NCBI GenBank assembly: GCA_031411135.1
Contig: JANOAN010000003.1
Span: 10,614-74,613, forward strand
Direction of reading: 5' to 3'
DNA: 64,000 nucleotides
DNA from: a bacterium
GTDB taxonomy: Bacteria; Patescibacteriota; Minisyncoccia; Phycocordibacterales; CAIZLB01
The notes beneath the pieces were generated by a model. It was not told where the DNA came from and did no database searches. It saw nothing but the letters and a program-made list of their open reading frames with translations. Position numbers and translations under genes: made by a program. Positions 1 through 64,000 of this stretch are shown here, one piece after another. How positions within the stretch are numbered: position 1 is the stretch's first letter; each line of letters opens with the position of its first letter.

Positions 1-1422
1 GATAGGAGAAATTTCCGGCAGAGATCGGACACCCTGGTCGCTTATTGTCAAAATAATTTTTGAATTTTTATTTTCAAGTTTGATTGCAACTGTAGAGTCT
101 TTGGAATACTGAATTGAATTTTCTAGAACATTTGCGATTGCGGTATGCAACTTGGTGCGGTCCCCTTTTATTTTATAGTCCTCATCCCCGATATCCATTT
201 CAATATTAATATTATGATGATCGATGATAAATTTTCTATCGCATAAAATATCATTCAAAGTTTGAGCTAAATCAACTTCATCTTTTGAATATTTCATTTC
301 TTCATTTTCTATTTGAGAGATGGCGAGAAAGTCTTTCACGATGACAATAAACCGATCGATAATTCCTTGCAGGCTTTTCAGGCCTATTTTGTCGAGATCT
401 ACGTCTTTGTCGTTCAACAATGAGGCGTAAGCGTTTATGGCGGTTAGAGGGCTTGCCATCTGGTGGCGGGCCAAGGAGACGAACTTTGATTTTATTTCGT
501 CGACTTCCTTCAATTGGTGGTTGGCGTGGGCGAGTTCGAGGACTAAACGGCGATTTTCTTCGTACTGTTCGGCTTGTTTTTTGACGGATTTGATGAGGAG
601 GATGCCGATGAGGATGGAGACCACGAGAAATATTACGGAGGTTGATGCGTTCCCTTTTTGTTCAAAAGCAGTGATTTTTACCAGGGTGAAAATCCATAGT
701 AGTAGGACGAAGATTTCTGTGGTGATTACTTTTATATTGAATAGATGGTGACGAGTAACAGCATAAGTAATAGCTAGTGCTACAAAAATAGTAGAAGTAG
801 GTCCAATCCATATATATTTAAAATTACCCATGGTGTGAAGTAGTAAATTTGTATTGAAAGAAATCACCCCAGAAAGAGTGTACCCAATAAAGATATATAG
901 GATCTGGAACTTCTTCGGGTCATTTTTTGAATAATTAAGGTACTTTTTAAATAATCTTAAAAAGCTGCTACAAAAATAGTAGAGTATATAGATTATAAAA
1001 ATACCGTAGTAGTGTCCAAAAACTACCTTGTTATCAAATGATTCTAAAGCAACCCCTCCTGTAACAATAGTATTTGTTTTTAAAATCAAGAAGATTAGGA
1101 AGATGTTTATAAGTACAACCTTTATTAATTTATTCTTATATTCTTGTTTAAAATCAGGAAAAATTAAACTAAAATAGTAAAAGCTACTTGCGATGGGTGT
1201 AGCTGAAACATACAAACTTCTAATCATAAAATTTATATTTTCGCTATTGGCTATTCTAAAAAATGCAACACTCCCCGCCCACCAAACAATCGTTGTAATA
1301 TTCAAAAGATAAAGAATATAAACCATACCCTTGTCGCCATTTCTATACCCAGAAGAAGACACCGTCACTAGCATTAGATTTATAAGAATAATAGCACTTA
1401 GTAATATGTTTATATTATCCAC
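1..1422 (-). CDS. sensor histidine kinase, partial (C-terminus runs off the left window edge)
   Basis: Absent from the ORF track because it is truncated. My reverse-strand translation is open from GTG at 1422 to base 1. It gives a polytopic N-terminus, then the H-box KSKFVSLARHQMASPLTAINAYASLL and the start of an ATPase domain (ILTISDQGV). It is a paralog of 2921..4504. The start could instead be ATG 1374. Confidence 0.7.
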   Translation of the reverse strand, partial: MDNINILLSAIILINLMLVTVSSSGYRNGDKGMVYILYLLNITTIVWWAGSVAFFRIANSENINFMIRSLYVSATPIASSFYYFSLIFPDFKQEYKNKLIKVVLINIFLIFLILKTNTIVTGGVALESFDNKVVFGHYYGIFIIYILYYFCSSFLRLFKKYLNYSKNDPKKFQILYIFIGYTLSGVISFNTNLLLHTMGNFKYIWIGPTSTIFVALAITYAVTRHHLFNIKVITTEIFVLLLWIFTLVKITAFEQKGNASTSVIFLVVSILIGILLIKSVKKQAEQYEENRRLVLELAHANHQLKEVDEIKSKFVSLARHQMASPLTAINAYASLLNDKDVDLDKIGLKSLQGIIDRFIVIVKDFLAISQIENEEMKYSKDEVDLAQTLNDILCDRKFIIDHHNINIEMDIGDEDYKIKGDRTKLHTAIANVLENSIQYSKDSTVAIKLENKNSKIILTISDQGVRSLPEISPI

Positions 1423-1592
1423 TTGTTTCGCTTTATTATATACTAAATGAAAGACATGAACTTTTTATGAAATAAATATGAAATATACACGATTACTTAC
1501 ATTTTTTCATATGTTATATACTTGATTAATATGCACATTTCCATTCATATTAGGAAAGCATATAATATTACCTGCCCCATTAATGATTATGT

Positions 1593-2264
1593 ATGAATTC
1601 AGACTCAAAAATAATTACCTTAACTTATTATCTATTAAGAACACTTTTGAAACCTTTCATAAAAGGTTTGTGGGTTAAAAACGTGACAGGTTTATCAAAT
1701 ATTCCCAAAAGTGGATCAGCCATATTTGCTTTGAATCATCAAAGCTTTCTAGATTTTTTGACGTTTACTGTTATTTCCCCTCGAAACGTACACTTCCTTG
1801 CGGCTGAGAAGTTTTTTGAAAGCTTGTTTTGGAAGCCCATCATGATACTGTCCGGACAAATTAAAGTGACTAGAGAGTCTCACGATAAAGCAATAGTGCA
1901 TTCAATTGTTAAAAAACATGTAGATAAGGGAATGTTGTTGGCAATTTTTCCCGAAGGGACTCGTTCTCATTCTGAATCGGAAATGCTTAAGGCTTATACT
2001 GGAATAGCAAAATATGCCCTTGAACATCGCATCCCTATTATCCCTGTCGGGGTAAAGGGAACTCATGGAATCTTTTCAAAAGGTTCTAGTGAGCTAAAGT
2101 TCAGAAAGAGTGTAGAAATTAATATCGGAGAACCATTAATACACTCCGAATACTGGGGCAAACACTTAGACAAATCTACATGCACTCTTGTTACTGAAAA
2201 AGTCATCAAAAAAATAGAGGCATTATCTGGTAAAAAATATAACCACTATGAATTCAATCAATGA
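1593..2264 (+). CDS. plsC: 1-acyl-sn-glycerol-3-phosphate acyltransferase family (PlsC-like)
   Basis: Has the acyltransferase HX4D motif (NHQSFLD) and the FPEGTRS motif. Confidence 0.75.
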   Translation: MNSDSKIITLTYYLLRTLLKPFIKGLWVKNVTGLSNIPKSGSAIFALNHQSFLDFLTFTVISPRNVHFLAAEKFFESLFWKPIMILSGQIKVTRESHDKAIVHSIVKKHVDKGMLLAIFPEGTRSHSESEMLKAYTGIAKYALEHRIPIIPVGVKGTHGIFSKGSSELKFRKSVEINIGEPLIHSEYWGKHLDKSTCTLVTEKVIKKIEALSGKKYNHYEFNQ

Positions 2265-2943
2265 TATAAAAGTTGCATTTGTTGATCTAGACGGCACTTT
2301 AATAAAAGGTCAGAGCCAAGCTTTGTTTATTAAATTTCTAAAGAATAAGAAAATTATTAGTAATCACCAATCTTTTATAATATTGTCTTGGTTTTTTTTG
2401 TATAAGATAGGCCTTGCTAAAAAAACAGAAAAAATACTCTCCTACGCACTTTCTTGTTTTAAAAACAGACCAGTAAAAGATTTCTACATCTATGTGAACG
2501 AATTTATAGAAAGTGTCATTAAAGCTAATTACTATAAGGACGCAGGGTTATTCTTAGACGACATGAGATCTAGGAATATTAAACTGGTAATACTCTCAAC
2601 ATCTGTAGATATACTTGTTAATAAGATTTCGGAAAATCTTAGGATTGAATCCTACTTGGCCACGAAGGTTGAAATATCCAATGGAATATTCACTGGTAGA
2701 ATTATTGGGGAACAAAATTATGGCGAAAAAAAATTATCAAGAATATTAGAATATATAAAACGAGATAATATAGAATTGAAAAACATCCTTGTGGTTGCGG
2801 ATAATTATTCAGATAAGGAAATTTTAATACAAGCAGGTGTAGGAATTGTTGCAAACCCCGACAAAAATATGATGAATTGGGCCCTACAAAATAAATTACA
2901 CATGATATACTTGGACAGATATGAACCTATTCAGTATATCTAG
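2248..2943 (+). CDS. HAD-IB family hydrolase (SerB-like phosphatase fold)
   Basis: N-terminal DxDGT motif (FVDLDGTLIKG) and a late ADNYSD acidic motif. Overlaps the neighbouring genes in an operon-like way. Confidence 0.65.
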   Translation: MNSINDIKVAFVDLDGTLIKGQSQALFIKFLKNKKIISNHQSFIILSWFFLYKIGLAKKTEKILSYALSCFKNRPVKDFYIYVNEFIESVIKANYYKDAGLFLDDMRSRNIKLVILSTSVDILVNKISENLRIESYLATKVEISNGIFTGRIIGEQNYGEKKLSRILEYIKRDNIELKNILVVADNYSDKEILIQAGVGIVANPDKNMMNWALQNKLHMIYLDRYEPIQYI

Positions 2944-4504
2944 TTTGATACTTTGTCTTAGCAGTATCTTTTTTAGTCTTATTGTATATAGGTCTGACAG
3001 AGAAAATCCCGTTAGTTCCGCATGGCTATATACTTCTATATGTTTTGTTGGATGGTCATTAGGTCTCTATGGTGTGACATCTTCTAACACAATGGAGACT
3101 GCATTAAAGTGGCAATATGTTCTGGATGTTTCTGCTATTTTATTACCCGCGTTCTACTTTAATTTTATATCTGAGTTATTTAAATTTAAAAATTATAAAT
3201 GGAGGTATTTAATAATTACAGTATCGTTTATTCTTGCGGGATTTAGTTTTAGTTCATTATTTAAAATTGGAGTAGAACCAAAATATGAATTTTTCTGGGT
3301 TAATCCAGGTCGCTTTTATTTAATATTCCCCATATACTTTATTATCAATGCTTTCATATCAAGTACGATATTTATTTCTCAATTTCTAAAAACATCCCCA
3401 AAATCTATTGAGCGTGGTCAAGTGAGAAACACGATGATTGCAGGCCTTATGGGATACATTGGTGGGGTATCAAATTTCTTCCCGCAATTTTTTAATATCT
3501 ACCCTTACGGAAACTACCTTGTCATCTTGTTCATAGTCTTCATGGTATACGGAGTTTTGAGATATAAACTATTAAGTACGAAGGTTATATCCGCACAAAT
3601 ATTTTCAACGATTCTAGTCTTGGTTTTTCTATTTAACTTATTTCGTTCTGCAACACTTTACGAGTGGGTTGCGAATTTTTTAGTTTTGTTATTTGTGTTT
3701 ATTTTTAGTGTCTTCTTAATAAGAAGCGTTGACCAAGAAGTTATCGCCAGGAAGGAAATCGAATCCCTCGCCACCTCACTCGAACAAGCCAACTCGCACC
3801 TCAAAGAACTGGACCAGCAAAAATCTGAATTCGTCTCCCTCGCATCGCACCAACTCCGCGGTCCCCTCACCGCCATAAAAGGCTACGCCTCAATGCTTCT
3901 CGATAACGACTTTGGACCAGTAGAGGGTGGTGTCCGCGATGCAGTGGACAAAATGTACCAATCTACTCAGGACTTGGTAGTTGTGGTTGGAGACTATCTA
4001 GATGTATCAAGAATTGAACAAGGTCGCATGAAGTACGATTTTTCTGACTTTGACATGAAGGATCTTGTCGCAACTACAATCACCGAACTAAAACCAAACA
4101 TTGAACGCGCAAAACTAGATGTGAGTTTTGATTATGATTCAAATTCAAACTTCATGGTTAATGCAGACCAAGGAAAAATCAGACAAGTAATTGGTAACTT
4201 GTTAGATAACTCGATTAAATATACACCCAAAGGTAGTATTCATGTCTGGCTTCAAAAAACTCCTGAAAATAAAATCTTAATTAGTATTTCTGATACCGGA
4301 GTTGGTATTCGCCCGGAAATTCTACCGAGGCTTTTTGAAAAGTTTACCCGAGCACCCGATGCTTCGAAAACCAATATCTTAGGAACAGGACTCGGTCTTT
4401 ACGTGGCAAAGAAAATGATAGAGGCGCATAGTGGCCGGGTGTGGGCAGAATCTGCAGGTGCTGATAAAGGTTCAACTTTCTTTATTGAACTAAAATCCCT
4501 TTGA
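2921..4504 (+). CDS. membrane sensor histidine kinase
   Basis: Multi-TM N-terminus, H-box SEFVSLASHQLRGPLTAIKGYASML, N-box LLDNSIKYT, and G-boxes DTGVGI and GTGLGL. Confidence 0.85.
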   Translation: MNLFSISSLILCLSSIFFSLIVYRSDRENPVSSAWLYTSICFVGWSLGLYGVTSSNTMETALKWQYVLDVSAILLPAFYFNFISELFKFKNYKWRYLIITVSFILAGFSFSSLFKIGVEPKYEFFWVNPGRFYLIFPIYFIINAFISSTIFISQFLKTSPKSIERGQVRNTMIAGLMGYIGGVSNFFPQFFNIYPYGNYLVILFIVFMVYGVLRYKLLSTKVISAQIFSTILVLVFLFNLFRSATLYEWVANFLVLLFVFIFSVFLIRSVDQEVIARKEIESLATSLEQANSHLKELDQQKSEFVSLASHQLRGPLTAIKGYASMLLDNDFGPVEGGVRDAVDKMYQSTQDLVVVVGDYLDVSRIEQGRMKYDFSDFDMKDLVATTITELKPNIERAKLDVSFDYDSNSNFMVNADQGKIRQVIGNLLDNSIKYTPKGSIHVWLQKTPENKILISISDTGVGIRPEILPRLFEKFTRAPDASKTNILGTGLGLYVAKKMIEAHSGRVWAESAGADKGSTFFIELKSL

Positions 4505-4553
4505 TAAATCGCCATTTTATGGCATTATGCACCTGCAGCGATAGCTGCTACAT

Positions 4554-4628
4554 GGTGACTATAGTTTAGTGGTAAAACTCCGGTTTGTGGAACCGGTATC
4601 GAGGGTCCGATTCCCTCTAGTCACCCCA
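4554..4628 (+). tRNA. tRNA-His (anticodon GTG) with encoded G-1 and CCA
   Basis: Hand-folded cloverleaf. Acceptor stem GTGACTA/TAGTCAC, with an extra 5' G pairing C73. Anticodon loop TTGTGGA. T-arm GAGGG-TCCGATT-CCCTC. A 3' CCA is present. Confidence 0.9.
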
Positions 4629-4648
4629 AATATATACTCCTAGCAAAA

Positions 4649-4677
4649 TTGACTAACCCCCTTCTTTTGCATACTAT
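4649..4677 (+). promoter_or_regulatory. sigma70-like promoter for folD
   Basis: TTGACT, a 17 nt spacer, then TACTAT, about 55 nt upstream of the folD ATG. Confidence 0.5.
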
Positions 4678-4731
4678 CAAAACGGAACTTGAAAAAACAT
4701 CACAAAAACAACACCAGAAAGCAGGTAACCA

Positions 4732-5580
4732 ATGAATCCACAAATCTTAGACGGAAAAATCTGCAGTGCCGAAGTTCGCGGAGAACTCGCCGATGAGGTC
4801 CGTAAGTGTCAGCGTCCCCCGAGTCTCGGTATCATCCTCGTCGGAAACGACCCTCGAAGCGAGGTGTACGTCAGTCACAAACTGAAAGCGGCAAAGGAAG
4901 TTGGAATAGAAACTCACATCATCCGGTGTGACTCAAACATTTCAACAGCAGACCTTCTGCTTGTCGTCGGACGGTATAATCGGGATGTGAACATGGATGC
5001 ATTTATCATCCAATTCCCGCTCCCGCCGCACATCGACAAAGAGGTCATCATCAACTCAATCGACCCTTTGAAGGACGCCGACTGCTTCCACCACGCAAAT
5101 CAAGGGTTGCTTTTCCAAGGCACTCCACGCTTCGTCCCAGCCACCCCTCGCGGAGTGATTGAATTGCTCCGCAGGTACGGCCACACAACGTCCGGAAAGC
5201 GCGTGGTAGTCGTCGGTCACAGCCTCATTGTCGGACGTCCGCTTGCTGCGGCACTTCTACTCGAAGGTCCAATGGGAGAAGCGACGGTAACAATTGCTCA
5301 CATTAAAACACAAGATCTACCGGACGTTACTCGCACAGCGGAAATCCTCATCACCGCGACAGGTAAGCCCGGTTTGATTGCACGTGAACATGTCATGCCT
5401 GGCGCAGTGGTCGTCGATGTCGGTATAACCAAAACCGAAAAAGGAATCGTAGGTGATGTGGACTTTGAAGCGGTTAGTGCTGTTGCTTCGGCAATTACTC
5501 CCGTGCCGGGAGGAGTTGGGCCGATGACGGCCGTAATACTTCTCAAGAACACACTTCTTGCACACCAGTTGTGCCGTTAA
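4732..5580 (+). CDS. folD: bifunctional methylenetetrahydrofolate dehydrogenase/cyclohydrolase
   Basis: FolD-like over its full length (ILDGK start, VGNDPRSEVYV, PVPGGVGPMT). Markedly more GC-rich than the flanking sequence. Confidence 0.9.
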   Translation: MNPQILDGKICSAEVRGELADEVRKCQRPPSLGIILVGNDPRSEVYVSHKLKAAKEVGIETHIIRCDSNISTADLLLVVGRYNRDVNMDAFIIQFPLPPHIDKEVIINSIDPLKDADCFHHANQGLLFQGTPRFVPATPRGVIELLRRYGHTTSGKRVVVVGHSLIVGRPLAAALLLEGPMGEATVTIAHIKTQDLPDVTRTAEILITATGKPGLIAREHVMPGAVVVDVGITKTEKGIVGDVDFEAVSAVASAITPVPGGVGPMTAVILLKNTLLAHQLCR

Positions 5581-5603
5581 TCTTCCACCGATCCATTCAC
5601 GAG

Positions 5604-5640
5604 ACCACCGTCCGTGACAGGGTCGGTGGTTTTTCGTTTT
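5604..5640 (+). terminator. intrinsic terminator after folD
   Basis: Hairpin ACCACCGUCC-GUGACA-GGGUCGGUGGU followed by UUUUUCGUUUU. Confidence 0.7.
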
Positions 5641-5648
5641 TATATATT

Positions 5649-5688
5649 AAAAAAAAGAGCTTGCAACATATCGCTACGTTGCAAGCTC
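5649..5688 (-). terminator. intrinsic terminator after the coaD-HD gene
   Basis: Read on the minus strand: GAGCUUGCAAC-N10-GUUGCAAGCUC followed by a U8 tract. Confidence 0.7.
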
Positions 5689-5693
5689 AGTAA

Positions 5694-6803
5694 TTAATTC
5701 TTCAATTGCTCAATCGACCGTACCAAGTTCTTCCGAGCAGTAGTTTCGTACTTGTCTCGAAACAACGCTGTCGAATAGATCGATGAACGGTCGAGGAAGG
5801 ACTGGAGGACACTTGACCGACCTGCACAGAAGTCGACCTGCGGAACCCAATCATATTCTCTGCGGATTCCCGCTTCGTACGCATCGAAGGCTTTTTCTGA
5901 CTTACCTAAAACCATGAGGTCAAGGTCTACCAGAATTTGAGCTGCACGATCAGTTGGCACTGCGGCATGCTTGGTCTCCATAACCAATTCACTGACTTGT
6001 TCACCTAGGCTATCAGGTAAATCAATCTTTCCGATAGTGTCCTTTGCCAACTCTGCACTCTGCTCTTCATTGTCCTTTGCTTTCGGATCGTAAACTGCAT
6101 CATGGAACCAGATTGCCAATGCCACAGCTGGATCACCTTCGTGCATTTGCTCGAGTTCGTCGAGCATCATCACGATATGTTCCAGATTATGGTAGGCCCT
6201 CTGCGCTTCACCATATCGTTTCAGGAGATCTTCCAAGACCGCTTCCGATCCTTTAGGATTTCCCAACACCGACATAAGCGTCGCCCAATGCTTCCGTGCT
6301 TTTCCGAGAACAAACTTTTCCTTGAGTCTGACCACAACGGCTGCAGGAACTGAACGAGTCACTTGGCTCTCCCACTCGGGGTCGATTCCAACATGCCCCT
6401 TTACCATACTTGAACTCACATGCATGAGATTCGGCAAGCATGGAACCCAGATAGTTTCGACTGTTGGGCAGATCATGCGATTCTCTTCGGCCAGCGTTTG
6501 CTCGGCTTCGAGATCTTTGAAGTTCCGCAGACCCCGAACAATGACTTGTGCACCGATAGATTCGGCATGCTTTACGACGTAATGGCCGGAGCAGACATCC
6601 ACGGTGACATTTGGCAGATGTACTACAGCTGCCTTAGCCATACCTACTCGCTCCTCGGGAGTGAATGTGTATGTCTTTCGAGGATCCACTGCGACGAGAA
6701 CAATGAGTTCATCGTAGAGCGGTGCCATCCGTTCGATGACGTTGATGTGTCCGTTTGTGATTGGATCGAGACTTGCCGCATATACTGCTTTTCTTGCTTT
6801 CAT
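5694..6803 (-). CDS. coaD: phosphopantetheine adenylyltransferase fused to a C-terminal HD-domain phosphohydrolase-like module
   Basis: The N-terminal ~160 aa look like CoaD (AVYAASLDPITNGHINVIERM, an HxGH-type nucleotidyltransferase). The C-terminal ~200 aa carry H..HD-type motifs (YHNLEHIVMM, WFHDAVYDP). Confidence 0.75.
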   Translation of the reverse strand: MKARKAVYAASLDPITNGHINVIERMAPLYDELIVLVAVDPRKTYTFTPEERVGMAKAAVVHLPNVTVDVCSGHYVVKHAESIGAQVIVRGLRNFKDLEAEQTLAEENRMICPTVETIWVPCLPNLMHVSSSMVKGHVGIDPEWESQVTRSVPAAVVVRLKEKFVLGKARKHWATLMSVLGNPKGSEAVLEDLLKRYGEAQRAYHNLEHIVMMLDELEQMHEGDPAVALAIWFHDAVYDPKAKDNEEQSAELAKDTIGKIDLPDSLGEQVSELVMETKHAAVPTDRAAQILVDLDLMVLGKSEKAFDAYEAGIRREYDWVPQVDFCAGRSSVLQSFLDRSSIYSTALFRDKYETTARKNLVRSIEQLKN

Positions 6804-6805
6804 AA

Positions 6806-7402
6806 CTATTTTCCTTTCTTTTGTTTGAGATTTTGATAGAGATTGCTCACCCTATCTTTGAGTTGATCCAAGCTACAGTCTGTGTGAACCACAAACTGAG
6901 CTCTCTGTTCTTTTTCTGCTGATGGAAGTTGCTGATCAAGTCTGGCTTGTATCTCTACATCGTCCATCTGTCTGTTTTCTCGCAATCTTCGAAACTGCTC
7001 GTCAGGATTACAGGTTGCAACTATGATCTCTGCAAACTGTTCCTCGCTCATTGTTTCGAAAATGATAGCTGACTCGACAATGCAAACCTTGCCATCACCG
7101 GCAAAATCAACCTTCTCATTCACACTTGCCCACACAAGGGGGTGGATCAGAGCTTCAAGCAATCTTTTCTTTTCAGGGTCCTCAAAGATGATTTTTGCAA
7201 TTGCTCGAAAGTTCACTTTTTCACTTGAGAAAACGTTTATACCAAGGATGGTATTGATTTGATGTCTGTGTGCATTACCAGAGATGATTTCTTTAGCAAT
7301 CTGGTCACAATCTAGAATCAATACATCTGGATACTTTGAGAGCAGTGTTGCCACAGCACTCTTACCGCAGCCTATATTGCCCGTAAGTCCGAATGGTTTC
7401 AT
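6806..7402 (-). CDS. coaE: dephospho-CoA kinase
   Basis: P-loop GLTGNIGCGKS and CoaE-like length. Lies directly downstream of coaD. Confidence 0.85.
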   Translation of the reverse strand: MKPFGLTGNIGCGKSAVATLLSKYPDVLILDCDQIAKEIISGNAHRHQINTILGINVFSSEKVNFRAIAKIIFEDPEKKRLLEALIHPLVWASVNEKVDFAGDGKVCIVESAIIFETMSEEQFAEIIVATCNPDEQFRRLRENRQMDDVEIQARLDQQLPSAEKEQRAQFVVHTDCSLDQLKDRVSNLYQNLKQKKGK

Positions 7403-7496
7403 AAGTTGTCCTTTCTTTTTTAAATGTGCTGTTCCGGAGTCATCTTCATATTTTTGACAAAAAGAGTCAATACTGTATAATAACCATTATACAAAT

Positions 7497-8264
7497 ATGC
7501 AAGAGCCCCGAAAACATCTTATGAGTCTTGGTTTAAGTGATTCTGAAGTCACCGTGTATTTAGCCATGGTGTCAGGGGCCAGAACTGCTAGAGATCTCGT
7601 AAAGGTTACTCGCCTAAAAAGACCAACAGTTTACTATGCACTGGGTTGTCTAGAAAAAAGAGGACTGACAAGCAAAACTGGCTTAGCGGGTGATAAAAGC
7701 TTTTCACTTGAACAAATTGAAAAACTATCTGTCATTGCTAAAGAAAAAGCATTGGAGTTTTCTAAACTTCAACAACGCATCGATGAGATGGTCCCTACCC
7801 TATCAGCTACATCATCTCCAGCTAATCAAAAACCAACAGTCGCTTTTTATGAGGGAGTAGACGCAGTGAAGAGCGCCGTCATGGATATGCTTTATTGTAA
7901 AAGTAAAAAAATTAGCTCTGTTGTGCCCAAGCAAAACTTTTTCTGGCAGGTAGGCCAAGATTTTGTTGAGCTTTATATTGAGGAGCGTGTTAAGCGAAGT
8001 ATTAAAACTAAGAATTTATGGGAAGCACCCATAAATAAGGGATTAATAAAACAATATTACGAGGGATTATCGCAAGTCAGAATATTACCTGAAGTAATGC
8101 ATGATAAATTTCAAACAACAACCTTTATGTATGACGACAAGACTCTCTATGTATCCTCAAAAAATAACAGCTACTGTGTACTTATAAAATCTAAGGAGCA
8201 CACGGATACGATGCGGGCATGGTTTGATGGGCTTTGGGGTGCATCGAAGCCGCATGATAGGTAG
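7497..8264 (+). CDS. TrmB-like HTH transcriptional regulator
   Basis: N-terminal winged-helix pattern (LGLSDSEVTVYLAMV...RPTVYYALGCLEKRGL). Paralogous in architecture to 30603..31331. Confidence 0.55.
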   Translation: MQEPRKHLMSLGLSDSEVTVYLAMVSGARTARDLVKVTRLKRPTVYYALGCLEKRGLTSKTGLAGDKSFSLEQIEKLSVIAKEKALEFSKLQQRIDEMVPTLSATSSPANQKPTVAFYEGVDAVKSAVMDMLYCKSKKISSVVPKQNFFWQVGQDFVELYIEERVKRSIKTKNLWEAPINKGLIKQYYEGLSQVRILPEVMHDKFQTTTFMYDDKTLYVSSKNNSYCVLIKSKEHTDTMRAWFDGLWGASKPHDR

Positions 8265-8307
8265 AGCAAATATGACAGAGACACCAATAACCTGATAAAA
8301 TATAGGT

Positions 8308-8727
8308 ATGGATATTATTTCTAGAATAAAGGCACTGCACCTTCCAATCGGTAAGTATATTGTCTTTGGTAGTTCTGTTATGGAAATTCATGGAATACGA
8401 AAATCTAGAGATGTTGATTTAATTATTGATAAAGATATATACGAGGAATTAAAGAAGCGTGGGTGGAAAAGACACTGGTTTTTTAAAAGGGTTCTTACTT
8501 GTAAGGCTTTGAAAAAAGATGGGAACGAGGCTTTCAGTCATATAAAGTGGAAAAATTATAGGGTAGAAAATGATGAGCTGTTTAGAAATGCGGAGATAAT
8601 AGACGGAGTCCCATTTATGGAGCTTAGGGAATATTTAAGGTACAAAAGATGTCTTCCACGAGCAAAGGATAAGATGGATGTTAAGTTGCTGGAAGATTAC
8701 TTTTCATCTAAAGGAATAGTGGTGTAA
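8308..8727 (+). CDS. hypothetical protein with a minimal nucleotidyltransferase-like signature
   Basis: GS-x12-DxD pattern (FGSSVMEIHGIRKSRDVDLII), typical of the Pol-beta nucleotidyltransferase fold. Confidence 0.4.
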   Translation: MDIISRIKALHLPIGKYIVFGSSVMEIHGIRKSRDVDLIIDKDIYEELKKRGWKRHWFFKRVLTCKALKKDGNEAFSHIKWKNYRVENDELFRNAEIIDGVPFMELREYLRYKRCLPRAKDKMDVKLLEDYFSSKGIVV

Positions 8728-8846
8728 AATTTTCATAAAGATCATCTAGCCAATTCCTCAAAACCATGTTATTTTCTAGGCGGACTCCGGTATAGTATCG
8801 GACGACAAGAAACTAAATTCAACGGCCCAACTGGGCTAGAAAGGAA

Positions 8847-9236
8847 ATGGCCATGCCATATGCACGATTGGTAGTACAGAGGACAGCGCACACACAACTC
8901 GGAAGTAACCAAAGCCTCATTGAGCTCGCAAACAAACTTCGCGGGTTGATCGCAGGTTGCCTCACTTGTAACGACGAAGGAGGAAAACTCCAGCCAACCG
9001 ACGTAGAAGTTGAGATCGTCGATCGCGATTGGCGTCATGTCAGTGGAAGCCACTATGATGTAACTCTTACGGTCTTTGCCAAGGAATACCCGAGCCGCAA
9101 GGTCAACCTTGGCCTCTACACGACGGGCTTAACCAAAGGACTCCAAGGTCTGCTTCCTGAGGGGCTTACCGGCTTCGTTTGGGTTCTCCTCTGCCCCGCT
9201 GCATTTGTCGAGTTTGGTTTTGAGAAAAAGGAATAA
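8847..9236 (+). CDS. hypothetical protein (GC-rich orphan)
   Basis: A 129 aa ORF with its own TATAGT -10-like box upstream and a strong terminator downstream. I recognise no family. Confidence 0.5.
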   Translation: MAMPYARLVVQRTAHTQLGSNQSLIELANKLRGLIAGCLTCNDEGGKLQPTDVEVEIVDRDWRHVSGSHYDVTLTVFAKEYPSRKVNLGLYTTGLTKGLQGLLPEGLTGFVWVLLCPAAFVEFGFEKKE

Positions 9237-9264
9237 GGAGGAACCGACCATCGCCCATCACGAG

Positions 9265-9306
9265 AGCCACAGCCCTCAGTGACAGAGGGTGGTGGTTTTT
9301 CGTTTT
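9265..9306 (+). terminator. intrinsic terminator, paralogous to the folD terminator
   Basis: CCAC-AG-CCCUC-AGUGACA-GAGGG-U-GGUGG followed by UUUUUCGUUUU. Shares the GUGACA loop and the GGTGGTTTTTCGTTTT tail with 5604..5640. Confidence 0.7.
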
Positions 9307-9328
9307 CCAACCTGATAAGCTTTTTGAC

Positions 9329-9976
9329 ATGAAGCGCATCAGAGAAGAATTTCTAGATAAGGTAGAAAAAGTCATTACCCTCCAAGAAAAAAATATCCTG
9401 GAAATCGGATGCGGTTCTGGCTCTCGATCTATCCAAATTGCAAAGAGATGTAAACACCTTACAGCCATCGAACCGGACAAAAACTTAATCGATGATGCTC
9501 TAAAAATAAACAGAGCTGACAATATTGACTACAAGATCGGTAGTGCCGAACAATTAAATTTTCCTAATCAAGCTTTTAACATCGTAGTCTTTACCCTATC
9601 ACTTCATCATGTCCCGGTTGGAAAAATGGACCAAGCTATAAATGAAGCCATACGGGTTATAAAACACAATGGTTATATTATCTTTCTAGAACCGACTAGC
9701 GATGGAAACTTCTTTGAGGCTGAAATAAAATTTGATGCTTGCGATGGAGATGAAAGGGAGCAAAAAACTTCGGCTCATGAAGCCATTCGAAATATTAAAG
9801 ATGCCAAACAGATCGCGGAGATTTCAGATGAAACAATTTTTCAATTTGACTCTGTTGAAGATTTTGTTAAGTCACTTAGTCCTAAAAAATCGATTACGGA
9901 GCTAGAAGACTTCCTTAGAAAGACCAATTTTATATTAAAAGCTTCACGAAGAATAAAAATTTTTCAGGTAGTGTAG
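9329..9976 (+). CDS. class I SAM-dependent methyltransferase
   Basis: Motif I ILEIGCGSGSRS and motif post-II NIVVFTLSLHH. Confidence 0.8.
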   Translation: MKRIREEFLDKVEKVITLQEKNILEIGCGSGSRSIQIAKRCKHLTAIEPDKNLIDDALKINRADNIDYKIGSAEQLNFPNQAFNIVVFTLSLHHVPVGKMDQAINEAIRVIKHNGYIIFLEPTSDGNFFEAEIKFDACDGDEREQKTSAHEAIRNIKDAKQIAEISDETIFQFDSVEDFVKSLSPKKSITELEDFLRKTNFILKASRRIKIFQVV

Positions 9977-9992
9977 TGTTATAATAACTCCC

Positions 9993-10853
9993 ATGGAAAT
10001 ATTTTTCTCACTAATCGTAAAACTAGCCCCACTCTACCTTCTCGTATGGCTAGGCTATATCTCAGGTAAAAAACTCCGGGTTAACAAGGAATCAGTTGCT
10101 GATTTGTTGCTTTTCGTCATCGCCCCAATCGTTGTATTAAATGGTGTAATGACCACAAATTTGTCATGGACTATCATCGCCATACCCTTCGGCTACTTTC
10201 TCGTTTCAAGCATTATAGGAGTTGGCTCGTATTTCATACTAGGTAAGTTTTGGCCCGGCTCTGAGAAGAATATCTTAGCCTTCAGTGCCGGGGCAGGAAA
10301 TGTTGGCTACTTCGGTCTCCCATTGGTTTTGGCGGTTCTCGGTGAATCAGCACTTGGTATCGCAATACTAATAGTCTTCGGTTCAATTTTGTATGAAAAT
10401 ACCATTGGTTTTTTTCTTGTCTCAAGAAGCAATGCATCCATAAAAGAATCGCTTATTAAAGTTCTACTTATGCCACGTCTGCATGCTTTTGTTGTGGGAG
10501 TAATTCTTTCTTTACTAAGTATTCAAGTTCCGGAAATGCTTAAGGATTTATTTGCCAATGCGCGAGGTGCATATTCGGTGCTTGGTATGATGCTGGTTGG
10601 TATTGGAATATCCGGAATATCAAAGGCGTCCGTTGATTTAAAGTTCATGCTATCGGCTTTTATTCCTAGATTTATTATATGGCCGACAATAATCATAAGT
10701 TTCATTATTTTAGATTCAACCTTCTTTAAACTTTACAGTACTGAAGTCCATGCAGTTCTTCTCCTGCTTTCGTCAGTTCCAATGGCTTCAAATACGGTTG
10801 CATATTCGAGTCTCTACGGAGGACATTCGGATAAGACTGCCCTTTGGTTTTGA
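9993..10853 (+). CDS. AEC (auxin efflux carrier) family membrane transporter
   Basis: Polytopic 286 aa protein with an AEC-like N-terminus (LAPLYLLVWLGYISGK...VIAPIVVLNG). Confidence 0.6.
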   Translation: MEIFFSLIVKLAPLYLLVWLGYISGKKLRVNKESVADLLLFVIAPIVVLNGVMTTNLSWTIIAIPFGYFLVSSIIGVGSYFILGKFWPGSEKNILAFSAGAGNVGYFGLPLVLAVLGESALGIAILIVFGSILYENTIGFFLVSRSNASIKESLIKVLLMPRLHAFVVGVILSLLSIQVPEMLKDLFANARGAYSVLGMMLVGIGISGISKASVDLKFMLSAFIPRFIIWPTIIISFIILDSTFFKLYSTEVHAVLLLLSSVPMASNTVAYSSLYGGHSDKTALWF

Positions 10854-10917
10854 TTAGCACGATAATAGCTCTGGTGTTTGTTCCTTTGATTTATAACGTA
10901 TTTAGTTTTTCCGTTTA

Positions 10918-10952
10918 ATTTAAAAAGGGCTGTGTCGTGGAAGACACAGCCC
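10918..10952 (-). terminator. intrinsic terminator after 10968..11198
   Basis: Minus strand: GGGCUGUGUC-UUCCAC-GACACAGCCC followed by UUUUUAAAUU. Confidence 0.7.
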
Positions 10953-10967
10953 CGCAATATCAATTTG

Positions 10968-11198
10968 TCAGTTGAGGTTCTCCTGTCGCGGAGGAGGAAG
11001 CAGTAATACTTGCAAATTTCGGCCAGGGAAGACCTTATCGAACCACTCTGCTCCTCCGTGCTCAGTGAACCACATCATGCATTCGGCATTAGTTGGATCA
11101 TGTCCAAGATTAACGCCTGCTACCCAGCGACTGAAGCCCGTCGTAGCGATCCGAACTTGGATGCGATGACGGAACAACATCAAGGGGTTGTTGTTCAT
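10968..11198 (-). CDS. hypothetical small protein (GC-rich orphan)
   Basis: A 76 aa ORF preceded by a good SD (AAAGGAGGU) 5 nt from the ATG, with its own terminator. The antisense ORFs 10972..11169 and 11010..11225 are judged to be artefacts. Confidence 0.5.
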   Translation of the reverse strand: MNNNPLMLFRHRIQVRIATTGFSRWVAGVNLGHDPTNAECMMWFTEHGGAEWFDKVFPGRNLQVLLLPPPRQENLN

Positions 11199-11348
11199 AC
11201 TCTACCTCCTTTCTATAGGGGTTAGAAGGTTTTTAGGCCAGACGGGGTGTTTGGCTTAAATTAAGCATATTCCTCATTTTATAGGGTTTCAATAGAGTTA
11301 TGCACAGTTAAACCACAGGTTTTCAACTGTTCATACATTATATTTATT

Positions 11349-11810
11349 TTATAAAACCTTCTCCAAACTCACATCAATTTCTTTAAAACCGTTATTTTTG
11401 TAAAACTCTATCGCTTCAACATTTTGTATATACGAATTTACAAAAGCTTTTTCAAACCCCTTCGACTTTGCCCATTCAAAACACTTATTCATGATAAGTT
11501 TTCCTATGCCTTTCCACCTATATTCTGGAGTCACTCCCATGTTTTCAATTTCAAAGTATTTACTTTTTCTATAGTCGATTTTCTTTGGACTGGCAGCGAG
11601 GTATCCAACTTTCTTGCCTTCATCTTCCACAATCAAACAAAGAGCCTCTGGATTATCGAGTAATTCAGTAAAATACACCCTTCCCTTATTTGATTTCGCC
11701 CACGTCAGGTCCAAATCTTTATCATATTCGGCATTATGTATAAATACCTCATCATTGAGATTTTGGAGGTCAGATACTTCATCTTTTCTGAAAAGTCTGA
11801 TGTTTAGCAT
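11349..11810 (-). CDS. GNAT family N-acetyltransferase
   Basis: Acetyl-CoA binding motif (RWKGIGKLIM) and a GNAT-like length. Confidence 0.85.
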   Translation of the reverse strand: MLNIRLFRKDEVSDLQNLNDEVFIHNAEYDKDLDLTWAKSNKGRVYFTELLDNPEALCLIVEDEGKKVGYLAASPKKIDYRKSKYFEIENMGVTPEYRWKGIGKLIMNKCFEWAKSKGFEKAFVNSYIQNVEAIEFYKNNGFKEIDVSLEKVL

Positions 11811-11845
11811 AGGTAAAGTATAGCAAAAAATAAAGATATGGGTTC

Positions 11846-11880
11846 AAAAACAAAACGCCGGAGATTTCTCTCTCCGGCGT
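11846..11880 (-). terminator. intrinsic terminator after 11910..12566
   Basis: Minus strand: ACGCCGGAGA-GAGAAA-UCUCCGGCGU followed by a U-rich tract. Confidence 0.65.
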
Positions 11881-11909
11881 TTGTGATTGTTTTACTTCGC
11901 GATTTTCCG

Positions 11910-12566
11910 CTAGGCAACTTTTCCGAGCAGACTCGGGTCAGCCACCAGCATTTTCTTTGCGTCAGCAGTGCTGATGATGACTGGAATACCCGCCATACGG
12001 AGCTGGAGTGCCCAGATCAGGTTGTCGGTTGTTGCCGCTGGAGCGTGAATCGTGTCCCCTGTTGATGAATGGATCAGTTCGATACCGCGTTCAGCCTCGA
12101 CCTTATTAAGCGAAAGTCGCTTCGTCAGGTTGAGACCGGACAGATCGATTGAACCAGTACTTTTCACCTCATCCAACGACACCACCTCAAAACTCCCACC
12201 GCGGCTTCCACCGCACCAGAAGTTGGCCGATTTGACTTGGCATCCGGACATGGTGATCCACGAACCCGAACAGCTTTCAATCCACAGTCCACCAAGGAAG
12301 TGGGTGTTGTGCATCGTCATGACCAGGGCGTCGTAGCCGCCAATCATGACCATACCGTTGAATACGATGTTTTCAAGATGGATCGATTGGTACTCCTTTT
12401 TTTCTGCCCCCGTACCTTTTTTTGTGAGATCGATCTCCTTACTGTTAATATGAACGTCGTGTTGGACGGTCATTGATGAGTGGCGGCCCATGACCATATC
12501 ATCGGTCTTGGACTTCGCCACCATTTGCTGGAACTCACGAGCTGTGAGCAGTTGCGGTGTTTTCAT
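11910..12566 (-). CDS. hypothetical protein (GC-rich orphan)
   Basis: A 218 aa ORF with a putative promoter (TTGACT..TAGACT) embedded in the 3' end of the neighbouring phosphorylase gene. No recognised domains. Confidence 0.55.
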   Translation of the reverse strand: MKTPQLLTAREFQQMVAKSKTDDMVMGRHSSMTVQHDVHINSKEIDLTKKGTGAEKKEYQSIHLENIVFNGMVMIGGYDALVMTMHNTHFLGGLWIESCSGSWITMSGCQVKSANFWCGGSRGGSFEVVSLDEVKSTGSIDLSGLNLTKRLSLNKVEAERGIELIHSSTGDTIHAPAATTDNLIWALQLRMAGIPVIISTADAKKMLVADPSLLGKVA

Positions 12567-12624
12567 AGTTTGGATGTGCCTCCGTCAGGCAGTCTAGTAC
12601 ATCTAATAATGAAGTCAACTTTAA

Positions 12625-14259
12625 CTACTTTACATGCACCTCATTCCCCAACACCGGCACATAAAACTTATCGATATATTCCACAAGCATTCTTGTCGTA
12701 CTGAATTTTTCTAAAATCAAATCTCTGGAATTTTTCATTCTCGTTCTCCATTGATCTTTCGAGTCATAATACATCGGGACAATTTCCCACTCTAAAATAT
12801 CCAACATATTTCGACTTCCTTCTATTGTCCAACCAATCTGCGAGAGATTCACTTCATACACCCAGCCGTCCCTTGTTGAAAATGGCAAAGCCCCGTTGAG
12901 GCACGCTTTCATACCTGAAGTTCCACACGCTTCCCTTCCAACCTCTGGAGTATTGAGCCACACATCACATCCTGAAACCAACATTTTTGAAAGTTCTAAA
13001 TCATAATTCGGTAAATATACTAAAATATCTTTTAACTCATTTCCTGCATATTGTAAGAGGGTTTTTAAAAACGGATTTCCTTCTTCCGCTGGTCCTGAAA
13101 AAACAATCTGCACTTTACATCCTTCTCGTGAAGCGATTTCTTTAAATCTTTTCAAGTCTGAAAGAATCGCAATTGGTTGCTTGTATTCCACCAACCTTCT
13201 TCCCCACCCAAGGAGCAGTACATCTTCGTCAAAAGCTTTCCCAGTTTGTTTTTTAATTTCTTTTAAAAGCAACCTCTTATTCTCCTGATGTCTCTGCCAA
13301 AAATTAGCTGAATCTACATAGTCGCCTATGGCATCCCAGCGCTCTATATATATACCATTCGTCACCACTTCAATATTAAAATCCTTCCACAGAACTCCAG
13401 CTTTTATTGAATGTAGCATCGACACAGCATTCACCTTTGATGACATATTAAGTGCCAAGTTTGTCATCGAGAAAAACTCTTCGTTAGGAATTTTTCCAAG
13501 GGAAATGATCACATTCAGTGCGACTTCAATTTCCTCGGAAAATCTACGGAGCATATAATCTACTTTATCAATTGCAAAAATTTCCTGACCAGCTGGCACA
13601 AGTGTGTGATTGGTAAATACAATATGCTGACGTGCATATTGATAAGCTTTCGCAAACGGCAACTGATGACGATGCATCTCGTGGCGTATAAGCTCAAGAC
13701 ATAAAAATGCCGAGTGGCCTTCGTTTAAATGGAAAACTGATGGATGGATTTCAAGTGCACGTAAAAATCTCATACCCCCGATACCAAGAAGGATTTCCTG
13801 CATCAATCTCACATCGTGATTCTCATCATACAAAATGTTCGTAATACCCTTATCATCAATATGATTTTCTTCAATATCCGTATCTAGTAAAATTATTCTC
13901 GCATTATTACTTTTGATTTCCCACGCACGAATCAGCACGTCGCGATCTCCTATGGGTAGTGTGATCGTTAAAACTTTTCCTTCTTTGTCCAAAACTTTGG
14001 ATAATCCGAAATCCCAAGGATTCTTTTTTTCTCCAAAGACACTGCCCCACTTATATTTATAAAAAAGCCCCATACATACCACCGGAAAACCCTGGTCTGC
14101 CATTTCAAAAAAATAATCTCCTGCCAAAACCCCTAATCCTCCTGCATAAAACCTACGATCATTAAAAATTGCGTACTCGGCGGAGAAATAGGCCACCGGG
14201 TCTTTTTTCAAAGCCTCGTACTGCTCTGTATTTTTAAATTGTGCAAGCCACTCTTTCAT
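12625..14259 (-). CDS. alpha-glucan (glycogen/maltodextrin) phosphorylase family, GT35
   Basis: DPVAYFSAEYAI...GGLGVLAGDYF and a later TNHT..P region. I moved the start to MKEWLAQ at 14259, which lies 4 nt after the stop of the upstream gene. The longer track ORF would overlap that gene by about 120 nt. Confidence 0.8.
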   Translation of the reverse strand: MKEWLAQFKNTEQYEALKKDPVAYFSAEYAIFNDRRFYAGGLGVLAGDYFFEMADQGFPVVCMGLFYKYKWGSVFGEKKNPWDFGLSKVLDKEGKVLTITLPIGDRDVLIRAWEIKSNNARIILLDTDIEENHIDDKGITNILYDENHDVRLMQEILLGIGGMRFLRALEIHPSVFHLNEGHSAFLCLELIRHEMHRHQLPFAKAYQYARQHIVFTNHTLVPAGQEIFAIDKVDYMLRRFSEEIEVALNVIISLGKIPNEEFFSMTNLALNMSSKVNAVSMLHSIKAGVLWKDFNIEVVTNGIYIERWDAIGDYVDSANFWQRHQENKRLLLKEIKKQTGKAFDEDVLLLGWGRRLVEYKQPIAILSDLKRFKEIASREGCKVQIVFSGPAEEGNPFLKTLLQYAGNELKDILVYLPNYDLELSKMLVSGCDVWLNTPEVGREACGTSGMKACLNGALPFSTRDGWVYEVNLSQIGWTIEGSRNMLDILEWEIVPMYYDSKDQWRTRMKNSRDLILEKFSTTRMLVEYIDKFYVPVLGNEVHVK

Positions 14260-14263
14260 TTTT

Positions 14264-15757
14264 TTAAACCCCCTGTTGTTCTGGTTGACCACCACGGAGG
14301 CGCGAGTATTCATCTTTATATTTTGTAATAATTTGTTCGACTTCTTCATTTGGAATTTTAACACGTAAAAGGTCAATTGCATTCATTGCTTCATATATAT
14401 CAAGTTTGTTTTCTAGTTTGTACACCGCATCTCGCCATAAAATTGCTTGTTCATATTCCTTGTTTTCAATTGCTTCCTTTTCCAATCGTTTCATCATATC
14501 AACGAAGGCATAATAAACCCCTTCTTCTTCACCACCTTTAGAAATAGTTCTATCTTTGAAAGGGATGCGCAGAACCGTTTGTTGTTCATGACTCATCTCA
14601 CGAATCTTTCCTGATCGTTGCCAATTGAAACCGGTCGACACGATGTTTTGATAAAGTTTACCCGCCTTGTTTAGAACTTCCGGATCAAGATTTGAAATTA
14701 AACTTAAGACTTCATGCAATCTATATGCTCCGTCCTCTACCATTTCCATACTCCACCAAGGTTTTCCTGAAGCCCACCAAAAATGATCGCTGGTTAACGC
14801 ACGATCCATCTTTTTTCGCACGTCCAAATATTCGGAAGCGTTTTTATCCATTTTCTGAACTTGATCCAACGCAAGTTTTAACAATTCATGTTGCATTGTG
14901 TGTAAAATATTCTCAGGATCTGCCCATGATATGAATTGAACTCCCCTTTCAATATCCTTCTTGCTACTAGCCCAAGTAGACTTGATTGGAGAAATTTCTA
15001 CTATGTCTTTATAAAGCTCCATGAGCTTTGAAATATTTACAAGATGTAATTCTGGAACAGAAAACATATCAAAAAGAAGTTTCTCTAACCCAGGTCGGTG
15101 GTGCCCGAAAGTTTCCCCATCCATTCCAGTCAAAATGTAACGGTTACTCTTTAAATCATCAGTCATCGCATCCATCAAAGTCTTCACCGAACGCACGCCG
15201 GCGCCCATAATAAGATTACTTAGTCTTCTTTCTCTAAAAAATACTTTCAAATTAGTATTTTTTATCTTATATATTTTAGTGTAGTCCACCCTTCCTGTTT
15301 CCCCATAAGCCGCAATCTCATCGAGGATGATCCATTCAAAACCCATTTCCTCAACGATCGCTGACATTTCCTCTTTAAAAGCCATCTCGGGTGGAAAGAA
15401 TCCTTTCGGATTATATGAATCTCCAAGGTACTGGCGGCTAATCTCATCGTTAATTTGTATCTGGCGAACAATTTCTTCTTTATCCAAAAATGGCAAGAAC
15501 GAATGATATTTGGCAGATCCTGTAAATTCGATTCGTCCATCTTTTCCCATCTCTTTCAACATTTCAATTAAATCCTGGTGACCATATCTATCAAAAAGCT
15601 CTAGCAAAGACCCGTTTATATTAAGTGTTAAGTGAATATCTTTATTGTCCCGCAACTGAGTTAGCAGGGGTCGGTAGCACTGTGCAATCACTGCTTCCAA
15701 CACATCAGCTTGCTGGTCCGGCGGCTGATATATGTGTAAGAAGTTTGCCCAGTACAT
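14264..15757 (-). CDS. glycoside hydrolase family 57 protein (alpha-glucan processing)
   Basis: GH57-type N-terminus (YWANFLHIYQPP), the GETFGHH region, and its position inside the glycogen gene cluster. Confidence 0.75.
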   Translation of the reverse strand: MYWANFLHIYQPPDQQADVLEAVIAQCYRPLLTQLRDNKDIHLTLNINGSLLELFDRYGHQDLIEMLKEMGKDGRIEFTGSAKYHSFLPFLDKEEIVRQIQINDEISRQYLGDSYNPKGFFPPEMAFKEEMSAIVEEMGFEWIILDEIAAYGETGRVDYTKIYKIKNTNLKVFFRERRLSNLIMGAGVRSVKTLMDAMTDDLKSNRYILTGMDGETFGHHRPGLEKLLFDMFSVPELHLVNISKLMELYKDIVEISPIKSTWASSKKDIERGVQFISWADPENILHTMQHELLKLALDQVQKMDKNASEYLDVRKKMDRALTSDHFWWASGKPWWSMEMVEDGAYRLHEVLSLISNLDPEVLNKAGKLYQNIVSTGFNWQRSGKIREMSHEQQTVLRIPFKDRTISKGGEEEGVYYAFVDMMKRLEKEAIENKEYEQAILWRDAVYKLENKLDIYEAMNAIDLLRVKIPNEEVEQIITKYKDEYSRLRGGQPEQQGV

Positions 15758-15762
15758 ATTAT

Positions 15763-17265
15763 TTATTGGTTTTTTTCTTCACTATTAAAAGCAATCGCTT
15801 TTTTGAACATTTCTATGTATTCTTTGGCAGACTTTTTCCAAGAAAAATCTGTGGTCATTGCGCGCTTTTGGAGAGTCACCCACTCTTTAGGATGCTTGTA
15901 AGTTTCAAGAGCGCGCACGAAGGCACCAAAAAAAGCATACGGGTCATACTTTTCAAAAACGAATCCTGTGCCTTCCTTATTGTTCTCATTATAATCAACA
16001 ACACTATCCGCTAGACCTCCTGTTTTTCTAACTAGCGGTAGTGCCCCATAGTGCATAGCTTCCATCTGAGTAAGGCCAGATGGTTCAAATTTTGAAGGGA
16101 CAAGGACTAAATCCGCCCCAGAGTGCACAACGTGAGGTAAGGTTGTATCAAATGATAAGTGAGTGGCAACTTGAGTATATCTCTTCTCTAAATCCGCAAA
16201 AAATCCTAGATATTTAGAATCCCCATTTCCTAGCACAATAAGTTGAAATTTGAAGTTTTCAAGAAGGGGTTCGATTGTCTGTAATACCAAGTCCATCCCC
16301 TTTTGCTCTGCTAGTCTAGAAACGATTGCGACAAGAGGAGTACTTGGCTCTTCTTCCAAGTTAAATTTTCGCTGTAAAACAGCTTTGTTCTTTTGCCTGT
16401 CTTTGAGGCTTTTTACTGAGTACTTGTATTCAATATATGGATTAGCAGTTGGGTCGTTACTTGTATAATCGATTCCATTTAAAATTCCCGACAGACGTGA
16501 ACGACGCTCTGCTAAAAGCCCATCGAGCATTTCACCGTATTCTGGTGTGGTGATTTCTTGCGCATAGTTTGGAGAAACCGTGTTAACCACATCTGCAAAA
16601 AGAATACCACGTCGCATAAAATTGATTTTTAACATGCGCTGATCATCAATTGCAGGTATAACTGATCGTCCATCGTCATAATCCATTTCATTTATAAAAT
16701 GATGATCAAACATTCCCTGAAAATGCAGGTTGTGAATACAAAAAACTGAAGCAATCTTGGAGATAATCGGGTCTTTGGCATATTCGGTTTTCATCAAGTT
16801 TGGAATAAGCCCTCCTTGCCAATCCGCTGAAACGATAATGTCCGGTCTCCAGTCTTCATTTCTTTTTATGAATTCTAATGCGGCGCGCGAAAAAACGGCG
16901 AATCGCGCGCCGTCATCATCATATCCATATACATTTCCTCGCTGTTCAAAGTACTCCATGTTCTCCATAAAATAACTTGGAACTTCTGAGCCGTTTGCGG
17001 TAGCCACTTTTACGTTACAAGAAATTGGGTGCTCATCTCTTCCGCTTGGAATAGAAATTCCTTCCATGATCATTTCCATCGGGAATTTTTCTTTTGGAAT
17101 TGAGCTGTAGTAAGGAATCATTACCCGAGCATCATGGCCAAGCTCGCGAAGAGCCTTTGGAAGAGAGTACATCACCTCGCCAAGTCCTCCGACTTTGATA
17201 AATGGAGCTGCTTCACAACCTAAAAAGAGAATTTTAAGGCCTTTTGATTTTAGAGAGAGTTTCAT
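15763..17265 (-). CDS. glgA: glycogen/starch synthase (GT5)
   Basis: KILFLGCEAAPFIKVGGLGEV motif and C-terminal GT-B motifs (PSKFEPSGLTQMEAM). Confidence 0.85.
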   Translation of the reverse strand: MKLSLKSKGLKILFLGCEAAPFIKVGGLGEVMYSLPKALRELGHDARVMIPYYSSIPKEKFPMEMIMEGISIPSGRDEHPISCNVKVATANGSEVPSYFMENMEYFEQRGNVYGYDDDGARFAVFSRAALEFIKRNEDWRPDIIVSADWQGGLIPNLMKTEYAKDPIISKIASVFCIHNLHFQGMFDHHFINEMDYDDGRSVIPAIDDQRMLKINFMRRGILFADVVNTVSPNYAQEITTPEYGEMLDGLLAERRSRLSGILNGIDYTSNDPTANPYIEYKYSVKSLKDRQKNKAVLQRKFNLEEEPSTPLVAIVSRLAEQKGMDLVLQTIEPLLENFKFQLIVLGNGDSKYLGFFADLEKRYTQVATHLSFDTTLPHVVHSGADLVLVPSKFEPSGLTQMEAMHYGALPLVRKTGGLADSVVDYNENNKEGTGFVFEKYDPYAFFGAFVRALETYKHPKEWVTLQKRAMTTDFSWKKSAKEYIEMFKKAIAFNSEEKNQ

Positions 17266-17282
17266 ATTGCTTAAAAATTATA

Positions 17283-17876
17283 CTATATAGAACCCTTATC
17301 TACCATAATTGCCCTGTATTCATCTGCCGTCATCTCCTTTATCTCAGGGGTATTTTTGTAGCTTGGGTTCTTTACATAAGCCGGTTTACCACCACTTTCC
17401 ATTACATAATAGGCAAAACCTTTCATTTTTCGAACTATTTCGTAGTCAGCGTGTCCTGGCAGGCTTACTGGATCTTTTTCGGCAAAGTTTACCGGACTGT
17501 CATCTGCTGTTGCGAGCCAAACCTTACCCGTGTTTACCATAAGGTGCCCAATACCTGTTGGAATTGGGAGGATATCACCTGCTTTAGTGTGAACTGCCAC
17601 GCACACTTCCATTTCATCATCAGTTTTTCTTTTCTGAAGCATCAAAATCCCTTCCCCCCGGAGAACATGGTACGTCTCATGTATGTCGCCAACATGGTAG
17701 TGCCCATAGGCTTTGATGTATTCACCCCCTACTGTTCCAGGCTCCCACACAGTAATATTCTCCTTCTCACTTCCCCCACGGATCATATAGTAGTGCACTT
17801 CTGGGCCTTCTGCATCAGGTGACATCAACACCTCTCGCATCATTTCGTGACTCCGCTCGGCAAATGGTTTTATCAT
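17283..17876 (-). CDS. cupin-type (archaeal-like) glucose-6-phosphate isomerase
   Basis: A 197 aa cupin with GHYH-x5-ETY and a later GH..VNTG pattern, resembling the cPGI signature TxGHxH..E.Y. Confidence 0.55.
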   Translation of the reverse strand: MIKPFAERSHEMMREVLMSPDAEGPEVHYYMIRGGSEKENITVWEPGTVGGEYIKAYGHYHVGDIHETYHVLRGEGILMLQKRKTDDEMEVCVAVHTKAGDILPIPTGIGHLMVNTGKVWLATADDSPVNFAEKDPVSLPGHADYEIVRKMKGFAYYVMESGGKPAYVKNPSYKNTPEIKEMTADEYRAIMVDKGSI

Positions 17877-17899
17877 AAAGATATTATACTGCTATACTA

Positions 17900-18646
17900 G
17901 TGATTATGGAACTCAAAAAAATTATTGCTTTCGATCTGGATGGGACGCTGACCGAAAGTAAGCAGCCAATGACAGAGGAGATGGCGCACCTTATTGATGA
18001 GCTATCTTCTAAAACCAAAGTGGCAATCATTTCTGGCGGTTCATTCCCGAGATTTAAAGATCAATTTCTCCACCAACTGAAAAATACAAAAAACCTTATC
18101 CTCCTGCCGACAAGTGGAAGCTGTCGATACGAATATGATGAAGCCACAAAAGATTGGAAGCAAACTTTTTCTCACCCGTTTACAAATGAAGTAAAGAACA
18201 AAGTCATCGAAGAGCTAAATAAAATTATCCAAGAAAAAGAATTTGATATACCAGAAAAACATTTCGGGCCCTATATCGAAGACCGTGGCAACCAGATTAC
18301 CCTATCGACACTTGGACAAAATGCACCAAATGATGAGAAGAAACTTTGGGACCCGCATAGCATCAAGAGACTTAAAATCAGAGAGAGATTAGAAAAATTT
18401 ATACCGGAAATCGATGCGCACATCGGCGGGATGACGTCGATAGATGTACTTCCAAAAGGTTTCGATAAAGCAGTTGGGTTGAAGTTATTATTAGAGGCAG
18501 AAAACCTCACAATTAAAGACATTCTATTTATTGGTGACGCTGTTTTTGAAGGGGGAAATGATTATTCCCCCCTCCAGGCTGGGATTGAAACCATTGGGAT
18601 TAAGGATCCGGGTGAGACAGCGGAGGTTATAAGGAAACTGTTATAA
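17900..18646 (+). CDS. HAD-IIB family hydrolase (phosphomannomutase-like)
   Basis: FDLDGTLTESKQ motif I and a C-terminal GDAVFEGGND motif. Confidence 0.7.
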   Translation: MIMELKKIIAFDLDGTLTESKQPMTEEMAHLIDELSSKTKVAIISGGSFPRFKDQFLHQLKNTKNLILLPTSGSCRYEYDEATKDWKQTFSHPFTNEVKNKVIEELNKIIQEKEFDIPEKHFGPYIEDRGNQITLSTLGQNAPNDEKKLWDPHSIKRLKIRERLEKFIPEIDAHIGGMTSIDVLPKGFDKAVGLKLLLEAENLTIKDILFIGDAVFEGGNDYSPLQAGIETIGIKDPGETAEVIRKLL

Positions 18647-18774
18647 AACCCTTTACTTTTTAAAGATTTGTACTATAGTTTTATCAGGCTAGCAATCACG
18701 CTAGAAGGCACCATTTCAAAACCAAAACGGACCAAAAGGAGGACCAGGTGTTGTAATACACCGAACAAAGAAAC

Positions 18775-19119
18775 ATGAAAAAACTTTCTGCTCACCTCCA
18801 CGAGGTGTTCCCGAAAATTCGCTCACTGATGAAGGCATTCATCGGGGTTACCCCGCAGACTTACCACCAACATGACTGGGCGAACTTCATCGGGCTGTTC
18901 TTCACAGGATGGTCTTGCCAGATCATTGTGCAAGGAGCGAGTCCGAGGAACACATTCTGCTTTATGTGGGACAGCGACCACAGCACGCTAACGGTAACGA
19001 GAAGGGATCAGTGCCACTTGGGGCAAGTTGTACCACTTGAGCCTGAAAACATCCCAGACAACACAACCATTCCGAAAGAACAGAGGGACGCAAAAAGTCA
19101 GGTGACTTTCACCTTCTAA
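18775..19119 (+). CDS. hypothetical protein (GC-rich orphan)
   Basis: A 114 aa ORF with a TACTATAGT -10-like box about 95 nt upstream and a downstream terminator at 19168..19190. Confidence 0.45.
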   Translation: MKKLSAHLHEVFPKIRSLMKAFIGVTPQTYHQHDWANFIGLFFTGWSCQIIVQGASPRNTFCFMWDSDHSTLTVTRRDQCHLGQVVPLEPENIPDNTTIPKEQRDAKSQVTFTF

Positions 19120-19167
19120 GCAATAAAGGTACCCCGACTACCTGCTCACGCGAATCGTCGGAAAGGT

Positions 19168-19190
19168 CCTGCAATTTTGCAGGCTTTTTT
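19168..19190 (+). terminator. intrinsic terminator
   Basis: CCUGCA-AUUU-UGCAGG followed by CUUUUUU. Confidence 0.6.
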
Positions 19191-19216
19191 AATACTTTCA
19201 GGTTATAATTCCCTAC

Positions 19217-19513
19217 ATGACAAACCACCAAGAAAACAATTTTTTAGAATCAGGATCCACTGAATTTTTAGCAAAGTACGGAATCCATCGCGTCAATTAC
19301 AGTTTTTTCGATAAGTTTAGATTTGTGCTGGGGGCGGGACTTGGATTAATTGCTGCTTTAGCATGGGATGAGACTTTAAAATCTGCCTTTGATGCACTTT
19401 TTCCAAAAACAGATTCAGGGTGGCACAGCTTCATATATGCTCTATTTCTTACGATCGTCGCTACAATAGTCACCTTTGGTTTGAAGATAGTTTCAAAACG
19501 ATTGAAGAAGTAA
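19217..19513 (+). CDS. small membrane protein
   Basis: A 98 aa ORF with two hydrophobic helices (FVLGAGLGLIAALAW; FIYALFLTIVATIVTFGL). Confidence 0.5.
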   Translation: MTNHQENNFLESGSTEFLAKYGIHRVNYSFFDKFRFVLGAGLGLIAALAWDETLKSAFDALFPKTDSGWHSFIYALFLTIVATIVTFGLKIVSKRLKK

Positions 19514-19565
19514 TTTAGTCACCAATTGCTCTATTAAACGGCTAGTAATATACTGAAATTCAACT

Positions 19566-21296
19566 ATGCCCCCAAGCGCAAAAACTCCAAGCATTTTCAG
19601 CATTCTTACCCCTTACAGAAAAATGATTGTATGGCTTATTATTCTTGCCACCTTTGCTAATGGTTTATCACTATTCCTACCTAAACTTATCTCAATCGTC
19701 ATAGATTCATACATTAAAGGAGTTCTGAACCTAAATACCCTTATTCTTGAATTCGGTTCTCTTACCCTGGGTATTCTTCTATTCACATACTTGTATACTG
19801 TATTGGAAATTTACGCCTCAGAAAAAGTCGGCAGAGATATAAGGTCACAACTTGTTACTAAAATTTCTAAACAAAGTTACAGATTTATCGCTGATAAAAA
19901 TCCTTCAAAACTTTTAACAACCATCACTTCTGATATTGATTCAATTAAAATGTTTGTTGGACAGGCCATAGTCTCTCTTGTTTCTTCGACTGTGATCATT
20001 ATTGGTGCCGTTATTATTCTACTTACAATTGATTGGCAACTTGCACTTGCGGTCATTACAATCATTCCAGTTATTGGCATTACTTTCTTTGTCATCTTAA
20101 AAATGGTACGAAAACTATTTGTTCAAAGTCGAGAAGTGGTTGATTGGCTCAACAAGGTAATCAGTGAAAGTATTATAGGCTCTGCATTAATCCGAGTTTT
20201 GCATACCGAAAATCTAGAGGAGGATAAATTTAGCGTTGCGAATGCTAAAGCACGTGACACTGGAATTTCTATTCTTAAATTATTTTCACTCCTGATTCCA
20301 ATTATTACTTTTGTATCAAGTATTGGCTCACTAATTGTAGTTACACTCGGTGGATACTATGTAGTAAACGGATCAATGAGTTTAGGTTCTTTTGCTGCAT
20401 TTACTAACTACATTACAATCCTCATCTTCCCTATTTTAGTTATTGGTTTTATCAGTAACATTATTGCCCAAGCTAGTGCTTCATACGGACGTATATATGA
20501 AGTGCTTCAATCCCCAGATGAAAAAGATTCTGGGAATTTTAGCGCACCACTCACAGGAGAAATTAATATAAAAAATGTAACGCTTTCATACGGCGAAAAG
20601 CCTGCTTTGAAAGACGTTTCGATTTCAATAAAAGCGAAAACTAAAACCGCTATTATTGGTCCTACCGCTGCGGGTAAGACTCAGTTATTAAATGTGCTCG
20701 CAGGACTTACTTCTCCACAATCTGGTTCTGTTGAATACGATGGTCATAAAATTTCTGAATACTCTCACACCTCATTTTACCCACAGATTGGTTTAGTCTT
20801 TCAAGACAGTGTTCTGTTCAATACAACACTCCGAGAAAATATTGCTTTTAGCACGACAGTGACTAATGAATCACTTGAAAAGGCCATTGAAACTGCAGAG
20901 CTTTCTGACTTTATTAGCACCTTACCGGAAGGTTTGGATTCAATTGTGTCGGAGCGTGGAACTTCCCTTTCTGGTGGGCAAAAGCAGCGGTTGATGTTGG
21001 CACGCGCACTTGCACTTAATCCTAAAATTTTATTCCTTGATGATTTCACTGCTAGAGTCGATGCACAAACAGAAAAGAAGATCTTGGCTAATGTTGTAAA
21101 AAATTATCCAGGGCTGACATTAATTTCAATTACTCAAAAAATTGCTCCAATTGAAAGTTACGATCAAATTATTCTATTAATGGAAGGAGAAGTTCTGGCA
21201 CAAGGTACTCACAAAGAACTTCTAAAAATCTCACCTGAATATGTCCAAATTTATGAATCTCAAAAATCAACAGAAAATTATGAACTACGAACTTAA
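19566..21296 (+). CDS. ABC transporter permease/ATP-binding protein (exporter half, type 1)
   Basis: Six-TM domain followed by Walker A GPTAAGKT, signature LSGGQKQR and Walker B ILFLDD. Confidence 0.9.
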   Translation: MPPSAKTPSIFSILTPYRKMIVWLIILATFANGLSLFLPKLISIVIDSYIKGVLNLNTLILEFGSLTLGILLFTYLYTVLEIYASEKVGRDIRSQLVTKISKQSYRFIADKNPSKLLTTITSDIDSIKMFVGQAIVSLVSSTVIIIGAVIILLTIDWQLALAVITIIPVIGITFFVILKMVRKLFVQSREVVDWLNKVISESIIGSALIRVLHTENLEEDKFSVANAKARDTGISILKLFSLLIPIITFVSSIGSLIVVTLGGYYVVNGSMSLGSFAAFTNYITILIFPILVIGFISNIIAQASASYGRIYEVLQSPDEKDSGNFSAPLTGEINIKNVTLSYGEKPALKDVSISIKAKTKTAIIGPTAAGKTQLLNVLAGLTSPQSGSVEYDGHKISEYSHTSFYPQIGLVFQDSVLFNTTLRENIAFSTTVTNESLEKAIETAELSDFISTLPEGLDSIVSERGTSLSGGQKQRLMLARALALNPKILFLDDFTARVDAQTEKKILANVVKNYPGLTLISITQKIAPIESYDQIILLMEGEVLAQGTHKELLKISPEYVQIYESQKSTENYELRT

Positions 21297-23031
21297 TTCA
21301 GAGCAAAATAAGAATAAGGTTTCTGCATGGAAAGCCATCAAAAGCTTGCTTCCCATACTTTCAGGCGAAAGCAGTATTTTGATCTATGCAAGTATTGCCA
21401 CCATTCTAAACTCGGCTGTAAACCTAATTGCACCGCTCATTATTGCCCATGTGGTTGATACGTACATCGTTACAAAGCAATTTGGTGGGGTTGTCACTTT
21501 CTCATTTATTCTTTTGGGACTTTATGTTTTTGGACTTTTTACAAGTTACGCTCAAACGAGGCTGATGGGAGGAACAGGTCAGAGAGTACTATTCAACCTT
21601 CGAACAAAAATATTCAACAAGGTCCAAGAACTTCCTACCGCGTTTTTTAATGCAAACAAAGCTGGAGATTTAATATCTAGAATCAACAACGATACTGACA
21701 AGCTAAATCAATTTTTCTCACAGACACTTGTACGATTTGTCGGAAGCATTGTCATTATGATTGGTGCGGGAATCTTCTTGCTATCGATCAATTTAAAACT
21801 TGGCGTAGCGACACTATTCCCTGCTTTTCTATTATTGATAATCACCAGAGCCCTTTCACCTTGGGTTAAAAGGGCAAACACAGTATCACTTAAATCAACC
21901 GGTGGTTTGTCTGCTGAAATTTCGGAAAGTTTACAAAATTTTAAAGTGGTAGTTGCGTTTAATCGTCGAGACTTTTTCCGTAAACGTTTTGAAGTGGCAA
22001 ATGATGATAACTATAAATCTGCAATCAAAGCTGGTGTTGCAAGTAATATTTTTACGCCGATTTTTGAATTTGCCGCAAACCTTGCACAGCTAATTGTTCT
22101 TGCGTACGGGGTTTACTTGATTACAAATGGAAACTTCACACTTGGTTTGTTATTCGGATTTTTGGCTTATGTTGCAAACTTTTACAATCCCCTTCGTCAG
22201 CTTGCTAACCTTTGGTCAAACTTTCAGGTCGCCCTTGCTGGGTGGGATAGAATTTCGGCAATATTAAATATGGAAAATGGTATGCAGGTTTTACCAAAAA
22301 ATAATGAATCGGGAGCTGGAATCATTGAATTCAAAAATGTTTCGTTTAGTTATTCAGAAGAGAAAAAAGTTTTAAGTAATTTAAATTTTGTTTTGGAGAA
22401 AGGTAAAACTTATGCACTGGTTGGACCAACATGTGGAGGTAAAACAACAACCGCCTCCCTCATGGCACGACTATATGACCCAACTGAAGGAATTGTATTT
22501 CTAGATGGAAAGGATATTCGAACCTTTTTTGCATCTGAAACAACTCAAAAGATTGGGTTTATTTTACAGGAACCTATTCTCTTTTCTGGAACAGTTAAGG
22601 AAAACATTCTTTACGGAAATGAAAAGTACAAAGATTTTAGTAATGAAGATTTTGAAAAAGTATTAAAGACTGCAGGACTTGATGGGCTATTAGTTCGATT
22701 TGATGGAGGACTTTCTGCAAAAGTTACAATGTCCGATGCCCTATCGCTTGGTCAGAAGCAATTGATTGCATTTATGAGAGCAGTGCTCCGAGAACCTGAG
22801 TTATTAATTTTGGACGAAGCGACTGCGAATATTGATACGGTGACAGAACAATTGTTGGAAGAGATTTTGAAGAAATTACCGAAGGAGACTACGAGAGTGA
22901 TTATTGCACATAGGTTGAATACGATTGAGAATGCAGATGAGATTTTCTTTGTGAATGGGGGTGGAATTACATTGGCAGGTTCGATGGAGCATGCGGTGGA
23001 GATGTTGTTGCATGGGAAGAGGGAGAGTTAG
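21280..23031 (+). CDS. ABC transporter permease/ATP-binding protein (exporter half, type 2)
   Basis: TM domain followed by Walker A GPTCGGKT, a degenerate signature LSLGQKQL, and Walker B LLILDE. I prefer the start MNYELNS at 21280, which overlaps the upstream stop by 17 nt. Together the two genes look like a heterodimeric exporter. Confidence 0.85.
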   Translation: MNYELNSEQNKNKVSAWKAIKSLLPILSGESSILIYASIATILNSAVNLIAPLIIAHVVDTYIVTKQFGGVVTFSFILLGLYVFGLFTSYAQTRLMGGTGQRVLFNLRTKIFNKVQELPTAFFNANKAGDLISRINNDTDKLNQFFSQTLVRFVGSIVIMIGAGIFLLSINLKLGVATLFPAFLLLIITRALSPWVKRANTVSLKSTGGLSAEISESLQNFKVVVAFNRRDFFRKRFEVANDDNYKSAIKAGVASNIFTPIFEFAANLAQLIVLAYGVYLITNGNFTLGLLFGFLAYVANFYNPLRQLANLWSNFQVALAGWDRISAILNMENGMQVLPKNNESGAGIIEFKNVSFSYSEEKKVLSNLNFVLEKGKTYALVGPTCGGKTTTASLMARLYDPTEGIVFLDGKDIRTFFASETTQKIGFILQEPILFSGTVKENILYGNEKYKDFSNEDFEKVLKTAGLDGLLVRFDGGLSAKVTMSDALSLGQKQLIAFMRAVLREPELLILDEATANIDTVTEQLLEEILKKLPKETTRVIIAHRLNTIENADEIFFVNGGGITLAGSMEHAVEMLLHGKRES

Positions 23032-23127
23032 TTTAAGACCTAGACATTTAGTTATTTTATTATATAAAGTGCATAAGCGCCGGAATGCATCCGGATGGCA
23101 AGTACAAAACTTCACACCTCGCCGTAA

Positions 23128-23442
23128 TTGAAAATGAATAAATATGACTCGTTAGTAGACACCTCTCGCACGTTAACTGATGCAGACTGGGAACGCGTGC
23201 TCTCTCAGGAATATCGGAAGACTCCCAGAAAACAGGAGAGCATACTCTCCTTCCTTCGAAAACTTCGAGCTAATGGACTCAGTTCCCCTGACAAAGATGT
23301 GGACTGCTTCTGTTATGCAGACCAACTGATCGTCAACAAATTGAACCCTGACCTCATCCTCATTCCAGAAAAGAAAGACTGGGGAACCAATAGTAATGGG
23401 TTTGATTCGACAAAACTTCGGCTTTTCTATCGCAAAAAATAG
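23128..23442 (+). CDS. hypothetical protein (orphan)
   Basis: A 104 aa ORF followed by the terminator at 23465..23497. The antisense ORF 23173..23445 is judged to be an artefact. Confidence 0.4.
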   Translation: MKMNKYDSLVDTSRTLTDADWERVLSQEYRKTPRKQESILSFLRKLRANGLSSPDKDVDCFCYADQLIVNKLNPDLILIPEKKDWGTNSNGFDSTKLRLFYRKK

Positions 23443-23464
23443 CAACTGGGAACCCTCCCCTCAT

Positions 23465-23497
23465 CAGGCGCCATCTACGGATGGCGCCTGTTTTTTT
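23465..23497 (+). terminator. intrinsic terminator
   Basis: CAGGCGCCAU-CUACGG-AUGGCGCCUG followed by U7. Confidence 0.75.
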
Positions 23498-23678
23498 ACC
23501 CTCACATTGACACCACCCCTCCCCCATGTTACAATCTCTCTGTTAACTTATCTTAAAGGTTTTTCTTTTCAGGACTCACCTCCTCAAACTATCTAGCTCA
23601 CATATACAGAGCTTATCTAAAACTCGCAAGATCCACCGGTCACCAATTATTTTAAAGACTGGAAGTTTACGATAAAGC

Positions 23679-25199
23679 ATGTATCCAAAATCAAACAGCG
23701 CTGGTCCTCGGACTGGCAGTCATTCGCCTAAGCGAAGTTATTCATCATCAAAACCCCGCACAGGTGGCTATTCAGCCCCTGCGGGTTCAGGTTCTTCTAT
23801 TGGACGTTCATCCTCTGGTGGAAGACCTTTTAATGCACGAGCAGCCTACGGCACTGGTTCGGGCTATTCAGCACGACCTGCATCATCTGCACCAAGTCGT
23901 TCATATAGCTCAAGACCTGCATCTGGTGCCCCTTCTCGCTCATACAGCAGTGCTCCTCGCCCTTCATACGGCGCGCCACGTCCTTACAACACTGGCCCTG
24001 GATCACGACCATCATTTGGTGGTTCTCGTGGCGGTTCATCATACGGAGGCGGACGAGGTGGCTACCAAACACGACGCCCAGCTAAAAACTTTGGAACACG
24101 AATCGATCCTTCTCGTTTTATCAACAAAGCAATCGTTACCGAAGTGGTTGAAGTTTACAGCCCTAAACACACCTTTGCAGATTTTCAAATCAATGAAGAA
24201 TTGAAAGCTTCTATTATTGCGAAGGGTTACAAAACCCCTACCCCCATTCAGGATGGCGCAATTCCTAAAATCCTCGAAGGCGTGGATGTTATTGGACTTG
24301 CCAATACTGGTACTGGAAAAACAGCGGCGTTTTTAATTCCACTTATTCATAAAATATTATTGAACCGGGACGAACAAGTTATGGTTATTGCACCAACTCG
24401 TGAACTTGCGATTCAGATCGAACAGGAATTAGTTCAGTTCACAAAGGGATTGAAAATTTATTCTGTATGTTGTGTTGGAGGTGCGAACATTGTTCCACAA
24501 ATCCGAGCACTTCGAATGCATAACAACTTCGTGATTGGTACACCAGGACGATTGAAAGATTTAATCTCGACAGGACGAATAGTTCTCTCACGATTTAATA
24601 CAATCGTTCTTGATGAAGCTGACCGAATGTTGGATATGGGATTCGTAAACGATATGCGATTCATTATGGCCGGAATGCCAAAGACAAGACAGACTCTGTT
24701 CTTCTCTGCGACAGTTTCACCTGAAATTGAAAGATTGATTCAGGAGTTTTTGAAAAACCCTGTACGAATTTCAGTTAAGAGCCGAGATACTTCTAAAAAC
24801 ATTGATCAGGACGTTATCAGAGTTCCTCGTGGCGCTGATAAAGTTCAGATCTTGAGCGATCTATTAAAGAAGCCGGAATTTAGTAAAGTAATTATTTTCG
24901 GACGAACTAAACACGGAGTTGCAAAGCTTTCTGACATGCTTGTTAAAAATGGTTTCAAGTCTGAAGCCATTCACGGTAACCTCAATCACTCTGGACGACA
25001 GAGAGCGCTTACAGGATTCAAAGCTGGAAATACTCAGGTTCTAGTAGCAACTGATGTTGCCGCTCGAGGATTGGATATTTCTAATGTGAGTCACGTGATA
25101 AACTTTGATCTACCTGCCACTTATGACGACTATGTTCACCGAATTGGACGAACAGGACGAGGAGACAAGAAAGGAACTGCCCTTACATTCGTAGAGTAA
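23679..25199 (+). CDS. DEAD-box ATP-dependent RNA helicase with an N-terminal low-complexity S/R/G/Y/P-rich extension
   Basis: Q-motif (FADF..TPIQ), motif I ANTGTGKTAAF, DEAD, SAT and HRIGRTGR. The first ~140 aa are repetitive (RPASSAPSRSYSS / RPASGAPSRSYSS, GGSRGGSSYGGGRGGY). Confidence 0.9.
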   Translation: MYPKSNSAGPRTGSHSPKRSYSSSKPRTGGYSAPAGSGSSIGRSSSGGRPFNARAAYGTGSGYSARPASSAPSRSYSSRPASGAPSRSYSSAPRPSYGAPRPYNTGPGSRPSFGGSRGGSSYGGGRGGYQTRRPAKNFGTRIDPSRFINKAIVTEVVEVYSPKHTFADFQINEELKASIIAKGYKTPTPIQDGAIPKILEGVDVIGLANTGTGKTAAFLIPLIHKILLNRDEQVMVIAPTRELAIQIEQELVQFTKGLKIYSVCCVGGANIVPQIRALRMHNNFVIGTPGRLKDLISTGRIVLSRFNTIVLDEADRMLDMGFVNDMRFIMAGMPKTRQTLFFSATVSPEIERLIQEFLKNPVRISVKSRDTSKNIDQDVIRVPRGADKVQILSDLLKKPEFSKVIIFGRTKHGVAKLSDMLVKNGFKSEAIHGNLNHSGRQRALTGFKAGNTQVLVATDVAARGLDISNVSHVINFDLPATYDDYVHRIGRTGRGDKKGTALTFVE

Positions 25200-25269
25200 T
25201 TAATACTTATATAAACATCTCTTAACATACCCATTGAGCCAAACTCGATGGGTATGTTAGTATAAAAAT

Positions 25270-25974
25270 ATGAAAGCCCCCGCCAAACTTGTACTAATTC
25301 GTCACGCTGAATCAGAAAGAAATGCAGCACTCAATGGTGGTTTTTTTCTAAATGACCCAGATATTTTACAAAAAGTTGGAAAAGTACCTGATCATAGAAT
25401 ACCCATAACTGAGCACGGTAAATCTCAAGCTAAAAAAACTTCTTCTAAATTACTAGAAATTCATGGGATTCCAGACGTAGTTTTTCATTCTGGATATACA
25501 AGAACTAAACAAACAGCTGAAGGTGTTTTAAGCGATTATCCAGAAAATGCAAATCTTTCAATAAAAGAAGACCTTCTTATTCGCGAACGAGAAGGTGGTT
25601 ATCCATATACATTATTAGAATCTGAAAAAGATCTACACTTCCCTTATTTACAAGATTATTGGAACGTTGTCGGTGGAATATTTTCTCGCCCTGTTGGAGG
25701 AGAAAGCCTAATGGATGTTGTTGAGAATAGACTAAAGCCTTTCTTAGAAAATTTAAATAAAAACTATTCTGGAAAAACAATATTTCTAGTGACGCACGGA
25801 AGAGTGATTCAGTGTATGCGCTTTATTCTAGACGAAATGTCTTTGGAAGAAATGGAAAAGTTTATAGCTGATAATAAATCGTCACCTCGAAATTGTAGCG
25901 TAGCGGTTTATAAATACGATTCAAAAGAAGAAAAATTAAAATTAGACTCTTGGGATCAAGTTTACTGGGAATAA
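25270..25974 (+). CDS. histidine phosphatase family protein (phosphoglycerate mutase-like)
   Basis: RHAES catalytic motif (LVLIRHAESERN) and a later THGRV motif. Confidence 0.8.
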   Translation: MKAPAKLVLIRHAESERNAALNGGFFLNDPDILQKVGKVPDHRIPITEHGKSQAKKTSSKLLEIHGIPDVVFHSGYTRTKQTAEGVLSDYPENANLSIKEDLLIREREGGYPYTLLESEKDLHFPYLQDYWNVVGGIFSRPVGGESLMDVVENRLKPFLENLNKNYSGKTIFLVTHGRVIQCMRFILDEMSLEEMEKFIADNKSSPRNCSVAVYKYDSKEEKLKLDSWDQVYWE

Positions 25975-26582
25975 GTAAGAGATAAACCGCCGGTCCGAAA
26001 ATCGGGCCGGCGGTTTGACGCTTCAAGATGAGCTTTCAAATACCGCTTCAGTGCGGGACCAAACTCACTTCCGCACCTCTTCAGGTATCCAGAAATGACT
26101 TCGGAGCCAATTTTCTTGTTATTTCTTTGCGCAGCCCTCACCCAGGACTTCATCTCTGATCCAATCCGACGGATTACTACTTGTCCGTCATTGTTCAGAA
26201 AAACGCTGACGAATTCATCCGGATCCCATCCGCGGGCTTCTTTCCGGATAACACAGGCGATGAGCATCTCACGCTCGACACCACTTCCATCCTCTGGATA
26301 AATCAATCCCAAGGGGAGGAACAACCCTCCGAATTTTTCTGATTGATTCAAAATTCCTTCAATCAGATTCAGGCCGTTAAGCTGTGCCGTGTAGAGATTT
26401 TCCATCACTGCCCTTTTTTCTCCAATTCGCTTCTTTTTGGCCGTTTGGACTTGGATAGCCCAGATGGCCATTCCAATGAGTAGTGCGAGTGATGTCCAAA
26501 AGAGGACCAACATACGGTTGTACGCTACATTGCCACTTTGACGAGCAGGGGCGACTCCAGTAGTGAGTGCGGGTGTGTTCAT
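25962..26582 (-). CDS. hypothetical membrane-anchored protein (GC-rich orphan)
   Basis: A 206 aa ORF with a single N-terminal TM helix (MLVLFWTSLALLIGMAIWAI). No family recognised. Confidence 0.5.
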   Translation of the reverse strand: MNTPALTTGVAPARQSGNVAYNRMLVLFWTSLALLIGMAIWAIQVQTAKKKRIGEKRAVMENLYTAQLNGLNLIEGILNQSEKFGGLFLPLGLIYPEDGSGVEREMLIACVIRKEARGWDPDEFVSVFLNNDGQVVIRRIGSEMKSWVRAAQRNNKKIGSEVISGYLKRCGSEFGPALKRYLKAHLEASNRRPDFRTGGLSLTYSQ

Positions 26583-26695
26583 AGAGTACTGAACTCATTA
26601 GTATTAATAAGTGCAAAACGCTGTGAAAAACCAACTAGGAACTTTATCTGTATTAAGCCTATTCCTCCACATTAATAATGTCAATGTGTCAACTG

Positions 26696-26779
26696 TGCGC
26701 GGGAGAAGACTCGAACTTCCACGCCCGTAAGGGCGCTACCACCTCAAGGTAGTGCGTCTACCAATTTCGCCACCCGCGC
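26696..26779 (-). tRNA. tRNA-Leu (anticodon GAG)
   Basis: Hand fold on the minus strand. Acceptor GCGCGGG/CCCGCGC, anticodon stem-loop CUACC-UUGAGGU-GGUAG, a long variable arm, and T-arm GGAAG-UUCGAGU-CUUCU (4 bp plus one G.U). Confidence 0.85.
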
Positions 26780-26839
26780 ATGAGTCGTACTATACCAAAA
26801 TAAAAAAACCTTACAATTACTGTAAGGTTTTTTTATTTC

Positions 26840-27247
26840 TTATTTAACTTCTACTGCTTCTGTCTCTACCACTTCGTCTACTATTCCTGCTCGTGCCTTG
26901 ATTAGTTCTGTCTTCATTCGCTTAGAGATTTCCTTCGCTGCCTTATCTCGGATGAAGTACAACTTTGATCGTCTTGTCTTTGATCGTCGTAGGACTTCGA
27001 TCTTGTCGATCATTGGTGAGTGTAGAGGGAAAATTCTTTCTACTCCCCATCCATTTGATGACTTTCGTACTGTAAAAGTAGCACCTGCCTCTGCTCCGTG
27101 CTTTCTCGACAAAACAAGACCTTCGAAGATCTGGATTCGAGTCTTGCCTTTTTCCTGAATTTTCTGGTGAACTTTAACAGTGTCTCCAGCCTTCATATCA
27201 AGGTCTTTTCGCTCTTTTGTGTTGTTTTTTGCTAGTGTGATTGCCAT
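26840..27247 (-). CDS. rplS: 50S ribosomal protein L19
   Basis: [31 protein letters not shown] and ERIFPLHSP motifs. The acidic C-terminal tail is longer than usual. Confidence 0.9.
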
Positions 27248-27278
27248 GGGAAGATAATATAGCAGAAGATACGGACCT

Positions 27279-27806
27279 TTACAAGAGGTCTCCCTCTATG
27301 TGGCTCAGTATAAAGTTAACCCTCTCCTCTGGTGGTAGAACCGGCACAGAGACTGGTTTATACCCAGAATGCTTATAGGCATCGATTATAGCTAGGTGGA
27401 TTTTTAGTCCCTCGTCCTTGTCTTCCCAACGAGACGTATCATTTTCATAAAATGGTAGTGGATCTAGTACGAAAACTTTCTCATACCTACCTCTTCCTAG
27501 CTTCTCTATTATTTCGGGTGGTTTAACTTTACCAAGAATTGAATACCCGTAACCGTCCACTATCCCTCTGTCATGAAAAGTCACCGCTTCGGTATCCATT
27601 TCTTCCAGTTTCAACTGCCTCTCTGCAACTAATTCTTGAAAACTTTGCAGATTAATCCAAGGCAAAGCATCGCTTCCCTTCATCTTCTCTTCTTCCATAA
27701 TCATGCGTGCTGCTTCAGGAACGACCTTATGCCCACGCGAAGCCAAGATTTCAATGACTGTTGTCTTCCCTATTCCTGGCCCACCGGTGATAACGTATTT
27801 CTTCAT
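27279..27806 (-). CDS. AAA-type ATPase (AAA_28 / NadR-kinase-like P-loop protein)
   Basis: N-terminal Walker [12 protein letters not shown] in a 175 aa protein. Confidence 0.65.
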
Positions 27807-27807
27807 T

Positions 27808-28506
27808 TTAGTTACTTATTAAAGTTCCTTTAAATTCATTATTATTTATTGCATCCCTTATCGCGGTTATATTTGAACCGTTAACAACTGCGACATCTAT
27901 TCCTAAACTTTGAGCCTCTTTTGAAGCAATTGGGTCAAATGGCGACGAAAGTCCTGGGTCCCATTTTTTAGGAATAATTTTTCTAAATTCTTTCCAGCTA
28001 ATTTTTTCTACTTGCCTGGCATCTGGATATTTTCTGGGGTCTTTATTATAGACATAATCGATATTTGATAAGTTAAGAAGCTTCTCCGCTTTAAATCTTT
28101 TGGCAAGGAGGACCGCGATGTAGTCAGTTGATCTTCCAGGTTTCCAACCGGCAGCTACCAATATTGGTTTGTTGAAAATTATTTTGTCATCTATTGGATG
28201 GTTTACGATGAATTCTTCGGTGTGAGGAAGCAGGACCGTCTTAAGAAGTTGTGCATTTAATCGTGTCGAGTGAATACCGAGCCAGTCAACTTCGTCTTTG
28301 CGTAATTTTGTCACAGCACCTCCTGCTTGTTGATAGTGCCTAGCCGTTCTTCCTCCTCCGCAGATTATGATAAATCTTTTTCCTTTTTTGATTTCTGCGT
28401 TGATTAGTTTTTTAAAGTTTTGTAAGAATCCTACATCAATTTTTTCTGGGACAATCAAAGAACCGCCGACCGATATGACTATTGGTTTAGATACTTCTTT
28501 TTTCAT
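27808..28506 (-). CDS. pyrH: amino-acid-kinase family protein, archaeal-type UMP kinase-like
   Basis: VISVGGSLIVP N-terminus, the CGGGRTARHY region and 232 aa length fit archaeal-type uridylate kinases. Confidence 0.7.
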   Translation of the reverse strand: MKKEVSKPIVISVGGSLIVPEKIDVGFLQNFKKLINAEIKKGKRFIIICGGGRTARHYQQAGGAVTKLRKDEVDWLGIHSTRLNAQLLKTVLLPHTEEFIVNHPIDDKIIFNKPILVAAGWKPGRSTDYIAVLLAKRFKAEKLLNLSNIDYVYNKDPRKYPDARQVEKISWKEFRKIIPKKWDPGLSSPFDPIASKEAQSLGIDVAVVNGSNITAIRDAINNNEFKGTLISN

Positions 28507-28532
28507 GTTTTTATTATAGCTTTATTAATTCT

Positions 28533-28569
28533 TTAAAGGAAAAGCGCCGTACCCGGAGGTAGGGCGCTG
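28533..28569 (-). terminator. intrinsic terminator closing the hammerhead operon
   Basis: Minus strand: AGCGCC-CUACCUCCGGGUAC-GGCGCU followed by UUUCCUUU. It starts 18 nt after the stop of 28587..29039. Confidence 0.65.
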
Positions 28570-28586
28570 ATGACCTTTTCAAACCC

Positions 28587-29039
28587 TTAATCTGCAGGTT
28601 CCAGAGCATCGTAGTTAACCCACTGTTCCTTACAGTATCCTCGTGTATCATCTTCCCCAAATGTTTCTTCTGGTTGTTCGAGTGGTTCTATATGCACCAA
28701 CCAATCGTGAGTATGGTGTGGTGCCTTGAAACCCAATCGCTCTCCAACGTTGCGATGATCTTCGCGTTTTTGTAATATTTCGAGAGTGAGTGTTTCTTCC
28801 CCATAATGTTCAGCGGGTGTGCGAACAGCAAGCACTCGACTACGAATTTGAGTCCCGCCGATTCGTGAACCATAAGTAGATAGGACATCTAGGTTGGCGA
28901 TCACGATGTCTCCGGGCTTCACATTACATGCGGGTGTCGGTTTTTTGCATTTATTTTGGACCATGCGATTGTTGATGTAGATACTTCCGCAGAATTCGCA
29001 TTTAAGAATCTCGAGGTTGATGGTGGTGGGTTTAATCAT
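28587..29039 (-). CDS. hypothetical protein with an N-terminal CxxC..C..C zinc-ribbon-like motif (hammerhead operon gene 3)
   Basis: A 150 aa GC-rich ORF with cysteines at CEFCGS...CKKPTPAC. The ATG lies 30 nt after the end of hammerhead 1. Confidence 0.55.
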   Translation of the reverse strand: MIKPTTINLEILKCEFCGSIYINNRMVQNKCKKPTPACNVKPGDIVIANLDVLSTYGSRIGGTQIRSRVLAVRTPAEHYGEETLTLEILQKREDHRNVGERLGFKAPHHTHDWLVHIEPLEQPEETFGEDDTRGYCKEQWVNYDALEPAD

Positions 29040-29068
29040 GTTGGTTGGGATGGATTATTTATTTGTAA

Positions 29069-29148
29069 CGTGCTTCTGTTTCGTCTTGCTCTACCACTCA
29101 GTAGAGAGACTCATCAGGCAGGCTTCACATCCTGCGACAGGTGAGAGT
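29069..29148 (-). ncRNA. type III hammerhead ribozyme, copy 1
   Basis: Minus-strand read: CACCUGUC^GCAGG-AUGUGAAG-CCUGC CUGAUGAG UCU-CUCUAC-UGAGUG-GUAGAG-CA-AGA CGAAAC AG. All core positions are present (C3 U4 G5 A6 N7 G8 A9, G12 A13 A14, A15.1:U16.1, C17, G10.1:C11.1). Predicted cleavage is after C at 29136. Confidence 0.85.
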
Positions 29149-29188
29149 TTTGAAAAGTTCTCTCAACTTTTTCTATTGCACTAAGGGG

Positions 29189-29725
29189 CTATGGGAGCTT
29201 CCTTAGTTCTGCAAGAAATGTGCTGATTTTTTGCAGTCGAGCTGTGACGAGAGTGGAGCGCCGGGTCGATTCCTCCAGCATTCGAAGCTCGTCCTTTTCC
29301 TCCCATTCAAGTTGTGAGAGTGCGGTAGAGAATAGCCCCTTGTTCTTGTGAGTGAGAGCCGACCAGTTATCCCAGTCTCCTCGGCTGTCTTGCTCAGCGA
29401 AAAGAAGTTTTCCGTCTTGCACCCGGAGCATATATCCTCCAGCTTGGCATGAGCAGAAGGAGATACGATCTCCATCTTCAAGTTCTTTGCGCAAGGTCTG
29501 GAGCTTGTAGCTCAGGCAACCTCCCTCGACTGCTTCGATTCCCGCTGAGAAGTAGCCGAGGTTCAGCCTCTCTGCATCTTCTCGAGTGATTGAGCGGTGA
29601 GATCCGAATTGGATCCCGCCAAACTCGCTTCCGTCGGTAGTGTCGGCAAGGATGCTTTGGTTGGTCTTGCCTACAAAGTAGTGCTTGGCTCCGGTGAACT
29701 TTTCAGTGAATTCGATAAATTTCAT
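29189..29725 (-). CDS. hypothetical protein (hammerhead operon gene 2)
   Basis: A 178 aa GC-rich ORF. The ATG lies 34 nt after the hammerhead 2 core. No family recognised. Confidence 0.55.
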   Translation of the reverse strand: MKFIEFTEKFTGAKHYFVGKTNQSILADTTDGSEFGGIQFGSHRSITREDAERLNLGYFSAGIEAVEGGCLSYKLQTLRKELEDGDRISFCSCQAGGYMLRVQDGKLLFAEQDSRGDWDNWSALTHKNKGLFSTALSQLEWEEKDELRMLEESTRRSTLVTARLQKISTFLAELRKLP

Positions 29726-29759
29726 AGTTGGTGTTTTGTTGGGGTTTGAGTTGTAAGGT

Positions 29760-29816
29760 TCTTCTGTTTCGCTCTGTTGAGCTCGTCAGGCAAGATTCAT
29801 CTTGCGACAGAGAGGA
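29760..29816 (-). ncRNA. type III hammerhead ribozyme, copy 2
   Basis: Minus-strand read: CUCUCUGUC^GCAAGA-UGAA-UCUUGC CUGACGAG CUC-AACA-GAG CGAAAC AGAAG. The core is intact. Stems I and II differ in sequence from copies 1 and 3 but stay paired. Predicted cleavage is after C at 29806. Confidence 0.85.
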
Positions 29817-29842
29817 TTTTAAGGTTCCTCGAACCTGCGTTC

Positions 29843-30073
29843 TCACCCCTCCACAAAGTGGAGTAGGTGAACCTCGTGCTCCTTGTTTTTCCTCTCGAGA
29901 TGCTTGACCAGTTCAAGCTGCTCGTGAGGAATCCTTGGAGTGAACCTGTGTGGTTCAGCTGAGGTGCCAGGTGCTGCGGGCTCTGACTTTGAACACTGTT
30001 CAAAGTTTCGAGTGCGCAGTTCCTGATTCCACTCGTGGCGAATCCGTTGGTGGCGGGCTTGTTTGTGGTTCAT
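29843..30073 (-). CDS. hypothetical small basic protein (hammerhead operon gene 1)
   Basis: A 76 aa ORF taken from MNHKQARHQ at 30073. The longer track ORF, which starts at 30118, would begin inside the ribozyme. The ATG lies 17 nt after hammerhead 3. Confidence 0.4.
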   Translation of the reverse strand: MNHKQARHQRIRHEWNQELRTRNFEQCSKSEPAAPGTSAEPHRFTPRIPHEQLELVKHLERKNKEHEVHLLHFVEG

Positions 30074-30090
30074 AGTGGTGGTTTGTAAGG

Positions 30091-30163
30091 TTCGCTGTTT
30101 CGTCCTGTCTGCACACATGTGCAGTAGACTCGTCAGGCAAGGTCACACCTTGCGACAGGCGGT
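30091..30163 (-). ncRNA. type III hammerhead ribozyme, copy 3
   Basis: Minus-strand read: CCGCCUGUC^GCAAGGU-GUG-ACCUUGC CUGACGAG UCU-A-CUGCAC-AUGU-GUGCAG-AC-AGGA CGAAAC AGCG. The core is intact. Predicted cleavage is after C at 30154. Confidence 0.85.
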
Positions 30164-30494
30164 TTTGAGGCGGTTTCAGAGCTACCTCGCCGTACCATGT
30201 GGGTTCTTCCCCATGGATTCAGCAGCTCCTACTCCCGCCCTTGACGCTGTGCCGCGCACAACGCTTGTCTGCTTTTTGCCAGACAAGTGGCTTTTTACCG
30301 ATTCGGCCTCCTCAGTGGTTTGTTTGCGTGATCTGGTACTTTGGAGGTCCAGTCAGGTTTGAGCCACTTAGACTCTTCGACTCGCACCCTCTGTGCCTAG
30401 TCGCCGTTCCTCGGTAGGGCTTCGCCAGCGAACCCTTGACCTTTTGTAAGGTGCCTTTTCTGCAGAAGACTATACTTGACACAACTAAATAATG
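30164..30494 (-). other. ORF-free GC-rich structured leader RNA region upstream of hammerhead 3
   Basis: No credible ORF on the minus strand (only a 10-codon ATG ORF). Several perfect local hairpins: CUUGUCUG-GCAAAAAG-CAGACAAG, UGUGC-GCG-GCACA, CCAUGGGG-AAGAA-CCC-A-CAUGG and GGG-UUCG-CUGG-CGAA-G-CCC. The 5' limit is only inferred from a weak promoter. Confidence 0.3.
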
Positions 30495-30500
30495 CTTGTA

Positions 30501-30530
30501 TTTATAGGTAGTTTTGTAATACATATTCAA
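30501..30530 (-). promoter_or_regulatory. candidate promoter of the hammerhead operon
   Basis: Minus strand: TTGAAT, an 18 nt spacer, then TATAAA. Weak evidence. A divergent plus-strand TTGACA-17-TATTTA at 30476..30504 could serve 30603..31331. Confidence 0.3.
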
Positions 30531-30602
30531 CAAAAGTACCCTACTTGCCTTATTTATAAAGGTTTGTTATAATTCTAAAACGTAATATAAAGTTACACTT
30601 TT

Positions 30603-31331
30603 ATGAAAACAAACTTAATACTCGAAAAAATAGGCCTAACAAAGCATGAAAGTGCTATATACCTAGCGCTTTTAGAGCTAGGTCCCTCAATCATTACGAA
30701 AATCTCAGAGAAGACTTCCATTCATCGACCGATCGTGTATAAAACCCTCCCTAACCTCTTAGAAAAGAAGTTGATTACACAGAACCCAGTCAAAAAACAT
30801 ATTGTCTACACAGCAGAACCACCAAACAGACTTGAAGCAATCTTTGAGGATTTAAAACACGAATTATTTAATCTTCTCCCAATACTTGAGGATTCGTATG
30901 TGATGAATACAAAAAAACTTAAAGTGAGATTTATTGAAGGTAAGGATGGGACAAAAAGAGTTTTCGACGATGTTGTCCGAAGTTTACCTAAAGGTTCAAC
31001 TTTCTACAGATATAGCTCCAACACTGACGGAGTTGAGAAAAAAGATAAATACTTACCACGTGCCTACCGAAACATTCGCGATGCAAAGAAATTGGAGCGA
31101 CAAGTCATCACCAACGAAGAAACTTCTAAGCAGAAAGAAGCAAAGTTAGATCGATTTATAAAAGTAATGCCGAACGACTTTGGATCATTCAACCACAATG
31201 TCACCCACCTGATTTACGGAGACAAAGTTGCTTTCATAGACTACAACTCAGAGACAGCGGTGGTTATTGAAAACAAAAAAATCGCAGATTTCCAGAGAAA
31301 TATTTTCCAAGTTCTATACAAAAAGCTTTAA
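30603..31331 (+). CDS. TrmB-like HTH transcriptional regulator
   Basis: LEKIGLTKHESAIYLALLELGPSIITKISEKTSIHRPIVYKTLPNLLEKKLI. Same architecture as 7497..8264. Confidence 0.55.
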   Translation: MKTNLILEKIGLTKHESAIYLALLELGPSIITKISEKTSIHRPIVYKTLPNLLEKKLITQNPVKKHIVYTAEPPNRLEAIFEDLKHELFNLLPILEDSYVMNTKKLKVRFIEGKDGTKRVFDDVVRSLPKGSTFYRYSSNTDGVEKKDKYLPRAYRNIRDAKKLERQVITNEETSKQKEAKLDRFIKVMPNDFGSFNHNVTHLIYGDKVAFIDYNSETAVVIENKKIADFQRNIFQVLYKKL

Positions 31332-32060
31332 AGCACTTCCGAAATCCTCTGGGTACGGTGCTTCAATCTTAATTAATCCGCCTCCCAGGTCAGTAAACTC
31401 AATACTCCTTGAATGTAGTGCTAATCTCTCGAAGCCCAATACCTTGGGGTGATTTGGGGCATACAAGCCATCTCCCACCACTGGGTGATGAAGAAAATGC
31501 ATGTGTACGCGGATCTGATGAGTTCTTCCGGTTAGAGGATGACACTCAATCAAACTAAAACTCGGTGTGATTTTATAATCCTGATTTTCTAAAGTGATTT
31601 CTTTTAAAACTTTATACTCTGTCACCGCTTCGCGCATCTCGCCTCGTGCAAAACGTCCAGCGCTCCACTTTCGAAAATCGCTTTTACTTCTCCCAATCGG
31701 TCTATCCACTTCCCCTTTCTTTTCCTTGAAAAGCCCCCACACAACAGCATTGTATGTTTTATGCACCTCACGATTCTGAAACTGCTCCTTTAAATATTCA
31801 AAACATTCCTGAGTTTTAGCTATAACCATGGCACCTGAAGTTTCGCGGTCCAATCTATGCACAATCCCAGGGCGATAAATAATTTCTCCTTCCGGATTTT
31901 TGCCCGGTTCGCCTACTTCTTTAATTTTTGGATACTTTTCAATCAGCCAATCACATAAATTAACCTCTTTGGTCTTTCCATCTGAATGTACGACCAAACC
32001 GGCTGGCTTGTTTATAACCAGAAGGTTCTTGTTTTCAAATAGGATTATTGGCTCTTTCAT
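31314..32060 (-). CDS. RluA-family pseudouridine synthase
   Basis: Catalytic HRLDRETSGAMVIAKT motif and a C-terminal GRTHQIRVH motif. Confidence 0.85.
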   Translation of the reverse strand: MKEPIILFENKNLLVINKPAGLVVHSDGKTKEVNLCDWLIEKYPKIKEVGEPGKNPEGEIIYRPGIVHRLDRETSGAMVIAKTQECFEYLKEQFQNREVHKTYNAVVWGLFKEKKGEVDRPIGRSKSDFRKWSAGRFARGEMREAVTEYKVLKEITLENQDYKITPSFSLIECHPLTGRTHQIRVHMHFLHHPVVGDGLYAPNHPKVLGFERLALHSRSIEFTDLGGGLIKIEAPYPEDFGSALKLFV

Positions 32061-32121
32061 TGAAACAACATTACCCTAAAAGGTTGAAAAAGTCATTTAA
32101 ATGGGATACTATCTATTTCAC

Positions 32122-32194
32122 GGGAGATTAGCTCAGTTGGTAGAGCAACTCATTTACACTGAGAAGGTCACAGGTTCGAGTCCTGTATCTCCCA
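32122..32194 (+). tRNA. tRNA-Val (anticodon TAC)
   Basis: Acceptor GGGAGAT/ATCTCCC, D-arm GCTCAGTTGGTAGAGC, anticodon loop TTTACAC, and T-arm CAGGTTCGAGTCCTG. Confidence 0.85.
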
Positions 32195-32268
32195 CAAATT
32201 AACGAGCGAAGCGACTATAACTTGTGAGGATGTCGCGAATAGCCACGCCCACCAAAGATTGATATCTG

Positions 32269-32340
32269 TGCTCCCGGTTGGAATCGAACCAACATTGACG
32301 GCTTAGAAGTCCGCAGTTCTATCCATTGAACTACAGGAGC
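32269..32340 (-). tRNA. tRNA-Arg (anticodon TCT)
   Basis: Minus-strand fold: acceptor GCTCCTG/CGGGAGC, anticodon loop CTTCTAA, and T-arm GTTGG-TTCGATT-CCAAC. Confidence 0.8.
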
Positions 32341-32371
32341 ATAACGTGATGACCCTTACGATACATTAATA

Positions 32372-32680
32372 CTACGATTTCTTCAACTCGATAATCATTT
32401 TTTCAAAACTTTCTTTTTTCTTCATATACAACTCAATGGTTTGATTAAGCTCTAATTTCCCATCCCCACCATCAGAACTAACTGTGCTTGTAGCCGTAGC
32501 GCTTTCTTTTACTATAATAGGTGCGTCCAAGTCTTTGCCATCAGCTGACATTTGGTGGTAAAAAACAAATCCATAAATCAAAACAGCCATACCGAGGATT
32601 ATAGAGGTGATTAAAACCCTCCTCCAGTCTGTTTGAGGTTTTTCGCCAATTATATAGAAATGTTTTTTAAAGAGTTTCAT
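32372..32680 (-). CDS. small single-pass membrane protein (last gene of the pilMNO cluster)
   Basis: A 102 aa ORF with one TM helix (VLITSIILGMAVLIYGFVFY). Operonic with pilMNO. Confidence 0.5.
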   Translation of the reverse strand: MKLFKKHFYIIGEKPQTDWRRVLITSIILGMAVLIYGFVFYHQMSADGKDLDAPIIVKESATATSTVSSDGGDGKLELNQTIELYMKKKESFEKMIIELKKS

Positions 32681-32686
32681 ATATTA

Positions 32687-33244
32687 TTACTGGGTTAATT
32701 TTACCTCGACATCTTTTAATTTTACCAAGACCATGTCAATACTAGCCAACCACTTTAAAGTAGAGGATGCATCACCTGATTTTGCAAACGAAAGTTTGTT
32801 AATTTTTATATTGTAAGGCAAGGCTTCAATCAAAGCGATACTTTTTGAAACATCAGATTTTGCACCTTCAATTTTAAAAGTAACCTTTAGAAAATCTACA
32901 CCGTCTGGCATACCAAACGCTTCTTCAGTCGATACTGATTGCGTCGTTATTTTAGTGCCCGTCATAGGTCCGAAACCCTCTATGGTCTGCACAACATCTG
33001 CAGTCTGATCAGGGCGAATCAGGAAGGACTTCAAATCGAAACCTTCTCTAAAATTGAGTTCGATCTTTTTTCTAAGGTCTTTAACTGCTTGATCTTTTTT
33101 CATTGCAAAAGTAACCTTATTTTTCAAATCGCCAAATGAAGCACTTTTAGCTCTGACTTGGTGAAGCATGTAGAAATATGCACCCCAGATCCCTACTGTA
33201 ATTACCAAATTGAGTATTAGAAGATTTAAAGTTTTTTTCTTCAT
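32687..33244 (-). CDS. PilO-like type IV pilus assembly protein
   Basis: N-terminal TM helix plus a periplasmic domain. Overlaps the upstream PilN-like gene by 4 nt. The assignment rests on position after PilM and PilN. Confidence 0.5.
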   Translation of the reverse strand: MKKKTLNLLILNLVITVGIWGAYFYMLHQVRAKSASFGDLKNKVTFAMKKDQAVKDLRKKIELNFREGFDLKSFLIRPDQTADVVQTIEGFGPMTGTKITTQSVSTEEAFGMPDGVDFLKVTFKIEGAKSDVSKSIALIEALPYNIKINKLSFAKSGDASSTLKWLASIDMVLVKLKDVEVKLTQ

Positions 33245-33789
33245 ATTTTTAATTTTTCGACATTAACCAAAAGATTCAAGGTAAAGTCTAAATTGTCTTG
33301 TCTCGCCAAGCTATTGTAAGGAAAAGATGCACCCGTAAAAGCCGGGTCTTGTTTTAAAGTATTAATAAACTTTATAAGCGAATCTCTATTCTTTGAAACA
33401 CCACTAAGTTGCACTGAAACATTTTCATCAAAATGATTTATTTGAAATTGACGAATGGTCGTCATGTCCCCTGCTTTTTTTTCCAAATGGCTAAAAATAT
33501 CCAAATTTGAAAATGTCTTACCTAATGGGGACAGGAACGATGCTGTATTTGAAATATCTGCCAGTTTCTTGGAAAGCTCGTCTGCACCAACAGAAGAATT
33601 TCCACCGACATTTTTTTCCTGCAACTTTAAAATCTTTTCATGGGTAGAGACTAGTACTTTTGAAGGAATAATAGATACAACGGCAACAACCCCTACAAAA
33701 GATAACGAAATCAATGCGACAATAATTAACCGCATTCGGTATTCTTGTAAAACTTTTTTCTTTTGTTCTTCTGTTAATAAGTAGAGCAT
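33241..33789 (-). CDS. PilN-like type IV pilus assembly protein
   Basis: Short cytoplasmic N-terminus, one TM helix (LIIVALISLSFVGVVAVVSII) and a periplasmic domain. Lies immediately downstream of pilM. Confidence 0.5.
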   Translation of the reverse strand: MLYLLTEEQKKKVLQEYRMRLIIVALISLSFVGVVAVVSIIPSKVLVSTHEKILKLQEKNVGGNSSVGADELSKKLADISNTASFLSPLGKTFSNLDIFSHLEKKAGDMTTIRQFQINHFDENVSVQLSGVSKNRDSLIKFINTLKQDPAFTGASFPYNSLARQDNLDFTLNLLVNVEKLKI

Positions 33790-33795
33790 AAAAAA

Positions 33796-34902
33796 TTAAT
33801 ATCTGTGTTTTGGTAAAGCCAAACCAATTACAGTAGCAAAGTCCAATGAATCATTAAATTTAATATCCGGTACAGTATCTTTTAAATCCAACACATTTTG
33901 CCAAACATTAGCTACCTCAACCTCGACATTTAAACTTGTAGAAAAATATTCCCTCAACCCAGGTAGTAATGAATCATGACCAGAGAGAATAATTTTTTTA
34001 ATCATCGCGCCTGACGTCTCCCCAGAAGACTTGAGCTTGTCTTGAAAAGATTGCCAGTAAACGATGACTCGCTGAGTCTCGTCTTTGATAGCAGATAAAC
34101 CATTAATCATCCCCGCAAAAACCTTGTTATTATCGAGGTCGACATTTTCATACAAAGGATCAGTCTTCATTTTTTCTGCTTCCTCTTTGCTTATACAGTA
34201 CTCTCTCATTAATCCATCCGTAAAATCAGCAGAACCGATTGAAACAGAAGAAGTGAATTGAAGGGCATGATCAGACACAATAGACAAAATCGTGCGTTTG
34301 TCTGAAATCTGAACCAAGAGGTATGCTGACGAGTCATCGTAATTGATTACCGCACGAGATAGGGCTTGATTTTCAATTAAAAAGGAAATCGGGGTCATGC
34401 CAGACTTTTCAAGAAGAATTGTATAATCACGCACAATTTGATAAGGCACAACCGAAACTGCAACGGTAACCATTCCTGTTTTTTTATCTGCTCGAATTGG
34501 AAAGTATTCAAAAATCGCTTCAGCCAATGTTAAAGGCACATTTTCTTCAAGGTGCATCTCGATGTTGGCTCGCATCCCTGAATCATCCCCTGCTGGCACA
34601 TCAGTTGTATACAAATAGGATTTTACTTCCGGAATAGAAACTTCAACAAAGGAAATTTTCTGAGTTTTTTGAATCTGAGTCAGAGCGTCCTGCAGATCTT
34701 TATTATTCACAAGACTATCATCAAAAGAAATTTGATTGGCAAGTTTCTGGCTACCGAATTTATTGATTTTTAGGTGCCCTGATTCCTTTGTTAATTCTAT
34801 ATATTTAACAGAAGAAGGGGTAATGTCCAGACCAACATGAGACATGTCTAAAAAATATGGTGTCGGGAAATATGTAAGGAGCTTTGTGGAGAGCTTCATC
34901 AC
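33796..34902 (-). CDS. pilM: type IV pilus assembly ATPase-fold protein PilM
   Basis: A 368 aa actin-like fold pattern (GLDITPSSVKYIEL ... ILSGHDSLLPGLREY), in the context of PilN- and PilO-like genes. Confidence 0.65.
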   Translation of the reverse strand: MMKLSTKLLTYFPTPYFLDMSHVGLDITPSSVKYIELTKESGHLKINKFGSQKLANQISFDDSLVNNKDLQDALTQIQKTQKISFVEVSIPEVKSYLYTTDVPAGDDSGMRANIEMHLEENVPLTLAEAIFEYFPIRADKKTGMVTVAVSVVPYQIVRDYTILLEKSGMTPISFLIENQALSRAVINYDDSSAYLLVQISDKRTILSIVSDHALQFTSSVSIGSADFTDGLMREYCISKEEAEKMKTDPLYENVDLDNNKVFAGMINGLSAIKDETQRVIVYWQSFQDKLKSSGETSGAMIKKIILSGHDSLLPGLREYFSTSLNVEVEVANVWQNVLDLKDTVPDIKFNDSLDFATVIGLALPKHRY

Positions 34903-34918
34903 CCAATTATAACACTTC

Positions 34919-35251
34919 CTAAGAGATTCTTGTACCGGCTGGAATGTCAGCTGTGGGTTTTAATAACCCAAGATTATTTTCATGCGAGGCAGCGAGGATC
35001 ATAGCCTGACTTTCAAGTCCCATAATCATGCGGGGCTCGAGATTTGTCACGAATGGAAAATTTTGGTTTATAAGTTGTGTTAAGTCAGGAAAAAATTTAG
35101 CGATACCTGAAATTACCTGTCGTGGGGCAGGTTCTGCAAAGCCCACAGTTAGTTTTAAAAGCTTTTCAGACCCAACTACAGGTTCAGCCGACAGAATCTT
35201 TCCGATTGTTATCTCGACTTTTGCAAAGTCATCAAAGGTTATTTTGTTCAT
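34919..35251 (-). CDS. tRNA-binding domain protein (CsaA/Trbp111-like)
   Basis: FAKVEITIGKILSAEPVVGSEKLLKLTV...QVISGIAKFF, the typical OB-fold tRNA-binding domain. Confidence 0.75.
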   Translation of the reverse strand: MNKITFDDFAKVEITIGKILSAEPVVGSEKLLKLTVGFAEPAPRQVISGIAKFFPDLTQLINQNFPFVTNLEPRMIMGLESQAMILAASHENNLGLLKPTADIPAGTRIS

Positions 35252-35639
35252 TTTTATATTTAAGCCTATTTAAGTAACTTTGTAAAATGATTGAAGCGGC
35301 ACCGGAGTCGATATTTTCCGTATCTCCTTGGATTTTTGAGACTTGGTGGGAAGATAAAGTTTCGGGTTCGTATACGAGAGGTATATTGGAAAGTTTTGAG
35401 AATTTTTCTACAAATTTTTTTATATCCTTCATAATCGGATTTTCAACATTATTAAAGTCTTTTGATTCCCCTACCACTACCAAGTCGATATCGTTTTGTT
35501 TACACAGCTCTTGTATTTGTTGCGGAAGCTCAACATCATTTTCAATAATAGAATGTGGAAAAGCAATTTTCTTGTCAGGATCTGACATGGCGATACCAAC
35601 ACGTCTTTTTCCGTAGTCAATTCCTAAAGCTCTGCTCAT
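35232..35639 (-). CDS. ruvX: Holliday junction resolvase-like / pre-16S rRNA nuclease YqgF
   Basis: ALGIDYGKRRVGIAMSD N-terminus and 135 aa length. Confidence 0.8.
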   Translation of the reverse strand: MSRALGIDYGKRRVGIAMSDPDKKIAFPHSIIENDVELPQQIQELCKQNDIDLVVVGESKDFNNVENPIMKDIKKFVEKFSKLSNIPLVYEPETLSSHQVSKIQGDTENIDSGAASIILQSYLNRLKYKNEQNNL

Positions 35640-35688
35640 ATGGTGAGAATACTAGCATTTGATAGGGTTTTTTGATAGGATGTTCCGC

Positions 35689-35775
35689 GGAGGAGTGGCA
35701 GAGTGGTCGATCGCAACAGTCTTGAAAACTGTAGTCCTCGCAAGGGGACCGTGAGTTCGAATCTCACCTCCTCCG
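35689..35775 (+). tRNA. tRNA-Ser (anticodon TGA)
   Basis: Acceptor GGAGGAG/CTCCTCC, anticodon stem-loop ACAGT-CTTGAAA-ACTGT, a long variable arm, and T-arm GTGAG-TTCGAAT-CTCAC. Confidence 0.9.
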
Positions 35776-35840
35776 CACGCAAAAAACAGCTCAGAATATG
35801 GGCTGTTTTTTGTTTATCCAGGTGAGATTCGAACTTTTGG
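35768..35840 (+). repeat. att-like repeat copy 1 (tRNA-Ser 3' end + hairpin + inverted T-arm fragment)
   Basis: CTCCTCCGCACGCAAAAAAC, a hairpin, then TGTTTATCCAGGTGAGATTCGAACTTTTGG. Its parts recur at 37231..37320, 37871..37920 and 38630..38665. Confidence 0.7.
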
Positions 35841-35944
35841 TGTTGACTTATTGCATTTTAGTGATATAAATGTGAAGAATTTTCAAGTACTTTAAAATCA
35901 GTGCTTGGGCTTGGAAGAAAGACTGTAATTGACTTGCTGGCAAT

Positions 35945-37138
35945 ATGCCAAGCGGATTATTGACTTTCACTCCAAACCCAACTCACTACAAAATGAAAAC
36001 AAATCATGCGGAGCCGATCGATCGGCTTATCCGTTCCTACGAAGCAACGATGCAGTTCATCACATTTATGATGTGGCTCTGGAGAAGAGGAGATACTGAC
36101 GGGAGGTTCACAGATCCTTTTTGGCAGAGAATCTTCAATGGGCCTGTGAAGAACTGGAAGGATCTTCGTAAAGCCCTCCTTCGAATTCACAGCGACGGCT
36201 TTGATAACGAAAAGTTTGCAGGTCCTTCAATCACGGAACATGCTCTTAGTCAGAAAGAATTTGAATTCGGACAGTCTCGGATGATTGCTTCTCGTGTCGC
36301 CGAATGGACAAGGTCATCACGTCGTGTTTACTTTGTCCCAACCGACCTCCAACTCTTGCTTTCGACGACGAGTCTCAAAGATGTAGATTGGTCAATGATC
36401 AATTGGCCGTTTGATTCATTTCTGATTTCCTTCGAAATTCCAGTCAAACATCGAGGCAAGCAGATCGACTCGGTGTTGGTATCAAAGGAGCGGGTGGGAG
36501 AACATAAGATTATGGTGATTGAAACAATTGCCACTGATCTCCCGACCATCGAGTCGGTATTCGTCGGAAACCAAATCCAACGAATTGAAACGGCTCTGAG
36601 GAAGGAAGATTTCGAATACGCATCCGAAAAACTTGGAGGTGCGTATACAAATCGGCTCGCCATTGGCGGTGGAGACATCTGGCTTGCAAGCGAAAAGACG
36701 TTCAAACCTGGCGGACTAGCAGAAAAATTCGAGAACTTAGGGGAAGATCCTGAGTCAAAAATTATCTTCCGATTAATGTTCGGGCTACTTCTATACCTAC
36801 AGTCTCGCCCTCACAAGGAGCTTGCACCAAAAGGATGGGAGCCTTCAGCATTCGAACGGTGCGAAGGTCCAGCAAAAGTCATACGCATCGAGTCAGAAGT
36901 GTGCATCGTAAAAAGCATCTACAAGCTGACTGACACTGAACGGTCTGTGTTAGGACCTGCACTCCGCGGTGGATACGTTGAGGTGTCCCCTCACCACCGT
37001 GAGGGACACTGGCGTCGCCCACCGGGTAAAGGTGATGATCCAAATCACCCAAAGACAGTCTGGGTCAGACCTACAATAGTCAGAGGAGATAAGCTTGTCG
37101 ATGGAACACTACCAGTCGGGAGCTCTGAAGTAGTGTAA
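35945..37138 (+). CDS. hypothetical protein (GC-rich island cargo)
   Basis: A 397 aa ORF (alternative start MKTNH at 35993) with the C-terminal motif VSPHHREGHWRRPPGKG. No family recognised. The antisense ORFs are judged to be artefacts. Confidence 0.55.
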   Translation: MPSGLLTFTPNPTHYKMKTNHAEPIDRLIRSYEATMQFITFMMWLWRRGDTDGRFTDPFWQRIFNGPVKNWKDLRKALLRIHSDGFDNEKFAGPSITEHALSQKEFEFGQSRMIASRVAEWTRSSRRVYFVPTDLQLLLSTTSLKDVDWSMINWPFDSFLISFEIPVKHRGKQIDSVLVSKERVGEHKIMVIETIATDLPTIESVFVGNQIQRIETALRKEDFEYASEKLGGAYTNRLAIGGGDIWLASEKTFKPGGLAEKFENLGEDPESKIIFRLMFGLLLYLQSRPHKELAPKGWEPSAFERCEGPAKVIRIESEVCIVKSIYKLTDTERSVLGPALRGGYVEVSPHHREGHWRRPPGKGDDPNHPKTVWVRPTIVRGDKLVDGTLPVGSSEVV

Positions 37139-37230
37139 ATGATGGTAATCCCATTCGGTGCCAGTAACGTGTAACTGGCATACCCACCTTTCTCGAGCGT
37201 TGTCTCGGGGGGTGGTTTTTATTTTACATA

Positions 37231-37320
37231 CCAAGTTCGAACAGCCTCCACGGTCCTCCGCACGCAAAAACCGCCCGAAAGGGCGGTTTGTTTTATCACA
37301 AGTGAGATTCGAACTTTTGC
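37231..37320 (+). repeat. att-like repeat copy 2
   Basis: AAGTTCGAACAGCCTCCACGGTCCTCCGCACGCAAAAACC, the hairpin CGCCC-GAAA-GGGCG, then TTTTATCACAAGTGAGATTCGAACTTTTGC. Confidence 0.7.
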
Positions 37321-37422
37321 GTAAATTATTGAACCACTACGGTAGTCTTTACTTTTAATAATTAAGTGGTAGTTTTAGATTGAACCCAGCACGCAAAACA
37401 ATAAAAACGGAGGTAACCAAAA

Positions 37423-37785
37423 ATGCAAAATTATGCACTCAGGTCTTTATGGAGACCATTAACGCCAGCACAACGAGGAATGATCCTCATGGCATATGAT
37501 CAATCGACACATGCTGACGTGTGGGAAGCGCTCAAGAGTGAAGAAGACCACCAAAGGGTCACTCTACTTTCACGAACAGTAGTCGAGGCTCACGTAGATC
37601 TGGCGCAAAATGATGACCCTGAACTCATGGTAGGAACCTCACTTGTGTCATCCAACTTTGCGGTGAGTTTCGTTCGCTGGTTTCGCGAATTGAAAGCCTG
37701 GAAAGAGTTAAGGTGGGATGACCCTCATCTGTTCCACACGCTTCTATCTCACGCCTGTGTCGCAAAAAAACTCGAAACGGTGTAA
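37423..37785 (+). CDS. hypothetical protein (GC-rich island cargo)
   Basis: A 120 aa ORF with an SD-like GGAGGU 9 nt upstream and a downstream terminator (CACCGCU-CUGACAA-AGCGGUG plus a U-tract). Confidence 0.5.
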   Translation: MQNYALRSLWRPLTPAQRGMILMAYDQSTHADVWEALKSEEDHQRVTLLSRTVVEAHVDLAQNDDPELMVGTSLVSSNFAVSFVRWFRELKAWKELRWDDPHLFHTLLSHACVAKKLETV

Positions 37786-37870
37786 CCGCACGATCAAAAA
37801 TATGGCTACGGCCTTCCCCGCACTGGACTGTGCCACCGCTCTGACAAAGCGGTGTTTTCTTTTTTATAAA

Positions 37871-37920
37871 AAGTTCTAACAACCCCCACGGTACTCCGCA
37901 CATTCGAACATTTTATCTAC
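37871..37920 (+). repeat. att-like repeat copy 3 (pseudo tRNA 3' end only)
   Basis: AAGTTCTAACAACCCCCACGGTACTCCGCAC closely matches the left part of copy 2. Confidence 0.6.
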
Positions 37921-37927
37921 AAAAAAT

Positions 37928-38608
37928 CTATTTTAAGCGCTTCTTATTTGGATTCAAAAAATTTTCCCTAGTCGCCACCCTTTTCCCTGTTTTTCTTTCA
38001 ATTTCCTTGCGGGCATTGCCTGAAACTCTACCGCCGTCCTTTGCATCTTTCTGAAGTAATGGAAATCCTTTAGAGTCTCTACTCCGAGAAAGCTCTGTTG
38101 TTGTTGCTTCTCCTAACATTGTGAGTATAAGTTCAAGCTCATTCATATGGTCTCGTGCATTATCCTGCTTTGAGATTTTTTTATAATCTTTTATTTCTTG
38201 AGCGGTCATTTCAAAAGTTCCTTTATATATTTCGTTTGTGAGAATTGCGAACTCAATACCTTCCTTCGCTTCTCTGTTTTTCCATTCATCAGTAAGAGTG
38301 TTGCGAACATTAATACCTCGAATTCTTTTAGCAATCCAATCTTCGTTGTGTCCTTTTTGCTCGTAAGTTTTCTTTGCTCGTAAAACAGCTCGTTCAGGGT
38401 CTTGTATTTCTTCTATTCGTTCCTGACCTACTTTTGCCAACCACAACTTAAATGGTTCTGCTTTCGATGAAGGAATGGCTTGTATGATACGAAAGATACC
38501 TGCCAAATTGGCACAATTTACCTTCTGAACCCATCCTTTCGTCTCTATTCCAAGGGGGGTGGCAATTTGCCCCCACCCTTTTGATAACTCCTCATCCCTT
38601 CTACGCAT
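37928..38608 (-). CDS. Bro-N / DinD-like (phage antirepressor-type) protein, apparently N-terminally truncated
   Basis: FRIIQAIPSSKAEPFKLWLAKVGQERIEEIQDPERAV..YEQKGHNEDWIAKRIRGINVRNTLTDEW is the conserved central region of DNA-damage-inducible protein D / BRO family proteins. The usual N-terminal segment is missing. Confidence 0.65.
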   Translation of the reverse strand: MRRRDEELSKGWGQIATPLGIETKGWVQKVNCANLAGIFRIIQAIPSSKAEPFKLWLAKVGQERIEEIQDPERAVLRAKKTYEQKGHNEDWIAKRIRGINVRNTLTDEWKNREAKEGIEFAILTNEIYKGTFEMTAQEIKDYKKISKQDNARDHMNELELILTMLGEATTTELSRSRDSKGFPLLQKDAKDGGRVSGNARKEIERKTGKRVATRENFLNPNKKRLK

Positions 38609-38629
38609 ATCCTTGATATACCCTTCGAG

Positions 38630-38665
38630 CTGTTTTTGTTTATCCAGATGAGATTAGAACTTTGA
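38630..38665 (+). repeat. att-like repeat copy 4 (right part only)
   Basis: GCTGTTTTTGTTTATCCAGATGAGATTAGAACTTTG matches 35804..35840 of copy 1, with two substitutions and two single-T deletions. Confidence 0.6.
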
Positions 38666-39297
38666 TATACTTAAATGGTATGGAGCATCTCCCATTAGAC
38701 ATAAAAAATTTCGGCTTTGTTCAAAGAGAAATCTGTAATGGTATTACTGTTAAATACAAATGTGGAAGAGATTTTCTTTATTATGCTCTACATTTTCTTT
38801 TACCTTCAAAATTCAATCCTGAAACTAACAATCCGCAAGAAATAGATAGAAATCACTTTTTTGGACTTACTGTTCCTGTATGGCTCGCTTGGACACAGCT
38901 GTAATTTTACAAAATGCCAACATTCTTAAAGAGGCTCTCTTTGGAATTAAAGATAAATGATGTGATAGTTACTAACTTTTTGAAATTTGTTTATGCAATG
39001 CTTTTCTCAAGAATATCTTATGAAAATGCCCTGGAAAGAATTGAAGGTAATGTGAAAAATGGATTGGTATCAGGTGTGGATTTGGCCTTACGATGGCAAG
39101 GGTTGGAAGACCACGTGCTTTTTGTGTATGGGTATGATGTAGATAATCTCTATGTGTTTGATACTAATAAAATTTCAAGACTTGAATATGAAAAGCTTAC
39201 TGATGATGAGCGATACTACATGAAACTACCAAAATCAGTAGTTAAAAACAGGTGGAAGACATTTAGTCGGGTGTGGGAAGTGTATAAAGTGAACTAA
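38662..39297 (+). pseudogene. gene interrupted by a single in-frame TAA (possible papain-like cysteine peptidase)
   Basis: ORFs 38662..38904 and 38914..39297 share a frame (offset 252 nt) and are separated only by TAA at 38902 plus 3 codons. A Cys candidate (KCGRDFLYYAL) sits in the first part and a His candidate (EDHVLFVYGYD) in the second. Confidence 0.45.
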
Positions 39298-39352
39298 TAG
39301 TGTTTAGACCGAGCTAAACTGATAGTAGTTTATATTCTGAATTATTTTTTAT

Positions 39353-39916
39353 CTAGTGCCCCACCTCCTGCAATTCATCATGCCCATAACCCTCACCTTC
39401 TGGTAATTGTTTTGCAATATAAAACAAAGCAACAAAAAGAATCAATCCTACTATTGTAATTTTTAAAAATCTTTTAAATGTAAATTCATTTCGATAATCA
39501 CGATAAATAAAAGACAAATATCCCAAGAAAACACCGAGTGGCAAAAGTATCGCTGCTACGAATGGACCATCTAGATAATGTTGCGTAGCACCACTCACCA
39601 TACCAGTTCCAATGGAAAGGATTGTTGAAAACCAAATGTATGGAATTAATTGTTTAAGTGACGATATCCCATGCTCAAGTATGTTTCCAATAACGAACAA
39701 TATGACACCTAAAATAATTAAAATTATGTATTTTGTTATATTTCCTCCAAGAGTCCCAGCATGCACGATCGAGCCGGAAATTAATCCAACACCTAAATAT
39801 TTAAACATATGAGAAACAAAAGATTTGGTAGAATTCATTTGGTTGGTGTTCATAGTTGAACCATTATATACCAAAATTTTCAAGTTGATACTGATTTTTA
39901 TAATAAGTTTGAACAC
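39353..39916 (-). CDS. polytopic membrane protein
   Basis: 187 aa with 5-6 hydrophobic helices. The start may lie at the internal MNTNQM. Confidence 0.5.
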   Translation of the reverse strand: MFKLIIKISINLKILVYNGSTMNTNQMNSTKSFVSHMFKYLGVGLISGSIVHAGTLGGNITKYIILIILGVILFVIGNILEHGISSLKQLIPYIWFSTILSIGTGMVSGATQHYLDGPFVAAILLPLGVFLGYLSFIYRDYRNEFTFKRFLKITIVGLILFVALFYIAKQLPEGEGYGHDELQEVGH

Positions 39917-39978
39917 CCTCCCCTACCAACAAAAAAACCACCCACATGGGCGGTTTTTTTGTTTTACTTACCCTGTCT

Positions 39979-40944
39979 TTATCTCCCTGTCGTAAACGAT
40001 CCTGTAGCAGAGCCTGACATGTTACCTGAAGCATCAGCACTTCTCACAGAGTAGAAATATGTTGTGCTCGAAGCTAAGCCTGAGACAGTTACATCATGAA
40101 GGAATACTCTATCAGACAAACTCACCGTGCTTGAACCAGTCACAACTACTGGACTTGATGTACTCACCCATACCCCACTGTCTGATCTTTCGTTAGTTAA
40201 CCAGAAGATGTGAGTAGACGAAGCGTTCGTGTTGTATGTTGTGCTGAAGTAAATACTTGGTGCAGTTACGTCCACTGAAGCAACCGCTGTAGTGTGGAAT
40301 CGCATAACTTTTGTCACTTTTGTATTCCCTGCAGAGTCCTTAGCTGTGACTGTGAAATAATACTGGGTATTAACACTAAGCCCACTTAACACAACAGAGT
40401 GACTTGTAGAAGTTGAAGTATCTACTACTACATTACTATTTACATCAACAATGGAACTTGTAGCAAATCGGACGTCCCCTGTTGTAGACGCATTAGTCTT
40501 CCAAGAGATTGTTGCTGTGGAAGTTCCGACACTTACCACATTAACATCCTTGATTACTGGGATAACCATATCTACAGTACTTGTAGAATGTTTCTTGAAG
40601 AATTTTCCAAACCAGTTTTGGAAACCACCATTCTCTAATTTCTTCTCTATTCCCTTTGGTAATCCTTTACCATCCTCTAATCTTTTCTCGATACCTCGTG
40701 GTAGCATTATTCCACTTGAAGCTGTGACTGTGGCATTGGCAGATGTTTGAACTCGGACTTCATCCTTATCATCATCGTCATGCTTGTCTTTTGATACGTT
40801 TGTATTTAGAGACACATTACCTAACAACCCCTTTGCATCCGCAACTGCAGGGCTCAAGCTCATGAGAACAAAAGCAAAGGAGGTCATGGTCGTGGCAATT
40901 ATTTTTAAGTTTTTCATTTTATTTTGCGAAATCATGTCGCGCAC
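39979..40944 (-). CDS. secreted protein with two fibronectin-III-like repeats
   Basis: Signal peptide (NLKIIATTMTSFAFVLMSLSPAVADA). Two repeats of the pattern ISWKTN..TGDVRF......TQYYFTVTAKDSAGN and IFWLTN..SGVWVS...TTYFYSVRSADASGN. Confidence 0.6.
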   Translation of the reverse strand: MRDMISQNKMKNLKIIATTMTSFAFVLMSLSPAVADAKGLLGNVSLNTNVSKDKHDDDDKDEVRVQTSANATVTASSGIMLPRGIEKRLEDGKGLPKGIEKKLENGGFQNWFGKFFKKHSTSTVDMVIPVIKDVNVVSVGTSTATISWKTNASTTGDVRFATSSIVDVNSNVVVDTSTSTSHSVVLSGLSVNTQYYFTVTAKDSAGNTKVTKVMRFHTTAVASVDVTAPSIYFSTTYNTNASSTHIFWLTNERSDSGVWVSTSSPVVVTGSSTVSLSDRVFLHDVTVSGLASSTTYFYSVRSADASGNMSGSATGSFTTGR

Positions 40945-41133
40945 CGTCCTTTAAAGCGCGACTGACTTTATTTTGTATTTAGGCTTATAATTCGTCTCTA
41001 ACACAATAAAAGACGCTGGGTACTATTTCTTCTTACTCAGCAGGTAGACATCTGTAAATAAGCGGTTTACTATAGACCACAAGAAGGGGTGTTATTTCCC
41101 GGCAATCAAAACCACACTTCTTCGTCTTAACAA

Positions 41134-41652
41134 ATGGAGGAAATACAAAATAACTTTTTAGAGGCATACAATACCTACTCGGACTCTATCTTCCGATTCT
41201 GTCTTTTTAAGTTGAGCGATCGGGAAATTGCAAAAGATTTTATGCAAGACACTTTCACCAAAACTTGGATGCTAGTTTCGAAGAAAAAAGTAGAGATTAA
41301 GAGTCTCAAAGCCATTCTTTACAAGATAGCCGGAAATTTGATTATCGATGAATACAGGCGACGAGGAAGACGCGGACTAGCAGCGTCACTCGACGTCCTC
41401 CACGAAGAAGGATTCGACCTTTATTGTGACGAAACATCTTCCATGATGGACCATATGGATGGAAAAAAGGCAGTCTCATTAATCTCAAAAATCCAAGAAC
41501 CGTATGGCGAGGCAGTATTCATGCGATACGTTCAGGGATTGGAGCTCGACGAAATGGCAGAGATTACTGGGGCTTCCGAAAACACCATGTCAGTGAGGGT
41601 GCACAGAGGAATTTCAATACTAAAAAAACTTTTTAATAAAGAAAATGAGTAA
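41134..41652 (+). CDS. ECF-type RNA polymerase sigma-70 family factor
   Basis: Region 2 (FMQDTFTKTW, IAGNLIIDEYRRR) and a region 4 HTH (LDEMAEITGASENTMSVRVHRG). Confidence 0.8.
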   Translation: MEEIQNNFLEAYNTYSDSIFRFCLFKLSDREIAKDFMQDTFTKTWMLVSKKKVEIKSLKAILYKIAGNLIIDEYRRRGRRGLAASLDVLHEEGFDLYCDETSSMMDHMDGKKAVSLISKIQEPYGEAVFMRYVQGLELDEMAEITGASENTMSVRVHRGISILKKLFNKENE

Positions 41653-42802
41653 AAACAATCAAAACAATCAAATACAGGATCACGAAATGCATGAAGATAT
41701 TCATAAGCTTTTTTCTATAGCCAAAGAGGAGTCGCTTTCTCATGATGAAAAAAAACAAGGGGCGATAGATTTTAAGAACTTTATGGAAAAAAATCCAAAC
41801 AGAGGTGTTTCAATGGTAAGTCCTTATATAAAAAATCTTTTCATTAGCACTTTCAAATTTGTTAAACAGCGACAATTAGTAGCTATAGCCTTAGCGGTGA
41901 TTTTGGTATTAGGAGGATCTAGTGGGACTGCGTATGCAGCGGTCAATTCCCTCCCGGGAGATTTGCTTTACCCGATAAAGATCAATATTAATGAAAAACT
42001 TGAAAGTGTTTTAGCTAGAGGCACAGAAGCCAAGGCGCGAGTTGCTGTAAAGCATGCCATAAATCGAATAGAGGAGGTTGAAAAATTGGCGGTTGCCGGT
42101 AAACTAGAAAAATCGAGTGAGGGTTCTGTTTCTGCCACTTTGGCTTTACAGTCAAAAGTAGTTCAGGAGAATATCTTAAAACTTAAAACAGAGGGAAATG
42201 TAGAAGCGGCAATAGTTATCAGCTCAGATTTTGAAAATTCATTGAATGATCATAAAAAGAATTTGGCAAATCTAGTTAAGAACAGTAGGGACACCGCGAG
42301 GGACCTTTTGGTAAAGACTAGTGAAAATATACATGACAATATATTAGCTGCCGCGAAGGAACGCTTGATACTTGAGGACAGTCTTTCAACATCAAACCAA
42401 ATCACTGTCAATAAAAAAATTGCCAATGACGAATTAATTGCTTCTCAGAAAAAAATTAAGAAAATCGAGGGTGCTGTTAATGCATCTCGCAACATAGATA
42501 AAGATATAAAAGATACTTTGAAAAATGCTGTGAAAACTGTTTCTGAAAGCGAAGAGAAGATAAATGTAGGGGCATACAACAATGCAGTTGTCTTACTCAA
42601 AGACGCCAAGGAGAATACCGATAAGCTGGAGGAGGAATTTAAGAAATCACCCATCGATTATTCAAAATCTGGTAAGACGCCCATACCTACAAGCACTGCA
42701 ACCCCCACTTCTTCAACTTCAGTGGATGGTAGTAGCAGTTCCACAATTAATATTCAAAATAATAACTTACCCATCCCCGTTCCATCAGTTCCTAGATTGT
42801 GA
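41645..42802 (+). CDS. putative anti-sigma / membrane-anchored coiled-coil protein
   Basis: Overlaps the sigma gene stop. Has one TM helix (LVAIALAVILVLGGSSGTAYA), a long helical ectodomain and an S/T/P-rich tail. Confidence 0.45.
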   Translation: MSKNNQNNQIQDHEMHEDIHKLFSIAKEESLSHDEKKQGAIDFKNFMEKNPNRGVSMVSPYIKNLFISTFKFVKQRQLVAIALAVILVLGGSSGTAYAAVNSLPGDLLYPIKININEKLESVLARGTEAKARVAVKHAINRIEEVEKLAVAGKLEKSSEGSVSATLALQSKVVQENILKLKTEGNVEAAIVISSDFENSLNDHKKNLANLVKNSRDTARDLLVKTSENIHDNILAAAKERLILEDSLSTSNQITVNKKIANDELIASQKKIKKIEGAVNASRNIDKDIKDTLKNAVKTVSESEEKINVGAYNNAVVLLKDAKENTDKLEEEFKKSPIDYSKSGKTPIPTSTATPTSSTSVDGSSSSTINIQNNNLPIPVPSVPRL

Positions 42803-42979
42803 CTCAGTAATAAATTTTCAGATATTAAGTAATTTCTTTATACATCAACGAAATCTGCCCCCTCACTACCCCAAGCCCCCTTCACAACTTTTTTATTTTT
42901 ATTTATCTCCAATATTGTATCTTTGTGACTAGATACATATTCAATATGTCTATGTACATAAAACAACCTCAAAAATACC

Positions 42980-43291
42980 ATGAATGCAATACTCGAAACT
43001 CCGCTGTCGATCAAAGAACTGGCCATAAAGCTTTTTAAAGGAAGCTTTCACACGTTCTACACACTGTCACCCGAATTCCCTCAAACACCAGATGTTTACA
43101 TGTGCTGGATCGGTGAATGCCGAAACCATGCCATTGGATTAGGACTCCGCAATATCCGTGGATCTGTGCTTCCTTTCTTTGGATGCAAAGATTGCCTACG
43201 GAGATTTAACGGAATCGTCTCTGATGATGTTCCTCCGATGAAGACTTCCCTACTGGCCTTCGACGGAACACCTATGAGGAAAAACATCTAG
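42980..43291 (+). CDS. hypothetical Cys-containing small protein (GC-rich orphan)
   Basis: A 103 aa ORF followed by a strong terminator at 43292..43346. Confidence 0.45.
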   Translation: MNAILETPLSIKELAIKLFKGSFHTFYTLSPEFPQTPDVYMCWIGECRNHAIGLGLRNIRGSVLPFFGCKDCLRRFNGIVSDDVPPMKTSLLAFDGTPMRKNI

Positions 43292-43346
43292 CGCCCACCA
43301 TTCAACACGAGCCCCTGTCGTTTGATGGTGGGCTTTGTGTTTTTAT
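43292..43346 (+). terminator. intrinsic terminator
   Basis: CCCACCAU-N23-AUGGUGGG followed by CUUUGUGUUUUU. Confidence 0.6.
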
Positions 43347-43432
43347 ATAAATTAAATTTTATAACTTTTTAATCTTTTATTCATATCGTATTGTTACATT
43401 GACACCACATATCCAAAGTATATACTTCGGAT

Positions 43433-43702
43433 ATGAAGAAAACCATGCTTAGTATTAAAATAGATTCGAAACAGAAACAAGAAGCCAAAAAAACCGCTGA
43501 GGCTTTAGGGATTCCTCTTGGAACCATTATCTCTGCCCTACTGCGACAGTTTGTGAGGGACAAAGAAATAAATCTTTCGATCCCTCTCAAGCCTTCAAAA
43601 TACTTGAGAGATTCTATCAAGGAAGCGGAGGAAGAATATGCTTCTGGAAAGTTAAAACCTTATAAAGATATTGACGAATTATTCAAAGAATTGAACGTCT
43701 AG
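43433..43702 (+). CDS. type II antitoxin, RelB/DinJ-like
   Basis: An 89 aa ORF with an RHH-like N-terminus (LSIKIDSKQKQEAKKTAEALGIPLGTIISALLRQF). Lies immediately upstream of the toxin. Confidence 0.7.
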   Translation: MKKTMLSIKIDSKQKQEAKKTAEALGIPLGTIISALLRQFVRDKEINLSIPLKPSKYLRDSIKEAEEEYASGKLKPYKDIDELFKELNV

Positions 43703-43708
43703 CGACTT

Positions 43709-43972
43709 ATGAAAATAATCATATCGTCAACTAAATTTAAAAGAAAGGTTAAAAAGTTATCACCTAAAATCCTTCTCCTTATTAAAGAAAAGGTTGCTAT
43801 TTTTAGAGAAAATGAATTCGACCAAATTTTAAACAATCACAAGTTGAGTGGACTCTATATAAACCGTAGAAGTATAAATATTACCAGCGATATTAGGGTT
43901 ATTTATAGAAAAGTCTCTGAAAATATGTACCTTTTTCTGACTATCGGCACCCACAGCGAACTGTACTCTTAA
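43709..43972 (+). CDS. type II toxin, RelE/YafQ family mRNA interferase
   Basis: An 87 aa ORF with NHKLSG...SINITSDIRVIYRK....LFLTIGTHSELY, the typical C-terminal signature of the family. Confidence 0.75.
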   Translation: MKIIISSTKFKRKVKKLSPKILLLIKEKVAIFRENEFDQILNNHKLSGLYINRRSINITSDIRVIYRKVSENMYLFLTIGTHSELYS

Positions 43973-43975
43973 AAA

Positions 43976-46900
43976 CTATCGCCTTATTTTCTTTACATAC
44001 GAAATAATCAGAATTGCGATAAAGATAATCAGAAGGACCAACACTGTATTGAGAAGCCATGAATATTTTTCGCTAAATGGTACGACGGCGACAAATGGTT
44101 TGTATTCTGGATTACTAAGTACACCAGATACAACAACCGTTGAAAGGTCTTTTTGCTTTAATGAAGTGTTTTGTAAAACAGTATCGATATCATAAACTGG
44201 TGAATTCAGATTTCCTCCAAAATATAAATAGAATGGCCCGGAACTTCGAGGTACAAAAGTAAGGACTGCTGCAGGAGAGTTAACCATAACTTTTGATTCT
44301 AAATTAAGTGGCTGATTATCTTGGTTATCAATGATAATTTGATAGTGCGACGCCTTAATCATTGGAAAGTTGATATGGAGACTTTCCAGTTTAGTACCAT
44401 CTTCTTTTGAGAAGGAATAGATGCTACCACCCCCAACTTCATACCACACTCCACTTGGGCTTGCGATAATGTTTGAATAACTACCAATCCCCCCTTCTAC
44501 AAAATCGTTTTTAACTTGCAATCTTATGTTTCGGTAAAAATTAGTCGAAGAGCCAATAAGGTCAATCCCATTTGCTAAAATCCCCTTATCTTTAAAATCA
44601 AAATAAATTTCAGTTGTCTGATTTTTTTCATTCTGAACTATTTTTACGTCTTTTGGGACAGAATTTTCCTTAAGTCCTGAAATCAGGGCTGATTGTGTGG
44701 CAAATCCAAATATGCCCACTTTTTTTGGCCTAAAATTAAGTAGACTATTATTAAAACTTACATCATTTTTAATTGAGCTGTCCTGATCAAAAGGTATCAA
44801 GACTACTTTTAAAAACCTTGAATTACTCGGTTCGTATGAGATTGTTGCATTCCCTACAGATTGCTTTGTGGCAGCATCGTAAAAATTAAAAATATATTGA
44901 GGTTTCTCTTCTAGAGATAATTGTCGCCAATTACTACTATCAAGAGAAAGGGATGTGTCTGATCCATACACCTTTACAATATAGCGGAAATTATTTTGAG
45001 ATGCTGTATCTACAAATCTAAGTACATTGTGTGTTAAAAATGTCTTGTCTTTATTATCTAGTATAAATTCAAGGTGTCTATTTCTTTCTGAAAGATTCTG
45101 CACGTCCAAATCTACAAACTCTGATGTGTCCCCGAACGACGAATAATTCAACGTATACGGCACCTGCACTCCGATTCCTGTGAAAACTCTGATATCAGAA
45201 ATGTTACTTTTCTCCTGCACATCAGCTGGGATGATCAATCTTGTAGGTCTCCCTTCAACAATCGAAGCTGAGCTTATTTCTGCACGATAAGGAGAAGCCT
45301 CGATAATCTCTTTATCAGTGGCCGCAAATGTAGAATTTGGAATAGATAATAACCCTAGCAAAAGCAATGAAACCGCCCCTGTCTTTAATTTGTCTTTATA
45401 CTTTGCATAAATAAATGATGCAAAAAGTGCAATAACTCCAAAAACCAGTGATGTTATAATTCGATAAACTGGTCCGAGATCCCAAACATCTACAAATATC
45501 TTAACCGCGGTAACTGCCATCAAAACCATTCCTGTTGTTCTAAACCATTTACTCTTCACAGAAAAACCAATCCCAATTGAAATCAATGCGTACAAGATCC
45601 ACACAATATCTACTGCTGTATTCTTTTGATTTGAAAGACTTCTAGTCACAGTAGAGAGGTCTAATTTTTTTTGCTGAAGCTCTGTTTGGTAATCTTGAGT
45701 CTGTCCTTCCGTCATTGCATTACTACTATTATAAGTATTGCTTGCGTAATAATTCTGTTGCAGTTGTGCTATTTCTTTATTTAAAGATTCAGTCTTAACA
45801 TAAATCTTACTTGAATACAGCTGTGATGTTTCAGATGTTAGTATAAAAATACTAGCAACCTGAGCAATTACAAAGTAAACAGCCACCAAACTCTTTGTTC
45901 CTTGTGTTACATCCACCCCCTCTTTTACGGCCTTATTAAGAATAAACGCCAATACATACGCAGTGACAATTCCTACTAAGAAAATAAAGAACCTCTCGTT
46001 CCACAAGAAATTAAATGCTTTACCGTAAACCATACTGTCCACATATCTTACGAATGTATACAAGGCGCTTACCACGAAAACAATTGAGCCATAGGCGTAC
46101 AGATTTTTACCTTTTAAATTGTAATCGAGTGCATACATAGCCACAGCCTCTACAAACCACGCGAGAGCAATCCAAGGTCCATCTAATTGTGCTGGAATTG
46201 CTAGTGTGAGAAACAAAGCTGACATAGCCGGTAAAAACATGTTCAGTAATTTATTTTCCTTATTCGTCTTGAACGAAAGTAATGCGATTGCAAAATACAA
46301 CATTGCCATCAAAATCATGAAAAATCCCATGAAGTTTTTGAAGGGTTCATACAATAATGAATAAGTTACTGTCGCATAACCCAAAGCGTTCACAACAATA
46401 ACAGCAAGGTCTGTAGAGTCTGACATTTCTTTTCGAATAATGTGATGGAATATTGAGGACAAAAGAAAAACTACAAAATACAGGAATAAGAAAAAGCACA
46501 TTCCAAGTCTGTCAGCTTTTTCATATAGATTCGTAAAGCACATAAAGACCAGAAGCCATGTGCCCGCAAAGGCGGTCGTTGTTAGCTTTCTCCATTTATA
46601 AACATATGCGACGACCATAACACCAACATCGAGAATTAAGATATATGTCAAAACCTGAGAAAGTGACGCGTTCGAAAGTGTCATAAATATAGGAGTCAAA
46701 AATCCACCAACTACTCCGATCATAGCCAAAACCATCGCGTTATCCACCACACTTAACACAACTGATAGGGCCGAAATACCAATAAGAAGTCCGTACGCTA
46801 CAGGGCTTGAAACAAGATGATAGAAAGCAAAACTTGCAAAAGTTGTTAGATATAAAAGTCCAATACCACAACCCATCAAAATGTTTGAATATGCCCGATA

Positions 46901-47356
46901 TTTTTCACGAATGTATTGACCAACAGAAATAAAGGCTACGCCAGCGATAATTCCAATTATTACCCTACCTGTAACACCAATAATATTATTAACGAAGGCA
47001 TATCTTAGGAAAAAAGAAACTCCGAGAATGACCGCGACTACGCCAGCAACACCTAGGATCCTTCCCCACTTCTCTTCATTATTGATAGGATTAGGTACGG
47101 CAACAACAGGAGTAACTGGAACTGGTTGTGGAATCGCTTCAGGAACTTGGTTTAAAATAGGAGCAGATTGTACAAATTGTTTTTTCTCTAAAAGACTAAT
47201 ACGATCCTCTACTTTGTAAATTTTGACTAACAATATAACAAATGCTGCAACTATCAATATAAACTCGAACATAATGATTTTAATAAGGGTTATTAATATA
47301 CTTACATTATACTCCTTATTTTTAAACACAAGAGCATTCCCACGAACCTCAGGCAA
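43976..47356 (-). CDS. very large polytopic membrane protein (DUF2339-like N-terminal half, extracytoplasmic C-terminal half)
   Basis: 1126 aa. About 20 predicted TM helices in the first ~650 aa, then a ~430 aa soluble domain, then a final TM anchor. The start may be the internal MFEFIL at about 47272. Confidence 0.6.
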   Translation of the reverse strand: MPEVRGNALVFKNKEYNVSILITLIKIIMFEFILIVAAFVILLVKIYKVEDRISLLEKKQFVQSAPILNQVPEAIPQPVPVTPVVAVPNPINNEEKWGRILGVAGVVAVILGVSFFLRYAFVNNIIGVTGRVIIGIIAGVAFISVGQYIREKYRAYSNILMGCGIGLLYLTTFASFAFYHLVSSPVAYGLLIGISALSVVLSVVDNAMVLAMIGVVGGFLTPIFMTLSNASLSQVLTYILILDVGVMVVAYVYKWRKLTTTAFAGTWLLVFMCFTNLYEKADRLGMCFFLFLYFVVFLLSSIFHHIIRKEMSDSTDLAVIVVNALGYATVTYSLLYEPFKNFMGFFMILMAMLYFAIALLSFKTNKENKLLNMFLPAMSALFLTLAIPAQLDGPWIALAWFVEAVAMYALDYNLKGKNLYAYGSIVFVVSALYTFVRYVDSMVYGKAFNFLWNERFFIFLVGIVTAYVLAFILNKAVKEGVDVTQGTKSLVAVYFVIAQVASIFILTSETSQLYSSKIYVKTESLNKEIAQLQQNYYASNTYNSSNAMTEGQTQDYQTELQQKKLDLSTVTRSLSNQKNTAVDIVWILYALISIGIGFSVKSKWFRTTGMVLMAVTAVKIFVDVWDLGPVYRIITSLVFGVIALFASFIYAKYKDKLKTGAVSLLLLGLLSIPNSTFAATDKEIIEASPYRAEISSASIVEGRPTRLIIPADVQEKSNISDIRVFTGIGVQVPYTLNYSSFGDTSEFVDLDVQNLSERNRHLEFILDNKDKTFLTHNVLRFVDTASQNNFRYIVKVYGSDTSLSLDSSNWRQLSLEEKPQYIFNFYDAATKQSVGNATISYEPSNSRFLKVVLIPFDQDSSIKNDVSFNNSLLNFRPKKVGIFGFATQSALISGLKENSVPKDVKIVQNEKNQTTEIYFDFKDKGILANGIDLIGSSTNFYRNIRLQVKNDFVEGGIGSYSNIIASPSGVWYEVGGGSIYSFSKEDGTKLESLHINFPMIKASHYQIIIDNQDNQPLNLESKVMVNSPAAVLTFVPRSSGPFYLYFGGNLNSPVYDIDTVLQNTSLKQKDLSTVVVSGVLSNPEYKPFVAVVPFSEKYSWLLNTVLVLLIIFIAILIISYVKKIRR

Positions 47357-47373
47357 TGTTACAATATTAACAA

Positions 47374-47847
47374 ATGAAGAAAGATCCTATTACATGGCAC
47401 AACCATGAATACGAACATAGAGAAAAAAGTCGTGACTGGTTCTTTGCTGTCGGAATCATTACGGTATCGGCCTTTATAATTGCAATTCTCTTTAACAACT
47501 ACATTCTATCAGTACTAATCTTACTTGGAGGTTTTTGCATGATTCTCTTTGGTAACAAAGAACCTAATCATGTCCGGTTTGAAATCAATGGGGCTGGAAT
47601 AATTATTGATAAAACCCTTTATCCATTTGGAACCCTACATTCTTTTTGGGTGGAAAATAATGACCACATTGAAATGCCATCGATGCTTTTTATTCGTTCC
47701 AATAAAGCACTGGTTCCTTTAATTCATATACCTATGATTTGGGATGTTGATCCAGAAATAGTTAGAAATCATCTTTTAGAACATATACCCGAGGAGGAAC
47801 ACTCGGGATCAGTTTCTCATAGGATTATGGATTATATTGGTTTTTAG
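47374..47847 (+). CDS. two-TM membrane protein, hypothetical
   Basis: 157 aa with a hydrophobic hairpin (WFFAVGIITVSAFIIAILF / LSVLILLGGFCMILF) followed by a soluble domain. Confidence 0.5.
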   Translation: MKKDPITWHNHEYEHREKSRDWFFAVGIITVSAFIIAILFNNYILSVLILLGGFCMILFGNKEPNHVRFEINGAGIIIDKTLYPFGTLHSFWVENNDHIEMPSMLFIRSNKALVPLIHIPMIWDVDPEIVRNHLLEHIPEEEHSGSVSHRIMDYIGF

Positions 47848-47963
47848 CTAAGTAAGTATTGACATTCATAACATAATATTTTATGGTGTACTCGGCAAAG
47901 ATCTTTGATCTGGTCAATTGTCAGAGTAATTTCACAAACCACCAACAAGAAAGGATTATTCAT

Positions 47964-48644
47964 ATGCTAAGTAATGTCAGACACGAAAGCAAAGTAAATA
48001 CCAACGGAAGAAGTGCAGTGTGTGGTTACGCAAAAGCTGAAGAAAGGAACCATCCTGTAGCCGTAGTAATATTCATAATCATACTGGCAGCACTTACTGC
48101 CGAGTTCGTGATTATCCCTTGGAAGAACAGGACGAAGACGGCAGAAGTGACTTCGGTTCAAGTTTTACCGCTCACCTACATTGAGGAAGCACGTGTAGAG
48201 AAAACCCTCCTCGCCCTCAAAGCGTGGACGGAATCGAGCGAATCCAGAAGTAAAGTCATGGACGAGACCATTCGTCAAATGACTGACGCAGTAACGTCGG
48301 AAATCTACTGGCACCAGACGAATGAAAAGGAACGCAAGGTGCTACGAGAGGTTATCGAGGGCAAGGAGAGGAAGAATATTCCCATTCCCTCTGGACTGCA
48401 AGAAAGTCTGGCAAAGTTGGGAGACTTCGAAGCTTCGATTCCCCACCTGTGGAACAAGGACTTCAACCTCCCTTCCACACTGTCGCGACTTGAGGCGGAT
48501 AAAATCAAGACAGCCGCTGGCAAGACTGTTTATGAGAAGTTCAAGAGGTGGAGAGCAGATGAAGAAGATGTAACGAGGTACGTCCTCGGTATCGTCCCGT
48601 CTCGAGCGACCCCATTGCCCCCGCAGATCAAGAAAAAGCGCTAA
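47964..48644 (+). CDS. hypothetical membrane-anchored protein (GC-rich orphan)
   Basis: I moved the start to MLSNVRH at 47964, because the track start at 47883 lies inside the promoter TTGACA-17-TATGGT (47860..47888). One TM helix (VAVVIFIIILAALTAEFVII). Terminator at 48652..48693. Confidence 0.5.
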   Translation: MLSNVRHESKVNTNGRSAVCGYAKAEERNHPVAVVIFIIILAALTAEFVIIPWKNRTKTAEVTSVQVLPLTYIEEARVEKTLLALKAWTESSESRSKVMDETIRQMTDAVTSEIYWHQTNEKERKVLREVIEGKERKNIPIPSGLQESLAKLGDFEASIPHLWNKDFNLPSTLSRLEADKIKTAAGKTVYEKFKRWRADEEDVTRYVLGIVPSRATPLPPQIKKKR

Positions 48645-48651
48645 CGCACCG

Positions 48652-48693
48652 TCGCTGATGGTCCCTTCTTTGGGGCCGTCAGCGATTTTCTTT
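48652..48693 (+). terminator. intrinsic terminator
   Basis: CGCUGAUGGUCCC-UUCUUU-GGGGCCGUCAGCG followed by AUUUUCUUUU. Confidence 0.65.
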
Positions 48694-48723
48694 TATATGA
48701 AGTTTATGGTAATTTAAGCGAAT

Positions 48724-48798
48724 GCTCTCGTCGTTCAATGGATAGGACGTAACTTTGCGGAAGTTATGATACAGGTTCGATTCCTGTCGAGAGCACCA
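48724..48798 (+). tRNA. tRNA-Arg (anticodon GCG) with encoded CCA
   Basis: Acceptor GCTCTCG/CGAGAGC, anticodon stem-loop TAACT-TTGCGGA-AGTTA, T-arm ACAGG-TTCGATT-CCTGT, and a 3' ACCA. Confidence 0.8.
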
Positions 48799-48870
48799 CT
48801 AAGGCCGATGCGGAGGCCTCATATTTCTCAACGTTTTTTCGTTGTTGAAATTGAGCACCCCGCTTGGAAT

Positions 48871-50268
48871 CTAACTTTTAGGAAGGATACCTTCTTTTTG
48901 CTGTTTTTGATTGGGCTGACTTACAGGAGGTGTGTCTTTCAACAGCTCATCTGATTCAGTCTTATCAACAGATATCTTTCCATCTTTCAAAATCAATTTG
49001 CTTTTCAGGTTTACTAAAACATGACGTTGTTCGTAAATGTTGCCATCTTTCAGGAGAAACTTCATATATTTTTTGATATCAATATCTCCTAATTCCTTAC
49101 TCTCAAATCCACCTGGATCACCGATGACATCTCTGTGAAAACGATACATTCGATTTACATCCATATCCATCTGTCCTCGTACGCCGAGTTCGTTAATGGA
49201 TAATTCATCAACTATCTCACAGAGTGATTTTATGAGATCCTCCTCACGGATATATGTCATAGGACAATGATGATCTTTTGTCCTTGAACAACCATAATAG
49301 ACGTATCTCATAATAGTTCCGTCTTTCAAAGCTTTAAACTTTTCTTCAGCAGTAACACTTGAACCACAGAGTCCGCATTTAATTAAATGTGTGTAAGCAA
49401 AATCTTTTTTGTAAATCCGTGTCGCTCGTTTTTTCTTCTTCATTTCTTCTCGCACTTTATCAAAAAGTTCCTTTGTGATGAGTGGTTTATGTACACCATG
49501 GTACCAATTACCGCTTTTCTTAGGGTACTCAAACATGCCGTAATAAAAAGTTCTAGTGAGAGCTAGTTGTACACCACTTAATGCAATATGTTTTCCGTTT
49601 GGTGATCTAAAGTCTAGTTCATCAGTAAGCCAATCTCGTATACGATGTTGACTCCAACCCTCGGACGCTTTTTCAAACATCATTTGGACTATGTGTGCTC
49701 GAACTGGATCTATCTTCACAATACCTCGATTACCTTTCTCTCCAACATTCGTGTATCCCAAAGGTGCAACCCCTGGCCACAACCCTTTTTCTACAAGAGT
49801 TCTCAAACCTCTTTTTACATTTATACCTTTAGTATCATTTTCAAGTTTTGCTTGTGATCCAAGAATCATGAGTAGAAATTTCTCGTTAGGTGAGTTAGAA
49901 AAGTTTTGATTATATGTCCTGATTTCTAAAAGTTGCTTACTATCCATAAGATCAATCAGTCTACCTAGATCACCTGCATTTCGGCTAAGTCTATCTGGAT
50001 GCCACGTAAGGATTGCATTGTATTTTCCAGCCTTTATCTCGTCGATCATTTTATTAAAAACTTCACGCTCACCAGAATTTTTAGCTGAGTGGGCTTCAGT
50101 TTTTACTGTCACTACTGAAAGATGATCTCGTTCGGCAAGTTTATTCATCTCACTTATCTGAGATTCAATTGACAAAGCTTGTCGTTCTTCGTCCTCGCTA
50201 GATTTTCTGGCGTAGAGGCAGTAGATGAGGGCTGGAGATGGCACTTCTTTTACAGCAGAGTTTTCCAT
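48871..50268 (-). CDS. large serine recombinase (resolvase/invertase N-domain + recombinase + zinc-ribbon)
   Basis: YARKSSEDE catalytic Ser region, PDRLSRN, a recombinase domain, and a Cys cluster (CGLCGS...YYGCSRTKDHHC). Confidence 0.85.
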   Translation of the reverse strand: MENSAVKEVPSPALIYCLYARKSSEDEERQALSIESQISEMNKLAERDHLSVVTVKTEAHSAKNSGEREVFNKMIDEIKAGKYNAILTWHPDRLSRNAGDLGRLIDLMDSKQLLEIRTYNQNFSNSPNEKFLLMILGSQAKLENDTKGINVKRGLRTLVEKGLWPGVAPLGYTNVGEKGNRGIVKIDPVRAHIVQMMFEKASEGWSQHRIRDWLTDELDFRSPNGKHIALSGVQLALTRTFYYGMFEYPKKSGNWYHGVHKPLITKELFDKVREEMKKKKRATRIYKKDFAYTHLIKCGLCGSSVTAEEKFKALKDGTIMRYVYYGCSRTKDHHCPMTYIREEDLIKSLCEIVDELSINELGVRGQMDMDVNRMYRFHRDVIGDPGGFESKELGDIDIKKYMKFLLKDGNIYEQRHVLVNLKSKLILKDGKISVDKTESDELLKDTPPVSQPNQKQQKEGILPKS

Positions 50269-50309
50269 AACTCATATTTTAATAAAAATACAGATGGAAA
50301 TCTAGATAT

Positions 50310-51629
50310 TTATTCCATCATCAGCTTCTTATCCTTCAGCAATATTCTACTCTTAATACAACTTAGCACTTCTCGCTTCTGCAACATCGTCCCGTGCTGA
50401 AGCATATGCTTTGCAAATGTTTTGATTGATACGTCTTTGTGCTTCTTCGATTGCCCTAGATCCACCCCAAGCACTCCAGTCTGGAAAAGTGCATATCGTG
50501 CCACTTCTTCTTGAAGCTTCTGCTTCAGTTCTGATTTATCCATGCTCATCTTGTCTATTATCGGTAACATCTCTGATATCAATATATCCTCTTTCACTGA
50601 CTCGTTCGGACAGTCTCGATCCTTCAATTTGGTGCACCTGTAGTAGACATGAGCGTTGAAACCACCATCCTTCAATTCCTTGATCTTCTCCTCTGCTGTT
50701 ATGCCCGATTCGCAGTAGGCACAGTGGAGCATTCTGGTGAAGGCAAACTCTCTGCCGTAGGCTTTTTTCTTCTCAACCCTGATTTTGTCCTGCACCAGAT
50801 CGAAAAGTTCCTTGGTGATGATCGGTGTATGCTTGCCTGTATACCAGTCACCGCTTCCAACAGGATATTCAAACACTCCGTAGTAGAAGGTCAGCCTTAA
50901 TATTCGGTAGATATTACCTAATGTCATCGGCTTGTTGCCTCTTGTTACAAATTTCACATCTTTGAGCCACCTATATATCTTCCTACCAGAGTAGTTTTCA
51001 GTGGCTACTTTTTCAAATATTTCTTTTATGAGTGGTGCTCTTACGGGATCAACTTCCACCTGACACTTTTTATCCACATTTTTGCTGTTTAGGTATCCAG
51101 TTGGTGCTGTGCATGGCCAGAGTCCCATCTGGCATCTTGCCCTTAGGCCTCGCTTCACATTTACCACCTTATTGTCGTTCTCAAGCTTTGCCTGTGATCC
51201 TAGAATCATGAGCATAAATTTCTCATTCGGCGTGTTGCTGAACTTTTGTCCATAGGTGCGTATCTCATGAAGCTTCTTCTGATCCATCAAGTCTACGATT
51301 CTTCCAAGATCACCTGCGTTTCGTGCAATTCTATCAGGTGCCCACGTCAGTATTCCATTGAACTTACCCTGATTGATCTCATTCACGATTTCGTTGAACA
51401 CTGGTCGTTGCCCCGCTTCCTTGGCAGAATGCGACTCTTGTTTTCTTGCCACAATCTCTAATCCCTCATTAATCGCCATCTTCTCCATTTCCCGTATCTG
51501 GCTATCAATGGAGAGTACCTGCTTATCCTCCTGTTCTGTACTTTTCCTTGCGTAAAGCACGTATTTAACCCTTACAGGGATTGATATTTTGGCCTCCATC
51601 CCCACTGGCCTTTGTATTGTATGATCCAT
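50310..51629 (-). CDS. large serine recombinase, paralog of 48871..50268
   Basis: YARKSTEQE, PDRIARN, and a Cys cluster (CAYCES...YYRCTKLKDRDC). The start may be the second Met (MEAKIS, 51599), which aligns better with the paralog's N-terminus. Confidence 0.85.
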   Translation of the reverse strand: MDHTIQRPVGMEAKISIPVRVKYVLYARKSTEQEDKQVLSIDSQIREMEKMAINEGLEIVARKQESHSAKEAGQRPVFNEIVNEINQGKFNGILTWAPDRIARNAGDLGRIVDLMDQKKLHEIRTYGQKFSNTPNEKFMLMILGSQAKLENDNKVVNVKRGLRARCQMGLWPCTAPTGYLNSKNVDKKCQVEVDPVRAPLIKEIFEKVATENYSGRKIYRWLKDVKFVTRGNKPMTLGNIYRILRLTFYYGVFEYPVGSGDWYTGKHTPIITKELFDLVQDKIRVEKKKAYGREFAFTRMLHCAYCESGITAEEKIKELKDGGFNAHVYYRCTKLKDRDCPNESVKEDILISEMLPIIDKMSMDKSELKQKLQEEVARYALFQTGVLGVDLGQSKKHKDVSIKTFAKHMLQHGTMLQKREVLSCIKSRILLKDKKLMME

Positions 51630-51633
51630 ACCT

Positions 51634-51683
51634 ACATTGATGACAGAGACCCTCCGAGGAGTCTAGGAGGGGTCAGTTGGTAA
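51634..51683. repeat. 50-bp intergenic repeat, copy A
   Basis: ACATTGATGACAGAGACCCTCCGAGGAGTCTAGGAGGGGTCAGTTGGTAA. About 40 of 50 positions are identical to copy B by hand alignment, and the differences cluster in a central ~10 bp. Confidence 0.8.
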
Positions 51684-52022
51684 CTAATTTCGCTCAATCT
51701 CTGATTTTTTGCTCAATCCTTTCTCTTTAAAAAACCCGTCTATCATTTTTACGTTACCTTTCGCTCCAACGTGCCAGATGTTAACTTCGTTAACTGGAAT
51801 GATTTCTTTGTAATCGTAAATTGTTACCACTGTAGGCTTTTTATGTTTTGTTTTGAAAGACCATTCGACACGCACCTTTCCATCGCTAGATTTCCACCTT
51901 TCATCAGTAACTCTGTCGTTGGGTTTACCTAGACAACTGACAAGATGCTCGTATGAAGAAATGGTATATCCACTGAAACTTGAGCCGTTTATATCCTTTG
52001 GTTCTGCTTTGATGAATTTCAT
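51684..52022 (-). CDS. hypothetical protein
   Basis: A 112 aa ORF lying exactly between repeat copies A and B. No family recognised. Confidence 0.5.
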   Translation of the reverse strand: MKFIKAEPKDINGSSFSGYTISSYEHLVSCLGKPNDRVTDERWKSSDGKVRVEWSFKTKHKKPTVVTIYDYKEIIPVNEVNIWHVGAKGNVKMIDGFFKEKGLSKKSEIERN

Positions 52023-52082
52023 ATGTTTTTTGCTTGTTAATTCGGCCTACGTCAGAGTCACTTGTAGCGGGTTTTCACAAAC

Positions 52083-52132
52083 ACATTGATGACGCAGACC
52101 ACTTAGGAAGTCTAGGAGGGGTGAGTTGGTAA
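52083..52132. repeat. 50-bp intergenic repeat, copy B
   Basis: ACATTGATGACGCAGACCACTTAGGAAGTCTAGGAGGGGTGAGTTGGTAA. It follows a 21-nt module (52050..52070) that recurs at 57981..58000. Confidence 0.8.
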
Positions 52133-52149
52133 TTTTTAGCCTTAAAAAC

Positions 52150-52179
52150 TTAGTAAATAGGCAATTTTTATGGTATAAT
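52150..52179 (+). promoter_or_regulatory. promoter of the KAP NTPase gene (extended -10)
   Basis: TTAGTA, an 18 nt spacer, then TGgTATAAT. The -10 ends 9 nt before the ATG at 52189, which implies a leaderless or near-leaderless mRNA. Confidence 0.45.
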
Positions 52180-52188
52180 GTTGTCATC

Positions 52189-54897
52189 ATGTCAGAAGAC
52201 GAGCAAGATAAAATCAGCAAATGGGACACGCCTTCCAAGAAGGACATGTTCGGCCGTGAGCCGTTTGTAGATACGATAGTAAAAACAATCCAATCGTCTC
52301 AAGAAGGCTTTAACTTGGGTGTCTCTGCTCGATGGGGAGAAGGTAAATCATCAATCTTAGAACAGCTCCAGCCAAAACTAGAAGAGTTGAATTACAAAGT
52401 CTTAACTTTTTCTCCTTGGAAATATACACAGGACAATATATCAATTAAAAGAAAGTTTATAATCGATATCTACTCCCAACTTGGAGAGGATTATGATGAT
52501 ACTGAACTATACAGTTCAACAGAAAGTCAGAAAGAACTAAAAATTGATGCTTACGATAGTATATTTTTTAATAGACTCGGAATTTTTATTCGCTACGGCC
52601 TAACGGTATCTATTTTATTTTTGGCAGTTCTTTTTATTATAAAGTATTGGTTTGGATTTACAATAAATATTACACAGACTTTTTCCACCAATTTATTTAT
52701 TCCTATACTTGCAGCACTTTTACCCATTGTCACAAAAATTACAGAAGTGACGGTAAAACATACAACCCCAAAAATAGAATCTGCCGAGCAATTTGAAAAA
52801 AGATTTAATGACGTTATAAACGGAATAATGGGCACCCATAAATCGCCGGGGAAAATAATCATTTTTGTCGATGATCTTGATCGATGCAATCATGTTGAAG
52901 TTGAACAGATACTTACAGCTTTATTTACATTTTTCAACAATAAGCATTGTACTTATGTGATTACAGCTGATCACACTGTTATTCGAAGATATATAAGTAG
53001 TTTCTTAAAGCTAGAAAACGATCTTAAAGATGATGGAACGGTAGATATGAAAAAGACAGAAGAGACTAGACAAAAAGAGGCGACGGAATATTTAAAAAAG
53101 ATTTTTCAGATTAACTTTATTGTTCCAAGGATACCTAGTGATCTACTTGAACCTTGGATAAGTGACCTACTGAAGGCCAGTCCTGTTATTGAGTTCAAGA
53201 ACCATTACGCAAAAGATTATTTAGTAAACCTCATACTTAATAATTTTCAGGGCAATCCCAGAAAGATAAAGCACTTTATTCGAACTTTAGCATTCCAATT
53301 AGAAGCAATTAATGAAAAAATCCAATGTCTTGCGGATCAAAAGGTAGATGAGAGTAAAAACCTCAACAAGGTTAAGGATTCTCCAGAGCTTTTAGCAAAA
53401 ATACTCATTCTCCAAGATAGGTTCCCTAACTTTTACGAGAAGATCGTATTAGAGCCAAAGCTTTTACAAAGACGTGAAGCTGGCGAGATGGATGAAGACA
53501 AAGAATTACAGAACCTTCTTGCTCAAGAGCCAAAATTCTTTAATTCGCTGACTCGTAATTCTACTCTGAAGACTATCGACCCTTATTACTTCCTGTACTT
53601 CTCAGGATCGACTGGCTTCGTGGAAACTGCTGTAGTCGACCCAGCGGAGGTCAAGGCTCTTGCAAGAAGTGCAGACTTTGACGGACTCACAAAAATAATT
53701 CGAGGTTTGACCGATGAGCCGAGAAACATGCAAGTTGAACATATAAAGCTTGAATTTGATTCTCCACAAATACAACCACCTGAAAAAGTAAATATTGTAA
53801 GAAGTCTTTTCCATACAGTTACTTTAATAGAAGAACCCAGCCTCAGACTCCAAAAGCTTAAAGAAATTCTTGATAATAAGACAAAGTACAAGCTTGAATT
53901 TGCATCCTTGCAGTCGGTTGATTTTGGAAACTTTATAACTTTTGCAGATATTGATGTAATAAACAAACTTTTTGTAGGTACTCCTTTCACAGATATTGCA
54001 ATGCAGACTCAAATTCTTAGTGCATTTATAAGCAAGCAAGATGAAATAAAAAATGTTGATGTTCTAAAAAAGTTTATTCAAGTTATTGCCACTGGCATTT
54101 CTAAGAACGATGCCAATTCTCAATCTTATCTAATATTGGCAAAAAAGATAAGTGATAAAAACTTTCTTGATGCAGATACGCTTCAGAATAGTTTGATTGA
54201 AACATATAAAAAGGCTCCCGATCCTTTAAAACAGGAACTTTTTGATACATTGCTTGATATTAAACCAAAGTTATCTGCACCAAAGCAACAGGAATTTGAA
54301 GAGATAATTCTAGCTGTTATTGAAAAAGACCCTATCGCCGAAAGTCTTGCGATGATTGGCAATATTCCTGTGAAGATTAATAAATCTAAATTAAGTATGT
54401 CGAAAGTCACTTCAGTAGTGAACAAAAGAATTTCTAGTTCAACAGATGTTGAAATTGCTCAGCTTGCAAATATTATGCTTCATCAAGCTATAAAAGATGA
54501 GCTTGGTCCAGATAATACAGAGCTAACACTCATTACTCTGGTCGAATTACTTGATTCTAAGGATCAACCAACGATAGCACTCATAAGAGGACGCCTTCCT
54601 GAATTCATAACTCATTCGACTAATAAGTCAAAGTTGCTAGATCAAGTATTGAAATCTGTAGAAACTGGCCCCCTTACGGAAAGTGCTCAAACGATGGATA
54701 CCTTGAAGAGCATGGATGATTTCTGGAACACCAATCCTTTTTTAAAAAAGGAACTTGTATCTAAATTGAAAGCTTCTTTGAAATGGATCGTGGATAAGGA
54801 TATAAAAAGTTTAGTAACAAAAAGTTTGGGAGAACTCGATCCTCCTCCTGAGCCCAAGAAGAAAAAAGAGTCCACTGAGCCTGCACCAGATAAATAA
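52189..54897 (+). CDS. KAP-family P-loop NTPase
   Basis: Walker A ARWGEGKSS, then two hydrophobic helices inserted into the NTPase domain (LGIFIRYGLTVSILFLAVLFII, LFIPILAALLPIV), then Walker B IIIFVDDLDRC. This insertion is the defining KAP architecture. I moved the start to MSEDEQDK. Confidence 0.75.
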   Translation: MSEDEQDKISKWDTPSKKDMFGREPFVDTIVKTIQSSQEGFNLGVSARWGEGKSSILEQLQPKLEELNYKVLTFSPWKYTQDNISIKRKFIIDIYSQLGEDYDDTELYSSTESQKELKIDAYDSIFFNRLGIFIRYGLTVSILFLAVLFIIKYWFGFTINITQTFSTNLFIPILAALLPIVTKITEVTVKHTTPKIESAEQFEKRFNDVINGIMGTHKSPGKIIIFVDDLDRCNHVEVEQILTALFTFFNNKHCTYVITADHTVIRRYISSFLKLENDLKDDGTVDMKKTEETRQKEATEYLKKIFQINFIVPRIPSDLLEPWISDLLKASPVIEFKNHYAKDYLVNLILNNFQGNPRKIKHFIRTLAFQLEAINEKIQCLADQKVDESKNLNKVKDSPELLAKILILQDRFPNFYEKIVLEPKLLQRREAGEMDEDKELQNLLAQEPKFFNSLTRNSTLKTIDPYYFLYFSGSTGFVETAVVDPAEVKALARSADFDGLTKIIRGLTDEPRNMQVEHIKLEFDSPQIQPPEKVNIVRSLFHTVTLIEEPSLRLQKLKEILDNKTKYKLEFASLQSVDFGNFITFADIDVINKLFVGTPFTDIAMQTQILSAFISKQDEIKNVDVLKKFIQVIATGISKNDANSQSYLILAKKISDKNFLDADTLQNSLIETYKKAPDPLKQELFDTLLDIKPKLSAPKQQEFEEIILAVIEKDPIAESLAMIGNIPVKINKSKLSMSKVTSVVNKRISSSTDVEIAQLANIMLHQAIKDELGPDNTELTLITLVELLDSKDQPTIALIRGRLPEFITHSTNKSKLLDQVLKSVETGPLTESAQTMDTLKSMDDFWNTNPFLKKELVSKLKASLKWIVDKDIKSLVTKSLGELDPPPEPKKKKESTEPAPDK

Positions 54898-54956
54898 TCA
54901 AATGTTGGCAACCCATGCTTCGCAAGTCTATATTTTTAAGCTAAGATTCTTCTAAC

Positions 54957-55778
54957 ATGGCAAAGAAAATTTTGACTAACATAAAACAAAAACCTCACTT
55001 CTCTCACAGGGATTTTGTTCTGTATCTTGGCAATTCAACCGATATCCTCAATGAGCTTCCAGAAAATTCCATAGATATGATTTTTGCAGATCCTCCATAC
55101 ATGCTTTCAAACGGAGGATTCACTGTTCATGCAGGAAAGATGGTAAGTGTTGATAAAGGAGACTGGGACAAAAGCAAAGGATTTGATAGCGACTACTCAT
55201 TTCATAGAAAATGGCTAGAGGCCTGCTATCGAGTCCTCAAACCCCAAGGAACCATTTGGGTTAGTGGAACATATCATTCAATCTATCAATGTGGTCACGC
55301 TATTCAGTCTATCGGTTTTCATATTCTCAATGATATAAGTTGGTTCAAGCCGAACGCTTCGCCGAATTTAAGCTGTAGGTTTTTTACAGCCAGTCACGAG
55401 ACATTGCTCTGGGCTAGGAAACATAAAAAAGCAAAGCACACGTTCAATTATGAATTGATGAAAGGTGGAGAATGGTCTGAAGATTTTATTAAAAAACCAA
55501 ATCTACAGATGCGTTCTGTATGGGCAATTAATCCACCCAAAAAAGAAGAGAAAAAATTTACCAAGCATCCGACACAAAAACCACTTTCACTTCTAGAGAG
55601 GATTGTTCTCGCAAGTACAAACAAAGGAGATATAATCCTTGATCCTTTTACCGGTAGTTCCACAACAGGAATCGCTGCTAAAAAACACGGACGAAAGTTT
55701 ATCGGTATTGATACTGAGGAGAAATACTTAGCTCTTTCTCAAAAACGCTTTCAAGATTTAGTCGAGGCTGGTAATTGA
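54957..55778 (+). CDS. beta-class N6A/N4C DNA methyltransferase
   Basis: Motif IV IFADPPY lies near the N-terminus and motif I DPFTGSSTTG near the C-terminus, which is the beta permutation. Confidence 0.85.
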   Translation: MAKKILTNIKQKPHFSHRDFVLYLGNSTDILNELPENSIDMIFADPPYMLSNGGFTVHAGKMVSVDKGDWDKSKGFDSDYSFHRKWLEACYRVLKPQGTIWVSGTYHSIYQCGHAIQSIGFHILNDISWFKPNASPNLSCRFFTASHETLLWARKHKKAKHTFNYELMKGGEWSEDFIKKPNLQMRSVWAINPPKKEEKKFTKHPTQKPLSLLERIVLASTNKGDIILDPFTGSSTTGIAAKKHGRKFIGIDTEEKYLALSQKRFQDLVEAGN

Positions 55779-56616
55779 CTATTACTACTTCGGATATCTT
55801 TCCTCTCTTGTCAGATTTTGAATTAATCATTCGGCTAGCATATACAGGAATCTGCTTATAGCCAGAATATATTTCCTTAATGAATGGTGCACTAGAATTA
55901 CTAAGCATTACATATACGCCCTTTTTATCTAGCTCGATAAATAAATCTCTAAGCTTTATTTGATCATCCTTAGAGAAACTATCTTTACTATAACTTGTAA
56001 ATGATGATGTCTCTGATAAAGGATGGTACGGGGGGTCGAAGTATACAAAGTCTCCAGCCTTAGCATTTTTCACAGCATCAGCAAAGGATCCACTAGTAAT
56101 TTTTGTATGAGAAAGCATCTCAGATACAAGTTTTAGGTTTTCTTCGTCCACAATCTTTGGATTCGTATAGCTTCCCATAGGAACATTAAATCCACCCTTT
56201 GAGTTTTCTCTATAGACACCATTGAAGGCTGTCTTGTTTAGAAAAAGAAAGTATAGACTCTTTTTGAAATCGTCAGCAGGGAGTGAATTATACTTTTCTC
56301 TGATTGAGTAATAAAACTCTTTTCTTTCTTCTGTATTTTTTGATATAAAATCTTTCTCAATTTTTCTTAAAGACTTAATCAATTCGCCAACATTATCTTT
56401 GATGTTTTTATAGGTTTGAACTAGAGTCTTGTTCACATCGTTTATGTGAGCCTTCTTTGGATTCAATGCAAAGAATACCGCACCTCCACCGATAAACGGT
56501 TCAAAATACGAATTGTACTTTTGGGGAAAGAGAGCATCTAACTGTGTCAAAAGCTGGGTCTTACCCCCAACCCATTTAAGGAACGGCTTAGCTTTCTTAG
56601 AAATATCTATCTTCAT
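55699..56616 (-). CDS. Dam-family (alpha-class) DNA adenine methyltransferase
   Basis: LKWVGGKTQLL, motif I FEPFIGGGAVFF and motif IV YFDPPY, in alpha order. Its 3' end overlaps the convergent methyltransferase gene by 80 nt. Confidence 0.85.
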   Translation of the reverse strand: MKIDISKKAKPFLKWVGGKTQLLTQLDALFPQKYNSYFEPFIGGGAVFFALNPKKAHINDVNKTLVQTYKNIKDNVGELIKSLRKIEKDFISKNTEERKEFYYSIREKYNSLPADDFKKSLYFLFLNKTAFNGVYRENSKGGFNVPMGSYTNPKIVDEENLKLVSEMLSHTKITSGSFADAVKNAKAGDFVYFDPPYHPLSETSSFTSYSKDSFSKDDQIKLRDLFIELDKKGVYVMLSNSSAPFIKEIYSGYKQIPVYASRMINSKSDKRGKISEVVIVNYQPRLNLESVFEKELSISPQYQYR

Positions 56617-56696
56617 GTATTGATTTTATCATTTTTTGATACCGATTCCTATCTTTCATTGTTCTAAGCCCTATTTTGTGATTTAATTGCATTATT

Positions 56697-57230
56697 ATGA
56701 AAGTCGGAGGTATCGGAGGAACAAACACAAAGTCGGGGCTACACTTTGAAGGAAAGGTGGATTTTCTCGAGGCCCTCAAAATAGTAAAGGGCTATGAAAT
56801 AAAGGATGACGGGTCTATCCTTTTCGAAGGTAAGGTTGTAGCTCTCAATCTCCGAAAATACAAGCTCTACGAATTTCTAGAAAGTAAAGGTGTTAATCAC
56901 AAAGAAATACTTTCAAAACGTCTTCTCCCTGATGATGCTATCTTGGTACTCAACACGAATTCATTTTACGTAATTGAAATTAAATTCCAACAGGTTGCTG
57001 GTTCTGTGGACGAAAAATTGCAGACATGCCATTTCAAAAAGAGACAGTACGAAAAATTGATGAATTCACTCGGTGTAAAAGTGGAATATATCTACATCTT
57101 AAGTGACTGGTTCCAAGCTCCTGCGTACAAGGATGTTCTCGCTTACATTAAAGAGGTTGATTGCGATTATTTCTTCGAAGAAATAACTCTAAACCGTCTC
57201 GGGCTCCCATCTCCAACAGAGACTATCTAA
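56697..57230 (+). CDS. small PD-(D/E)XK nuclease-like protein, candidate restriction endonuclease
   Basis: LLPDDAILVLNTNSFYVIEIKFQQ gives PD...x13...E-I-K. Divergently paired with the Dam-like methyltransferase, 80 nt apart. Confidence 0.45.
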   Translation: MKVGGIGGTNTKSGLHFEGKVDFLEALKIVKGYEIKDDGSILFEGKVVALNLRKYKLYEFLESKGVNHKEILSKRLLPDDAILVLNTNSFYVIEIKFQQVAGSVDEKLQTCHFKKRQYEKLMNSLGVKVEYIYILSDWFQAPAYKDVLAYIKEVDCDYFFEEITLNRLGLPSPTETI

Positions 57231-57846
57231 ATCCTGGCATTGCTGATTGAAGTACTTCTGTATAGTGTTTCTTGTCGTCGATATAATCTCTAAGCGTAAG
57301 TAGTAGGTTTTTAAACATATAAGCCTCGGTATAAATCTTTTCATTCTTGCAGAAAAGTTCAATCATTATCGCAACGTAATCTAAAGACAGGGTGTAATCC
57401 TGCTCAATGTGTGCATACTTTTGTGTAATCTCATCAACGGTTTCAAGTTTATAGTTATTCCTATCTTCAACCGATGCGAAAGGCGTAGTTCTCTCATAAA
57501 AATCAATGTAGTACTGAACTATCTCTCGAACGTCTTTGCGATACTGAGGGATTTTCAGAAGAAGATCGACAACCCAAAATGTATGAGTCGGCGGTGTCAT
57601 TATTTTGTTCACTCCTGGCACGAGAATTTTTACTACGAAATCAATATCTGGTCTTGCACCTCTACTTCCTTGAAATAGACCAATCAAAGTTCCGTCTTTT
57701 GTGACATATGTCTTAAAAGCAGTTAGACGAGGTCTCAGTTGAGCGAGATTAGTTCCATCATAATATCTAGAGTTGTATTCGTGTGACATTACAGAAAGTA
57801 TAGCAAAAGCTAGGCTGTTGGTAACTAGAGCTTCGCAACCCTCCAT
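57223..57846 (-). CDS. hypothetical protein (last cargo gene of the cassette)
   Basis: A 207 aa ORF with no recognised family. It has a 285 nt upstream region carrying repeat module C. Confidence 0.45.
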   Translation of the reverse strand: MEGCEALVTNSLAFAILSVMSHEYNSRYYDGTNLAQLRPRLTAFKTYVTKDGTLIGLFQGSRGARPDIDFVVKILVPGVNKIMTPPTHTFWVVDLLLKIPQYRKDVREIVQYYIDFYERTTPFASVEDRNNYKLETVDEITQKYAHIEQDYTLSLDYVAIMIELFCKNEKIYTEAYMFKNLLLTLRDYIDDKKHYTEVLQSAMPGFR

Positions 57847-57951
57847 ATCTAAGCTAAGGTACAGACAGATACCTCAGTTTTTGGTATCATGGTAATCACA
57901 ACAAAGACCTAACCCCTAGAAAACCCTTAGTTTCCTAGGATATGGTCGTAA

Positions 57952-58131
57952 TAAAAACCGCTACAGTATAGAAGACTCCTCGTCAGAGTCACTGTAGCGG
58001 TCGCGTCTAGGAAACTGGATGTGGGTTGAGCCGAAAGGTTCGATCACAATGGCGAGGGGTCTTCTGTCTCAAGGCTCAAAACTCCTCGCCACTTATTATT
58101 AGTTAATAAGCTTAAACCGCTACAGTGGCTT
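57952..58131. promoter_or_regulatory. structured intergenic element with three mutually exclusive 11-nt pairing segments
   Basis: ACCGCTACAGT at 57957..57967 and again at 58116..58126, with its exact complement ACTGTAGCGGT at 57991..58001. Also an internal GAGCC-GAAA-GGUUC hairpin (58028..58041), GGCGAGG/CCUCGCC (58051..57 / 58084..90) and TTGAGCC/GGCTCAA (58026..32 / 58073..79). The strand of action is unresolved. Confidence 0.4.
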
Positions 58132-59091
58132 ATGAAAAATCAAATAAGGCGTATTCCGCCATCTGGCTACTTAATTGTAGTTCTGTTTCTAGTAACTTTA
58201 ATATTTCCAAAACACGCAAATGCAACATCAGGATCATGCTCATACCACGGAGGTGTCGCATGTAGTCTCAGGTCGGATTATGACGGCAGTGTAATTTGCA
58301 ACGACGGATGGAAAGATAGTTCAGTATCATTTTCAAATGCAGATGAGTGCAAAACATCCTTACCGTCATGCCCCTTACCTTCAGGTGCGAAATCTGATTG
58401 TGGCTCACTCCGTGCACAACTTGCACGAGGACAGTTGCTCGGCACTACGTTTGGAGACAATGAGCTAGCTCAGTGCGATGCTCAGAATACAACCTACGAT
58501 TCTGCCCAGTCTGCATATCAACAATGTCTTACTTCGCAGTCAGCAATACAATCTCAACAATTTAATAACTACGTGGATCAAAGTAAAACTCAAGATCAGG
58601 CTTTTAATCAGCAGATGCAGACCAAGTACGACGCATACTGTGTTTCATCACAAGGTGTAGGAAGTGTCTGGGTTGGCGAATTCGGTCCGAACGGATCATG
58701 TAAACCAACTAATTCTGATTTCTGGAAATCGTGTCAGGGAAAAATGGGTACAAATGCAACGTACGATAAATCTTCGGGGTATTGTACTTGTTATAGCGGA
58801 TACGTTGTAGATGGAGACAATCAATGTGTAACAGAAGTTCAGCCAAGCATCCAAACTCCAGATGTTCCACAGACACAACCTGTTGTCACTACTCCCATAC
58901 AAAAAGTAATTGCAGTAAAAAAGCCGATAACTAAACCGACCGTCGTTCCAGTCGTATCTGAACAATCTACTACAACCATAGCTCAACCCATTGTCACAGA
59001 TACTCCTACCGTCAAACCTATTGAAGATAAAAGCTGGTTTGGTTCACTGTTTGAAAAAATAGGAAGCTTCTTTACTAATCTATTCCACTAA
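58132..59091 (+). CDS. secreted cysteine-rich protein with a T/P/V-rich C-terminal linker
   Basis: Signal peptide (LIVVLFLVTLIFPKHANA), about 16 Cys in the mature N-terminal half, and a Q/S-rich middle. Confidence 0.6.
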   Translation: MKNQIRRIPPSGYLIVVLFLVTLIFPKHANATSGSCSYHGGVACSLRSDYDGSVICNDGWKDSSVSFSNADECKTSLPSCPLPSGAKSDCGSLRAQLARGQLLGTTFGDNELAQCDAQNTTYDSAQSAYQQCLTSQSAIQSQQFNNYVDQSKTQDQAFNQQMQTKYDAYCVSSQGVGSVWVGEFGPNGSCKPTNSDFWKSCQGKMGTNATYDKSSGYCTCYSGYVVDGDNQCVTEVQPSIQTPDVPQTQPVVTTPIQKVIAVKKPITKPTVVPVVSEQSTTTIAQPIVTDTPTVKPIEDKSWFGSLFEKIGSFFTNLFH

Positions 59092-59094
59092 AAC

Positions 59095-59472
59095 ATGCCT
59101 AAAACCGTAGTCCACATCGATGATGATAAATTCCTTCTCAACATGTACGACATCAAATTGAGACGTGCTGGCTGTAGTGTGTACGCATTCCAGACTTTTG
59201 ATTCAAAAATTGTCGAGGATATTGCAAAGTGCAAGCCTGACATTATTGTTTCTGATATAGTCCACGACCCAAAAGACCCTGATGGCATTGAACTCTGTAG
59301 GCAGATGCAAAAAGATGAAAGGCTCAAGAATGTTCCGTTCGTCTTTTTGTCGAATACTCTTGGGTATTTAAAGAAGGTTGATATTTCAGATTTGAAGATC
59401 GCCAAACAGATAGAGAAAGCTACGACTCAGCCTGATGACGTGATAACTCAAATCCTTAACATAATAAAATAA
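59095..59472 (+). CDS. single-domain response regulator (receiver only)
   Basis: A 125 aa ORF with the HIDDD acidic pocket, a phospho-acceptor candidate in IIVSDI, and a CheY-like length. Confidence 0.6.
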   Translation: MPKTVVHIDDDKFLLNMYDIKLRRAGCSVYAFQTFDSKIVEDIAKCKPDIIVSDIVHDPKDPDGIELCRQMQKDERLKNVPFVFLSNTLGYLKKVDISDLKIAKQIEKATTQPDDVITQILNIIK

Positions 59473-59481
59473 GCTAGTTTT

Positions 59482-59877
59482 TTATCCTTGAAAATCTACC
59501 TGAAATCTATACATTCCCATTCCGCATGTTCCGTTTAAGGTTGCAACCTGTGGACTTCCTATATCAATATCTGTCGTTCCAGACTGAGGAAGTGACTTTG
59601 AAATATTCATACTTGGAATACGCACAGTTGAAGAGCAGTCGAATGTTCCATTGGTATCGAACCTAAGGATGCTTGGCACACCCGCCTTTGCAATACTGCT
59701 TCCTGGTTGGTATCCGCCCTTGGCATGAATCTCAATAATCTGTTTTCCGTCTACAATTGAGACATTGTTTGCGTTAGCGACTTGACCAGAACCTTTGGTA
59801 TTCGCATTTTTTGCAAACATAAATGCTCCTCCGATTAATACGACCGCCACGATAATTGATATAGTTGTTGCTTTCAT
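59482..59877 (-). CDS. cupredoxin-like secreted protein (copper operon accessory)
   Basis: N-terminal TM/signal segment and the pattern GTFDCSS...C.MGMY near the C-terminus. Operonic with copA. Confidence 0.6.
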   Translation of the reverse strand: MKATTISIIVAVVLIGGAFMFAKNANTKGSGQVANANNVSIVDGKQIIEIHAKGGYQPGSSIAKAGVPSILRFDTNGTFDCSSTVRIPSMNISKSLPQSGTTDIDIGSPQVATLNGTCGMGMYRFQVDFQG

Positions 59878-59890
59878 AAAGATGATTATA

Positions 59891-60916
59891 CTAAAAATTA
59901 AAGACTGGTGGAATGACCCCGATCACCACTAAACTGTTAATAAGGTTAAAGATTGCAAACATGATGACTACCAGCCCTGCTGACTTGAAGAATATGCCTG
60001 ACTTAGAGCTATTCTTGATACTGAACGAACTGAAGCTTACCAAGGCTAGTACAGGTAATGTCCCTAAAGCGAATGACAGCATTGTTAATCCTCCTTTTAG
60101 GAAACTGCCTGTAGTAAGTGTGTAAAGTTGCATTGATTGTGTAAATCCACACGGCAGAAAAAATGTAGCAATACCAACAAGGAGAGGTGTAAGAGTATGA
60201 TTAAACTTCGAAACATCAAGTGCATGCTTTGACATAAATTTCGGCATTGAGGGCTGTAGTTTTTTAGCCCACTGGAATACATCAAGAAGATTGATTCCAA
60301 GTATGAGCATAACAATTCCGATTATGAGACTTAAGGCAAATGATGCATTGGTACTTAAGGTGAATGCAGAGCCGATTGCACCTATCACTCCTCCGAGAAT
60401 AAAAAATGAGACTATTCGTCCGCCGTGGAACATGAGCTGTGGACGAATTTTGTCTCCTTCTTTTGCAAATGTTGCCGACATCGAAAGAACTATCCCTCCG
60501 ACAACAGCCATACAAGTTGAAAGTGAAGCAATGATACCGATTACAAATGCCGTACCATAAGTTACGTTGCCTCCACCCACAAGATTAATTAAACCAATTT
60601 TTTGCAGACCGAAAAACAGGACTGCAAAGCCTAATGCGATAGGTACAGCAATTTTAAAATCTGCCCAGTTCTTTTGAACCACTCGTTTTTCTATAGAAAC
60701 AGTATAACCATGAGGCTTGAGTGGAGCAGTAAGCTCCTCTGCGATCTGTTCAGGTGTCTTATCACCAAAATTTCCAGAAACTTCCACCGAATGATTCTTG
60801 AGACTTGCTTTAACAAAACTAATATTAGACAGCTCTCCAAGCTCACTTTCGGTCATAAGAACACAAGCGTTGCAATGTATACCGTGAATATGAAAAGTGT
60901 ATTTTTGTTCAGTCAT
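59891..60916 (-). CDS. HMA-domain fused polytopic membrane protein (DsbD_2/TauE-like family)
   Basis: I moved the start to MTEQKY at 60916, 4 nt after the copA stop. N-terminal HMA motif GIHCNAC, then 6-7 TM helices with LSTCM and LPCGF motifs. Confidence 0.65.
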   Translation of the reverse strand: MTEQKYTFHIHGIHCNACVLMTESELGELSNISFVKASLKNHSVEVSGNFGDKTPEQIAEELTAPLKPHGYTVSIEKRVVQKNWADFKIAVPIALGFAVLFFGLQKIGLINLVGGGNVTYGTAFVIGIIASLSTCMAVVGGIVLSMSATFAKEGDKIRPQLMFHGGRIVSFFILGGVIGAIGSAFTLSTNASFALSLIIGIVMLILGINLLDVFQWAKKLQPSMPKFMSKHALDVSKFNHTLTPLLVGIATFFLPCGFTQSMQLYTLTTGSFLKGGLTMLSFALGTLPVLALVSFSSFSIKNSSKSGIFFKSAGLVVIMFAIFNLINSLVVIGVIPPVFNF

Positions 60917-60920
60917 AAAT

Positions 60921-63215
60921 TTATAATTTCTGAGCCTTAATTCGTAATGAGTTCGACACCACTGATACACTTGAGAAAGCCATAGCAAGTCCTGCAAACA
61001 CAGGGTTCAAAAGCCAACCGAAAATTGGATAGAATGCACCAGCCGCAAGCGGAATACCGATAATGTTGTAGATAAATGCCCAGAAGAGGTTCTGCTTGAT
61101 TCCTCTCATGGTTATTTTGGAAAGCTTGATTGCTTTTACAAGTTTTGAGATGTCACCACCGAGAAGAGTAATGCCCGCTGATTCAATTGCAACATCAGTA
61201 CCAGTTCCCATTGCAATACCTACATCGGCTTGAGCCAAAGCAGGAGCGTCGTTCACTCCGTCACCTGCCATAGCCACTATTTTTCCCTGTGACTGTAGTT
61301 CCTTAATCTTTGCCAATTTATCTTGTGGCAAGACATGTGCAATTACCTCATCAATACCAACAAGCGACGCGATGTATTTTGCTGCTTCCTCATCATCACC
61401 TGTAAGCATGACAACTTTTATTCCAAGTTTATGAAGATTTTTAACAGCCTCAATAGATTCAGCTTTTATTTCATCTGCTACCATAACAAACCCAAAAGCT
61501 TTTTCTTTTGTGGATATAATAACAGGAGTCTTTCCTTGTGCGGTGAATTGCCCAATCTTTGTGAAATCAAAAGACAGATTTAAATCCTTTATTAATTTAG
61601 CGTTGCCGACAAAATATTCAGTACCACCTACTGATCCTTTCAATCCTTTTCCTTGAATACTTTCAAAATTCGAAACATCCCGAATTTCAATATTTTTTTC
61701 TTTAGCGTAATTCACAATCGCATTGGCAATCGGGTGCTCTGATTTTTTCTCAAGCGATGCAATTATAGATATAAATTCTTCATTTTTTAGACTTGATTGA
61801 TTTTCAATATCAACGAGTGTCGGCTTACCAATAGTGATTGTTCCTGTCTTATCAACCACGACAGTATCCACCTTGTGAAGCTTTTCAAGCGTCGCTGCAT
61901 CTTTAATAAGGATTCCTTCCTTAGCACCTTTACCAACACCAACAATAATTGCGGTGGGGGTAGCCAAACCAAGAGCACACGGACAGGCAATCACCAATAT
62001 TCCGACAAATGACACGAGACCGTCTGAAAGAGCTTGTGAAAAGCCTAAAGGTCCAGTTCCTAAAAGTAACCATGCTCCAAGAGTCACGAAAGCCAATATT
62101 AGAACTATTGGTACGAATACACTTGATATTTTGTCAGCTAATGCTTGGATTGGAGCCTTGCTTCCTTGAGCCTCCTCAACCATCTTTATGATCTGTGCGA
62201 GCAATGTTTCTGAACCCACTTTTGTGGCCTTAAATGTAAATGATCCACTTGTATTTATTGTTCCAGCTACAACACTGTCACCAATTTTCTTTTGTACTGG
62301 CATAGGCTCTCCAGAAATCATTGATCCATCTACAAACGATGAACCCTCTGTGATAACACCGTCAACTGGAATTTTTGCTCCTGGCTTTATGATAATTAGG
62401 TCTCCGTGCTTCACCTCATTTATTGAAATTTCTATTTCTTTTCCGTCACGAATTATCAGTGCTGTTTTCGCCTGGAGATTTAAAAGTTTTTCTATAGCAT
62501 CGCCGGTCTTTATCTTAGATCTAGCCTCCAAATATTTACCGAGAGCAATAAATGTAATGACTACAATTGTTACATCGTAATACGTGTGGGTCACATTAAT
62601 ATATGGTCGAAGTGCATCCTCAAATGCTGTGATTATAAAGCTATAGAGGAAAGCGACGGACGTACCGATTCCGATAAGGGTGTCCATGTTCGCCTTGCCG
62701 TAACGAAGAAAACGATAGAATCCTAGTAGATACGGTTTACCAACTACGAACAAAGTATATGTCGCAAAGATCGGGAGGAGATGATGAAAAAATTCACTGA
62801 TCGTATAGCTCATCGCAGGAATCGCACCATACTGAGCAAGAATATCCCAGCCCATTACAAAAATACTAATTATTGCTAGAGGAATTACTGACATTACTTT
62901 TGATCTCATGTCTGCCACTTCTGCGAGCTTTTCTTTTTTTGATTGGTTAAGACCTAGATGCTCCGCATGCTCTGAAGCACTCATTCCCATATCTCCTGCT
63001 GAGGGTACATCGAGAGAGTAACCTAGTTTTTCTATCTGCTTTGAGAGGTGTTGTGGATTAGTCTTTGACTCGTCAAAAGAGACTTTTGCTGTCTCTGTCC
63101 CATAATTAACCTCAACAGATTTAACGCCTTCAGTCTTTTTGAAAGTTTTTTCTATGATTCCTGCACAAGAAGCACAGTGCATACCCCTTACTTTGTAGGT
63201 TTTAGATTCATTCAT
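60921..63215 (-). CDS. copA: copper-translocating P1B-type ATPase
   Basis: N-terminal GMHCASC HMA domain, TGEP, the CPC membrane motif (ACPCALGLATP), DKTGT, and GDGVNDAPAL. Confidence 0.92.
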   Translation of the reverse strand: MNESKTYKVRGMHCASCAGIIEKTFKKTEGVKSVEVNYGTETAKVSFDESKTNPQHLSKQIEKLGYSLDVPSAGDMGMSASEHAEHLGLNQSKKEKLAEVADMRSKVMSVIPLAIISIFVMGWDILAQYGAIPAMSYTISEFFHHLLPIFATYTLFVVGKPYLLGFYRFLRYGKANMDTLIGIGTSVAFLYSFIITAFEDALRPYINVTHTYYDVTIVVITFIALGKYLEARSKIKTGDAIEKLLNLQAKTALIIRDGKEIEISINEVKHGDLIIIKPGAKIPVDGVITEGSSFVDGSMISGEPMPVQKKIGDSVVAGTINTSGSFTFKATKVGSETLLAQIIKMVEEAQGSKAPIQALADKISSVFVPIVLILAFVTLGAWLLLGTGPLGFSQALSDGLVSFVGILVIACPCALGLATPTAIIVGVGKGAKEGILIKDAATLEKLHKVDTVVVDKTGTITIGKPTLVDIENQSSLKNEEFISIIASLEKKSEHPIANAIVNYAKEKNIEIRDVSNFESIQGKGLKGSVGGTEYFVGNAKLIKDLNLSFDFTKIGQFTAQGKTPVIISTKEKAFGFVMVADEIKAESIEAVKNLHKLGIKVVMLTGDDEEAAKYIASLVGIDEVIAHVLPQDKLAKIKELQSQGKIVAMAGDGVNDAPALAQADVGIAMGTGTDVAIESAGITLLGGDISKLVKAIKLSKITMRGIKQNLFWAFIYNIIGIPLAAGAFYPIFGWLLNPVFAGLAMAFSSVSVVSNSLRIKAQKL

Positions 63216-63218
63216 ATT

Positions 63219-63482
63219 CTATTTTCTTTTAAGCCTATACACCTTAAGTATTTCTCCAATAGCCGTTTTTTCTTTCCCTTTCTGCATTTGTTTTACAACG
63301 CAAGTGCTCAGGTGATTTTCCATCAGAGCATCTTCAATGGTTGAAAGTGCCTGCTTTACGGCAGACGTTTGAGTTATGACATCAATACAATATGCATCTT
63401 TTAAGAGCATGTCCTGTAGACCTCTCACTTGACCCTCAACAATTTTTAACCGTCTAACCAGCTTTTGTTTTGCCTCATTCAT
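63219..63482 (-). CDS. csoR: CsoR-family metal-sensing transcriptional repressor
   Basis: LVRRLKIVEGQVRGLQDML....YCIDVITQTSAVKQAL...L..HL..CV is the CsoR/RcnR (DUF156) pattern. I moved the start to MNEAKQ at 63482, so that the operator lies upstream of the gene. Confidence 0.85.
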   Translation of the reverse strand: MNEAKQKLVRRLKIVEGQVRGLQDMLLKDAYCIDVITQTSAVKQALSTIEDALMENHLSTCVVKQMQKGKEKTAIGEILKVYRLKRK

Positions 63483-63493
63483 ATTATATATAA

Positions 63494-63511
63494 TACCCCC
63501 TAGGGGGTATA
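63494..63511. promoter_or_regulatory. candidate CsoR operator (perfect 18-bp palindrome)
   Basis: ATACCCCCTAGGGGGTAT lies 12 nt upstream of the csoR ATG. G/C-tract inverted repeats of this form are typical CsoR operators. Confidence 0.7.
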
Positions 63512-63700
63512 TGTCAATATTTAAGTATTGAAGTGTTTGTATAGAAACCAATAAAAGCTTTACACTAAATTTACACCCTCTCCATATAATTCACCACATC
63601 AAGCAGAAAGTAATTCGTCATTACATTCGTACTTGCGCCATTAAGTAAGAATACGATGGTGATTATAAAATTAATAATTTGATCATTAAATAAATTACGT

Positions 63701-64000
63701 ATGTTAAAAAATAAAGCAACATCTCTTACTGTCGGTGCAATGGCTCTAGCGGGTCTGGTTGCGGGTTTCGCTACTATGGCAGGTGCACAAAGCACAGCAA
63801 CAACTGCTCCTGCTACTAGCACAACCGTTACAGCAACCCAAACAGTCGATACTCCAGAAAAGGGAGATACTCCTGATGCTACAGGTACAGAGACTCGTAA
63901 ACATGCTCCCTTGGGAGGTGATGGTGTAGTTTCCAGCATCAACGGTACAACTATCGTCGTAGGTGAAGAATCTGACGAAGGCGGAGCGTCATACACAGTA
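63701..64000 (+). CDS. secreted T/A-rich protein, partial (runs off the right window edge)
   Basis: My translation from ATG 63701 gives MLKNKATSLTVGAMALAGLVAGFATMAGAQS, a signal peptide, and stays open to the window end. I prefer it over the antisense track ORF 63571..63996. Confidence 0.55.
   Translation, partial: MLKNKATSLTVGAMALAGLVAGFATMAGAQSTATTAPATSTTVTATQTVDTPEKGDTPDATGTETRKHAPLGGDGVVSSINGTTIVVGEESDEGGASYTV

Follow-up and report, generated by a model that had tools for sequence, protein, structure and literature searches.

Three small integrase-less modules, probably stacked in tandem behind tRNA-Ser(TGA) in a Paceibacteria-type genome

What kind of sequence repeats the end of a tRNA gene in this Paceibacteria-type (Patescibacteria) genome, and could the DNA lying between the repeats have arrived as discrete units? 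In the 64-kb window (the whole stretch of DNA analysed), the tRNA-Ser(TGA) gene is intact (35689–35776, + strand; identified by ARAGORN and by Rfam tRNA at 55.5 bits), with the T-arm GTGAG-TTCGAAT-CTCAC and the 3′ acceptor strand TCCTCCGCA. The partial repeats of its end that an initial annotation had described 3′ of the gene are real: a unit of ~85 nt occurs there in four copies (A, 35754–35840; B, 37231–37320; C, 37871–37913; D, 38630–38665) and nowhere else in the window. These units delimit three GC-rich modules of foreign composition, the GC content of the array segment being 0.45–0.52 versus ~0.31–0.40 in the flanks. Both the 26-nt right part of the unit and the 16-nt motif CCACGGTCCTCCGCAC are confined to the array within the 64 kb (expected matches in shuffle controls, 0.00 and 0.12, respectively), so that in this window the repeats are not generic sequence. 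On balance, we favour the interpretation that the locus is a tandem stack of three tiny integrase-less modules at tRNA-Ser(TGA), partly decayed and moved in trans.

In the trailer of unit A (35777–35839, + strand), a terminator-type hairpin (~35780–35812) is followed by TTTGTTTATCCAG and by an inverted copy of the T-arm, AGGTGAGATTCGAACT(TTTG), termed the ‘(<-)’ site (35820–35839); when folded as ssDNA, 35750–35842 gives a two-tier hairpin (−27.5 kcal/mol, z = −9.2). Unit B (37231–37319, + strand), defined by repeat comparison, motif search and a terminator scan, consists of the ‘(->)’ motif AAGTTCGAACAGCCTCCACGG (37233–37253), acceptor-like TCCTCCGCACGCAAAAA (37254–37270), a hairpin (37268–37289) and the ‘(<-)’ site GTGAGATTCGAACTTTTG (37302–37319), and its centroid structure has a 9-bp outer stem. 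Units A and B have two exact blocks in common, the 17-nt TCCTCCGCACGCAAAAA (35769–35785 and 37254–37270) and the 18-nt GTGAGATTCGAACTTTTG (35822–35839 and 37302–37319), and the hairpins between these blocks differ from each other. Unit C (+ strand; repeat comparison and motif search) is 81% identical to unit B over 47 nt (37217–37263 and 37855–37901) and carries the ‘(->)’ motif AAGTTCTAACAACCCCCACGG, then TACTCCGCAC and a vestigial right part, ATTCGAACATTT (37902–37913). The hairpin is absent from unit C; the counterpart at the same position in L012, a contig from a relative, is a full-length unit. The vestige in unit C was missing from the repeat list of the initial annotation. Of unit D (+ strand) only the right half is present, comprising the 3′ half of an A-type terminator, TTTGTTTATCCAG and ATGAGATTAGAACTTTG; positions 38633–38663 are 94% identical to 35807–35837, and the unit adjoins the truncation point of module 3.

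The cargo between the units is of mobile-element type. Module 1 (35840–37230, + strand), recognised by PF26125, a structure-model match, its GC content and its absence from L012, holds an ORF of 397 aa (35945–37138; the database gene call begins at 35993 and gives 381 aa). Previously taken for an orphan, this ORF has 41 homologues, Pfam PF26125 (AcrVA2-like) matches its product as well as the homologues, and the best PDB matches of the AlphaFold model are the AcrVA2 crystal structures 7ci2 and 7ci1 (probability 0.99–1.0). The product is an AcrVA2-like protein, and the gene a putative anti-defence gene resembling an anti-CRISPR gene. The terminator scan placed a terminator of the module's own at 37189–37212; a promoter-like TTGACT-16-TATAAA, read by eye only, lies at 35843–35870. 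Module 2 (37320–37870, + strand), defined by homologues and a three-way alignment, contains a 120-aa gene of unknown function (37423–37785) and its own terminator (37834–37854). Its description as an orphan is nearly right, yet three homologue clusters exist, with identities of 89% (L012) and 75% (L011, another relative). Module 3 (37914–38629, − strand; profile matches) is a 5′-truncated Bro-N/phrog_15286-type phage regulator gene (ORF 37928–38608), and the N-terminal truncation noted earlier is borne out by matches spanning positions 55–92 of 96 in Pfam Bro-N and 73–271 of 274 in phrog_15286. The in-frame stop upstream of this ORF falls inside unit D, and the protein encoded by the L012 copy is 93.5% identical.

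When presence/absence polymorphism was sought among relatives, it was found. Positions 1–90 of L012 match 35749–35839 of the window, and with it the trailer of unit A, at 95.6% identity and then run directly into module 2; beyond position 90, L012 matches 37254–38556 at 84%. Module 1, present in the window, is absent from L012, in which the tRNA tail and trailer are joined straight to module 2, a difference based on this one 1.4-kb contig. The A-type terminator adjoins the tRNA both with and without module 1, and the difference would place the crossover in the 18-nt block of the inverted T-arm, outside the tRNA gene. In L011, module 2 is the only module present, again behind tRNA-Ser(TGA) and in the same PilM–RuvX synteny; the module DNA is 83.6% identical over 591 nt, while PilM is only 46% identical. 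Alignment of the window, L012 and L011 shows that module 2 homology extends from TGAGATTCGA to GTTCGAACARCC in all three, with unrelated flanks, which indicates that module 2 was horizontally transferred to the same tRNA-Ser site. Six further contigs of the L011-type species have the identical module 2 arrangement (97.6% identity), which is fixed and not visibly mobile in that species.

The right-end motif AAGTTCGAACAGCCTCMACGG was found again in a third distant genome. Two ‘(->)’ copies occur in L023 (PilM ~45% identical), one of them 27/29 identical to that of the window and next to different cargo, and the tRNA end and trailer are perfectly repeated over 50 nt, in direct orientation, on either side of one L023 island. 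Units B and C had been regarded as decayed copies of the host's own displaced tRNA end, a view contradicted by this conserved element-end motif. The earlier proposal of repeated integration at tRNA-Ser is upheld as regards stacked, acquired modules with att-like repeats and no recombinase, but not as regards displaced tRNA ends or a crossover within the tRNA. At this tRNA the cargo of other relatives is different or nearly lacking, and an empty site, with the tRNA running directly into the flank at 38666, was not found among them; nor was a circular junction or an excision product observed. Since the related genomes indicate that modules were gained as units, the array represents a miniature of known genomic-island stacking.

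The tRNA-Ser(TGA) locus is an integration hotspot. By tblastn, homologues of a 157-aa gene (47374–47847, + strand) lie next to tRNA-Ser in nine relatives, including L011; as this gene is the conserved downstream neighbour of tRNA-Ser there, the whole of 35777–47373 is variable relative to them. Unit D was considered as the outer edge of the variable region and rejected, as the genes at 38.7–47.4 kb have no counterpart in any of 29 syntenic loci and the conserved flank is at 47374. In 6/29 relatives, the contig ends within the tRNA or ≤120 nt past it. Among the families listed, cargo behind tRNA-Ser in relatives includes Shedu, restriction-modification, ORF6N and caspase genes.

The right part of the unit had been described as the reverse complement of the tRNA-Ser T-arm, and 35754–35769 is indeed complementary to 35820–35835 at 16/16 positions. 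Inverted T-arms recur elsewhere: that of L042 reads GCGAGATTCGAA, three times, and that of L007, GAGAGGATTCGAACC, follows tRNA-Ala and precedes an AcrVA2-like homologue. Across the relatives, an inverted copy matching the local tRNA (≥11 nt, ≤200 nt downstream of the tRNA gene) was found for 14 of 103 tRNA genes, compared with none in upstream controls, none in sequence-reversed controls and ~2.5 for mismatched tRNA pairings. The inverted T-arm is not a product of chance. Because it tracks the local T-arm in other genomes and at other tRNAs, it is probably part of the recombination site, in agreement with one reading put forward before. In L046, the same TGAGATTCGAACTTTTG stands behind a tRNA-Ser(CGA) with a differing T-arm, beside an ordinary-looking gene, an occurrence that speaks against the favoured interpretation. 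At the ‘mini-insert’ loci, repeat identity always begins at the CG of TTCGAA.

As the initial annotation had stated, the array (35.7–38.7 kb) contains no recombinase ORF by ORF and domain scan. The only recombinases found in the window are two tandem large serine recombinase genes (48871–50268 and 50310–51629; together 48871–51629, − strand) with Resolvase, Recombinase and Zn_ribbon_recom domains, convergent with tRNA-Arg(GCG) (48724–48798) and 13 kb from the array; a Pfam scan of 37 window ORFs detected no tyrosine recombinase. In relatives, 41 ORFs of at least ~200 aa behind tRNA-Ser were scanned, and among the 25 commonest of 57 families that were listed, the recombinases were large serine only (two members). 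Large serine recombinase homologues were located by tblastn 0.5–2 kb behind tRNA-Ser and convergent with the tRNA in five relatives, in one of which (L038) the integrase-bearing element has a degraded look. When viral contigs were searched for the end motifs, no relevant match emerged. The link between the array and a serine recombinase is circumstantial.

We propose that each module is a single gene, accompanied in modules 1 and 2 by its own terminator, between two defined ends. The left end, ‘(<-)’, would be an inverted copy of the tRNA T-loop and T-stem joined to CTTTTG, and the right end, ‘(->)’, the conserved AAGTTCGAACAGCCTCMACGG followed by the acceptor-like TCCTCCGCA and the trailer hairpin, every junction being centred on the palindromic T-loop core TTCGAA. 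A recombinase supplied in trans would insert circular modules at T-arm-like sites, the likeliest enzyme being a large serine recombinase of the type present at the same site in relatives and behind tRNA-Arg here. For a dimeric recombinase whose attP rebuilds the tRNA tail, the second half-site would be expected to imitate that tail in inverse, and this would explain the inverted T-arm. Decay would have removed the hairpin of unit C, and one deletion would have truncated both module 3 and unit D. Some observations fit this scheme poorly. The resemblance of unit D to A (94%), with B and C differing, is not predicted by simple serial insertion. Furthermore, the module 1 difference has the appearance of recombination at a pair of identical ‘(<-)’ sites, or of homologous exchange. 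An identity of only 2 bp is required by large serine recombinases, and pairs of identical hybrid sites are not normally recombined by them, which counts against such an enzyme.

The modules could instead be dead scars, never mobile alone and now fixed: remnants of larger integrase-bearing prophages or islands that entered the 3′ end of tRNA-Ser in the classical manner and were then eroded by deletion. The truncated phage gene of module 3 with unit D cut at the same point, the lost hairpin of unit C, the invariance of the L011-type arrangement over seven contigs and the integrase-bearing elements at this site in relatives, one of them degraded-looking (L038), are all consistent with this. However, in three genomes module 2 forms one and the same ~0.6-kb unit ending in the same pair of motifs, and such identical boundaries argue against independent erosion; in L011 it is the only module, and the host there has diverged far more than module 2 has. 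Module 1 and one unit also differ as a clean block, and the end motif is kept at 27/29 beside unrelated cargo in L023; we therefore regard erosion as unlikely. Homologous recombination, in which the trailer units would supply short stretches of homology for RecA-type exchange, for Campbell-type insertion of DNA imported from relatives and for deletions, with the inverted T-arm as a by-product, would account for the 18-nt exact direct repeat bounding the module 1 difference and for the perfect 50-nt repeat in L023, and is compatible with the likeness of A and D through Campbell-type duplication. It leaves unexplained the conserved end motifs between hosts with ~45% identical core proteins, the inverted copies matching the local T-arm at several tRNAs, and the constant start of repeat identity at the CG of TTCGAA in ‘mini-insert’ loci, and we judge it improbable.

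We consider it highly improbable that the ~85-nt units are attC-type sites folding as ssDNA, with cassettes captured by a distant tyrosine integrase. The long imperfect hairpin in unit A, the 9-bp outer stem in unit B, the gene-sized cassettes and an array lacking an integrase, as in CALINs (clusters of attC sites lacking an integron-integrase), invite the comparison. By contrast, the R''/R' consensus (RYYYAAC/GTTRRRY) is absent, the outer stem is lost in unit C, in the corresponding unit C' of L012 and in L023 (z = −1.6; inner hairpin only in L023), L046 keeps the motif sequence and not the pairing, modules 1 and 2 each possess a terminator, and neither the window ORFs scanned nor the hotspot families listed include a tyrosine recombinase. 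Scarcely credible is a purely regulatory role, with repeated terminator or promoter modules that have no part in mobility. This would draw on the terminator-type hairpin in each unit and on the TTCGAA with a downstream −10-like box in L046, which by our own reading could be a promoter, but the remaining 61 kb of the window lacks the motifs, the hairpins vary while the flanking motifs are conserved, and the motifs mark the edges of presence/absence and of horizontally shared blocks.

A stack of trans-mobilised modules would resemble several known systems in part. Integron arrays and CALINs likewise have gene-sized cassettes between imperfect palindromic sites of ~60–140 nt, at times without a neighbouring integrase; the array here differs in being anchored at a tRNA gene, without attC consensus or conserved folding, with terminators in its cassettes and no IntI found. 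Classical tRNA-integrating elements restore the tRNA 3′ end and leave the displaced 3′ fragment as a direct repeat. Their crossover is in the T-loop, with a symmetric T-arm core site (e.g. mycobacteriophage Ms6, PMC1762012; Williams 2002). Those elements encode a tyrosine integrase next to attL/attR. The array has no such gene; its pseudo 3′ ends exceed the real end by 5 nt and form a conserved variant, and an inverted T-arm marks the other junction. SCC and pseudo-SCC arrays at the 3′ end of rlmH in staphylococci use CcrAB large serine recombinases, and some members without ccr depend on action in trans. Tandem stacking, repeated attachment sequences and members without recombinase are common to both, but the target gene and recombinase clade differ, and SCC elements are tens of kb long and do not imitate a tRNA. 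Cis-mobilizable elements (CIMEs) and the accretion of integrative elements are reviewed in PMC5704250. CIMEs of the ICESt1/ICESt3 family are att-flanked, lack recombination genes, accrete in tandem and are thought to be mobile only via a neighbour's recombinase. The array shares their att-type flanks, lack of recombination genes and stacking at one site, with the difference that the definition of a CIME requires experiment and attL/attR sites on which a known tyrosine integrase acts, whereas the units here are much smaller and their att sites putative.

The closest precedent appears to be the ssrA islands of Dehalococcoides, which are inserted in tandem in the T-loop with 20-bp direct repeats and a conserved motif upstream of each, and whose large serine recombinase is encoded on the reverse strand adjoining attL; cis-mobilization was proposed for the islands that lack an integrase (McMurdie et al. 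2011; PMC3146451). Their target is a tmRNA rather than a tRNA and their islands are multi-gene, compared with one gene in 0.6–1.5 kb here, where 0/3 modules have an integration module and the serine recombinase link is circumstantial; the inverted T-arm at each left boundary is likewise absent from the published description (PMC3146451). Both are arranged in tandem behind one small RNA gene, with the RNA 3′ end repeated at the boundaries and a conserved element-derived motif just upstream of the repeats.

The intact tRNA-Ser(TGA) gene (35689-35776, plus strand; ARAGORN and Rfam) is followed by an array that begins directly at its final base, 35776, and in which four att-like repeats (units A to D) alternate with three cargo modules: an AcrVA2-like gene, a gene for a 120-aa protein and a truncated Bro-N gene (modules 1 to 3). 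Unit A (35754-35840) opens with the T-arm and acceptor strand of the tRNA itself; the trailer behind them holds a terminator-type hairpin, TTTGTTTATCCAG and AGGTGAGATTCGAACT, the last of which is the reverse complement, with all 16 nt matching, of the T-loop and 3' T-stem strand (35820-35835 versus 35754-35769). Unit B (37231-37319) matches A exactly over the 17-nt TCCTCCGCACGCAAAAA and the 18-nt GTGAGATTCGAACTTTTG, with a different hairpin between them, and at the T-arm position carries AAGTTCGAACAGCCTCCACGG instead, 5 nt longer than the real tRNA sequence. Unit C (37871-37913) is 81% identical to the left part of B over 47 nt; its hairpin is lost, TACTCCGCAC stands at the acceptor-like position, and the right part is reduced to ATTCGAACATTT. 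In both B and C, the T-arm portion is this longer variant and no copy of the local tRNA's; in the window, exact repeat identity starts only at the acceptor strand, with the TTCGAA core lying 11 nt further left in both units. Unit D (38630-38665) is a right half only, 94% identical to that of A and missing the acceptor-like part; it starts in the middle of the terminator stem, at the exact point where the minus-strand Bro-type gene is truncated. As the unit motifs have no further copies in the 64-kb window, where shuffled sequences predict 0-0.1 matches, and as the array segment has a GC content of 0.45-0.52 against ~0.35 for the genome, the tandem array described in the initial annotation was borne out.

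The gene of module 1 had been regarded as a 397-aa orphan, a view that did not survive database searches. Its protein has 41 database homologues, and a precomputed PF26125 (AcrVA2-like) label (E <= 1e-5) is attached to a 381-aa product and to 38 of the 41. This product results from a database gene call that starts 16 codons later, and one cluster member (P0045) is 397 aa long; an exact-product look-up had no entry for the 397-aa and RuvX proteins as delimited here. Searches of the 397-aa protein, singly or as a profile, gave no matches in the local Pfam, from which the PF26125 model is apparently missing, or among PDB sequences. An AlphaFold model (pLDDT 77, pTM 0.80) had the AcrVA2 structures 7ci2_A, 7ci1_A and 7ci1_B as its best three PDB fold matches (probability 0.99-1.00, E 1e-3 to 4e-3, TM 0.35-0.46), all remaining matches having a probability <0.1, and the closest viral matches of the protein were uncharacterised phage proteins. 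Judged by its modelled fold, and in line with the precomputed Pfam label, the gene is AcrVA2-like, with a putative anti-CRISPR role; AcrVA2 itself, an anti-CRISPR, reduces the level of Cas12a mRNA (bioRxiv 10.1101/2022.11.29.518452). The 120-aa protein of module 2 has only three homologue clusters. Module 3 encodes a phage Bro / phrog_15286 regulator of which the C-terminal three quarters are left; its N-terminal truncation was correctly recognised at the outset: ~50-70 residues are missing, and the incomplete BRO-N domain matched positions 55-92 of the 96 in the profile (26.9 bits, cut-off 25.6). Both module 1 and module 2 are closed by a terminator-type hairpin of their own. Right after unit D, two adjoining same-strand ORFs (80 and 127 aa; 38662-39297) have no family match and may be one interrupted gene. 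In another Patescibacteria genome (L004; also L005 and L006), an AcrVA2-like homologue behind tRNA-Ala(TGC) has a 98-nt direct repeat on either side (9728-9825 and 11341-11438, 96% identity; partial further copies at 12663 and 13260), a cassette-like layout with repeats unlike those of the window.

Related contigs were compared with the array. One public contig (L001, SRR20217193) has 100% identity to window positions 35747-38580. A 1.4-kb contig from a different sample (L012, SRR22387955) begins in the tRNA T-arm, continues with an A-type trailer (95.6% identical over 90 nt) and then leads, without module 1 and unit B in between, directly to module 2, a unit C of full length and module 3 (84% identity). 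Module 1 plus one unit is therefore a 1480-nt presence/absence difference, bounded by GTGAGATTCGAACTTTTG, and the A-type terminator stands beside the tRNA in both states, which, provided that one event links the window and L012 states, would place the crossover in the inverted T-arm block, outside the tRNA gene. In L011, a 34-kb contig that keeps the gene order of PilM, tRNA-binding protein and RuvX but whose PilM is only 46% identical, module 2 is the sole module following the tRNA-Ser(TGA), and its DNA is 83.6% identical over 591 nt. Three-way alignment of the window, L012 and L011 delimited a common block from TGAGATTCGA to GTTCGAACARCCYCMAC..TCCTC, with unrelated flanks on both sides. Because the module is far better conserved than its hosts and has the same site and the same ends, the alignments indicate horizontal transfer of the ~0.6-kb module 2 unit. 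Six further L011-type contigs have the identical arrangement (97.6% identity), and it is fixed in this species. Atypical composition is thus accompanied in the array by the polymorphism among related genomes expected of an island, with L012 lacking module 1, L011 carrying only module 2, and other cargo found elsewhere. In the L011-type species, a LAGLIDADG-type ORF lies between RuvX and tRNA-Ser (L011:8743-9596; L047:3800-4864); L047 and L048 have it intact (354 aa), in L011 it is split into three ORFs, and the window lacks it, RuvX and tRNA-Ser being 50 nt apart there.

The order PilM...RuvX-tRNA-Ser(TGA) is kept across 29 syntenic loci, taken from MAGs of Paceibacteria, Parcubacteria and Taylorbacteria. 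Close relatives of the window's species, with PilM at least 80% identical, are L017 and L038. What usually follows downstream in the 29 loci is a 157-aa gene together with tRNA-Arg(GCG), at a distance of 1.4-4.8 kb; the window has them at 47374 and 48724, and therefore all of 35777-47373 is variable. The window genes at 38.7-47.4 kb (a sigma/anti-sigma pair, a DUF2339 protein and others) had no counterpart in the 29 loci, where the cargo behind tRNA-Ser comprises Shedu, restriction-modification, ORF6N, caspase and similar genes. Contigs end inside tRNA-Ser(TGA) or at most 120 nt beyond it in 6 of the 29 MAGs (L017, L018, L019, L027, L031 and L044), and L001 and L012 start in its T-arm, which makes the locus a systematic assembly breakpoint, consistent with strain heterogeneity; a hotspot at this gene would explain why metagenome assemblies of the group frequently break exactly there. 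In L023 (PilM 45% identical), the tRNA end and trailer recur as a perfect 50-nt repeat on either side of an island, with ATGTTCGAACAGCCTCAACAG standing ahead of the distal copy. A second site, TACATAACAAGTTCGAACAGCCTCAACGG, is identical to unit B of the window at 27 of 29 positions. The right-end motif A[AT]GTTCGAACAGCCTCMACRG lies directly upstream of repeats in L011 and L012 and, in two copies each, in the window and L023. Since the near-identical site in L023 adjoins unrelated cargo, the pseudo 3' ends, initially explained as displaced copies of the local tRNA end, are a conserved element-end motif rather than decayed local tRNA copies.

Inverted T-arm copies were also found behind other tRNA genes. 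In L042, whose T-arm is GCGAG..CTCGC, inverted copies (GCGAGATTCGAA) occur at +75, +1871 and +2399, and in L007 an inverted tRNA-Ala T-arm copy (GAGAGGATTCGAACC) lies 54 nt behind the tRNA, ahead of an AcrVA2-like homologue. Across the window and L002-L046, an inverted copy (>=11 nt of the gene's own last 30 nt, <=200 nt downstream) follows 14 of 103 tRNA genes, at loci related by descent that hence represent fewer independent events. Controls gave 0 for reversed or complemented sequence, 0 for the upstream side and ~2.5 for mismatched tRNA pairings. The copies usually stand after the terminator, often with an inverted acceptor strand and hairpin before them. They belong to tRNA-Ser(TGA), Arg(TCT), Arg(GCG), Val and Ala, with 0 of 19 for Leu and His; as the copies span several tRNAs with different T-arm sequences, the inverted T-arm is a systematic feature. 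One exception is L046, in which a window-type word lies behind a tRNA-Ser(CGA) whose T-arm differs, as if an element had left it behind. The suggestion that the inverted T-arm is the remnant of a convergent tRNA 3' end was rejected: identity ends after CTCACCT with no acceptor strand beyond, and no relative has a convergent tRNA at the locus.

In our reading of the sequences, all junctions are centred on the palindromic T-loop core TTCGAA. The tRNA T-arm (halves B and B') reads CCGTGAGTT[CG]AATCTCACCT. At the left module end, the inverted T-arm site '(<-)' joins the reverse complement of B' to AACTTTTGG; at the right end, the site '(->)' joins CCAAGTT to AAC(AGCC)TC(C)ACGGTCC, a right half that resembles the reverse complement of B. 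The inner halves of the two sites are mutual reverse complements, and therefore a circular module 1 would carry the near-palindrome ACATACCAAGTTCGAACTTTTGGTGT. According to one description of the junctions, a module would sit by simple insertion in the T-loop of an inverted pseudo-T-arm, which fits L011; according to a second, the cassette would carry a whole unit and recombine at the '(<-)' block, which fits L012 versus the window. For module 1 alone, the predicted circle junction is ...ACATACCAAGTTCGAACTTTTGGTGTTGACTT... and the predicted empty site ...TTTATCCAGGTGAGATTCGAACAGCCTCCACGG...; for module 1 plus unit B, they are ...TTTATCACAAGTGAGATTCGAACTTTTGGTGTTGACTT... and ...CCAGGTGAGATTCGAACTTTTGCGTAAATT..., respectively. 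The predicted palindromic site of the model is CCAAGTTCGAACTTTTGG.

Relatives also contain mini-inserts, GC-rich segments of 100-130 nt without ORFs that separate a tRNA (Ser, Ala, Val or Arg) from a duplicate of its final 19-21 nt (L011:9647-9822, L002:4567-4715, L007:6620-6800, L043, L044, L036, L042, L024, L028, L029 and L032). Identity of the duplicate always starts from the CG of TTCGAA or TTCGAT (L011, L002, L007, L036 and L029), the repeat being 21 nt in L011 (CGAATCTCACCTTCTCCGCAA) and 19 nt in L002, and at the right junction the sequence is always ...GTGAC / CGAAT.. or its T-loop equivalent. Some mini-inserts are clearly homologous between different tRNAs and genomes; possible origins of mini-inserts are gene-less miniature integrative elements and deleted elements whose ends have fused. 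A comparison of the L011 mini-insert with Rfam gave sub-threshold noise only.

As had been noted, the array contains no recombinase gene (ORF list, Pfam and PHROG scans of 35.7-38.7 kb). The only recombinases that Pfam identified among the 37 window ORFs are two tandem large serine recombinases (48871-50268 and 50310-51629), convergent with tRNA-Arg(GCG). Phage_integrase was found neither in these ORFs nor in the 25 commonest of 57 families from 41 hotspot ORFs of relatives; among those 25 families, the only recombinase families behind tRNA-Ser were those of large serine recombinases, matched by two members. By tblastn, homologues lie 0.5-2 kb behind tRNA-Ser, convergent with it, in L020, L021, L026, L038 and L040, and in L038 the 3' end of the recombinase gene adjoins a '(<-)'-like word, 10 nt after a window-type TTTGTTTATC. 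The two half-sites bound by a dimeric serine integrase are inverted relative to each other, and an attP that rebuilds the tRNA tail would carry an inverted imitation of the tail as its second half-site; such an attP would account for the inverted T-arm and also for its agreement with the local tRNA. Against a serine-recombinase step, however, the module 1 difference would need two identical hybrid sites to recombine, which large serine recombinases do not normally do. Viral contigs gave four matches to TGAGATTCGAACTTTTG, all in one unrelated phage coding sequence and attributable to chance, and none to the right-end motif; no phage with a matching attP was found among them. The unit pattern had 0 matches in a genome collection of species representatives, which apparently excludes the window's genome, and a metagenome scan returned one locus, L046, behind its different tRNA-Ser.

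Several further features were observed. Window positions 48724-56616 hold tRNA-Arg(GCG), the two serine recombinases, a KAP-family NTPase (52126-54897), an N4/N6 methylase and a D12 methylase, and look like an integrated defence island. No far end of this element was found in the window; the only inverted 10-mer, at 55665, lies inside a methylase gene motif and was dismissed as chance. In L040, a perfect 90-nt inverted repeat of the last tRNA bases and trailer (1871-1969 and 3355-3449) flanks the serine recombinase behind tRNA-Ser, and the segment looks invertible or inverted-duplicated. A GC-rich (0.55) patch of the window without long ORFs (29750-30500) contains two minus-strand Rfam matches to type III hammerhead ribozymes, 332 nt apart (29761-29813 and 30093-30161), with scores of 41.2 bits (E ~1e-7) and 25.6 bits, both below the gathering score of 48.5, and with the CUGA.GAG / CGAAAC / GUC core intact in both; this could be a hammerhead-flanked unit of ~330 nt. 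A match to the LOOT RNA of Rfam (57906-58045) scored 52.7 bits, above the gathering score.

A series of small cassettes with repeated ends and no recombinase could also be an integron or CALIN array. The attC core consensus is RYYYAAC / GTTRRRY (R''/R'), and the unit ends are AAGTTCGAAC and ATTCGAACTT; moreover, the outer stem is unconserved in unit C, its counterpart in L012 and L023. No IntI-type recombinase was found among the 37 window ORFs or in the 25 families listed for the hotspot ORFs of relatives, a point that bears on integrons proper, since CALINs do not require IntI with attI. The integron reading was rejected. The window also does not match a transposon or MITE: the ends have an inverted similarity of only ~10 nt centred on TTCGAAC, accompanied in the window by no target duplication, transposase or dispersed copies. 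The array works like a tandem accretion of integrase-less islets, mobilizable in cis or in trans, at an RNA-gene hotspot, with a predicted att function. The core idea of the initial annotation, islets stacked at tRNA-Ser, is retained, and its account of the cargo, of the pseudo 3' ends and of the likely crossover is corrected.

A broader, rather improbable proposal is that Patescibacteria possess a cassette platform, integron-like but differently built. Each module would consist of one gene, a terminator and a near-palindromic TTCGAA-centred site, moved by a large serine recombinase acting in trans; the inverted T-arm imitations, which follow 14% of the tRNA genes surveyed, would serve as its docking sites, and stockpiles of anti-defence and defence genes would build up behind several tRNAs. 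Patescibacteria (candidate phyla radiation) have tiny genomes, and to our knowledge little is known of how they acquire genes. The array suggests that single-gene modules, one of them anti-CRISPR-like, move between distant members and accumulate behind one tRNA gene, and its conserved end motifs can be used directly as search queries. Were the serine-recombinase link true, it would explain the inverted T-arm copies behind many tRNA genes of the group and make short, naturally occurring attachment sites available for compact serine integrases.

The closest precedents of the array are SCC-type arrays and the ssrA islands of Dehalococcoides, in which insertion midway along the T-loop leaves 20-bp repeats, each with a conserved motif upstream (PMC3146451). 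The array shares with tRNA-anchored tandem island arrays and integrase-less cis-mobilizable elements its location 3' of a tRNA, foreign origin, polymorphism and lack of a recombinase gene of its own, and with the ssrA islands a conserved end motif. The geometry of the mini-inserts and junctions in relatives is that reported for the ssrA islands (PMC3146451), and an element-derived motif upstream of the repeats is present here as well. New here are the tiny single-gene units, the inverted T-arm junction found clade-wide behind several tRNAs, the host phylum and the AcrVA2-like cargo. The ssrA islands carry a large serine recombinase beside attL on the opposite strand, whereas the array has none and five relatives and the tRNA-Arg site do; if the link to these recombinases holds, the Dehalococcoides-type island mechanism would extend to the tRNA genes of another phylum.

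Follow-up and report, generated by a model that had tools for sequence, protein, structure and literature searches.

Introduction

The closest described counterparts of the locus analysed here are the phages and islands that encode large serine recombinases (LSRs), such as phiC31, Bxb1, TP901-1, A118 and SCCmec with its CcrAB recombinases, with which it shares the three-domain LSR architecture, a recombinase gene at the element end next to the attachment site, and terminase genes aboard. In contrast to these elements, the target here is the 3′ flank of many tRNA genes, a preference usual among tyrosine integrases but not among LSRs. A second resemblance is to the phage satellites P4 and PICI, which are likewise small, tRNA-side integrative elements that combine an integrase with packaging-related genes and a variable defence slot. 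Among the individual components, PifA of the F plasmid and QatA of the Qat system share a KAP P-loop domain in which Walker A is followed by hydrophobic segments, and belong to defence genes on mobile DNA, while restriction-modification (R-M) cassettes of the DpnII, MboI and LlaDCHI type pair one small endonuclease with two methylases, a Dam enzyme resembling DpnM and an N6-adenine methylase of the beta class; both arrangements recur at our locus. The LOOT RNA motif (RF03000) has also been described (Weinberg et al. 2017, PMC5737381), and the literature searchable to us gives neither a function nor a genomic association for it.

Here, we followed up a preliminary description of one interval (48.8–58.1 kb) within a 64,000-nucleotide stretch of bacterial DNA, which is referred to at its full length as the window. 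We consider it likely that this interval forms the integrase-proximal, cargo-bearing arm of an integrative, phage-like element that is characteristic of Patescibacteria, tiny uncultured bacteria of the CPR (Paceibacteria-type). What it carries is a mosaic of separate modules and not a single new defence system. The gene layout given earlier was recovered feature by feature, including the 902-aa KAP NTPase and the pair of beta-class and Dam-like methyltransferases (Table 1). The accompanying interpretation stood as far as mobile tRNA-side DNA with defence-type cargo is concerned; its one-system reading did not, and the proposed CcrA/CcrB-like pairing of the recombinases proved weak.

Table 1. 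Features of the interval and its right flank (positions in the window).
Feature	Position	Strand	Support
tRNA-Arg(gcg)	48724-48798	+	ARAGORN; Rfam tRNA 62 bits
Junction motif TAAGGCCGATGCGGAGGCC	48800-48818	+	consensus CAAGGYCGAYGCGGAGGCC
LSR1, 465 aa	48871-50268	-	Pfam Resolvase + Recombinase + Zn_ribbon_recom
LSR2, 439 aa	50310-51629	-	Pfam Resolvase + Recombinase + Zn_ribbon_recom; phrog_95 integrase, E=6e-59
Repeat A, LSR2 leader/promoter region	51634-51683	.	repeat search; homology to LSR upstream regions elsewhere
112-aa ORF	51684-52022	-	open reading frame, co-oriented with LSRs
21-nt LOOT hairpin copy (52050-52070), then repeat B (52083-52132)	52050-52132	+	
KAP-family P-loop NTPase, 902 aa	52189-54897	+	PF07693, 93 bits, E=2.6e-26
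Beta-class N6-adenine methylase (N6_N4), 273 aa, predicted M2 of cassette	54957-55778	+	PF01555 210 bits; PADLOC MTase_II 331 bits
Dam-family alpha-class (D12) methylase, 305 aa, M1 of cassette	55699-56616	-	TIGR00571 306 bits
177-aa PD-(D/E)XK nuclease, PF20472 family	56697-57230	+	PDDEXK_11 weak, E=2e-4, sub-cutoff
188-aa conserved protein (ORF 207 aa)	57223-57846	-	274 homologues
LOOT RNA (RF03000)	57906-58045	+	52.7 bits, gathering score 46.4
Predicted GC-rich hairpin GGCGAGGGG...CTCCTCGCC, then T-rich stretch	58051-58091	+	read from sequence
Possible further cargo, copper/regulatory genes	58132-63551	.	Pfam

Left junction and putative attachment site

The 3′ end of tRNA-Arg(gcg) is the left junction of the element, and the tRNA is a host gene. 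A Logan contig identical to the window (L001; L-numbers denote our comparison loci) breaks within this tRNA at position 48750. Across 72 loci of the same LSR clade, the first downstream tRNA lay on the opposite strand (tail-to-tail) in 53, at a distance of 300 nt or less in 17, and in none on the same strand; any tRNA within 5 kb upstream of the LSR was seen in only four, and the neighbouring tRNAs represented 22 species. Together with an LSR–LOOT cargo that differs between genomes, these counts bear out the earlier proposal of mobile DNA at a tRNA. The junction motif just beyond the tRNA occurs once in the window, versus 0.01 occurrences expected, and among 21 loci (LSR2-type, 61–83% identical, plus L029) 17 have it, equally oriented, beside the tRNA that lies downstream of the LSR. 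At the inspected junctions (Arg-gcg, Arg-ccg, Arg-tct, Glu-ctc, Glu-ttc, Gly-ccc and Lys-ttt), the motif begins 2–5 nt beyond the tRNA 3′ end. We infer that it forms the element-side arm of an attL-like left attachment site, with the crossover placed at this junction. An attR search up to window-equivalent 73.2 kb revealed no right end, displaced tRNA fragment or inverted junction-motif partner, and an empty site was not recovered either, so that current mobility and the exact element size are unproven.

In the model that we favour, an LSR would insert the element immediately behind the 3′ end of a tRNA gene, in this case tRNA-Arg(gcg). It is unlikely, in our judgement, that the locus is instead an immobile relic, a fixed and decayed remnant of old tRNA insertions whose recombinases were kept by chance or repurposed. 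Such a relic would fit the missing attR and empty site, the host-like copper and two-component genes interleaved between LOOT and terminase, and the internal repeat scars; however, every ORF is intact, including both LSRs and the entire R-M trio, the source-sample assembly graph has a branch point exactly within the tRNA-Arg, and LSRs that are closely related (78–94% identical) occupy different tRNAs from genome to genome, implying that they moved recently.

Tandem large serine recombinases

LSR1 and LSR2 are members of a Patescibacteria LSR clade and share 48% identity, with LSR2 located 41 nt upstream of LSR1. Their translations keep the catalytic YARKS(S/T) and DR(L/I)(S/A)RN motifs, which appear in LSR1 as YARKSS and DRLSRN. 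The preliminary description compared this tandem to a CcrA/CcrB-like two-recombinase element, and the contiguous LSR2–LSR1 arrangement does recur once, in L029, where a 94% identical copy of LSR1 adjoins a different tRNA (Lys-ttt). An obligate pair of the CcrA/CcrB type, or two recombinases serving one att site or reaction direction each, would account for partners that retain their catalytic motifs, are contiguous (41–55 nt apart), co-oriented and intact in both places, and sit at Arg-gcg in the window and Lys-ttt in L029, as expected if they had moved as one unit; tandem LSRs were found in L038 and L041 too. We nevertheless regard such pairing as doubtful, given that 77 of 80 related loci show no second same-family LSR nearby, that the LSR2 orthologues of L011–L028 (73–83%) lack an adjoining LSR1-type partner, and that L218 carries the same cargo with a single LSR, an orthologue of LSR2. 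In addition, the singleton LSR of L002 is closer to LSR1 (54%) and to LSR2 (58%) than these are to one another, and the identity between the window and L029 is unequal for the two partners (94% versus 81%), which points to separate histories. The CcrA and CcrB equivalog models returned about 120 bits against cutoffs of 700–900, and the window LSRs depart from the SCCmec recombinases in score, pairing and target; a CcrAB-like pairing is unproven. LSR1 may be an additional integrase or else a passenger left by a previous tandem insertion or fusion event.

LOOT RNA and the terminase module

The right edge of the interval is occupied by a LOOT RNA, which the preliminary description had overlooked. 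Apart from exceeding the Rfam gathering threshold, it displays the expected multi-hairpin structure with GNRA loops, scores 94 bits with a model built in the present analysis, and shows compensatory changes in 15 of 31 predicted pairs in a six-sequence alignment. What distinguishes LOOT here is its consistent position, with the gene for a large terminase on one side and a divergent LSR gene on the other. In an independent metagenome scan of 66 LOOT loci, an LSR was located upstream and divergent (on the opposite strand) at 35; one locus had a weak LSR-like match upstream on the same strand, one had a match downstream only, and 29 had no LSR within the available sequence. LOOT lies directly upstream of the LSR in L011, L013, L054 and L057, and was detectable in only about 10 of 80 LSR loci. 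A large terminase (phrog_38, E=3.6e-75) was found downstream of LOOT at 23 of 56 loci, and a small terminase and a ParB-methylase were likewise identified; these three were the only gene families common upstream of the LSR in nine loci, the usual order being ParB-methylase, small terminase, large terminase, LOOT, LSR, junction motif and tRNA. In our model, LOOT, encoded opposite to and diverging from the LSR, belongs to the conserved core of the relatives, and variable genes occupy the gaps between LSR and LOOT, LOOT and terminase, and LSR and tRNA.

In L222, which is 100% identical to the window, the terminase module lies at window-equivalent 68.5–73.0 kb, outside the window, and the island therefore probably reaches past position 58131. 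Here, LOOT and the terminase are about 10.5 kb apart, with host-like genes for copper resistance and a two-component system between them, versus 0.7–4.1 kb in other loci, so that the terminase module could belong to a different or rearranged element. The first of these genes encode a 319-aa secreted Cys-rich protein, a receiver domain, a cupredoxin, HMA-DsbD, a Cu P-type ATPase and CsoR. In L200, LOOT is followed by a homologue of the Cys-rich protein (42%), copper clusters also border LSR islands in L211 and L064, and this group is possibly further cargo of the element. The hairpin region immediately after LOOT is 82% conserved with L002 and is possibly the LOOT terminator.

Unlike in LSR phages, capsid, portal and tail genes were not seen, and it is the terminase genes only that make the element phage-like. 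Across loci, the variable slot holds defence genes that include R-M, AIPR, Shedu SduA, CHAT, DUF4238 and Ltp. In contrast to P4 and PICI, the element has a serine-type integrase, encodes the small as well as the large terminase, and shows no recognisable replication/primase or capsid-redirecting genes. We know of no helper phage for this element, and satellite status would be an analogy only.

KAP NTPase and the modularity of the cargo

The KAP frame can be read from the ATG at 52189 or, as an open frame of 923 aa, from the TTG at 52126, and carries Walker A GVSARWGEGKSS, followed by two hydrophobic segments and the Walker B sequence IIIFVDDLD. The QatA, PifA and PDC-S20 profiles matched it in part only, with 71 bits against a QatA cutoff of 600, and the QatB, QatC and QatD partners of the Qat system are absent here. 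Domain searches gave no annotation for the C-terminal ~500 residues. The search recovered about 45 orthologues of full length, every one from Patescibacteria, in varying contexts. As the gene occurs both with and without the R-M cassette, it is stand-alone cargo, and we would see in this membrane-type KAP an abortive-infection-like sensor or effector.

The frame earlier called a 207-aa orphan has 274 homologues at 70–84% identity. Their length of 188–196 aa places the start at about 57789 and gives a protein of 188 aa. This protein is next to the R-M trio in L218, L220 and L221 as well as in the window, with three gene arrangements among them, and is the only one with a repeated link to the trio. 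Its predicted structure (pLDDT 87) gave no informative fold match.

According to the preliminary description, the KAP, the two methylases, the nuclease and this last protein may cooperate as one system, for instance with the KAP sensing infection and controlling the nuclease. The LSR-KAP-Mbeta-Mdam-R-o207 block does recur with unchanged gene order next to tRNA-Lys in L218/L219, in genomes diverged enough for the KAP to be only 65% identical, and the 188-aa protein follows the trio through its three arrangements; shared island ancestry explains the recurrence of the whole block as well as function does. The trio, however, is found without the KAP in L002, L220, L221 and Helicobacter, and has decayed to a remnant in Neisseria; KAP orthologues (47–73% identical) lie without the trio beside other genes in L201, L131, L212, L213 and L215, and PADLOC, whose use on the island had been proposed, recognised no multi-gene system at the locus. 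Cooperation of all five is thus highly improbable. We favour an LSR–LOOT slot that, in this copy, would hold the KAP, a DpnII-style type II R-M cassette and the 188-aa protein as independent modules.

The restriction-modification cassette

The best solved relative of the beta methylase is the methylase domain of CcrM (211 bits), and by sequence it is assigned as a CcrM/HinfI/DpnA-like M2. The Dam-family methylase is closest to DpnM (2dpm; 256 bits, versus 145 for E. coli Dam), and its gene is convergent with that of M2, the 3′ ends overlapping by 80 nt. The 177-aa PF20472 nuclease has no close solved relative; its PD...ExK catalytic motif is invariant in a 35-sequence alignment, its fold matches restriction enzymes, and it is the probable restriction endonuclease of the cassette. 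The two methylases and the nuclease occur as a group elsewhere in Patescibacteria and also in Helicobacter.

Further likeness to DpnII-type cassettes comes from a decayed remnant of the cassette at the neisserial dam/drg locus, where Drg, a DpnI-family enzyme that replaces Dam, accompanies a disrupted beta methylase (55% homologue) and a truncated nuclease homologue. The neisserial replacement mirrors the pneumococcal swap of DpnI and DpnII cassettes. Differences from the DpnII type lie in the endonuclease, a PD-(D/E)XK protein with no PF04556 match and outside the DpnII family, in the alternating orientation (+ - +) with overlapping methylase 3′ ends, and in a specificity that is predicted here. 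The cassette looks DpnII-like, and its target is probably GATC, although GATC is only mildly depleted (observed/expected 0.80); Dam at the neisserial locus gives GATC methylation (PMC6789123). The DpnM-like Dam and the DpnA/CcrM-like beta methylase would protect host DNA, most likely at GATC, while the PF20472 nuclease would cut unmodified DNA.

That the methylases are instead orphan or regulatory and the 177-aa protein is no restriction partner but, for example, a repair or Vsr-like nuclease is very unlikely: PADLOC has no REase model that matches this protein, its PF20472 match is below the Pfam cutoff, the Dam gene also scores well on the PADLOC 'orphan methylase' model and GATC is barely depleted, yet the nuclease-plus-methylase neighbourhood is conserved over four phyla despite shuffled gene order, the motif and fold are those described above, and the neisserial nuclease decayed alongside the methylase after the methyl-dependent Drg had replaced Dam.

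The 112-aa reading frame and the small repeats

The 112-aa ORF matched nothing in Pfam, NCBIfam, PADLOC or PHROG. It has a 59% homologue upstream of the LSR pair of L029 and is missing from L218; a recombination-directionality or regulatory role would be our guess. The shared repeat modules noted earlier do exist but are small. Repeats A and B are 80% identical copies of a 50-nt direct repeat that flanks only the 112-aa ORF. Repeat A holds the hairpin GACCCTCC...GGAGGGGTC, has homologues upstream of the LSR in L011, L013, L022 and L218, and is the conserved leader/promoter region upstream of LSR2. Repeat B is preceded by 21 nt copied from the LOOT P2 hairpin (3′ half, 57981–58000), an arrangement absent from the 18 other loci examined. 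The segment spanning both is 78% similar to the LSR–methylase interval of L002 and is probably the scar of a past rearrangement.

The cargo beside tRNA-Arg(gcg) consists of familiar independent modules on mobile DNA, with no new composite defence system, a mostly deflating answer to the proposal that had drawn attention to it. The layout itself is real: the tRNA, the two large serine recombinases (LSR1, 465 aa; LSR2, 439 aa), the 112-aa ORF, the KAP-family NTPase, both methylases and the 177-aa and 207-aa ORFs were all confirmed. The mobile island suggested at this tRNA was likewise supported, and it widened into a tRNA-adjacent LSR clade accompanied by the structured RNA LOOT (Rfam RF03000) and a terminase module. 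An integrative element with restriction-modification (R-M) and KAP cargo belongs to known kinds. Three aspects go beyond the descriptions we found: tRNA-flanking serine integrases are linked with the orphan RNA LOOT and with a minimal terminase module, PF20472 appears to provide the nuclease in a DpnII-like cassette, and a 188-aa protein recurs as a companion of that cassette.

Features of the island, its surroundings and comparison loci (window coordinates unless a contig is named)
Feature	Position	Strand	Remarks
tRNA-Arg(gcg)	48724-48798		ARAGORN and Rfam
Junction motif CAAGGYCGAYGCGGAGGCC	48800-48818		2-5 nt past the tRNA 3' end
LSR1	48871-50268		Co-oriented with LSR2; ORF list and domain scans
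LSR2	50310-51629		Co-oriented with LSR1; ORF list and domain scans
449-nt segment	51684-52132		112-aa ORF, 21-nt LOOT-like piece and repeat B
KAP NTPase	ATG at 52189		902 aa; PF07693
207-aa ORF (188-aa protein)	57223-57846	-
LOOT RNA (RF03000)	57906-58045	+	52.7 bits, gathering score 46.4
319-aa Cys-rich protein	58132-59091	+	Directly after LOOT; signal-like N-terminus, no family match
Copper cluster and two-component system	59095-63551, on into L222		Cupredoxin, HMA-DsbD, Cu P-type ATPase, CsoR
Terminase module	L222, 194-4700		Window-equivalent ~68.5-73.0 kb, beyond the window; ParB-methylase, second methylase, small and large terminase
LOOT copy	L011, 9725-9842
LOOT copy	L013, 9725-9844
LOOT copy	L221, 8564-8681
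N. gonorrhoeae dam/drg (NgoAXI) locus	L223, NZ_CP119142, 6934-15386		Downstream of leuS

Two recombinases of one family

By their catalytic and C-terminal domains, LSR1 and LSR2 are large serine recombinases. The PF00239 resolvase domain scored 76 and 75.5 bits in the two proteins, the YARKSS/YARKST and DR(L/I)(S/A)RN motifs are readable in their translations, and the PF07508 Recombinase domain exceeded its cutoff in both. The PF13408 zinc beta-ribbon scored 33.4 bits in LSR1 (cutoff 25.3) and 23.4 bits, slightly under the cutoff, in LSR2, which in PHROG matched the phrog_95 integrase. The two proteins are 48% identical. A search with LSR2 against one genome per species returned 370 relatives, and the 80 loci examined among these belong nearly all to Patescibacteria/CPR (e.g. 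Paceibacterota, Parcubacteria), a few being labelled otherwise.

The preliminary description had compared the tandem pair to the CcrA/CcrB recombinases. A contiguous LSR2-LSR1 pair was also found in locus L029, with 79% DNA identity over 2.9 kb, but adjoining tRNA-Lys, so the pair has moved as one unit at least once. However, 77 of the 80 listed loci lack a second LSR of the same family nearby, tandem members being confined to L029, L038 and L041, and the LSR1-type partner is missing beside LSR2 orthologues of 73-83% identity (L011-L028). Several further observations argue against obligate pairing: the singleton LSR of L002 is 58% and 54% identical to the window paralogues, compared with 48% between LSR1 and LSR2; identity to the L029 counterparts differs between the two partners (94% versus 81%), a sign of unequal divergence; L218 carries the same cargo as the window with one LSR; and the 41-nt spacer between the two genes is merely AT-rich and promoter-like. 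The constant pairing of two distinct lineages that would be expected of CcrA/CcrB was not observed, the window-type pair recurring only in L029 among the 80 listed loci. The equivalog models were also missed, with 119 and 122 bits against the CcrB cutoff of 900 (NF047343) and 53 and 49 bits against the CcrA cutoff of 700 (NF047344). LSR1 and LSR2 therefore fall outside CcrA/B on score, pairing and target, and a CcrAB-like working model is possible but unproven.

Position beside tRNA genes

Enough downstream sequence was available to judge the tRNA position in 72 LSR loci. The LSR and the first downstream tRNA stand tail to tail, on opposite strands, in 53 of them, and the tRNA lies within 300 nt of the LSR in 17 of those 53. 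A first tRNA on the same strand was found in none of the 72, and any tRNA within 5 kb upstream of the LSR at only four loci. Altogether, at least 22 tRNA species adjoin the clade; serine integrases do not usually sit beside so many different tRNAs with a shared junction motif. In its position at a tRNA gene, the element matches a tRNA-associated genomic island.

Of 21 loci checked, 17 have the junction motif beside their tRNA, in constant orientation and at Arg, Glu, Gly and Lys tRNAs, and we infer that it forms the arm of the left attachment site on the element side. A Logan contig (L001, SRR20217193) identical to window 40922-48750 stops inside tRNA-Arg at 48750, and a second contig from the same run spans the island, which suggests that the assembly graph branches at the insertion point. 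In locus L018, the motif occurs twice as direct copies (14000-14018 and 17439-17457) 3.4 kb apart, of which the second alone adjoins a tRNA, as if two elements had accumulated in tandem at a single tRNA gene.

A genome comparison for island ends and empty sites, as had been proposed, yielded neither the far end nor an empty site. At the right end, the junction motif had no partner, whether inverted or direct, and no tRNA 3' fragment or shared 9-12-mer was found up to window-equivalent 73.2 kb. Since LSRs need no such repeats, the lack of a far-end repeat is no argument against mobility. The empty-site search through flanking proteins recovered no tRNA-Arg(gcg) site with the window's right flank: homologues of the 157-aa protein flag tRNA-Arg(gcg) in several loci, the right flank being present in none, and no record of the exact 319-aa protein, used as a flank marker, was found. 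At window 26695-35776, the tRNAs run Leu(gag), Val(tac), Arg(tct), Ser(tga), an order also present in L011 and L013. In these two loci an LSR2 orthologue and LOOT are inserted at tRNA-Arg(ccg), adjoining tRNA-Leu(gag); the corresponding tRNA-Arg(ccg) site in the window carries no element. The tRNA-flanking clade could interest those who mine LSRs for genome engineering.

LOOT RNA and the terminase module

The window RNA is a LOOT RNA, scoring above the gathering threshold and having a structure supported by covariation, with compensatory changes at 15 of 31 pairs in six sequences. Using Rfam and our own covariance model, LOOT was located divergent from and directly upstream of the LSR in L011, L013, L054 and L057, and farther upstream in L031, L039, L082 and L002. 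An independent metagenome scan provided 120 LOOT loci, 66 of them with at least 1.6 kb of upstream sequence. An opposite-strand LSR lies upstream of LOOT in 35 of these 66; its start is 77-170 nt from LOOT in 17 of the 35, and 1.3-7.5 kb of cargo intervenes in the others. No LSR was present within the sequence available in 29 of the 66, one locus had a weak same-strand LSR-like match upstream, and one had a match solely downstream. A large terminase gene follows LOOT in 23 of 56 loci. Across dozens of Patescibacteria loci, LOOT is thereby placed between large terminase and divergent serine integrase genes, and this orphan structured RNA gains a reproducible genomic address from which its function is now testable. 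The orientation rule has exceptions, as LOOT and the LSR share a strand in L220 (LOOT at 8946-9067) and L086 (8254-8376), possibly through inversions.

The terminase module comprises a ParB-methylase, a small terminase and a large terminase, the sole gene families that nine diverse loci share on the upstream side of the LSR; no capsid, portal or tail genes are common to the nine. The large terminase matched phrog_38 with E=3.6e-75, and the module was seen together with LSR and LOOT in 48-60 of about 220 fetched loci. In this genome it was found on L222, a contig 100% identical to the window that reaches window-equivalent 73.2 kb (window coordinate = 73216 minus L222 coordinate), where a copper-resistance and two-component block separates it from LOOT. 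The interval 48724-58131 is therefore probably just the integrase-side arm of a larger element. With LSR2 in the window and the terminases on L222, one genome holds both the integrase and the packaging genes expected of a prophage. In L073, housekeeping genes start 1.3-2 kb past the methylase, which indicates that some copies of the element span only ~9 kb and have no capsid or tail genes.

What LOOT does in these elements can be framed in several ways. It is conceivable, though we hold it rather unlikely, that LOOT works in a new class of minimal terminase-encoding Patescibacteria elements whose integrase would find its attachment site in the generic 3' portion (T-arm and acceptor region) of nearly every tRNA gene. 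By analogy, the RNA could be an immunity or switch factor comparable to the CI RNA of satellite P4, or alternatively a packaging RNA comparable to the pRNA of phi29. Literature searches on what LOOT does, and on LSR elements of CPR bacteria that target tRNA genes, returned nothing relevant. Pairing between LOOT and the integrase leader, an idea that arose from the 21-nt copy at 52050 and from 9-13-nt matches in L039, L054 and L031, was rejected as a general rule when cognate and non-cognate pairs gave equal longest-match distributions; a LOOT-like copy was also sought in 18 loci with cargo between LSR and LOOT, and none was found. That LOOT is a fixed host gene serving as the target was ruled out, because it accompanies the LSR at many different tRNAs.

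A probable DpnII-like cassette with a PF20472 nuclease

The beta-class N6_N4 methylase, the Dam/D12 methylase and the 177-aa protein were confirmed by the ORF list and domain scans. The Dam methylase matched TIGR00571 with 306 bits, and among solved structures it scored 256 bits (E=5e-75) with DpnM (2dpm), compared with 145 for E. coli Dam. The beta-class methylase matched PF01555 with 210 bits; among solved structures its top match was the CcrM methylase domain (211 bits), with 109 bits for chains labelled DpnA, which places it by sequence nearest the CcrM/DpnA group. The two enzymes accordingly resemble the methylase pair of DpnII-type systems, a Dam methylase with a second, beta-class and putatively DpnA-like one. 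In the 177-aa protein, the P-D...E-x-K motif is invariant, and the catalytic motif together with a restriction-endonuclease-like fold identifies it as a PD-(D/E)XK protein. It showed no match to the DpnII/MboI endonuclease family (PF04556) and a weak one to PF20472, and a sequence search of solved structures returned nothing at E<=10.

The cassette is read as DpnII-like because its Dam enzyme is nearest DpnM, its beta-class methylase falls in the CcrM/DpnA group and its nuclease motif is invariant. It would share the functional plan of DpnII cassettes, whereas its nuclease comes from a different family, PF20472. Two methylases would shield the host and one small enzyme would cut unmodified DNA, the recognition site probably being GATC, to which the similarity to DpnM, the neisserial dam/drg remnant and a GATC observed/expected ratio of 0.80 point indirectly; with GANTC at ~1.0, the ratios themselves are too weak to decide specificity.

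Outside the window, the trio was found in L002, where it lies beside a single LSR with CHAT genes after it and the nuclease is 87% identical, as well as in L220 and L221, and in Helicobacter in a chromosomal setting with no LSR. In N. gonorrhoeae, leuS is followed by Drg (DpnI family), then by a beta methylase (55% identical) that is disrupted and a nuclease homologue (46% identical) that is truncated, and Dam-dependent GATC methylation has been described at the neisserial dam/drg locus (PMC6789123). The gonococcal locus looks like a remnant of a Dam, DpnA-like and nuclease cassette. An assignment of this homologue to NgoAXVI or NgoAXIII was dropped, the locus being leuS-drg. In the record used, a chromosome is filed as a plasmid.

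PF20472, with ~3900 homologues, is a probable new restriction enzyme family and seems to supply the endonuclease in a DpnII-like cassette of wide distribution. Current defence-finder models miss the family, so that loci of this kind are scored as 'orphan methylases', as the window locus would be by PADLOC, which lacks a model for the nuclease.

The 207-aa product, formerly taken for an orphan, has 274 homologues at 70-84% identity, whose length places the start near 57789 and the protein at 188 aa. It adjoins the R-M trio in three distinct arrangements, is absent from L002, Helicobacter and Neisseria, and is regarded here as an accessory of the cassette. Its structure was modelled confidently with no informative fold match, and a sequence search of solved structures with the 207-aa form returned nothing at E<=10.

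KAP NTPase and the question of a single system

The KAP domain scored 93 bits against PF07693 (cutoff 20), with GEGKSS and FVDDLD readable in the translation and two long hydrophobic stretches, IFIRYGLTVSILFLAVLFIIKYWFGF and LFIPILAALLPIV, between Walker A and Walker B. Only parts of the PifA and QatA profiles were matched by the protein: the QatA equivalog NF041923 gave 71 bits against a cutoff of 600, and the KAP neighbourhood contained no QatB-D partner genes. About 45 full-length orthologues were found, every one in Patescibacteria. They adjoin a tRNA and an LSR in L213, follow an HTH gene beside an LSR in L212, lie downstream of LOOT in L201 and L131, and occur in a terminase-bearing region with other methylases in L215.

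The proposal that KAP, the methylases, the nuclease and the orphan act as one system found no support, the trio and KAP occurring apart in relatives. KAP accompanies the R-M trio, in the window's gene order, in L218/L219; between LSR2 and the 188-aa gene, L218 and the window are collinear, and common ancestry of the islands best accounts for this single recurrence of the complete block. Judging from the genes around it, KAP may have a defence role. On sister islands, AIPR, Shedu SduA, CHAT, DUF4238 and Ltp were found, as was a type III R-M system. Patescibacteria are often without CRISPR, and they hold much of their defence repertoire on such small elements.

The shared repeat modules thought to bracket the block do exist, but they are small: a 50-nt repeat flanks the 112-aa ORF only, and the second is a 21-nt copy of part of the LOOT hairpin. 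The 449-nt segment, which holds the 112-aa ORF, the 21-nt piece and repeat B, is missing in L218, and beyond the window the LOOT-like piece is confined to the L002 lineage. In our reading, these repeats are scars left by recombination among related islands and not functional brackets.

Neighbouring genes

In L211 and L064, LSR/KAP islands likewise have copper clusters next to them, and the copper genes may therefore be island cargo. A 42% homologue of the 319-aa protein occupies the same place after LOOT in L200. Outside the island, the left flank encodes a 1126-aa multi-pass membrane protein (DUF2339; 43976-47356, minus strand) and a YafQ-like toxin (L001, 2788-3051).

Follow-up and report, generated by a model that had tools for sequence, protein, structure and literature searches.

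Analysis of the window, by which we mean the whole stretch of 64,000 nucleotides of DNA, revealed that two 50-bp direct repeats flanking a small gene upstream of a pair of serine recombinase genes belong to a motif family that is strongly conserved upstream of homologues of the nearer recombinase, as was learned from the search for further copies in related DNA that an earlier note on the window had proposed. We give roughly even chances to the reading that each repeat is a DNA-level promoter/operator module of this clade of large serine recombinases (LSRs) and their small partner genes in Parcubacteria-type bacteria and proviruses.

The repeats, copy A (51634..51683) and copy B (52083..52132), both lying on the minus strand, were found to be real and located where the earlier note had placed them, and its hand count of 40 matches in 50 positions (80% identity) was confirmed. 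A degenerate pattern derived from the two copies had exactly two matches in the window, namely both repeats, and none in 100 dinucleotide-preserving shuffles. Copy A occupies the gap between the TAG stop codon of a 112-aa ORF (51684..52022, minus strand) and the ATG of the recombinase 2 gene (position 51629), ending 4 nt short of the latter, and copy B sits between the 112-aa ORF and the divergent gene for a KAP-family P-loop NTPase, the first cargo gene (52189..54897, plus strand; ATG at 52189), in agreement with the earlier description. The 112-aa ORF had no match in Pfam, PHROG or NCBIfam, and the KAP gene has its own extended −10 element (TGgTATAAT) between copy B and its ATG, the hexamer ending 9 nt before the ATG. 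Recombinase 2 (50310..51629, minus strand), whose gene is the one tied to the motif throughout the family, is an LSR with Resolvase, Recombinase and Zn_ribbon_recom domains. Its paralogue, recombinase 1 (48871..50268, minus strand), has the same three domains and is 48% identical to it; the gene lies 41 nt downstream of that of recombinase 2, has no motif of its own and is probably co-transcribed with it. The recombinases were at most 28% identical to phage integrases, with SPbeta integrase as the best PDB match (E 5e-8); they are distant from the characterised ones.

On the strand of the gene, the motif reads in the order (A)GTTACCAAC box, a first variable spacer (var1), CTRGAC, a second variable spacer of 12 nt (var2), TTGCGKCAT (the B box) and the start codon. 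In copy A (nhmmer E 4.7e-5), upstream of recombinase 2, these elements correspond to the box TTACCAAC (51676-51683), the preceding AG of which overlaps the TAG stop codon of the 112-aa ORF, var1 (51667-51675), CTAGAC (51661-51666), the 12-nt var2 (51649-51660), the B box CTCTGTCAT (51640-51648) and a tail, CAATGT (51634-51639), with the ATG of recombinase 2 located 10 nt after the CAT. In copy B (nhmmer E 1.3e-5), upstream of the 112-aa ORF, they are the box TTACCAAC (52125-52132), var1 (52116-52124), CTAGAC (52110-52115), var2 (52098-52109), the B box CTGCGTCAT (52089-52097) and the tail (52083-52088), all on the minus strand as in copy A. Neither the box nor the B box was enriched elsewhere in the window. 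The picture of conserved arms around a variable centre given earlier holds in part: the arms are the box plus CTAGAC on one side and the B box on the other, and the centre is var2 together with a few differences in var1 and the B box, but there are in fact two variable spacers, var1 and var2, with the invariant CTAGAC between them. As to the symmetry that had been described, AGAC-N10-GTCT is present in both copies, whereas the CCCTCC/GGAGGG complementarity is confined to copy A, and neither is kept across the wider family, in which the CT of the window is replaced by TT in most relatives and the spacers are free to vary.

When 80 metagenome loci were fetched by the recombinase protein alone, without use of the motif, it was found within 130 nt upstream of the recombinase 2 homologue in 73 of the 78 evaluable loci, as scored with a profile made from these sites, and it was kept upstream of recombinases with only 55-60% protein identity. 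An exact scan with the right arm located the motif in five Nomurabacteria/Parcubacteria genome contigs, each time directly upstream of a homologue of recombinase 2 of about 440 aa. Approximately 14 IMG/VR viral contigs also carry it, the recombinase of one of them being closer to recombinase 1 (54% identical), and an exact scan of viral sequences with the 19-mer of the window itself gave no match. Among 109 matches of the nhmmer profile, 92 were followed by an LSR homologue, the others being mis-called starts, chance pattern matches or small partner genes. The motif was seen only at LSR genes and their partner genes, and not at other genes in the window or in the flanks. The earlier note had allowed for the repeats being simply a duplicated promoter region without conservation elsewhere; they do resemble a duplicated promoter-type region, but one that is strongly conserved outside the window.

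Comparison of the family sites showed that one or two upstream (A)GTTACCAAC boxes are present in direct orientation, and that the CT[G/A/T]GAC block is invariant, its CTTGAC form being seen in only 3 loci. For var1, lengths of 8-10 nt were seen, with 19-21 nt in sites whose proximal box has decayed and only 2-3 nt before some partner genes, whereas the length of var2 is fixed at 12 nt (rarely 11) with a free sequence. The downstream block, TTGCG[T/G]CAT, is 9 nt long. The distance from its CAT to the start codon was 10-14 nt in 52 of 72 unique loci, and a Shine-Dalgarno (SD)-like sequence was present in only 2 of 54 loci with such short leaders; a second tight mode, at 43-52 nt after the CAT, belongs to a subfamily with a leader of about 48 nt that contains a conserved GGTCGA block. 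Upstream (5′) of the box, neither sequence conservation across the family nor a conserved sigma-70 promoter was found, and in several loci only 55-70 nt separate the box from the start of a divergent gene.

Two unrelated types of small gene located upstream of the recombinases carry the motif, the 112-aa type of the window and a type of 106-113 aa. Homologues of the 112-aa ORF number only 3, not counting itself, and the arrangement motif-ORF-motif-recombinase was observed in all 3 contexts fetched for them (two homologues; loci L086-L088), with only the 3′ (B-box) end of the upstream copy being present on the contig of L087. More than 170 homologues of the 106-113-aa type occur in candidate-phyla-radiation (CPR) bacteria, and all 9 loci of this family that were read (L009, L038 and L144-L150) had the order motif (CAGCGTCAT variant), partner, motif (TTGCGTCAT), recombinase, sometimes with an opposite-strand gene inserted; its GTG start lies 10 nt after the CAT, matching the spacing at the recombinases. 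Two direct copies were therefore seen in the window, L009, L038, L086, L088 and L144-L150, and most loci have a single copy. AlphaFold models of the partner proteins were unusable for the 112-aa protein (pLDDT 47) and all-helical at modest confidence for the 110-aa family (pLDDT 66), the latter giving no match to PDB at E<4. It could be argued that the second copy is a by-product of acquisition of the 112-aa gene, for example through recombination, illegitimate or homologous, with a related element, and has no function at that gene, since copy B retains the ancestral leader up to CATCAATGTGT, as found before LSR genes in L007-L009, and a 6-codon GTG mini-ORF resembling a relic start lies 10 nt after its CAT. 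However, L086 and L088 preserve the blocks of copy B despite divergence of both var1 and var2, and in all contexts read the unrelated partner family was preceded by a copy of its own, which has a distinct B-box variant. Since two unrelated families of partner genes both conserve the second copy, a functionless duplication is very unlikely.

Among the roles suggested in the earlier note, that of operators for a shared regulator came closest to the evidence, given the fixed orientation, the fixed distances to start codons and the blocks separated by a free spacer of fixed length. In the promoter/operator reading, CTRGAC and TTGCGKCAT would correspond to the −35-like and −10-like elements of a promoter distinct from the housekeeping sigma-70 type, and the 1-2 upstream (A)GTTACCAAC direct repeats would serve as operator or activator boxes. 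Transcription would start a few nucleotides after the CAT, so that the leader would be very short and lack a Shine-Dalgarno sequence, and the start region would tend to fold into a hairpin. Copy B would then drive the 112-aa partner gene and copy A, as an internal promoter, would do so for recombinase 2 and also, through read-through transcription, for recombinase 1, such that the two units may be regulated alike yet independently, as are xis and int. Consistent with this reading, the motif is asymmetric, is always oriented towards the gene and has its B box at the place expected of a −10 element when the leader is very short. No sigma-70-type promoter for the minus-strand operon was predicted between copy B and the KAP gene, and a scan with the TTGACA-N16-18-TATAAT consensus revealed no site at either copy and no TATAAT-like hexamer at the right spacing; a sigma-54 geometry was rejected on account of wrong spacing.

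Promoters read by ECF sigma factors have a −35 AAC and a −10 CGT(C) about 16-17 bp apart, and those of sigma-32 have CTTGAA-N13-17-CCCCAT. The blocks of the motif, with their GAC-N15-CGTC, may resemble the ECF arrangement, AAC-N16/17-CGT, and also the sigma-32 CTTGAA...CCCCAT. The window contains a gene for an ECF-type sigma factor (41134-41652) with an anti-sigma-like neighbour, the pair spanning 41134-42802. The region upstream of this sigma gene contains GGCAAT-N16-CGTCTTA, with the CGTC 7 nt before the ATG, and this putative promoter is unlike the motif in sequence and 3 bp longer in geometry. Because the −10 of the KAP gene ends 9 nt, and the CGTC of the sigma gene 7 nt, before the respective ATG, short or absent leaders seem normal in this genome. 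The presence of a host ECF-type sigma with its anti-sigma-like neighbour makes it feasible that a sigma factor reads the motif, the ECF sigma itself being only a candidate reader. Several observations count against the promoter/operator reading. The restriction of the motif to LSR and partner genes is equally compatible with a sigma regulon and with a site that the recombinase itself reads; the ECF sigma gene of the window has no motif, though a different sigma could still be the reader; and the −35-like element contains GAC, not the AAC typical of ECF promoters. Since the distance from the box to CTRGAC is 2-3, 8-10 or 19-21 nt, there is no single rigid geometry for an activator. In addition, the start-region hairpin described below often includes the CAU and the next few nucleotides, and a CAU in a co-varying hairpin implies that those bases are transcribed, which is a poor fit with a start 6-7 nt after the CAT.

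The repeats had also been proposed to be ribozymes or intercistronic RNA processing elements, and this proposal found no backing in an Rfam match, a consensus structure or covariation in a fixed register. The Rfam scan that had been suggested yielded no family at the repeats at gathering thresholds, and at E≤10 only two matches to snoRNA models (E>6) were obtained in the region 51500-52300. In an anchored gap-free alignment of 68 sites in fixed register, Watson-Crick covariation was absent from all column pairs, RNAalifold returned an empty consensus for the core on both strands, and mean folding z-scores were about −0.5 on both strands. Folded singly, the copies did no better than shuffles on either strand, except for the minus strand of copy A (z −1.8), the helix of which is absent from copy B and was thus rejected as a shared structure. 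Other candidate pairings were likewise discarded: CCCCUC/GAGGGG between var1 and var2 occurs in one subclade only and fails in copy B, in copy B of L088 and in most others; the copy A helices CCCCUC/GGAGGG and AGAC/GUCU are lost in copy B, L088 and most relatives; and GGACGCU-UGCGUC is confined to one subclade. Hidden coding was also considered and dismissed, since the reading frame that runs from the B-box TTG to the ATG is not conserved and, on the opposite strand, an ORF beginning at ATGACG stops after 8 codons in the window; a derivation of the box from a tRNA D-loop (AGTTGGTA on the plus strand) was abandoned for want of a D-stem. Because the blocks are invariant and the spacer is rigid in length and free in sequence, with no RNA structure, the core of the motif appears to behave like a bipartite protein-binding DNA site.

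At the downstream side of the core, the CAT and the following 11 nt paired better with their own next 56 nt than with those of other loci in permutations (−8.33 vs −7.48 kcal/mol, z −3.8, p 4e-4), an effect that is modest and not strand-specific, the energies being alike for sense and antisense (−8.33 vs −8.11). Many of the predicted hairpins enclose the AUG or SD and contain CAU, the complement of AUG; that of the window, UGUA.GUAUG-GAU-CAUAC..UACA (51613..51636, minus strand), is predicted to enclose the AUG of recombinase 2 and has counterparts in relatives, with varying registers. These hairpins, their co-variation with the CAT region, the tightly fixed distance between B box and start codon and the intercistronic position of copy A, with no terminator ahead of it, would be in line with an RNA element of the 5′-UTR or intercistronic region, the single-stranded blocks of which are bound by a protein or the ribosome and which, together with the start-codon hairpin, would govern how the recombinase and partner mRNAs are translated or processed, or how stable they are. 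We regard both the element and its supposed mode of action as quite unlikely, considering that the stretch from the box to the CAT lacks a consensus structure or covariation on either strand, that folding z-scores are weak and equal between strands, that the hairpin energy is nearly the same in sense and antisense, that an Rfam family was not matched at E≤10, that DNA sites, not RNA motifs, typically have invariant blocks set apart by an unpaired spacer of constant length but free sequence, and that there is little room for a separate upstream promoter where a divergent gene starts about 55-70 nt from the box.

The remaining proposal, that the repeats are recombination sites of the adjacent serine recombinases, was examined against the layout of the islands. 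Integrases of islands at tRNA genes usually read towards the attachment site. Of 70 loci, 25 had a tRNA gene no more than 2.5 kb past the stop codon of the recombinase gene, 12 of them within 300 nt, and in all 25 cases the 3′ end of the tRNA gene faces the 3′ end of the recombinase gene, i.e., on the side opposite to the motif. In the window, a tRNA-Arg(GCG) gene (48724..48798, plus strand) has its 3′ end facing that of recombinase 1 at a distance of 72 nt, and the tRNA-Arg side is likely the integration side of the island. The motif would be internal to the island, between recombinase and cargo, and is unlikely to be attL or attR, since the nearby tRNA genes lie on the far side of the recombinase gene. 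A second copy of the tRNA 3′ end that might serve as the far att site was not found in the window, nor was a conserved or related site found after the recombinase stop codon. The att site of an LSR is a 40-50 bp imperfect inverted repeat with a central crossover dinucleotide and symmetric outer motifs for the zinc-ribbon domain. A dyad scan of 68 aligned sites gave a best centre with 0.42 complementarity within ±12 bp against a background of 0.25, due mainly to GAC/GTC, and the signal dropped to 0.30 within ±22 bp, with symmetric outer motifs being absent. The att-site proposal is thus not supported, the motif being mostly single-copy, conserved over recombinases of 55-60% identity, weak in dyad symmetry and on the other side from the tRNA.

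A broader form of this proposal is that the motif is read by the adjacent serine recombinase as a recombination, accessory or autoregulatory site, in which case two direct copies would let the small gene be deleted or re-inserted as a cassette and single copies would serve module exchange or autoregulation. The cargo of the window consists of the KAP NTPase and R-M systems, and that upstream of the motif is unrelated between loci (type I R-M, copper resistance, HicAB, acetyltransferases, helicase). Between loci with 80-90% identical LSR DNA, the homology sets in within the motif and extends as far as the stop codon of the LSR gene or its terminator, with entirely different cargo upstream. The left breakpoint falls 5′ of the distal box, 5′ of CTRGAC (L035/L036, L040/L048 and L086/L088) or 5′ of the B box (L047/L031); in L086 compared with the window and L088, it falls exactly at the 5′ edge of the CTAGAC of copy B. 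From sequence comparison, these variable breakpoints look like mosaic exchange anchored on short conserved blocks, not like crossover at one dinucleotide. The almost exclusive tie of the motif to this LSR clade and its partner genes, the direct copies that bracket a gene in the window, L038, L009, L086-L088 and L144-L150, the start of homology within the motif, the precise position of the L086 break and the weak GAC...GTC dyad all favour a site read by the recombinase. On the other hand, known LSR att sites are much more symmetric than this dyad, which fails to extend into the outer positions; one fixed crossover dinucleotide, instead of three breakpoint positions, would be expected from a serine recombinase; and most loci have one copy, with no arrays of more than two in the window or in the loci of 8-14 kb. 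A related site beyond the LSR stop codon is lacking, the tRNA lies across the LSR gene from the motif in every one of the 25 cases, and strict orientation with a fixed distance to the start codon is not expected of a pure recombination site. On balance, we consider both the site and the cassette behaviour unlikely. It would be a long shot, less probable again, that this recombinase clade uses the motif as a modular recombination site, crossing over in or beside CTRGAC, at which modules immediately upstream of the recombinase gene (the small partner gene, perhaps whole blocks of defence or resistance cargo) are captured, excised and swapped while the site doubles as their promoter, forming a serine-recombinase counterpart of the integron platform.

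Compared with known systems, the motif shares with ECF/group 4 or sigma-32 promoters two short asymmetric blocks, a rigid spacer of free sequence and orientation towards the gene, as well as a CGTC-containing block at the −10 position relative to start codons without SD. It differs from alternative-sigma promoters in that its upstream block is CTRGAC instead of GGAAC/AAC and its downstream block is as long as 9 nt (TTGCGKCAT); the GAC-to-CGT spacing is 15, compared with the 16-17 of ECF promoters, and the CGTC is invariant in the motif. Unlike the situation with autoregulated ECF sigma factors, the sigma gene of the window is without the motif, and no regulon beyond recombinase and partner genes was seen. 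The res site of Tn3/gamma-delta, which serves as recombination site and operator at once, is likewise a conserved multi-block site directly upstream of a serine recombinase gene; by analogy, direct repeats would support deletion, and recombination and autoregulation could be combined. However, res subsites are inverted repeats of a 9-bp consensus, whereas the blocks of the motif are asymmetric with weak symmetry, and the enzymes studied here are LSRs, which normally use simple attP/attB without accessory sites, most of the elements having one copy. With the xis-int arrangement of lambda-type phages, in which int has a promoter of its own beside or inside xis, together with direct repeats for an activator, the motif loci have in common a small gene immediately upstream of the integrase gene, each with its own copy of a control region, an integrase transcribed towards the attachment side, and direct-repeat boxes upstream of a −35-like block; the differences are that the recombinase is of the serine instead of the tyrosine type and that no similarity of the partner proteins to Xis or known RDFs was detected. 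Integron attI/attC and SCCmec ccrAB similarly have a site adjoining the recombinase gene, a gene bracketed by direct copies and variable cargo beyond, and the tandem recombinase genes recall ccrA-ccrB of SCCmec. In contrast to integrons, which use a tyrosine recombinase and have arrays of cassettes that each end in a foldable site, the enzymes here are of the serine type, cassette arrays are absent (two copies at most) and no single-strand hairpin structure is present; in contrast to both systems, the breakpoints are not at one position and the bracketed gene points towards the recombinase.

A search of the literature on the blocks and on serine recombinases in CPR bacteria found nothing relevant. 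The specific motif appears to be previously undescribed and unusually well conserved across a large uncultured clade; as a kind of element, it is ordinary, for it amounts to a control region dedicated to an integrase gene and its partner and placed ahead of them. Widespread in CPR bacteria, the recombinases of this clade lie at the edge of islands with defence and resistance cargo, and a conserved control module provides a handle on when such islands are expressed and move, as well as a mark by which the recombinase-plus-partner unit can be recognised in metagenomes. Should the motif prove to be a recombination site, it would explain the very fast turnover of cargo beside these genes. If it is read by an alternative sigma factor, it would be among the few defined regulatory motifs in these uncultured organisms and would link the mobility of the islands to the stress response.

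Window positions 48871-51629 contain a tandem pair of genes for large serine recombinases, 48% identical to each other and separated by 41 nt, and the same layout was found in a related locus, L009. The control motif that precedes recombinase and partner genes was located before the upstream gene of the tandem only, and the arrangement in the window and L009 is reminiscent of ccrA-ccrB. On a predicted viral contig of 32.5 kb from IMG/VR (L126 and L141 are this one contig), two units of motif plus recombinase point the same way at a distance of about 22 kb, each with a 694-nt segment upstream, the two segments being 87% identical.

One family of partner genes encodes conserved, predicted all-helical proteins of 106-113 aa, with more than 170 members in Parcubacteria, for which no Pfam domain was found. 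In all nine loci read (L009, L038 and L144-L150), the partner gene (for example, 4001-4333 of L146) was directly 5' of a large serine recombinase gene and had its own copy of the motif. The partner protein is a candidate for the role of recombination directionality factor or of regulator.

Downstream of copy B, the motif copy that precedes the 112-aa gene, a mini-ORF of 6 codons (GTG AAA ACC CGC TAC AAG TGA, 52058-52078, minus strand) was noticed, with its GTG exactly 10 nt past the CAT of copy B, the start position of recombinase and partner genes at other loci. In the contexts read for homologues of the 112-aa gene, the mini-ORF was retained in two (L087 and L088) and absent from L086; it may therefore represent a vestigial start or encode a leader peptide. 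The leader of the 112-aa gene also contains CCGCTACAAGTGACTCTGACG (52047-52068, minus strand), in which a 20-nt stretch corresponds, with one 1-nt indel, to the antisense of the 3' arm (57980-57999) of the long hairpin of a LOOT RNA (57906-58045, plus strand; Rfam RF03000, 52.7 bits). Hence the LOOT RNA and this mRNA leader are complementary over about 20 nt; either a common origin or regulation in trans by an antisense mechanism could account for this.

The cargo adjoining copy B (52189-57846) comprises the KAP NTPase gene, two ORFs resembling DNA methyltransferases (54957-55778 and 55699-56616) and small ORFs nearby, and it looks like a defence island; the Pfam check within this cargo covered the KAP gene only. 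Near the far end of the block, just before the LOOT RNA, a 207-aa ORF (57223-57846) contains, 20 nt into the ORF, the third perfect AGTTACCAAC in the window (57817-57826, minus strand). Since about 0.12 such matches are expected by chance, this one is probably a coincidence.

Elsewhere in the window, an ECF-type sigma factor gene (41134-41652, plus strand), whose product passes the TIGR02937 cut-off, is adjoined by a gene for a DUF5667 membrane protein (41645-42802, plus strand), which looks like the cognate anti-sigma factor. Upstream of the sigma gene, GGCAAT-N16-CGTCTTA stops 4 nt short of the ATG and resembles an ECF promoter under autoregulation, from which the mRNA would be leaderless.

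A tRNA gene was present no more than 2.5 kb from the recombinase stop codon in 25 of the 70 related loci, and the window itself has a tRNA-Arg gene at 48724-48798. The 3' end of the tRNA gene was toward the 3' end of the recombinase gene in every one of these 25 loci, while the tRNA identity was variously Arg, Ser, Gln, Gly, Leu, Lys or Asp. Therefore, this recombinase clade appears to target the 3' ends of tRNA genes of many different identities.
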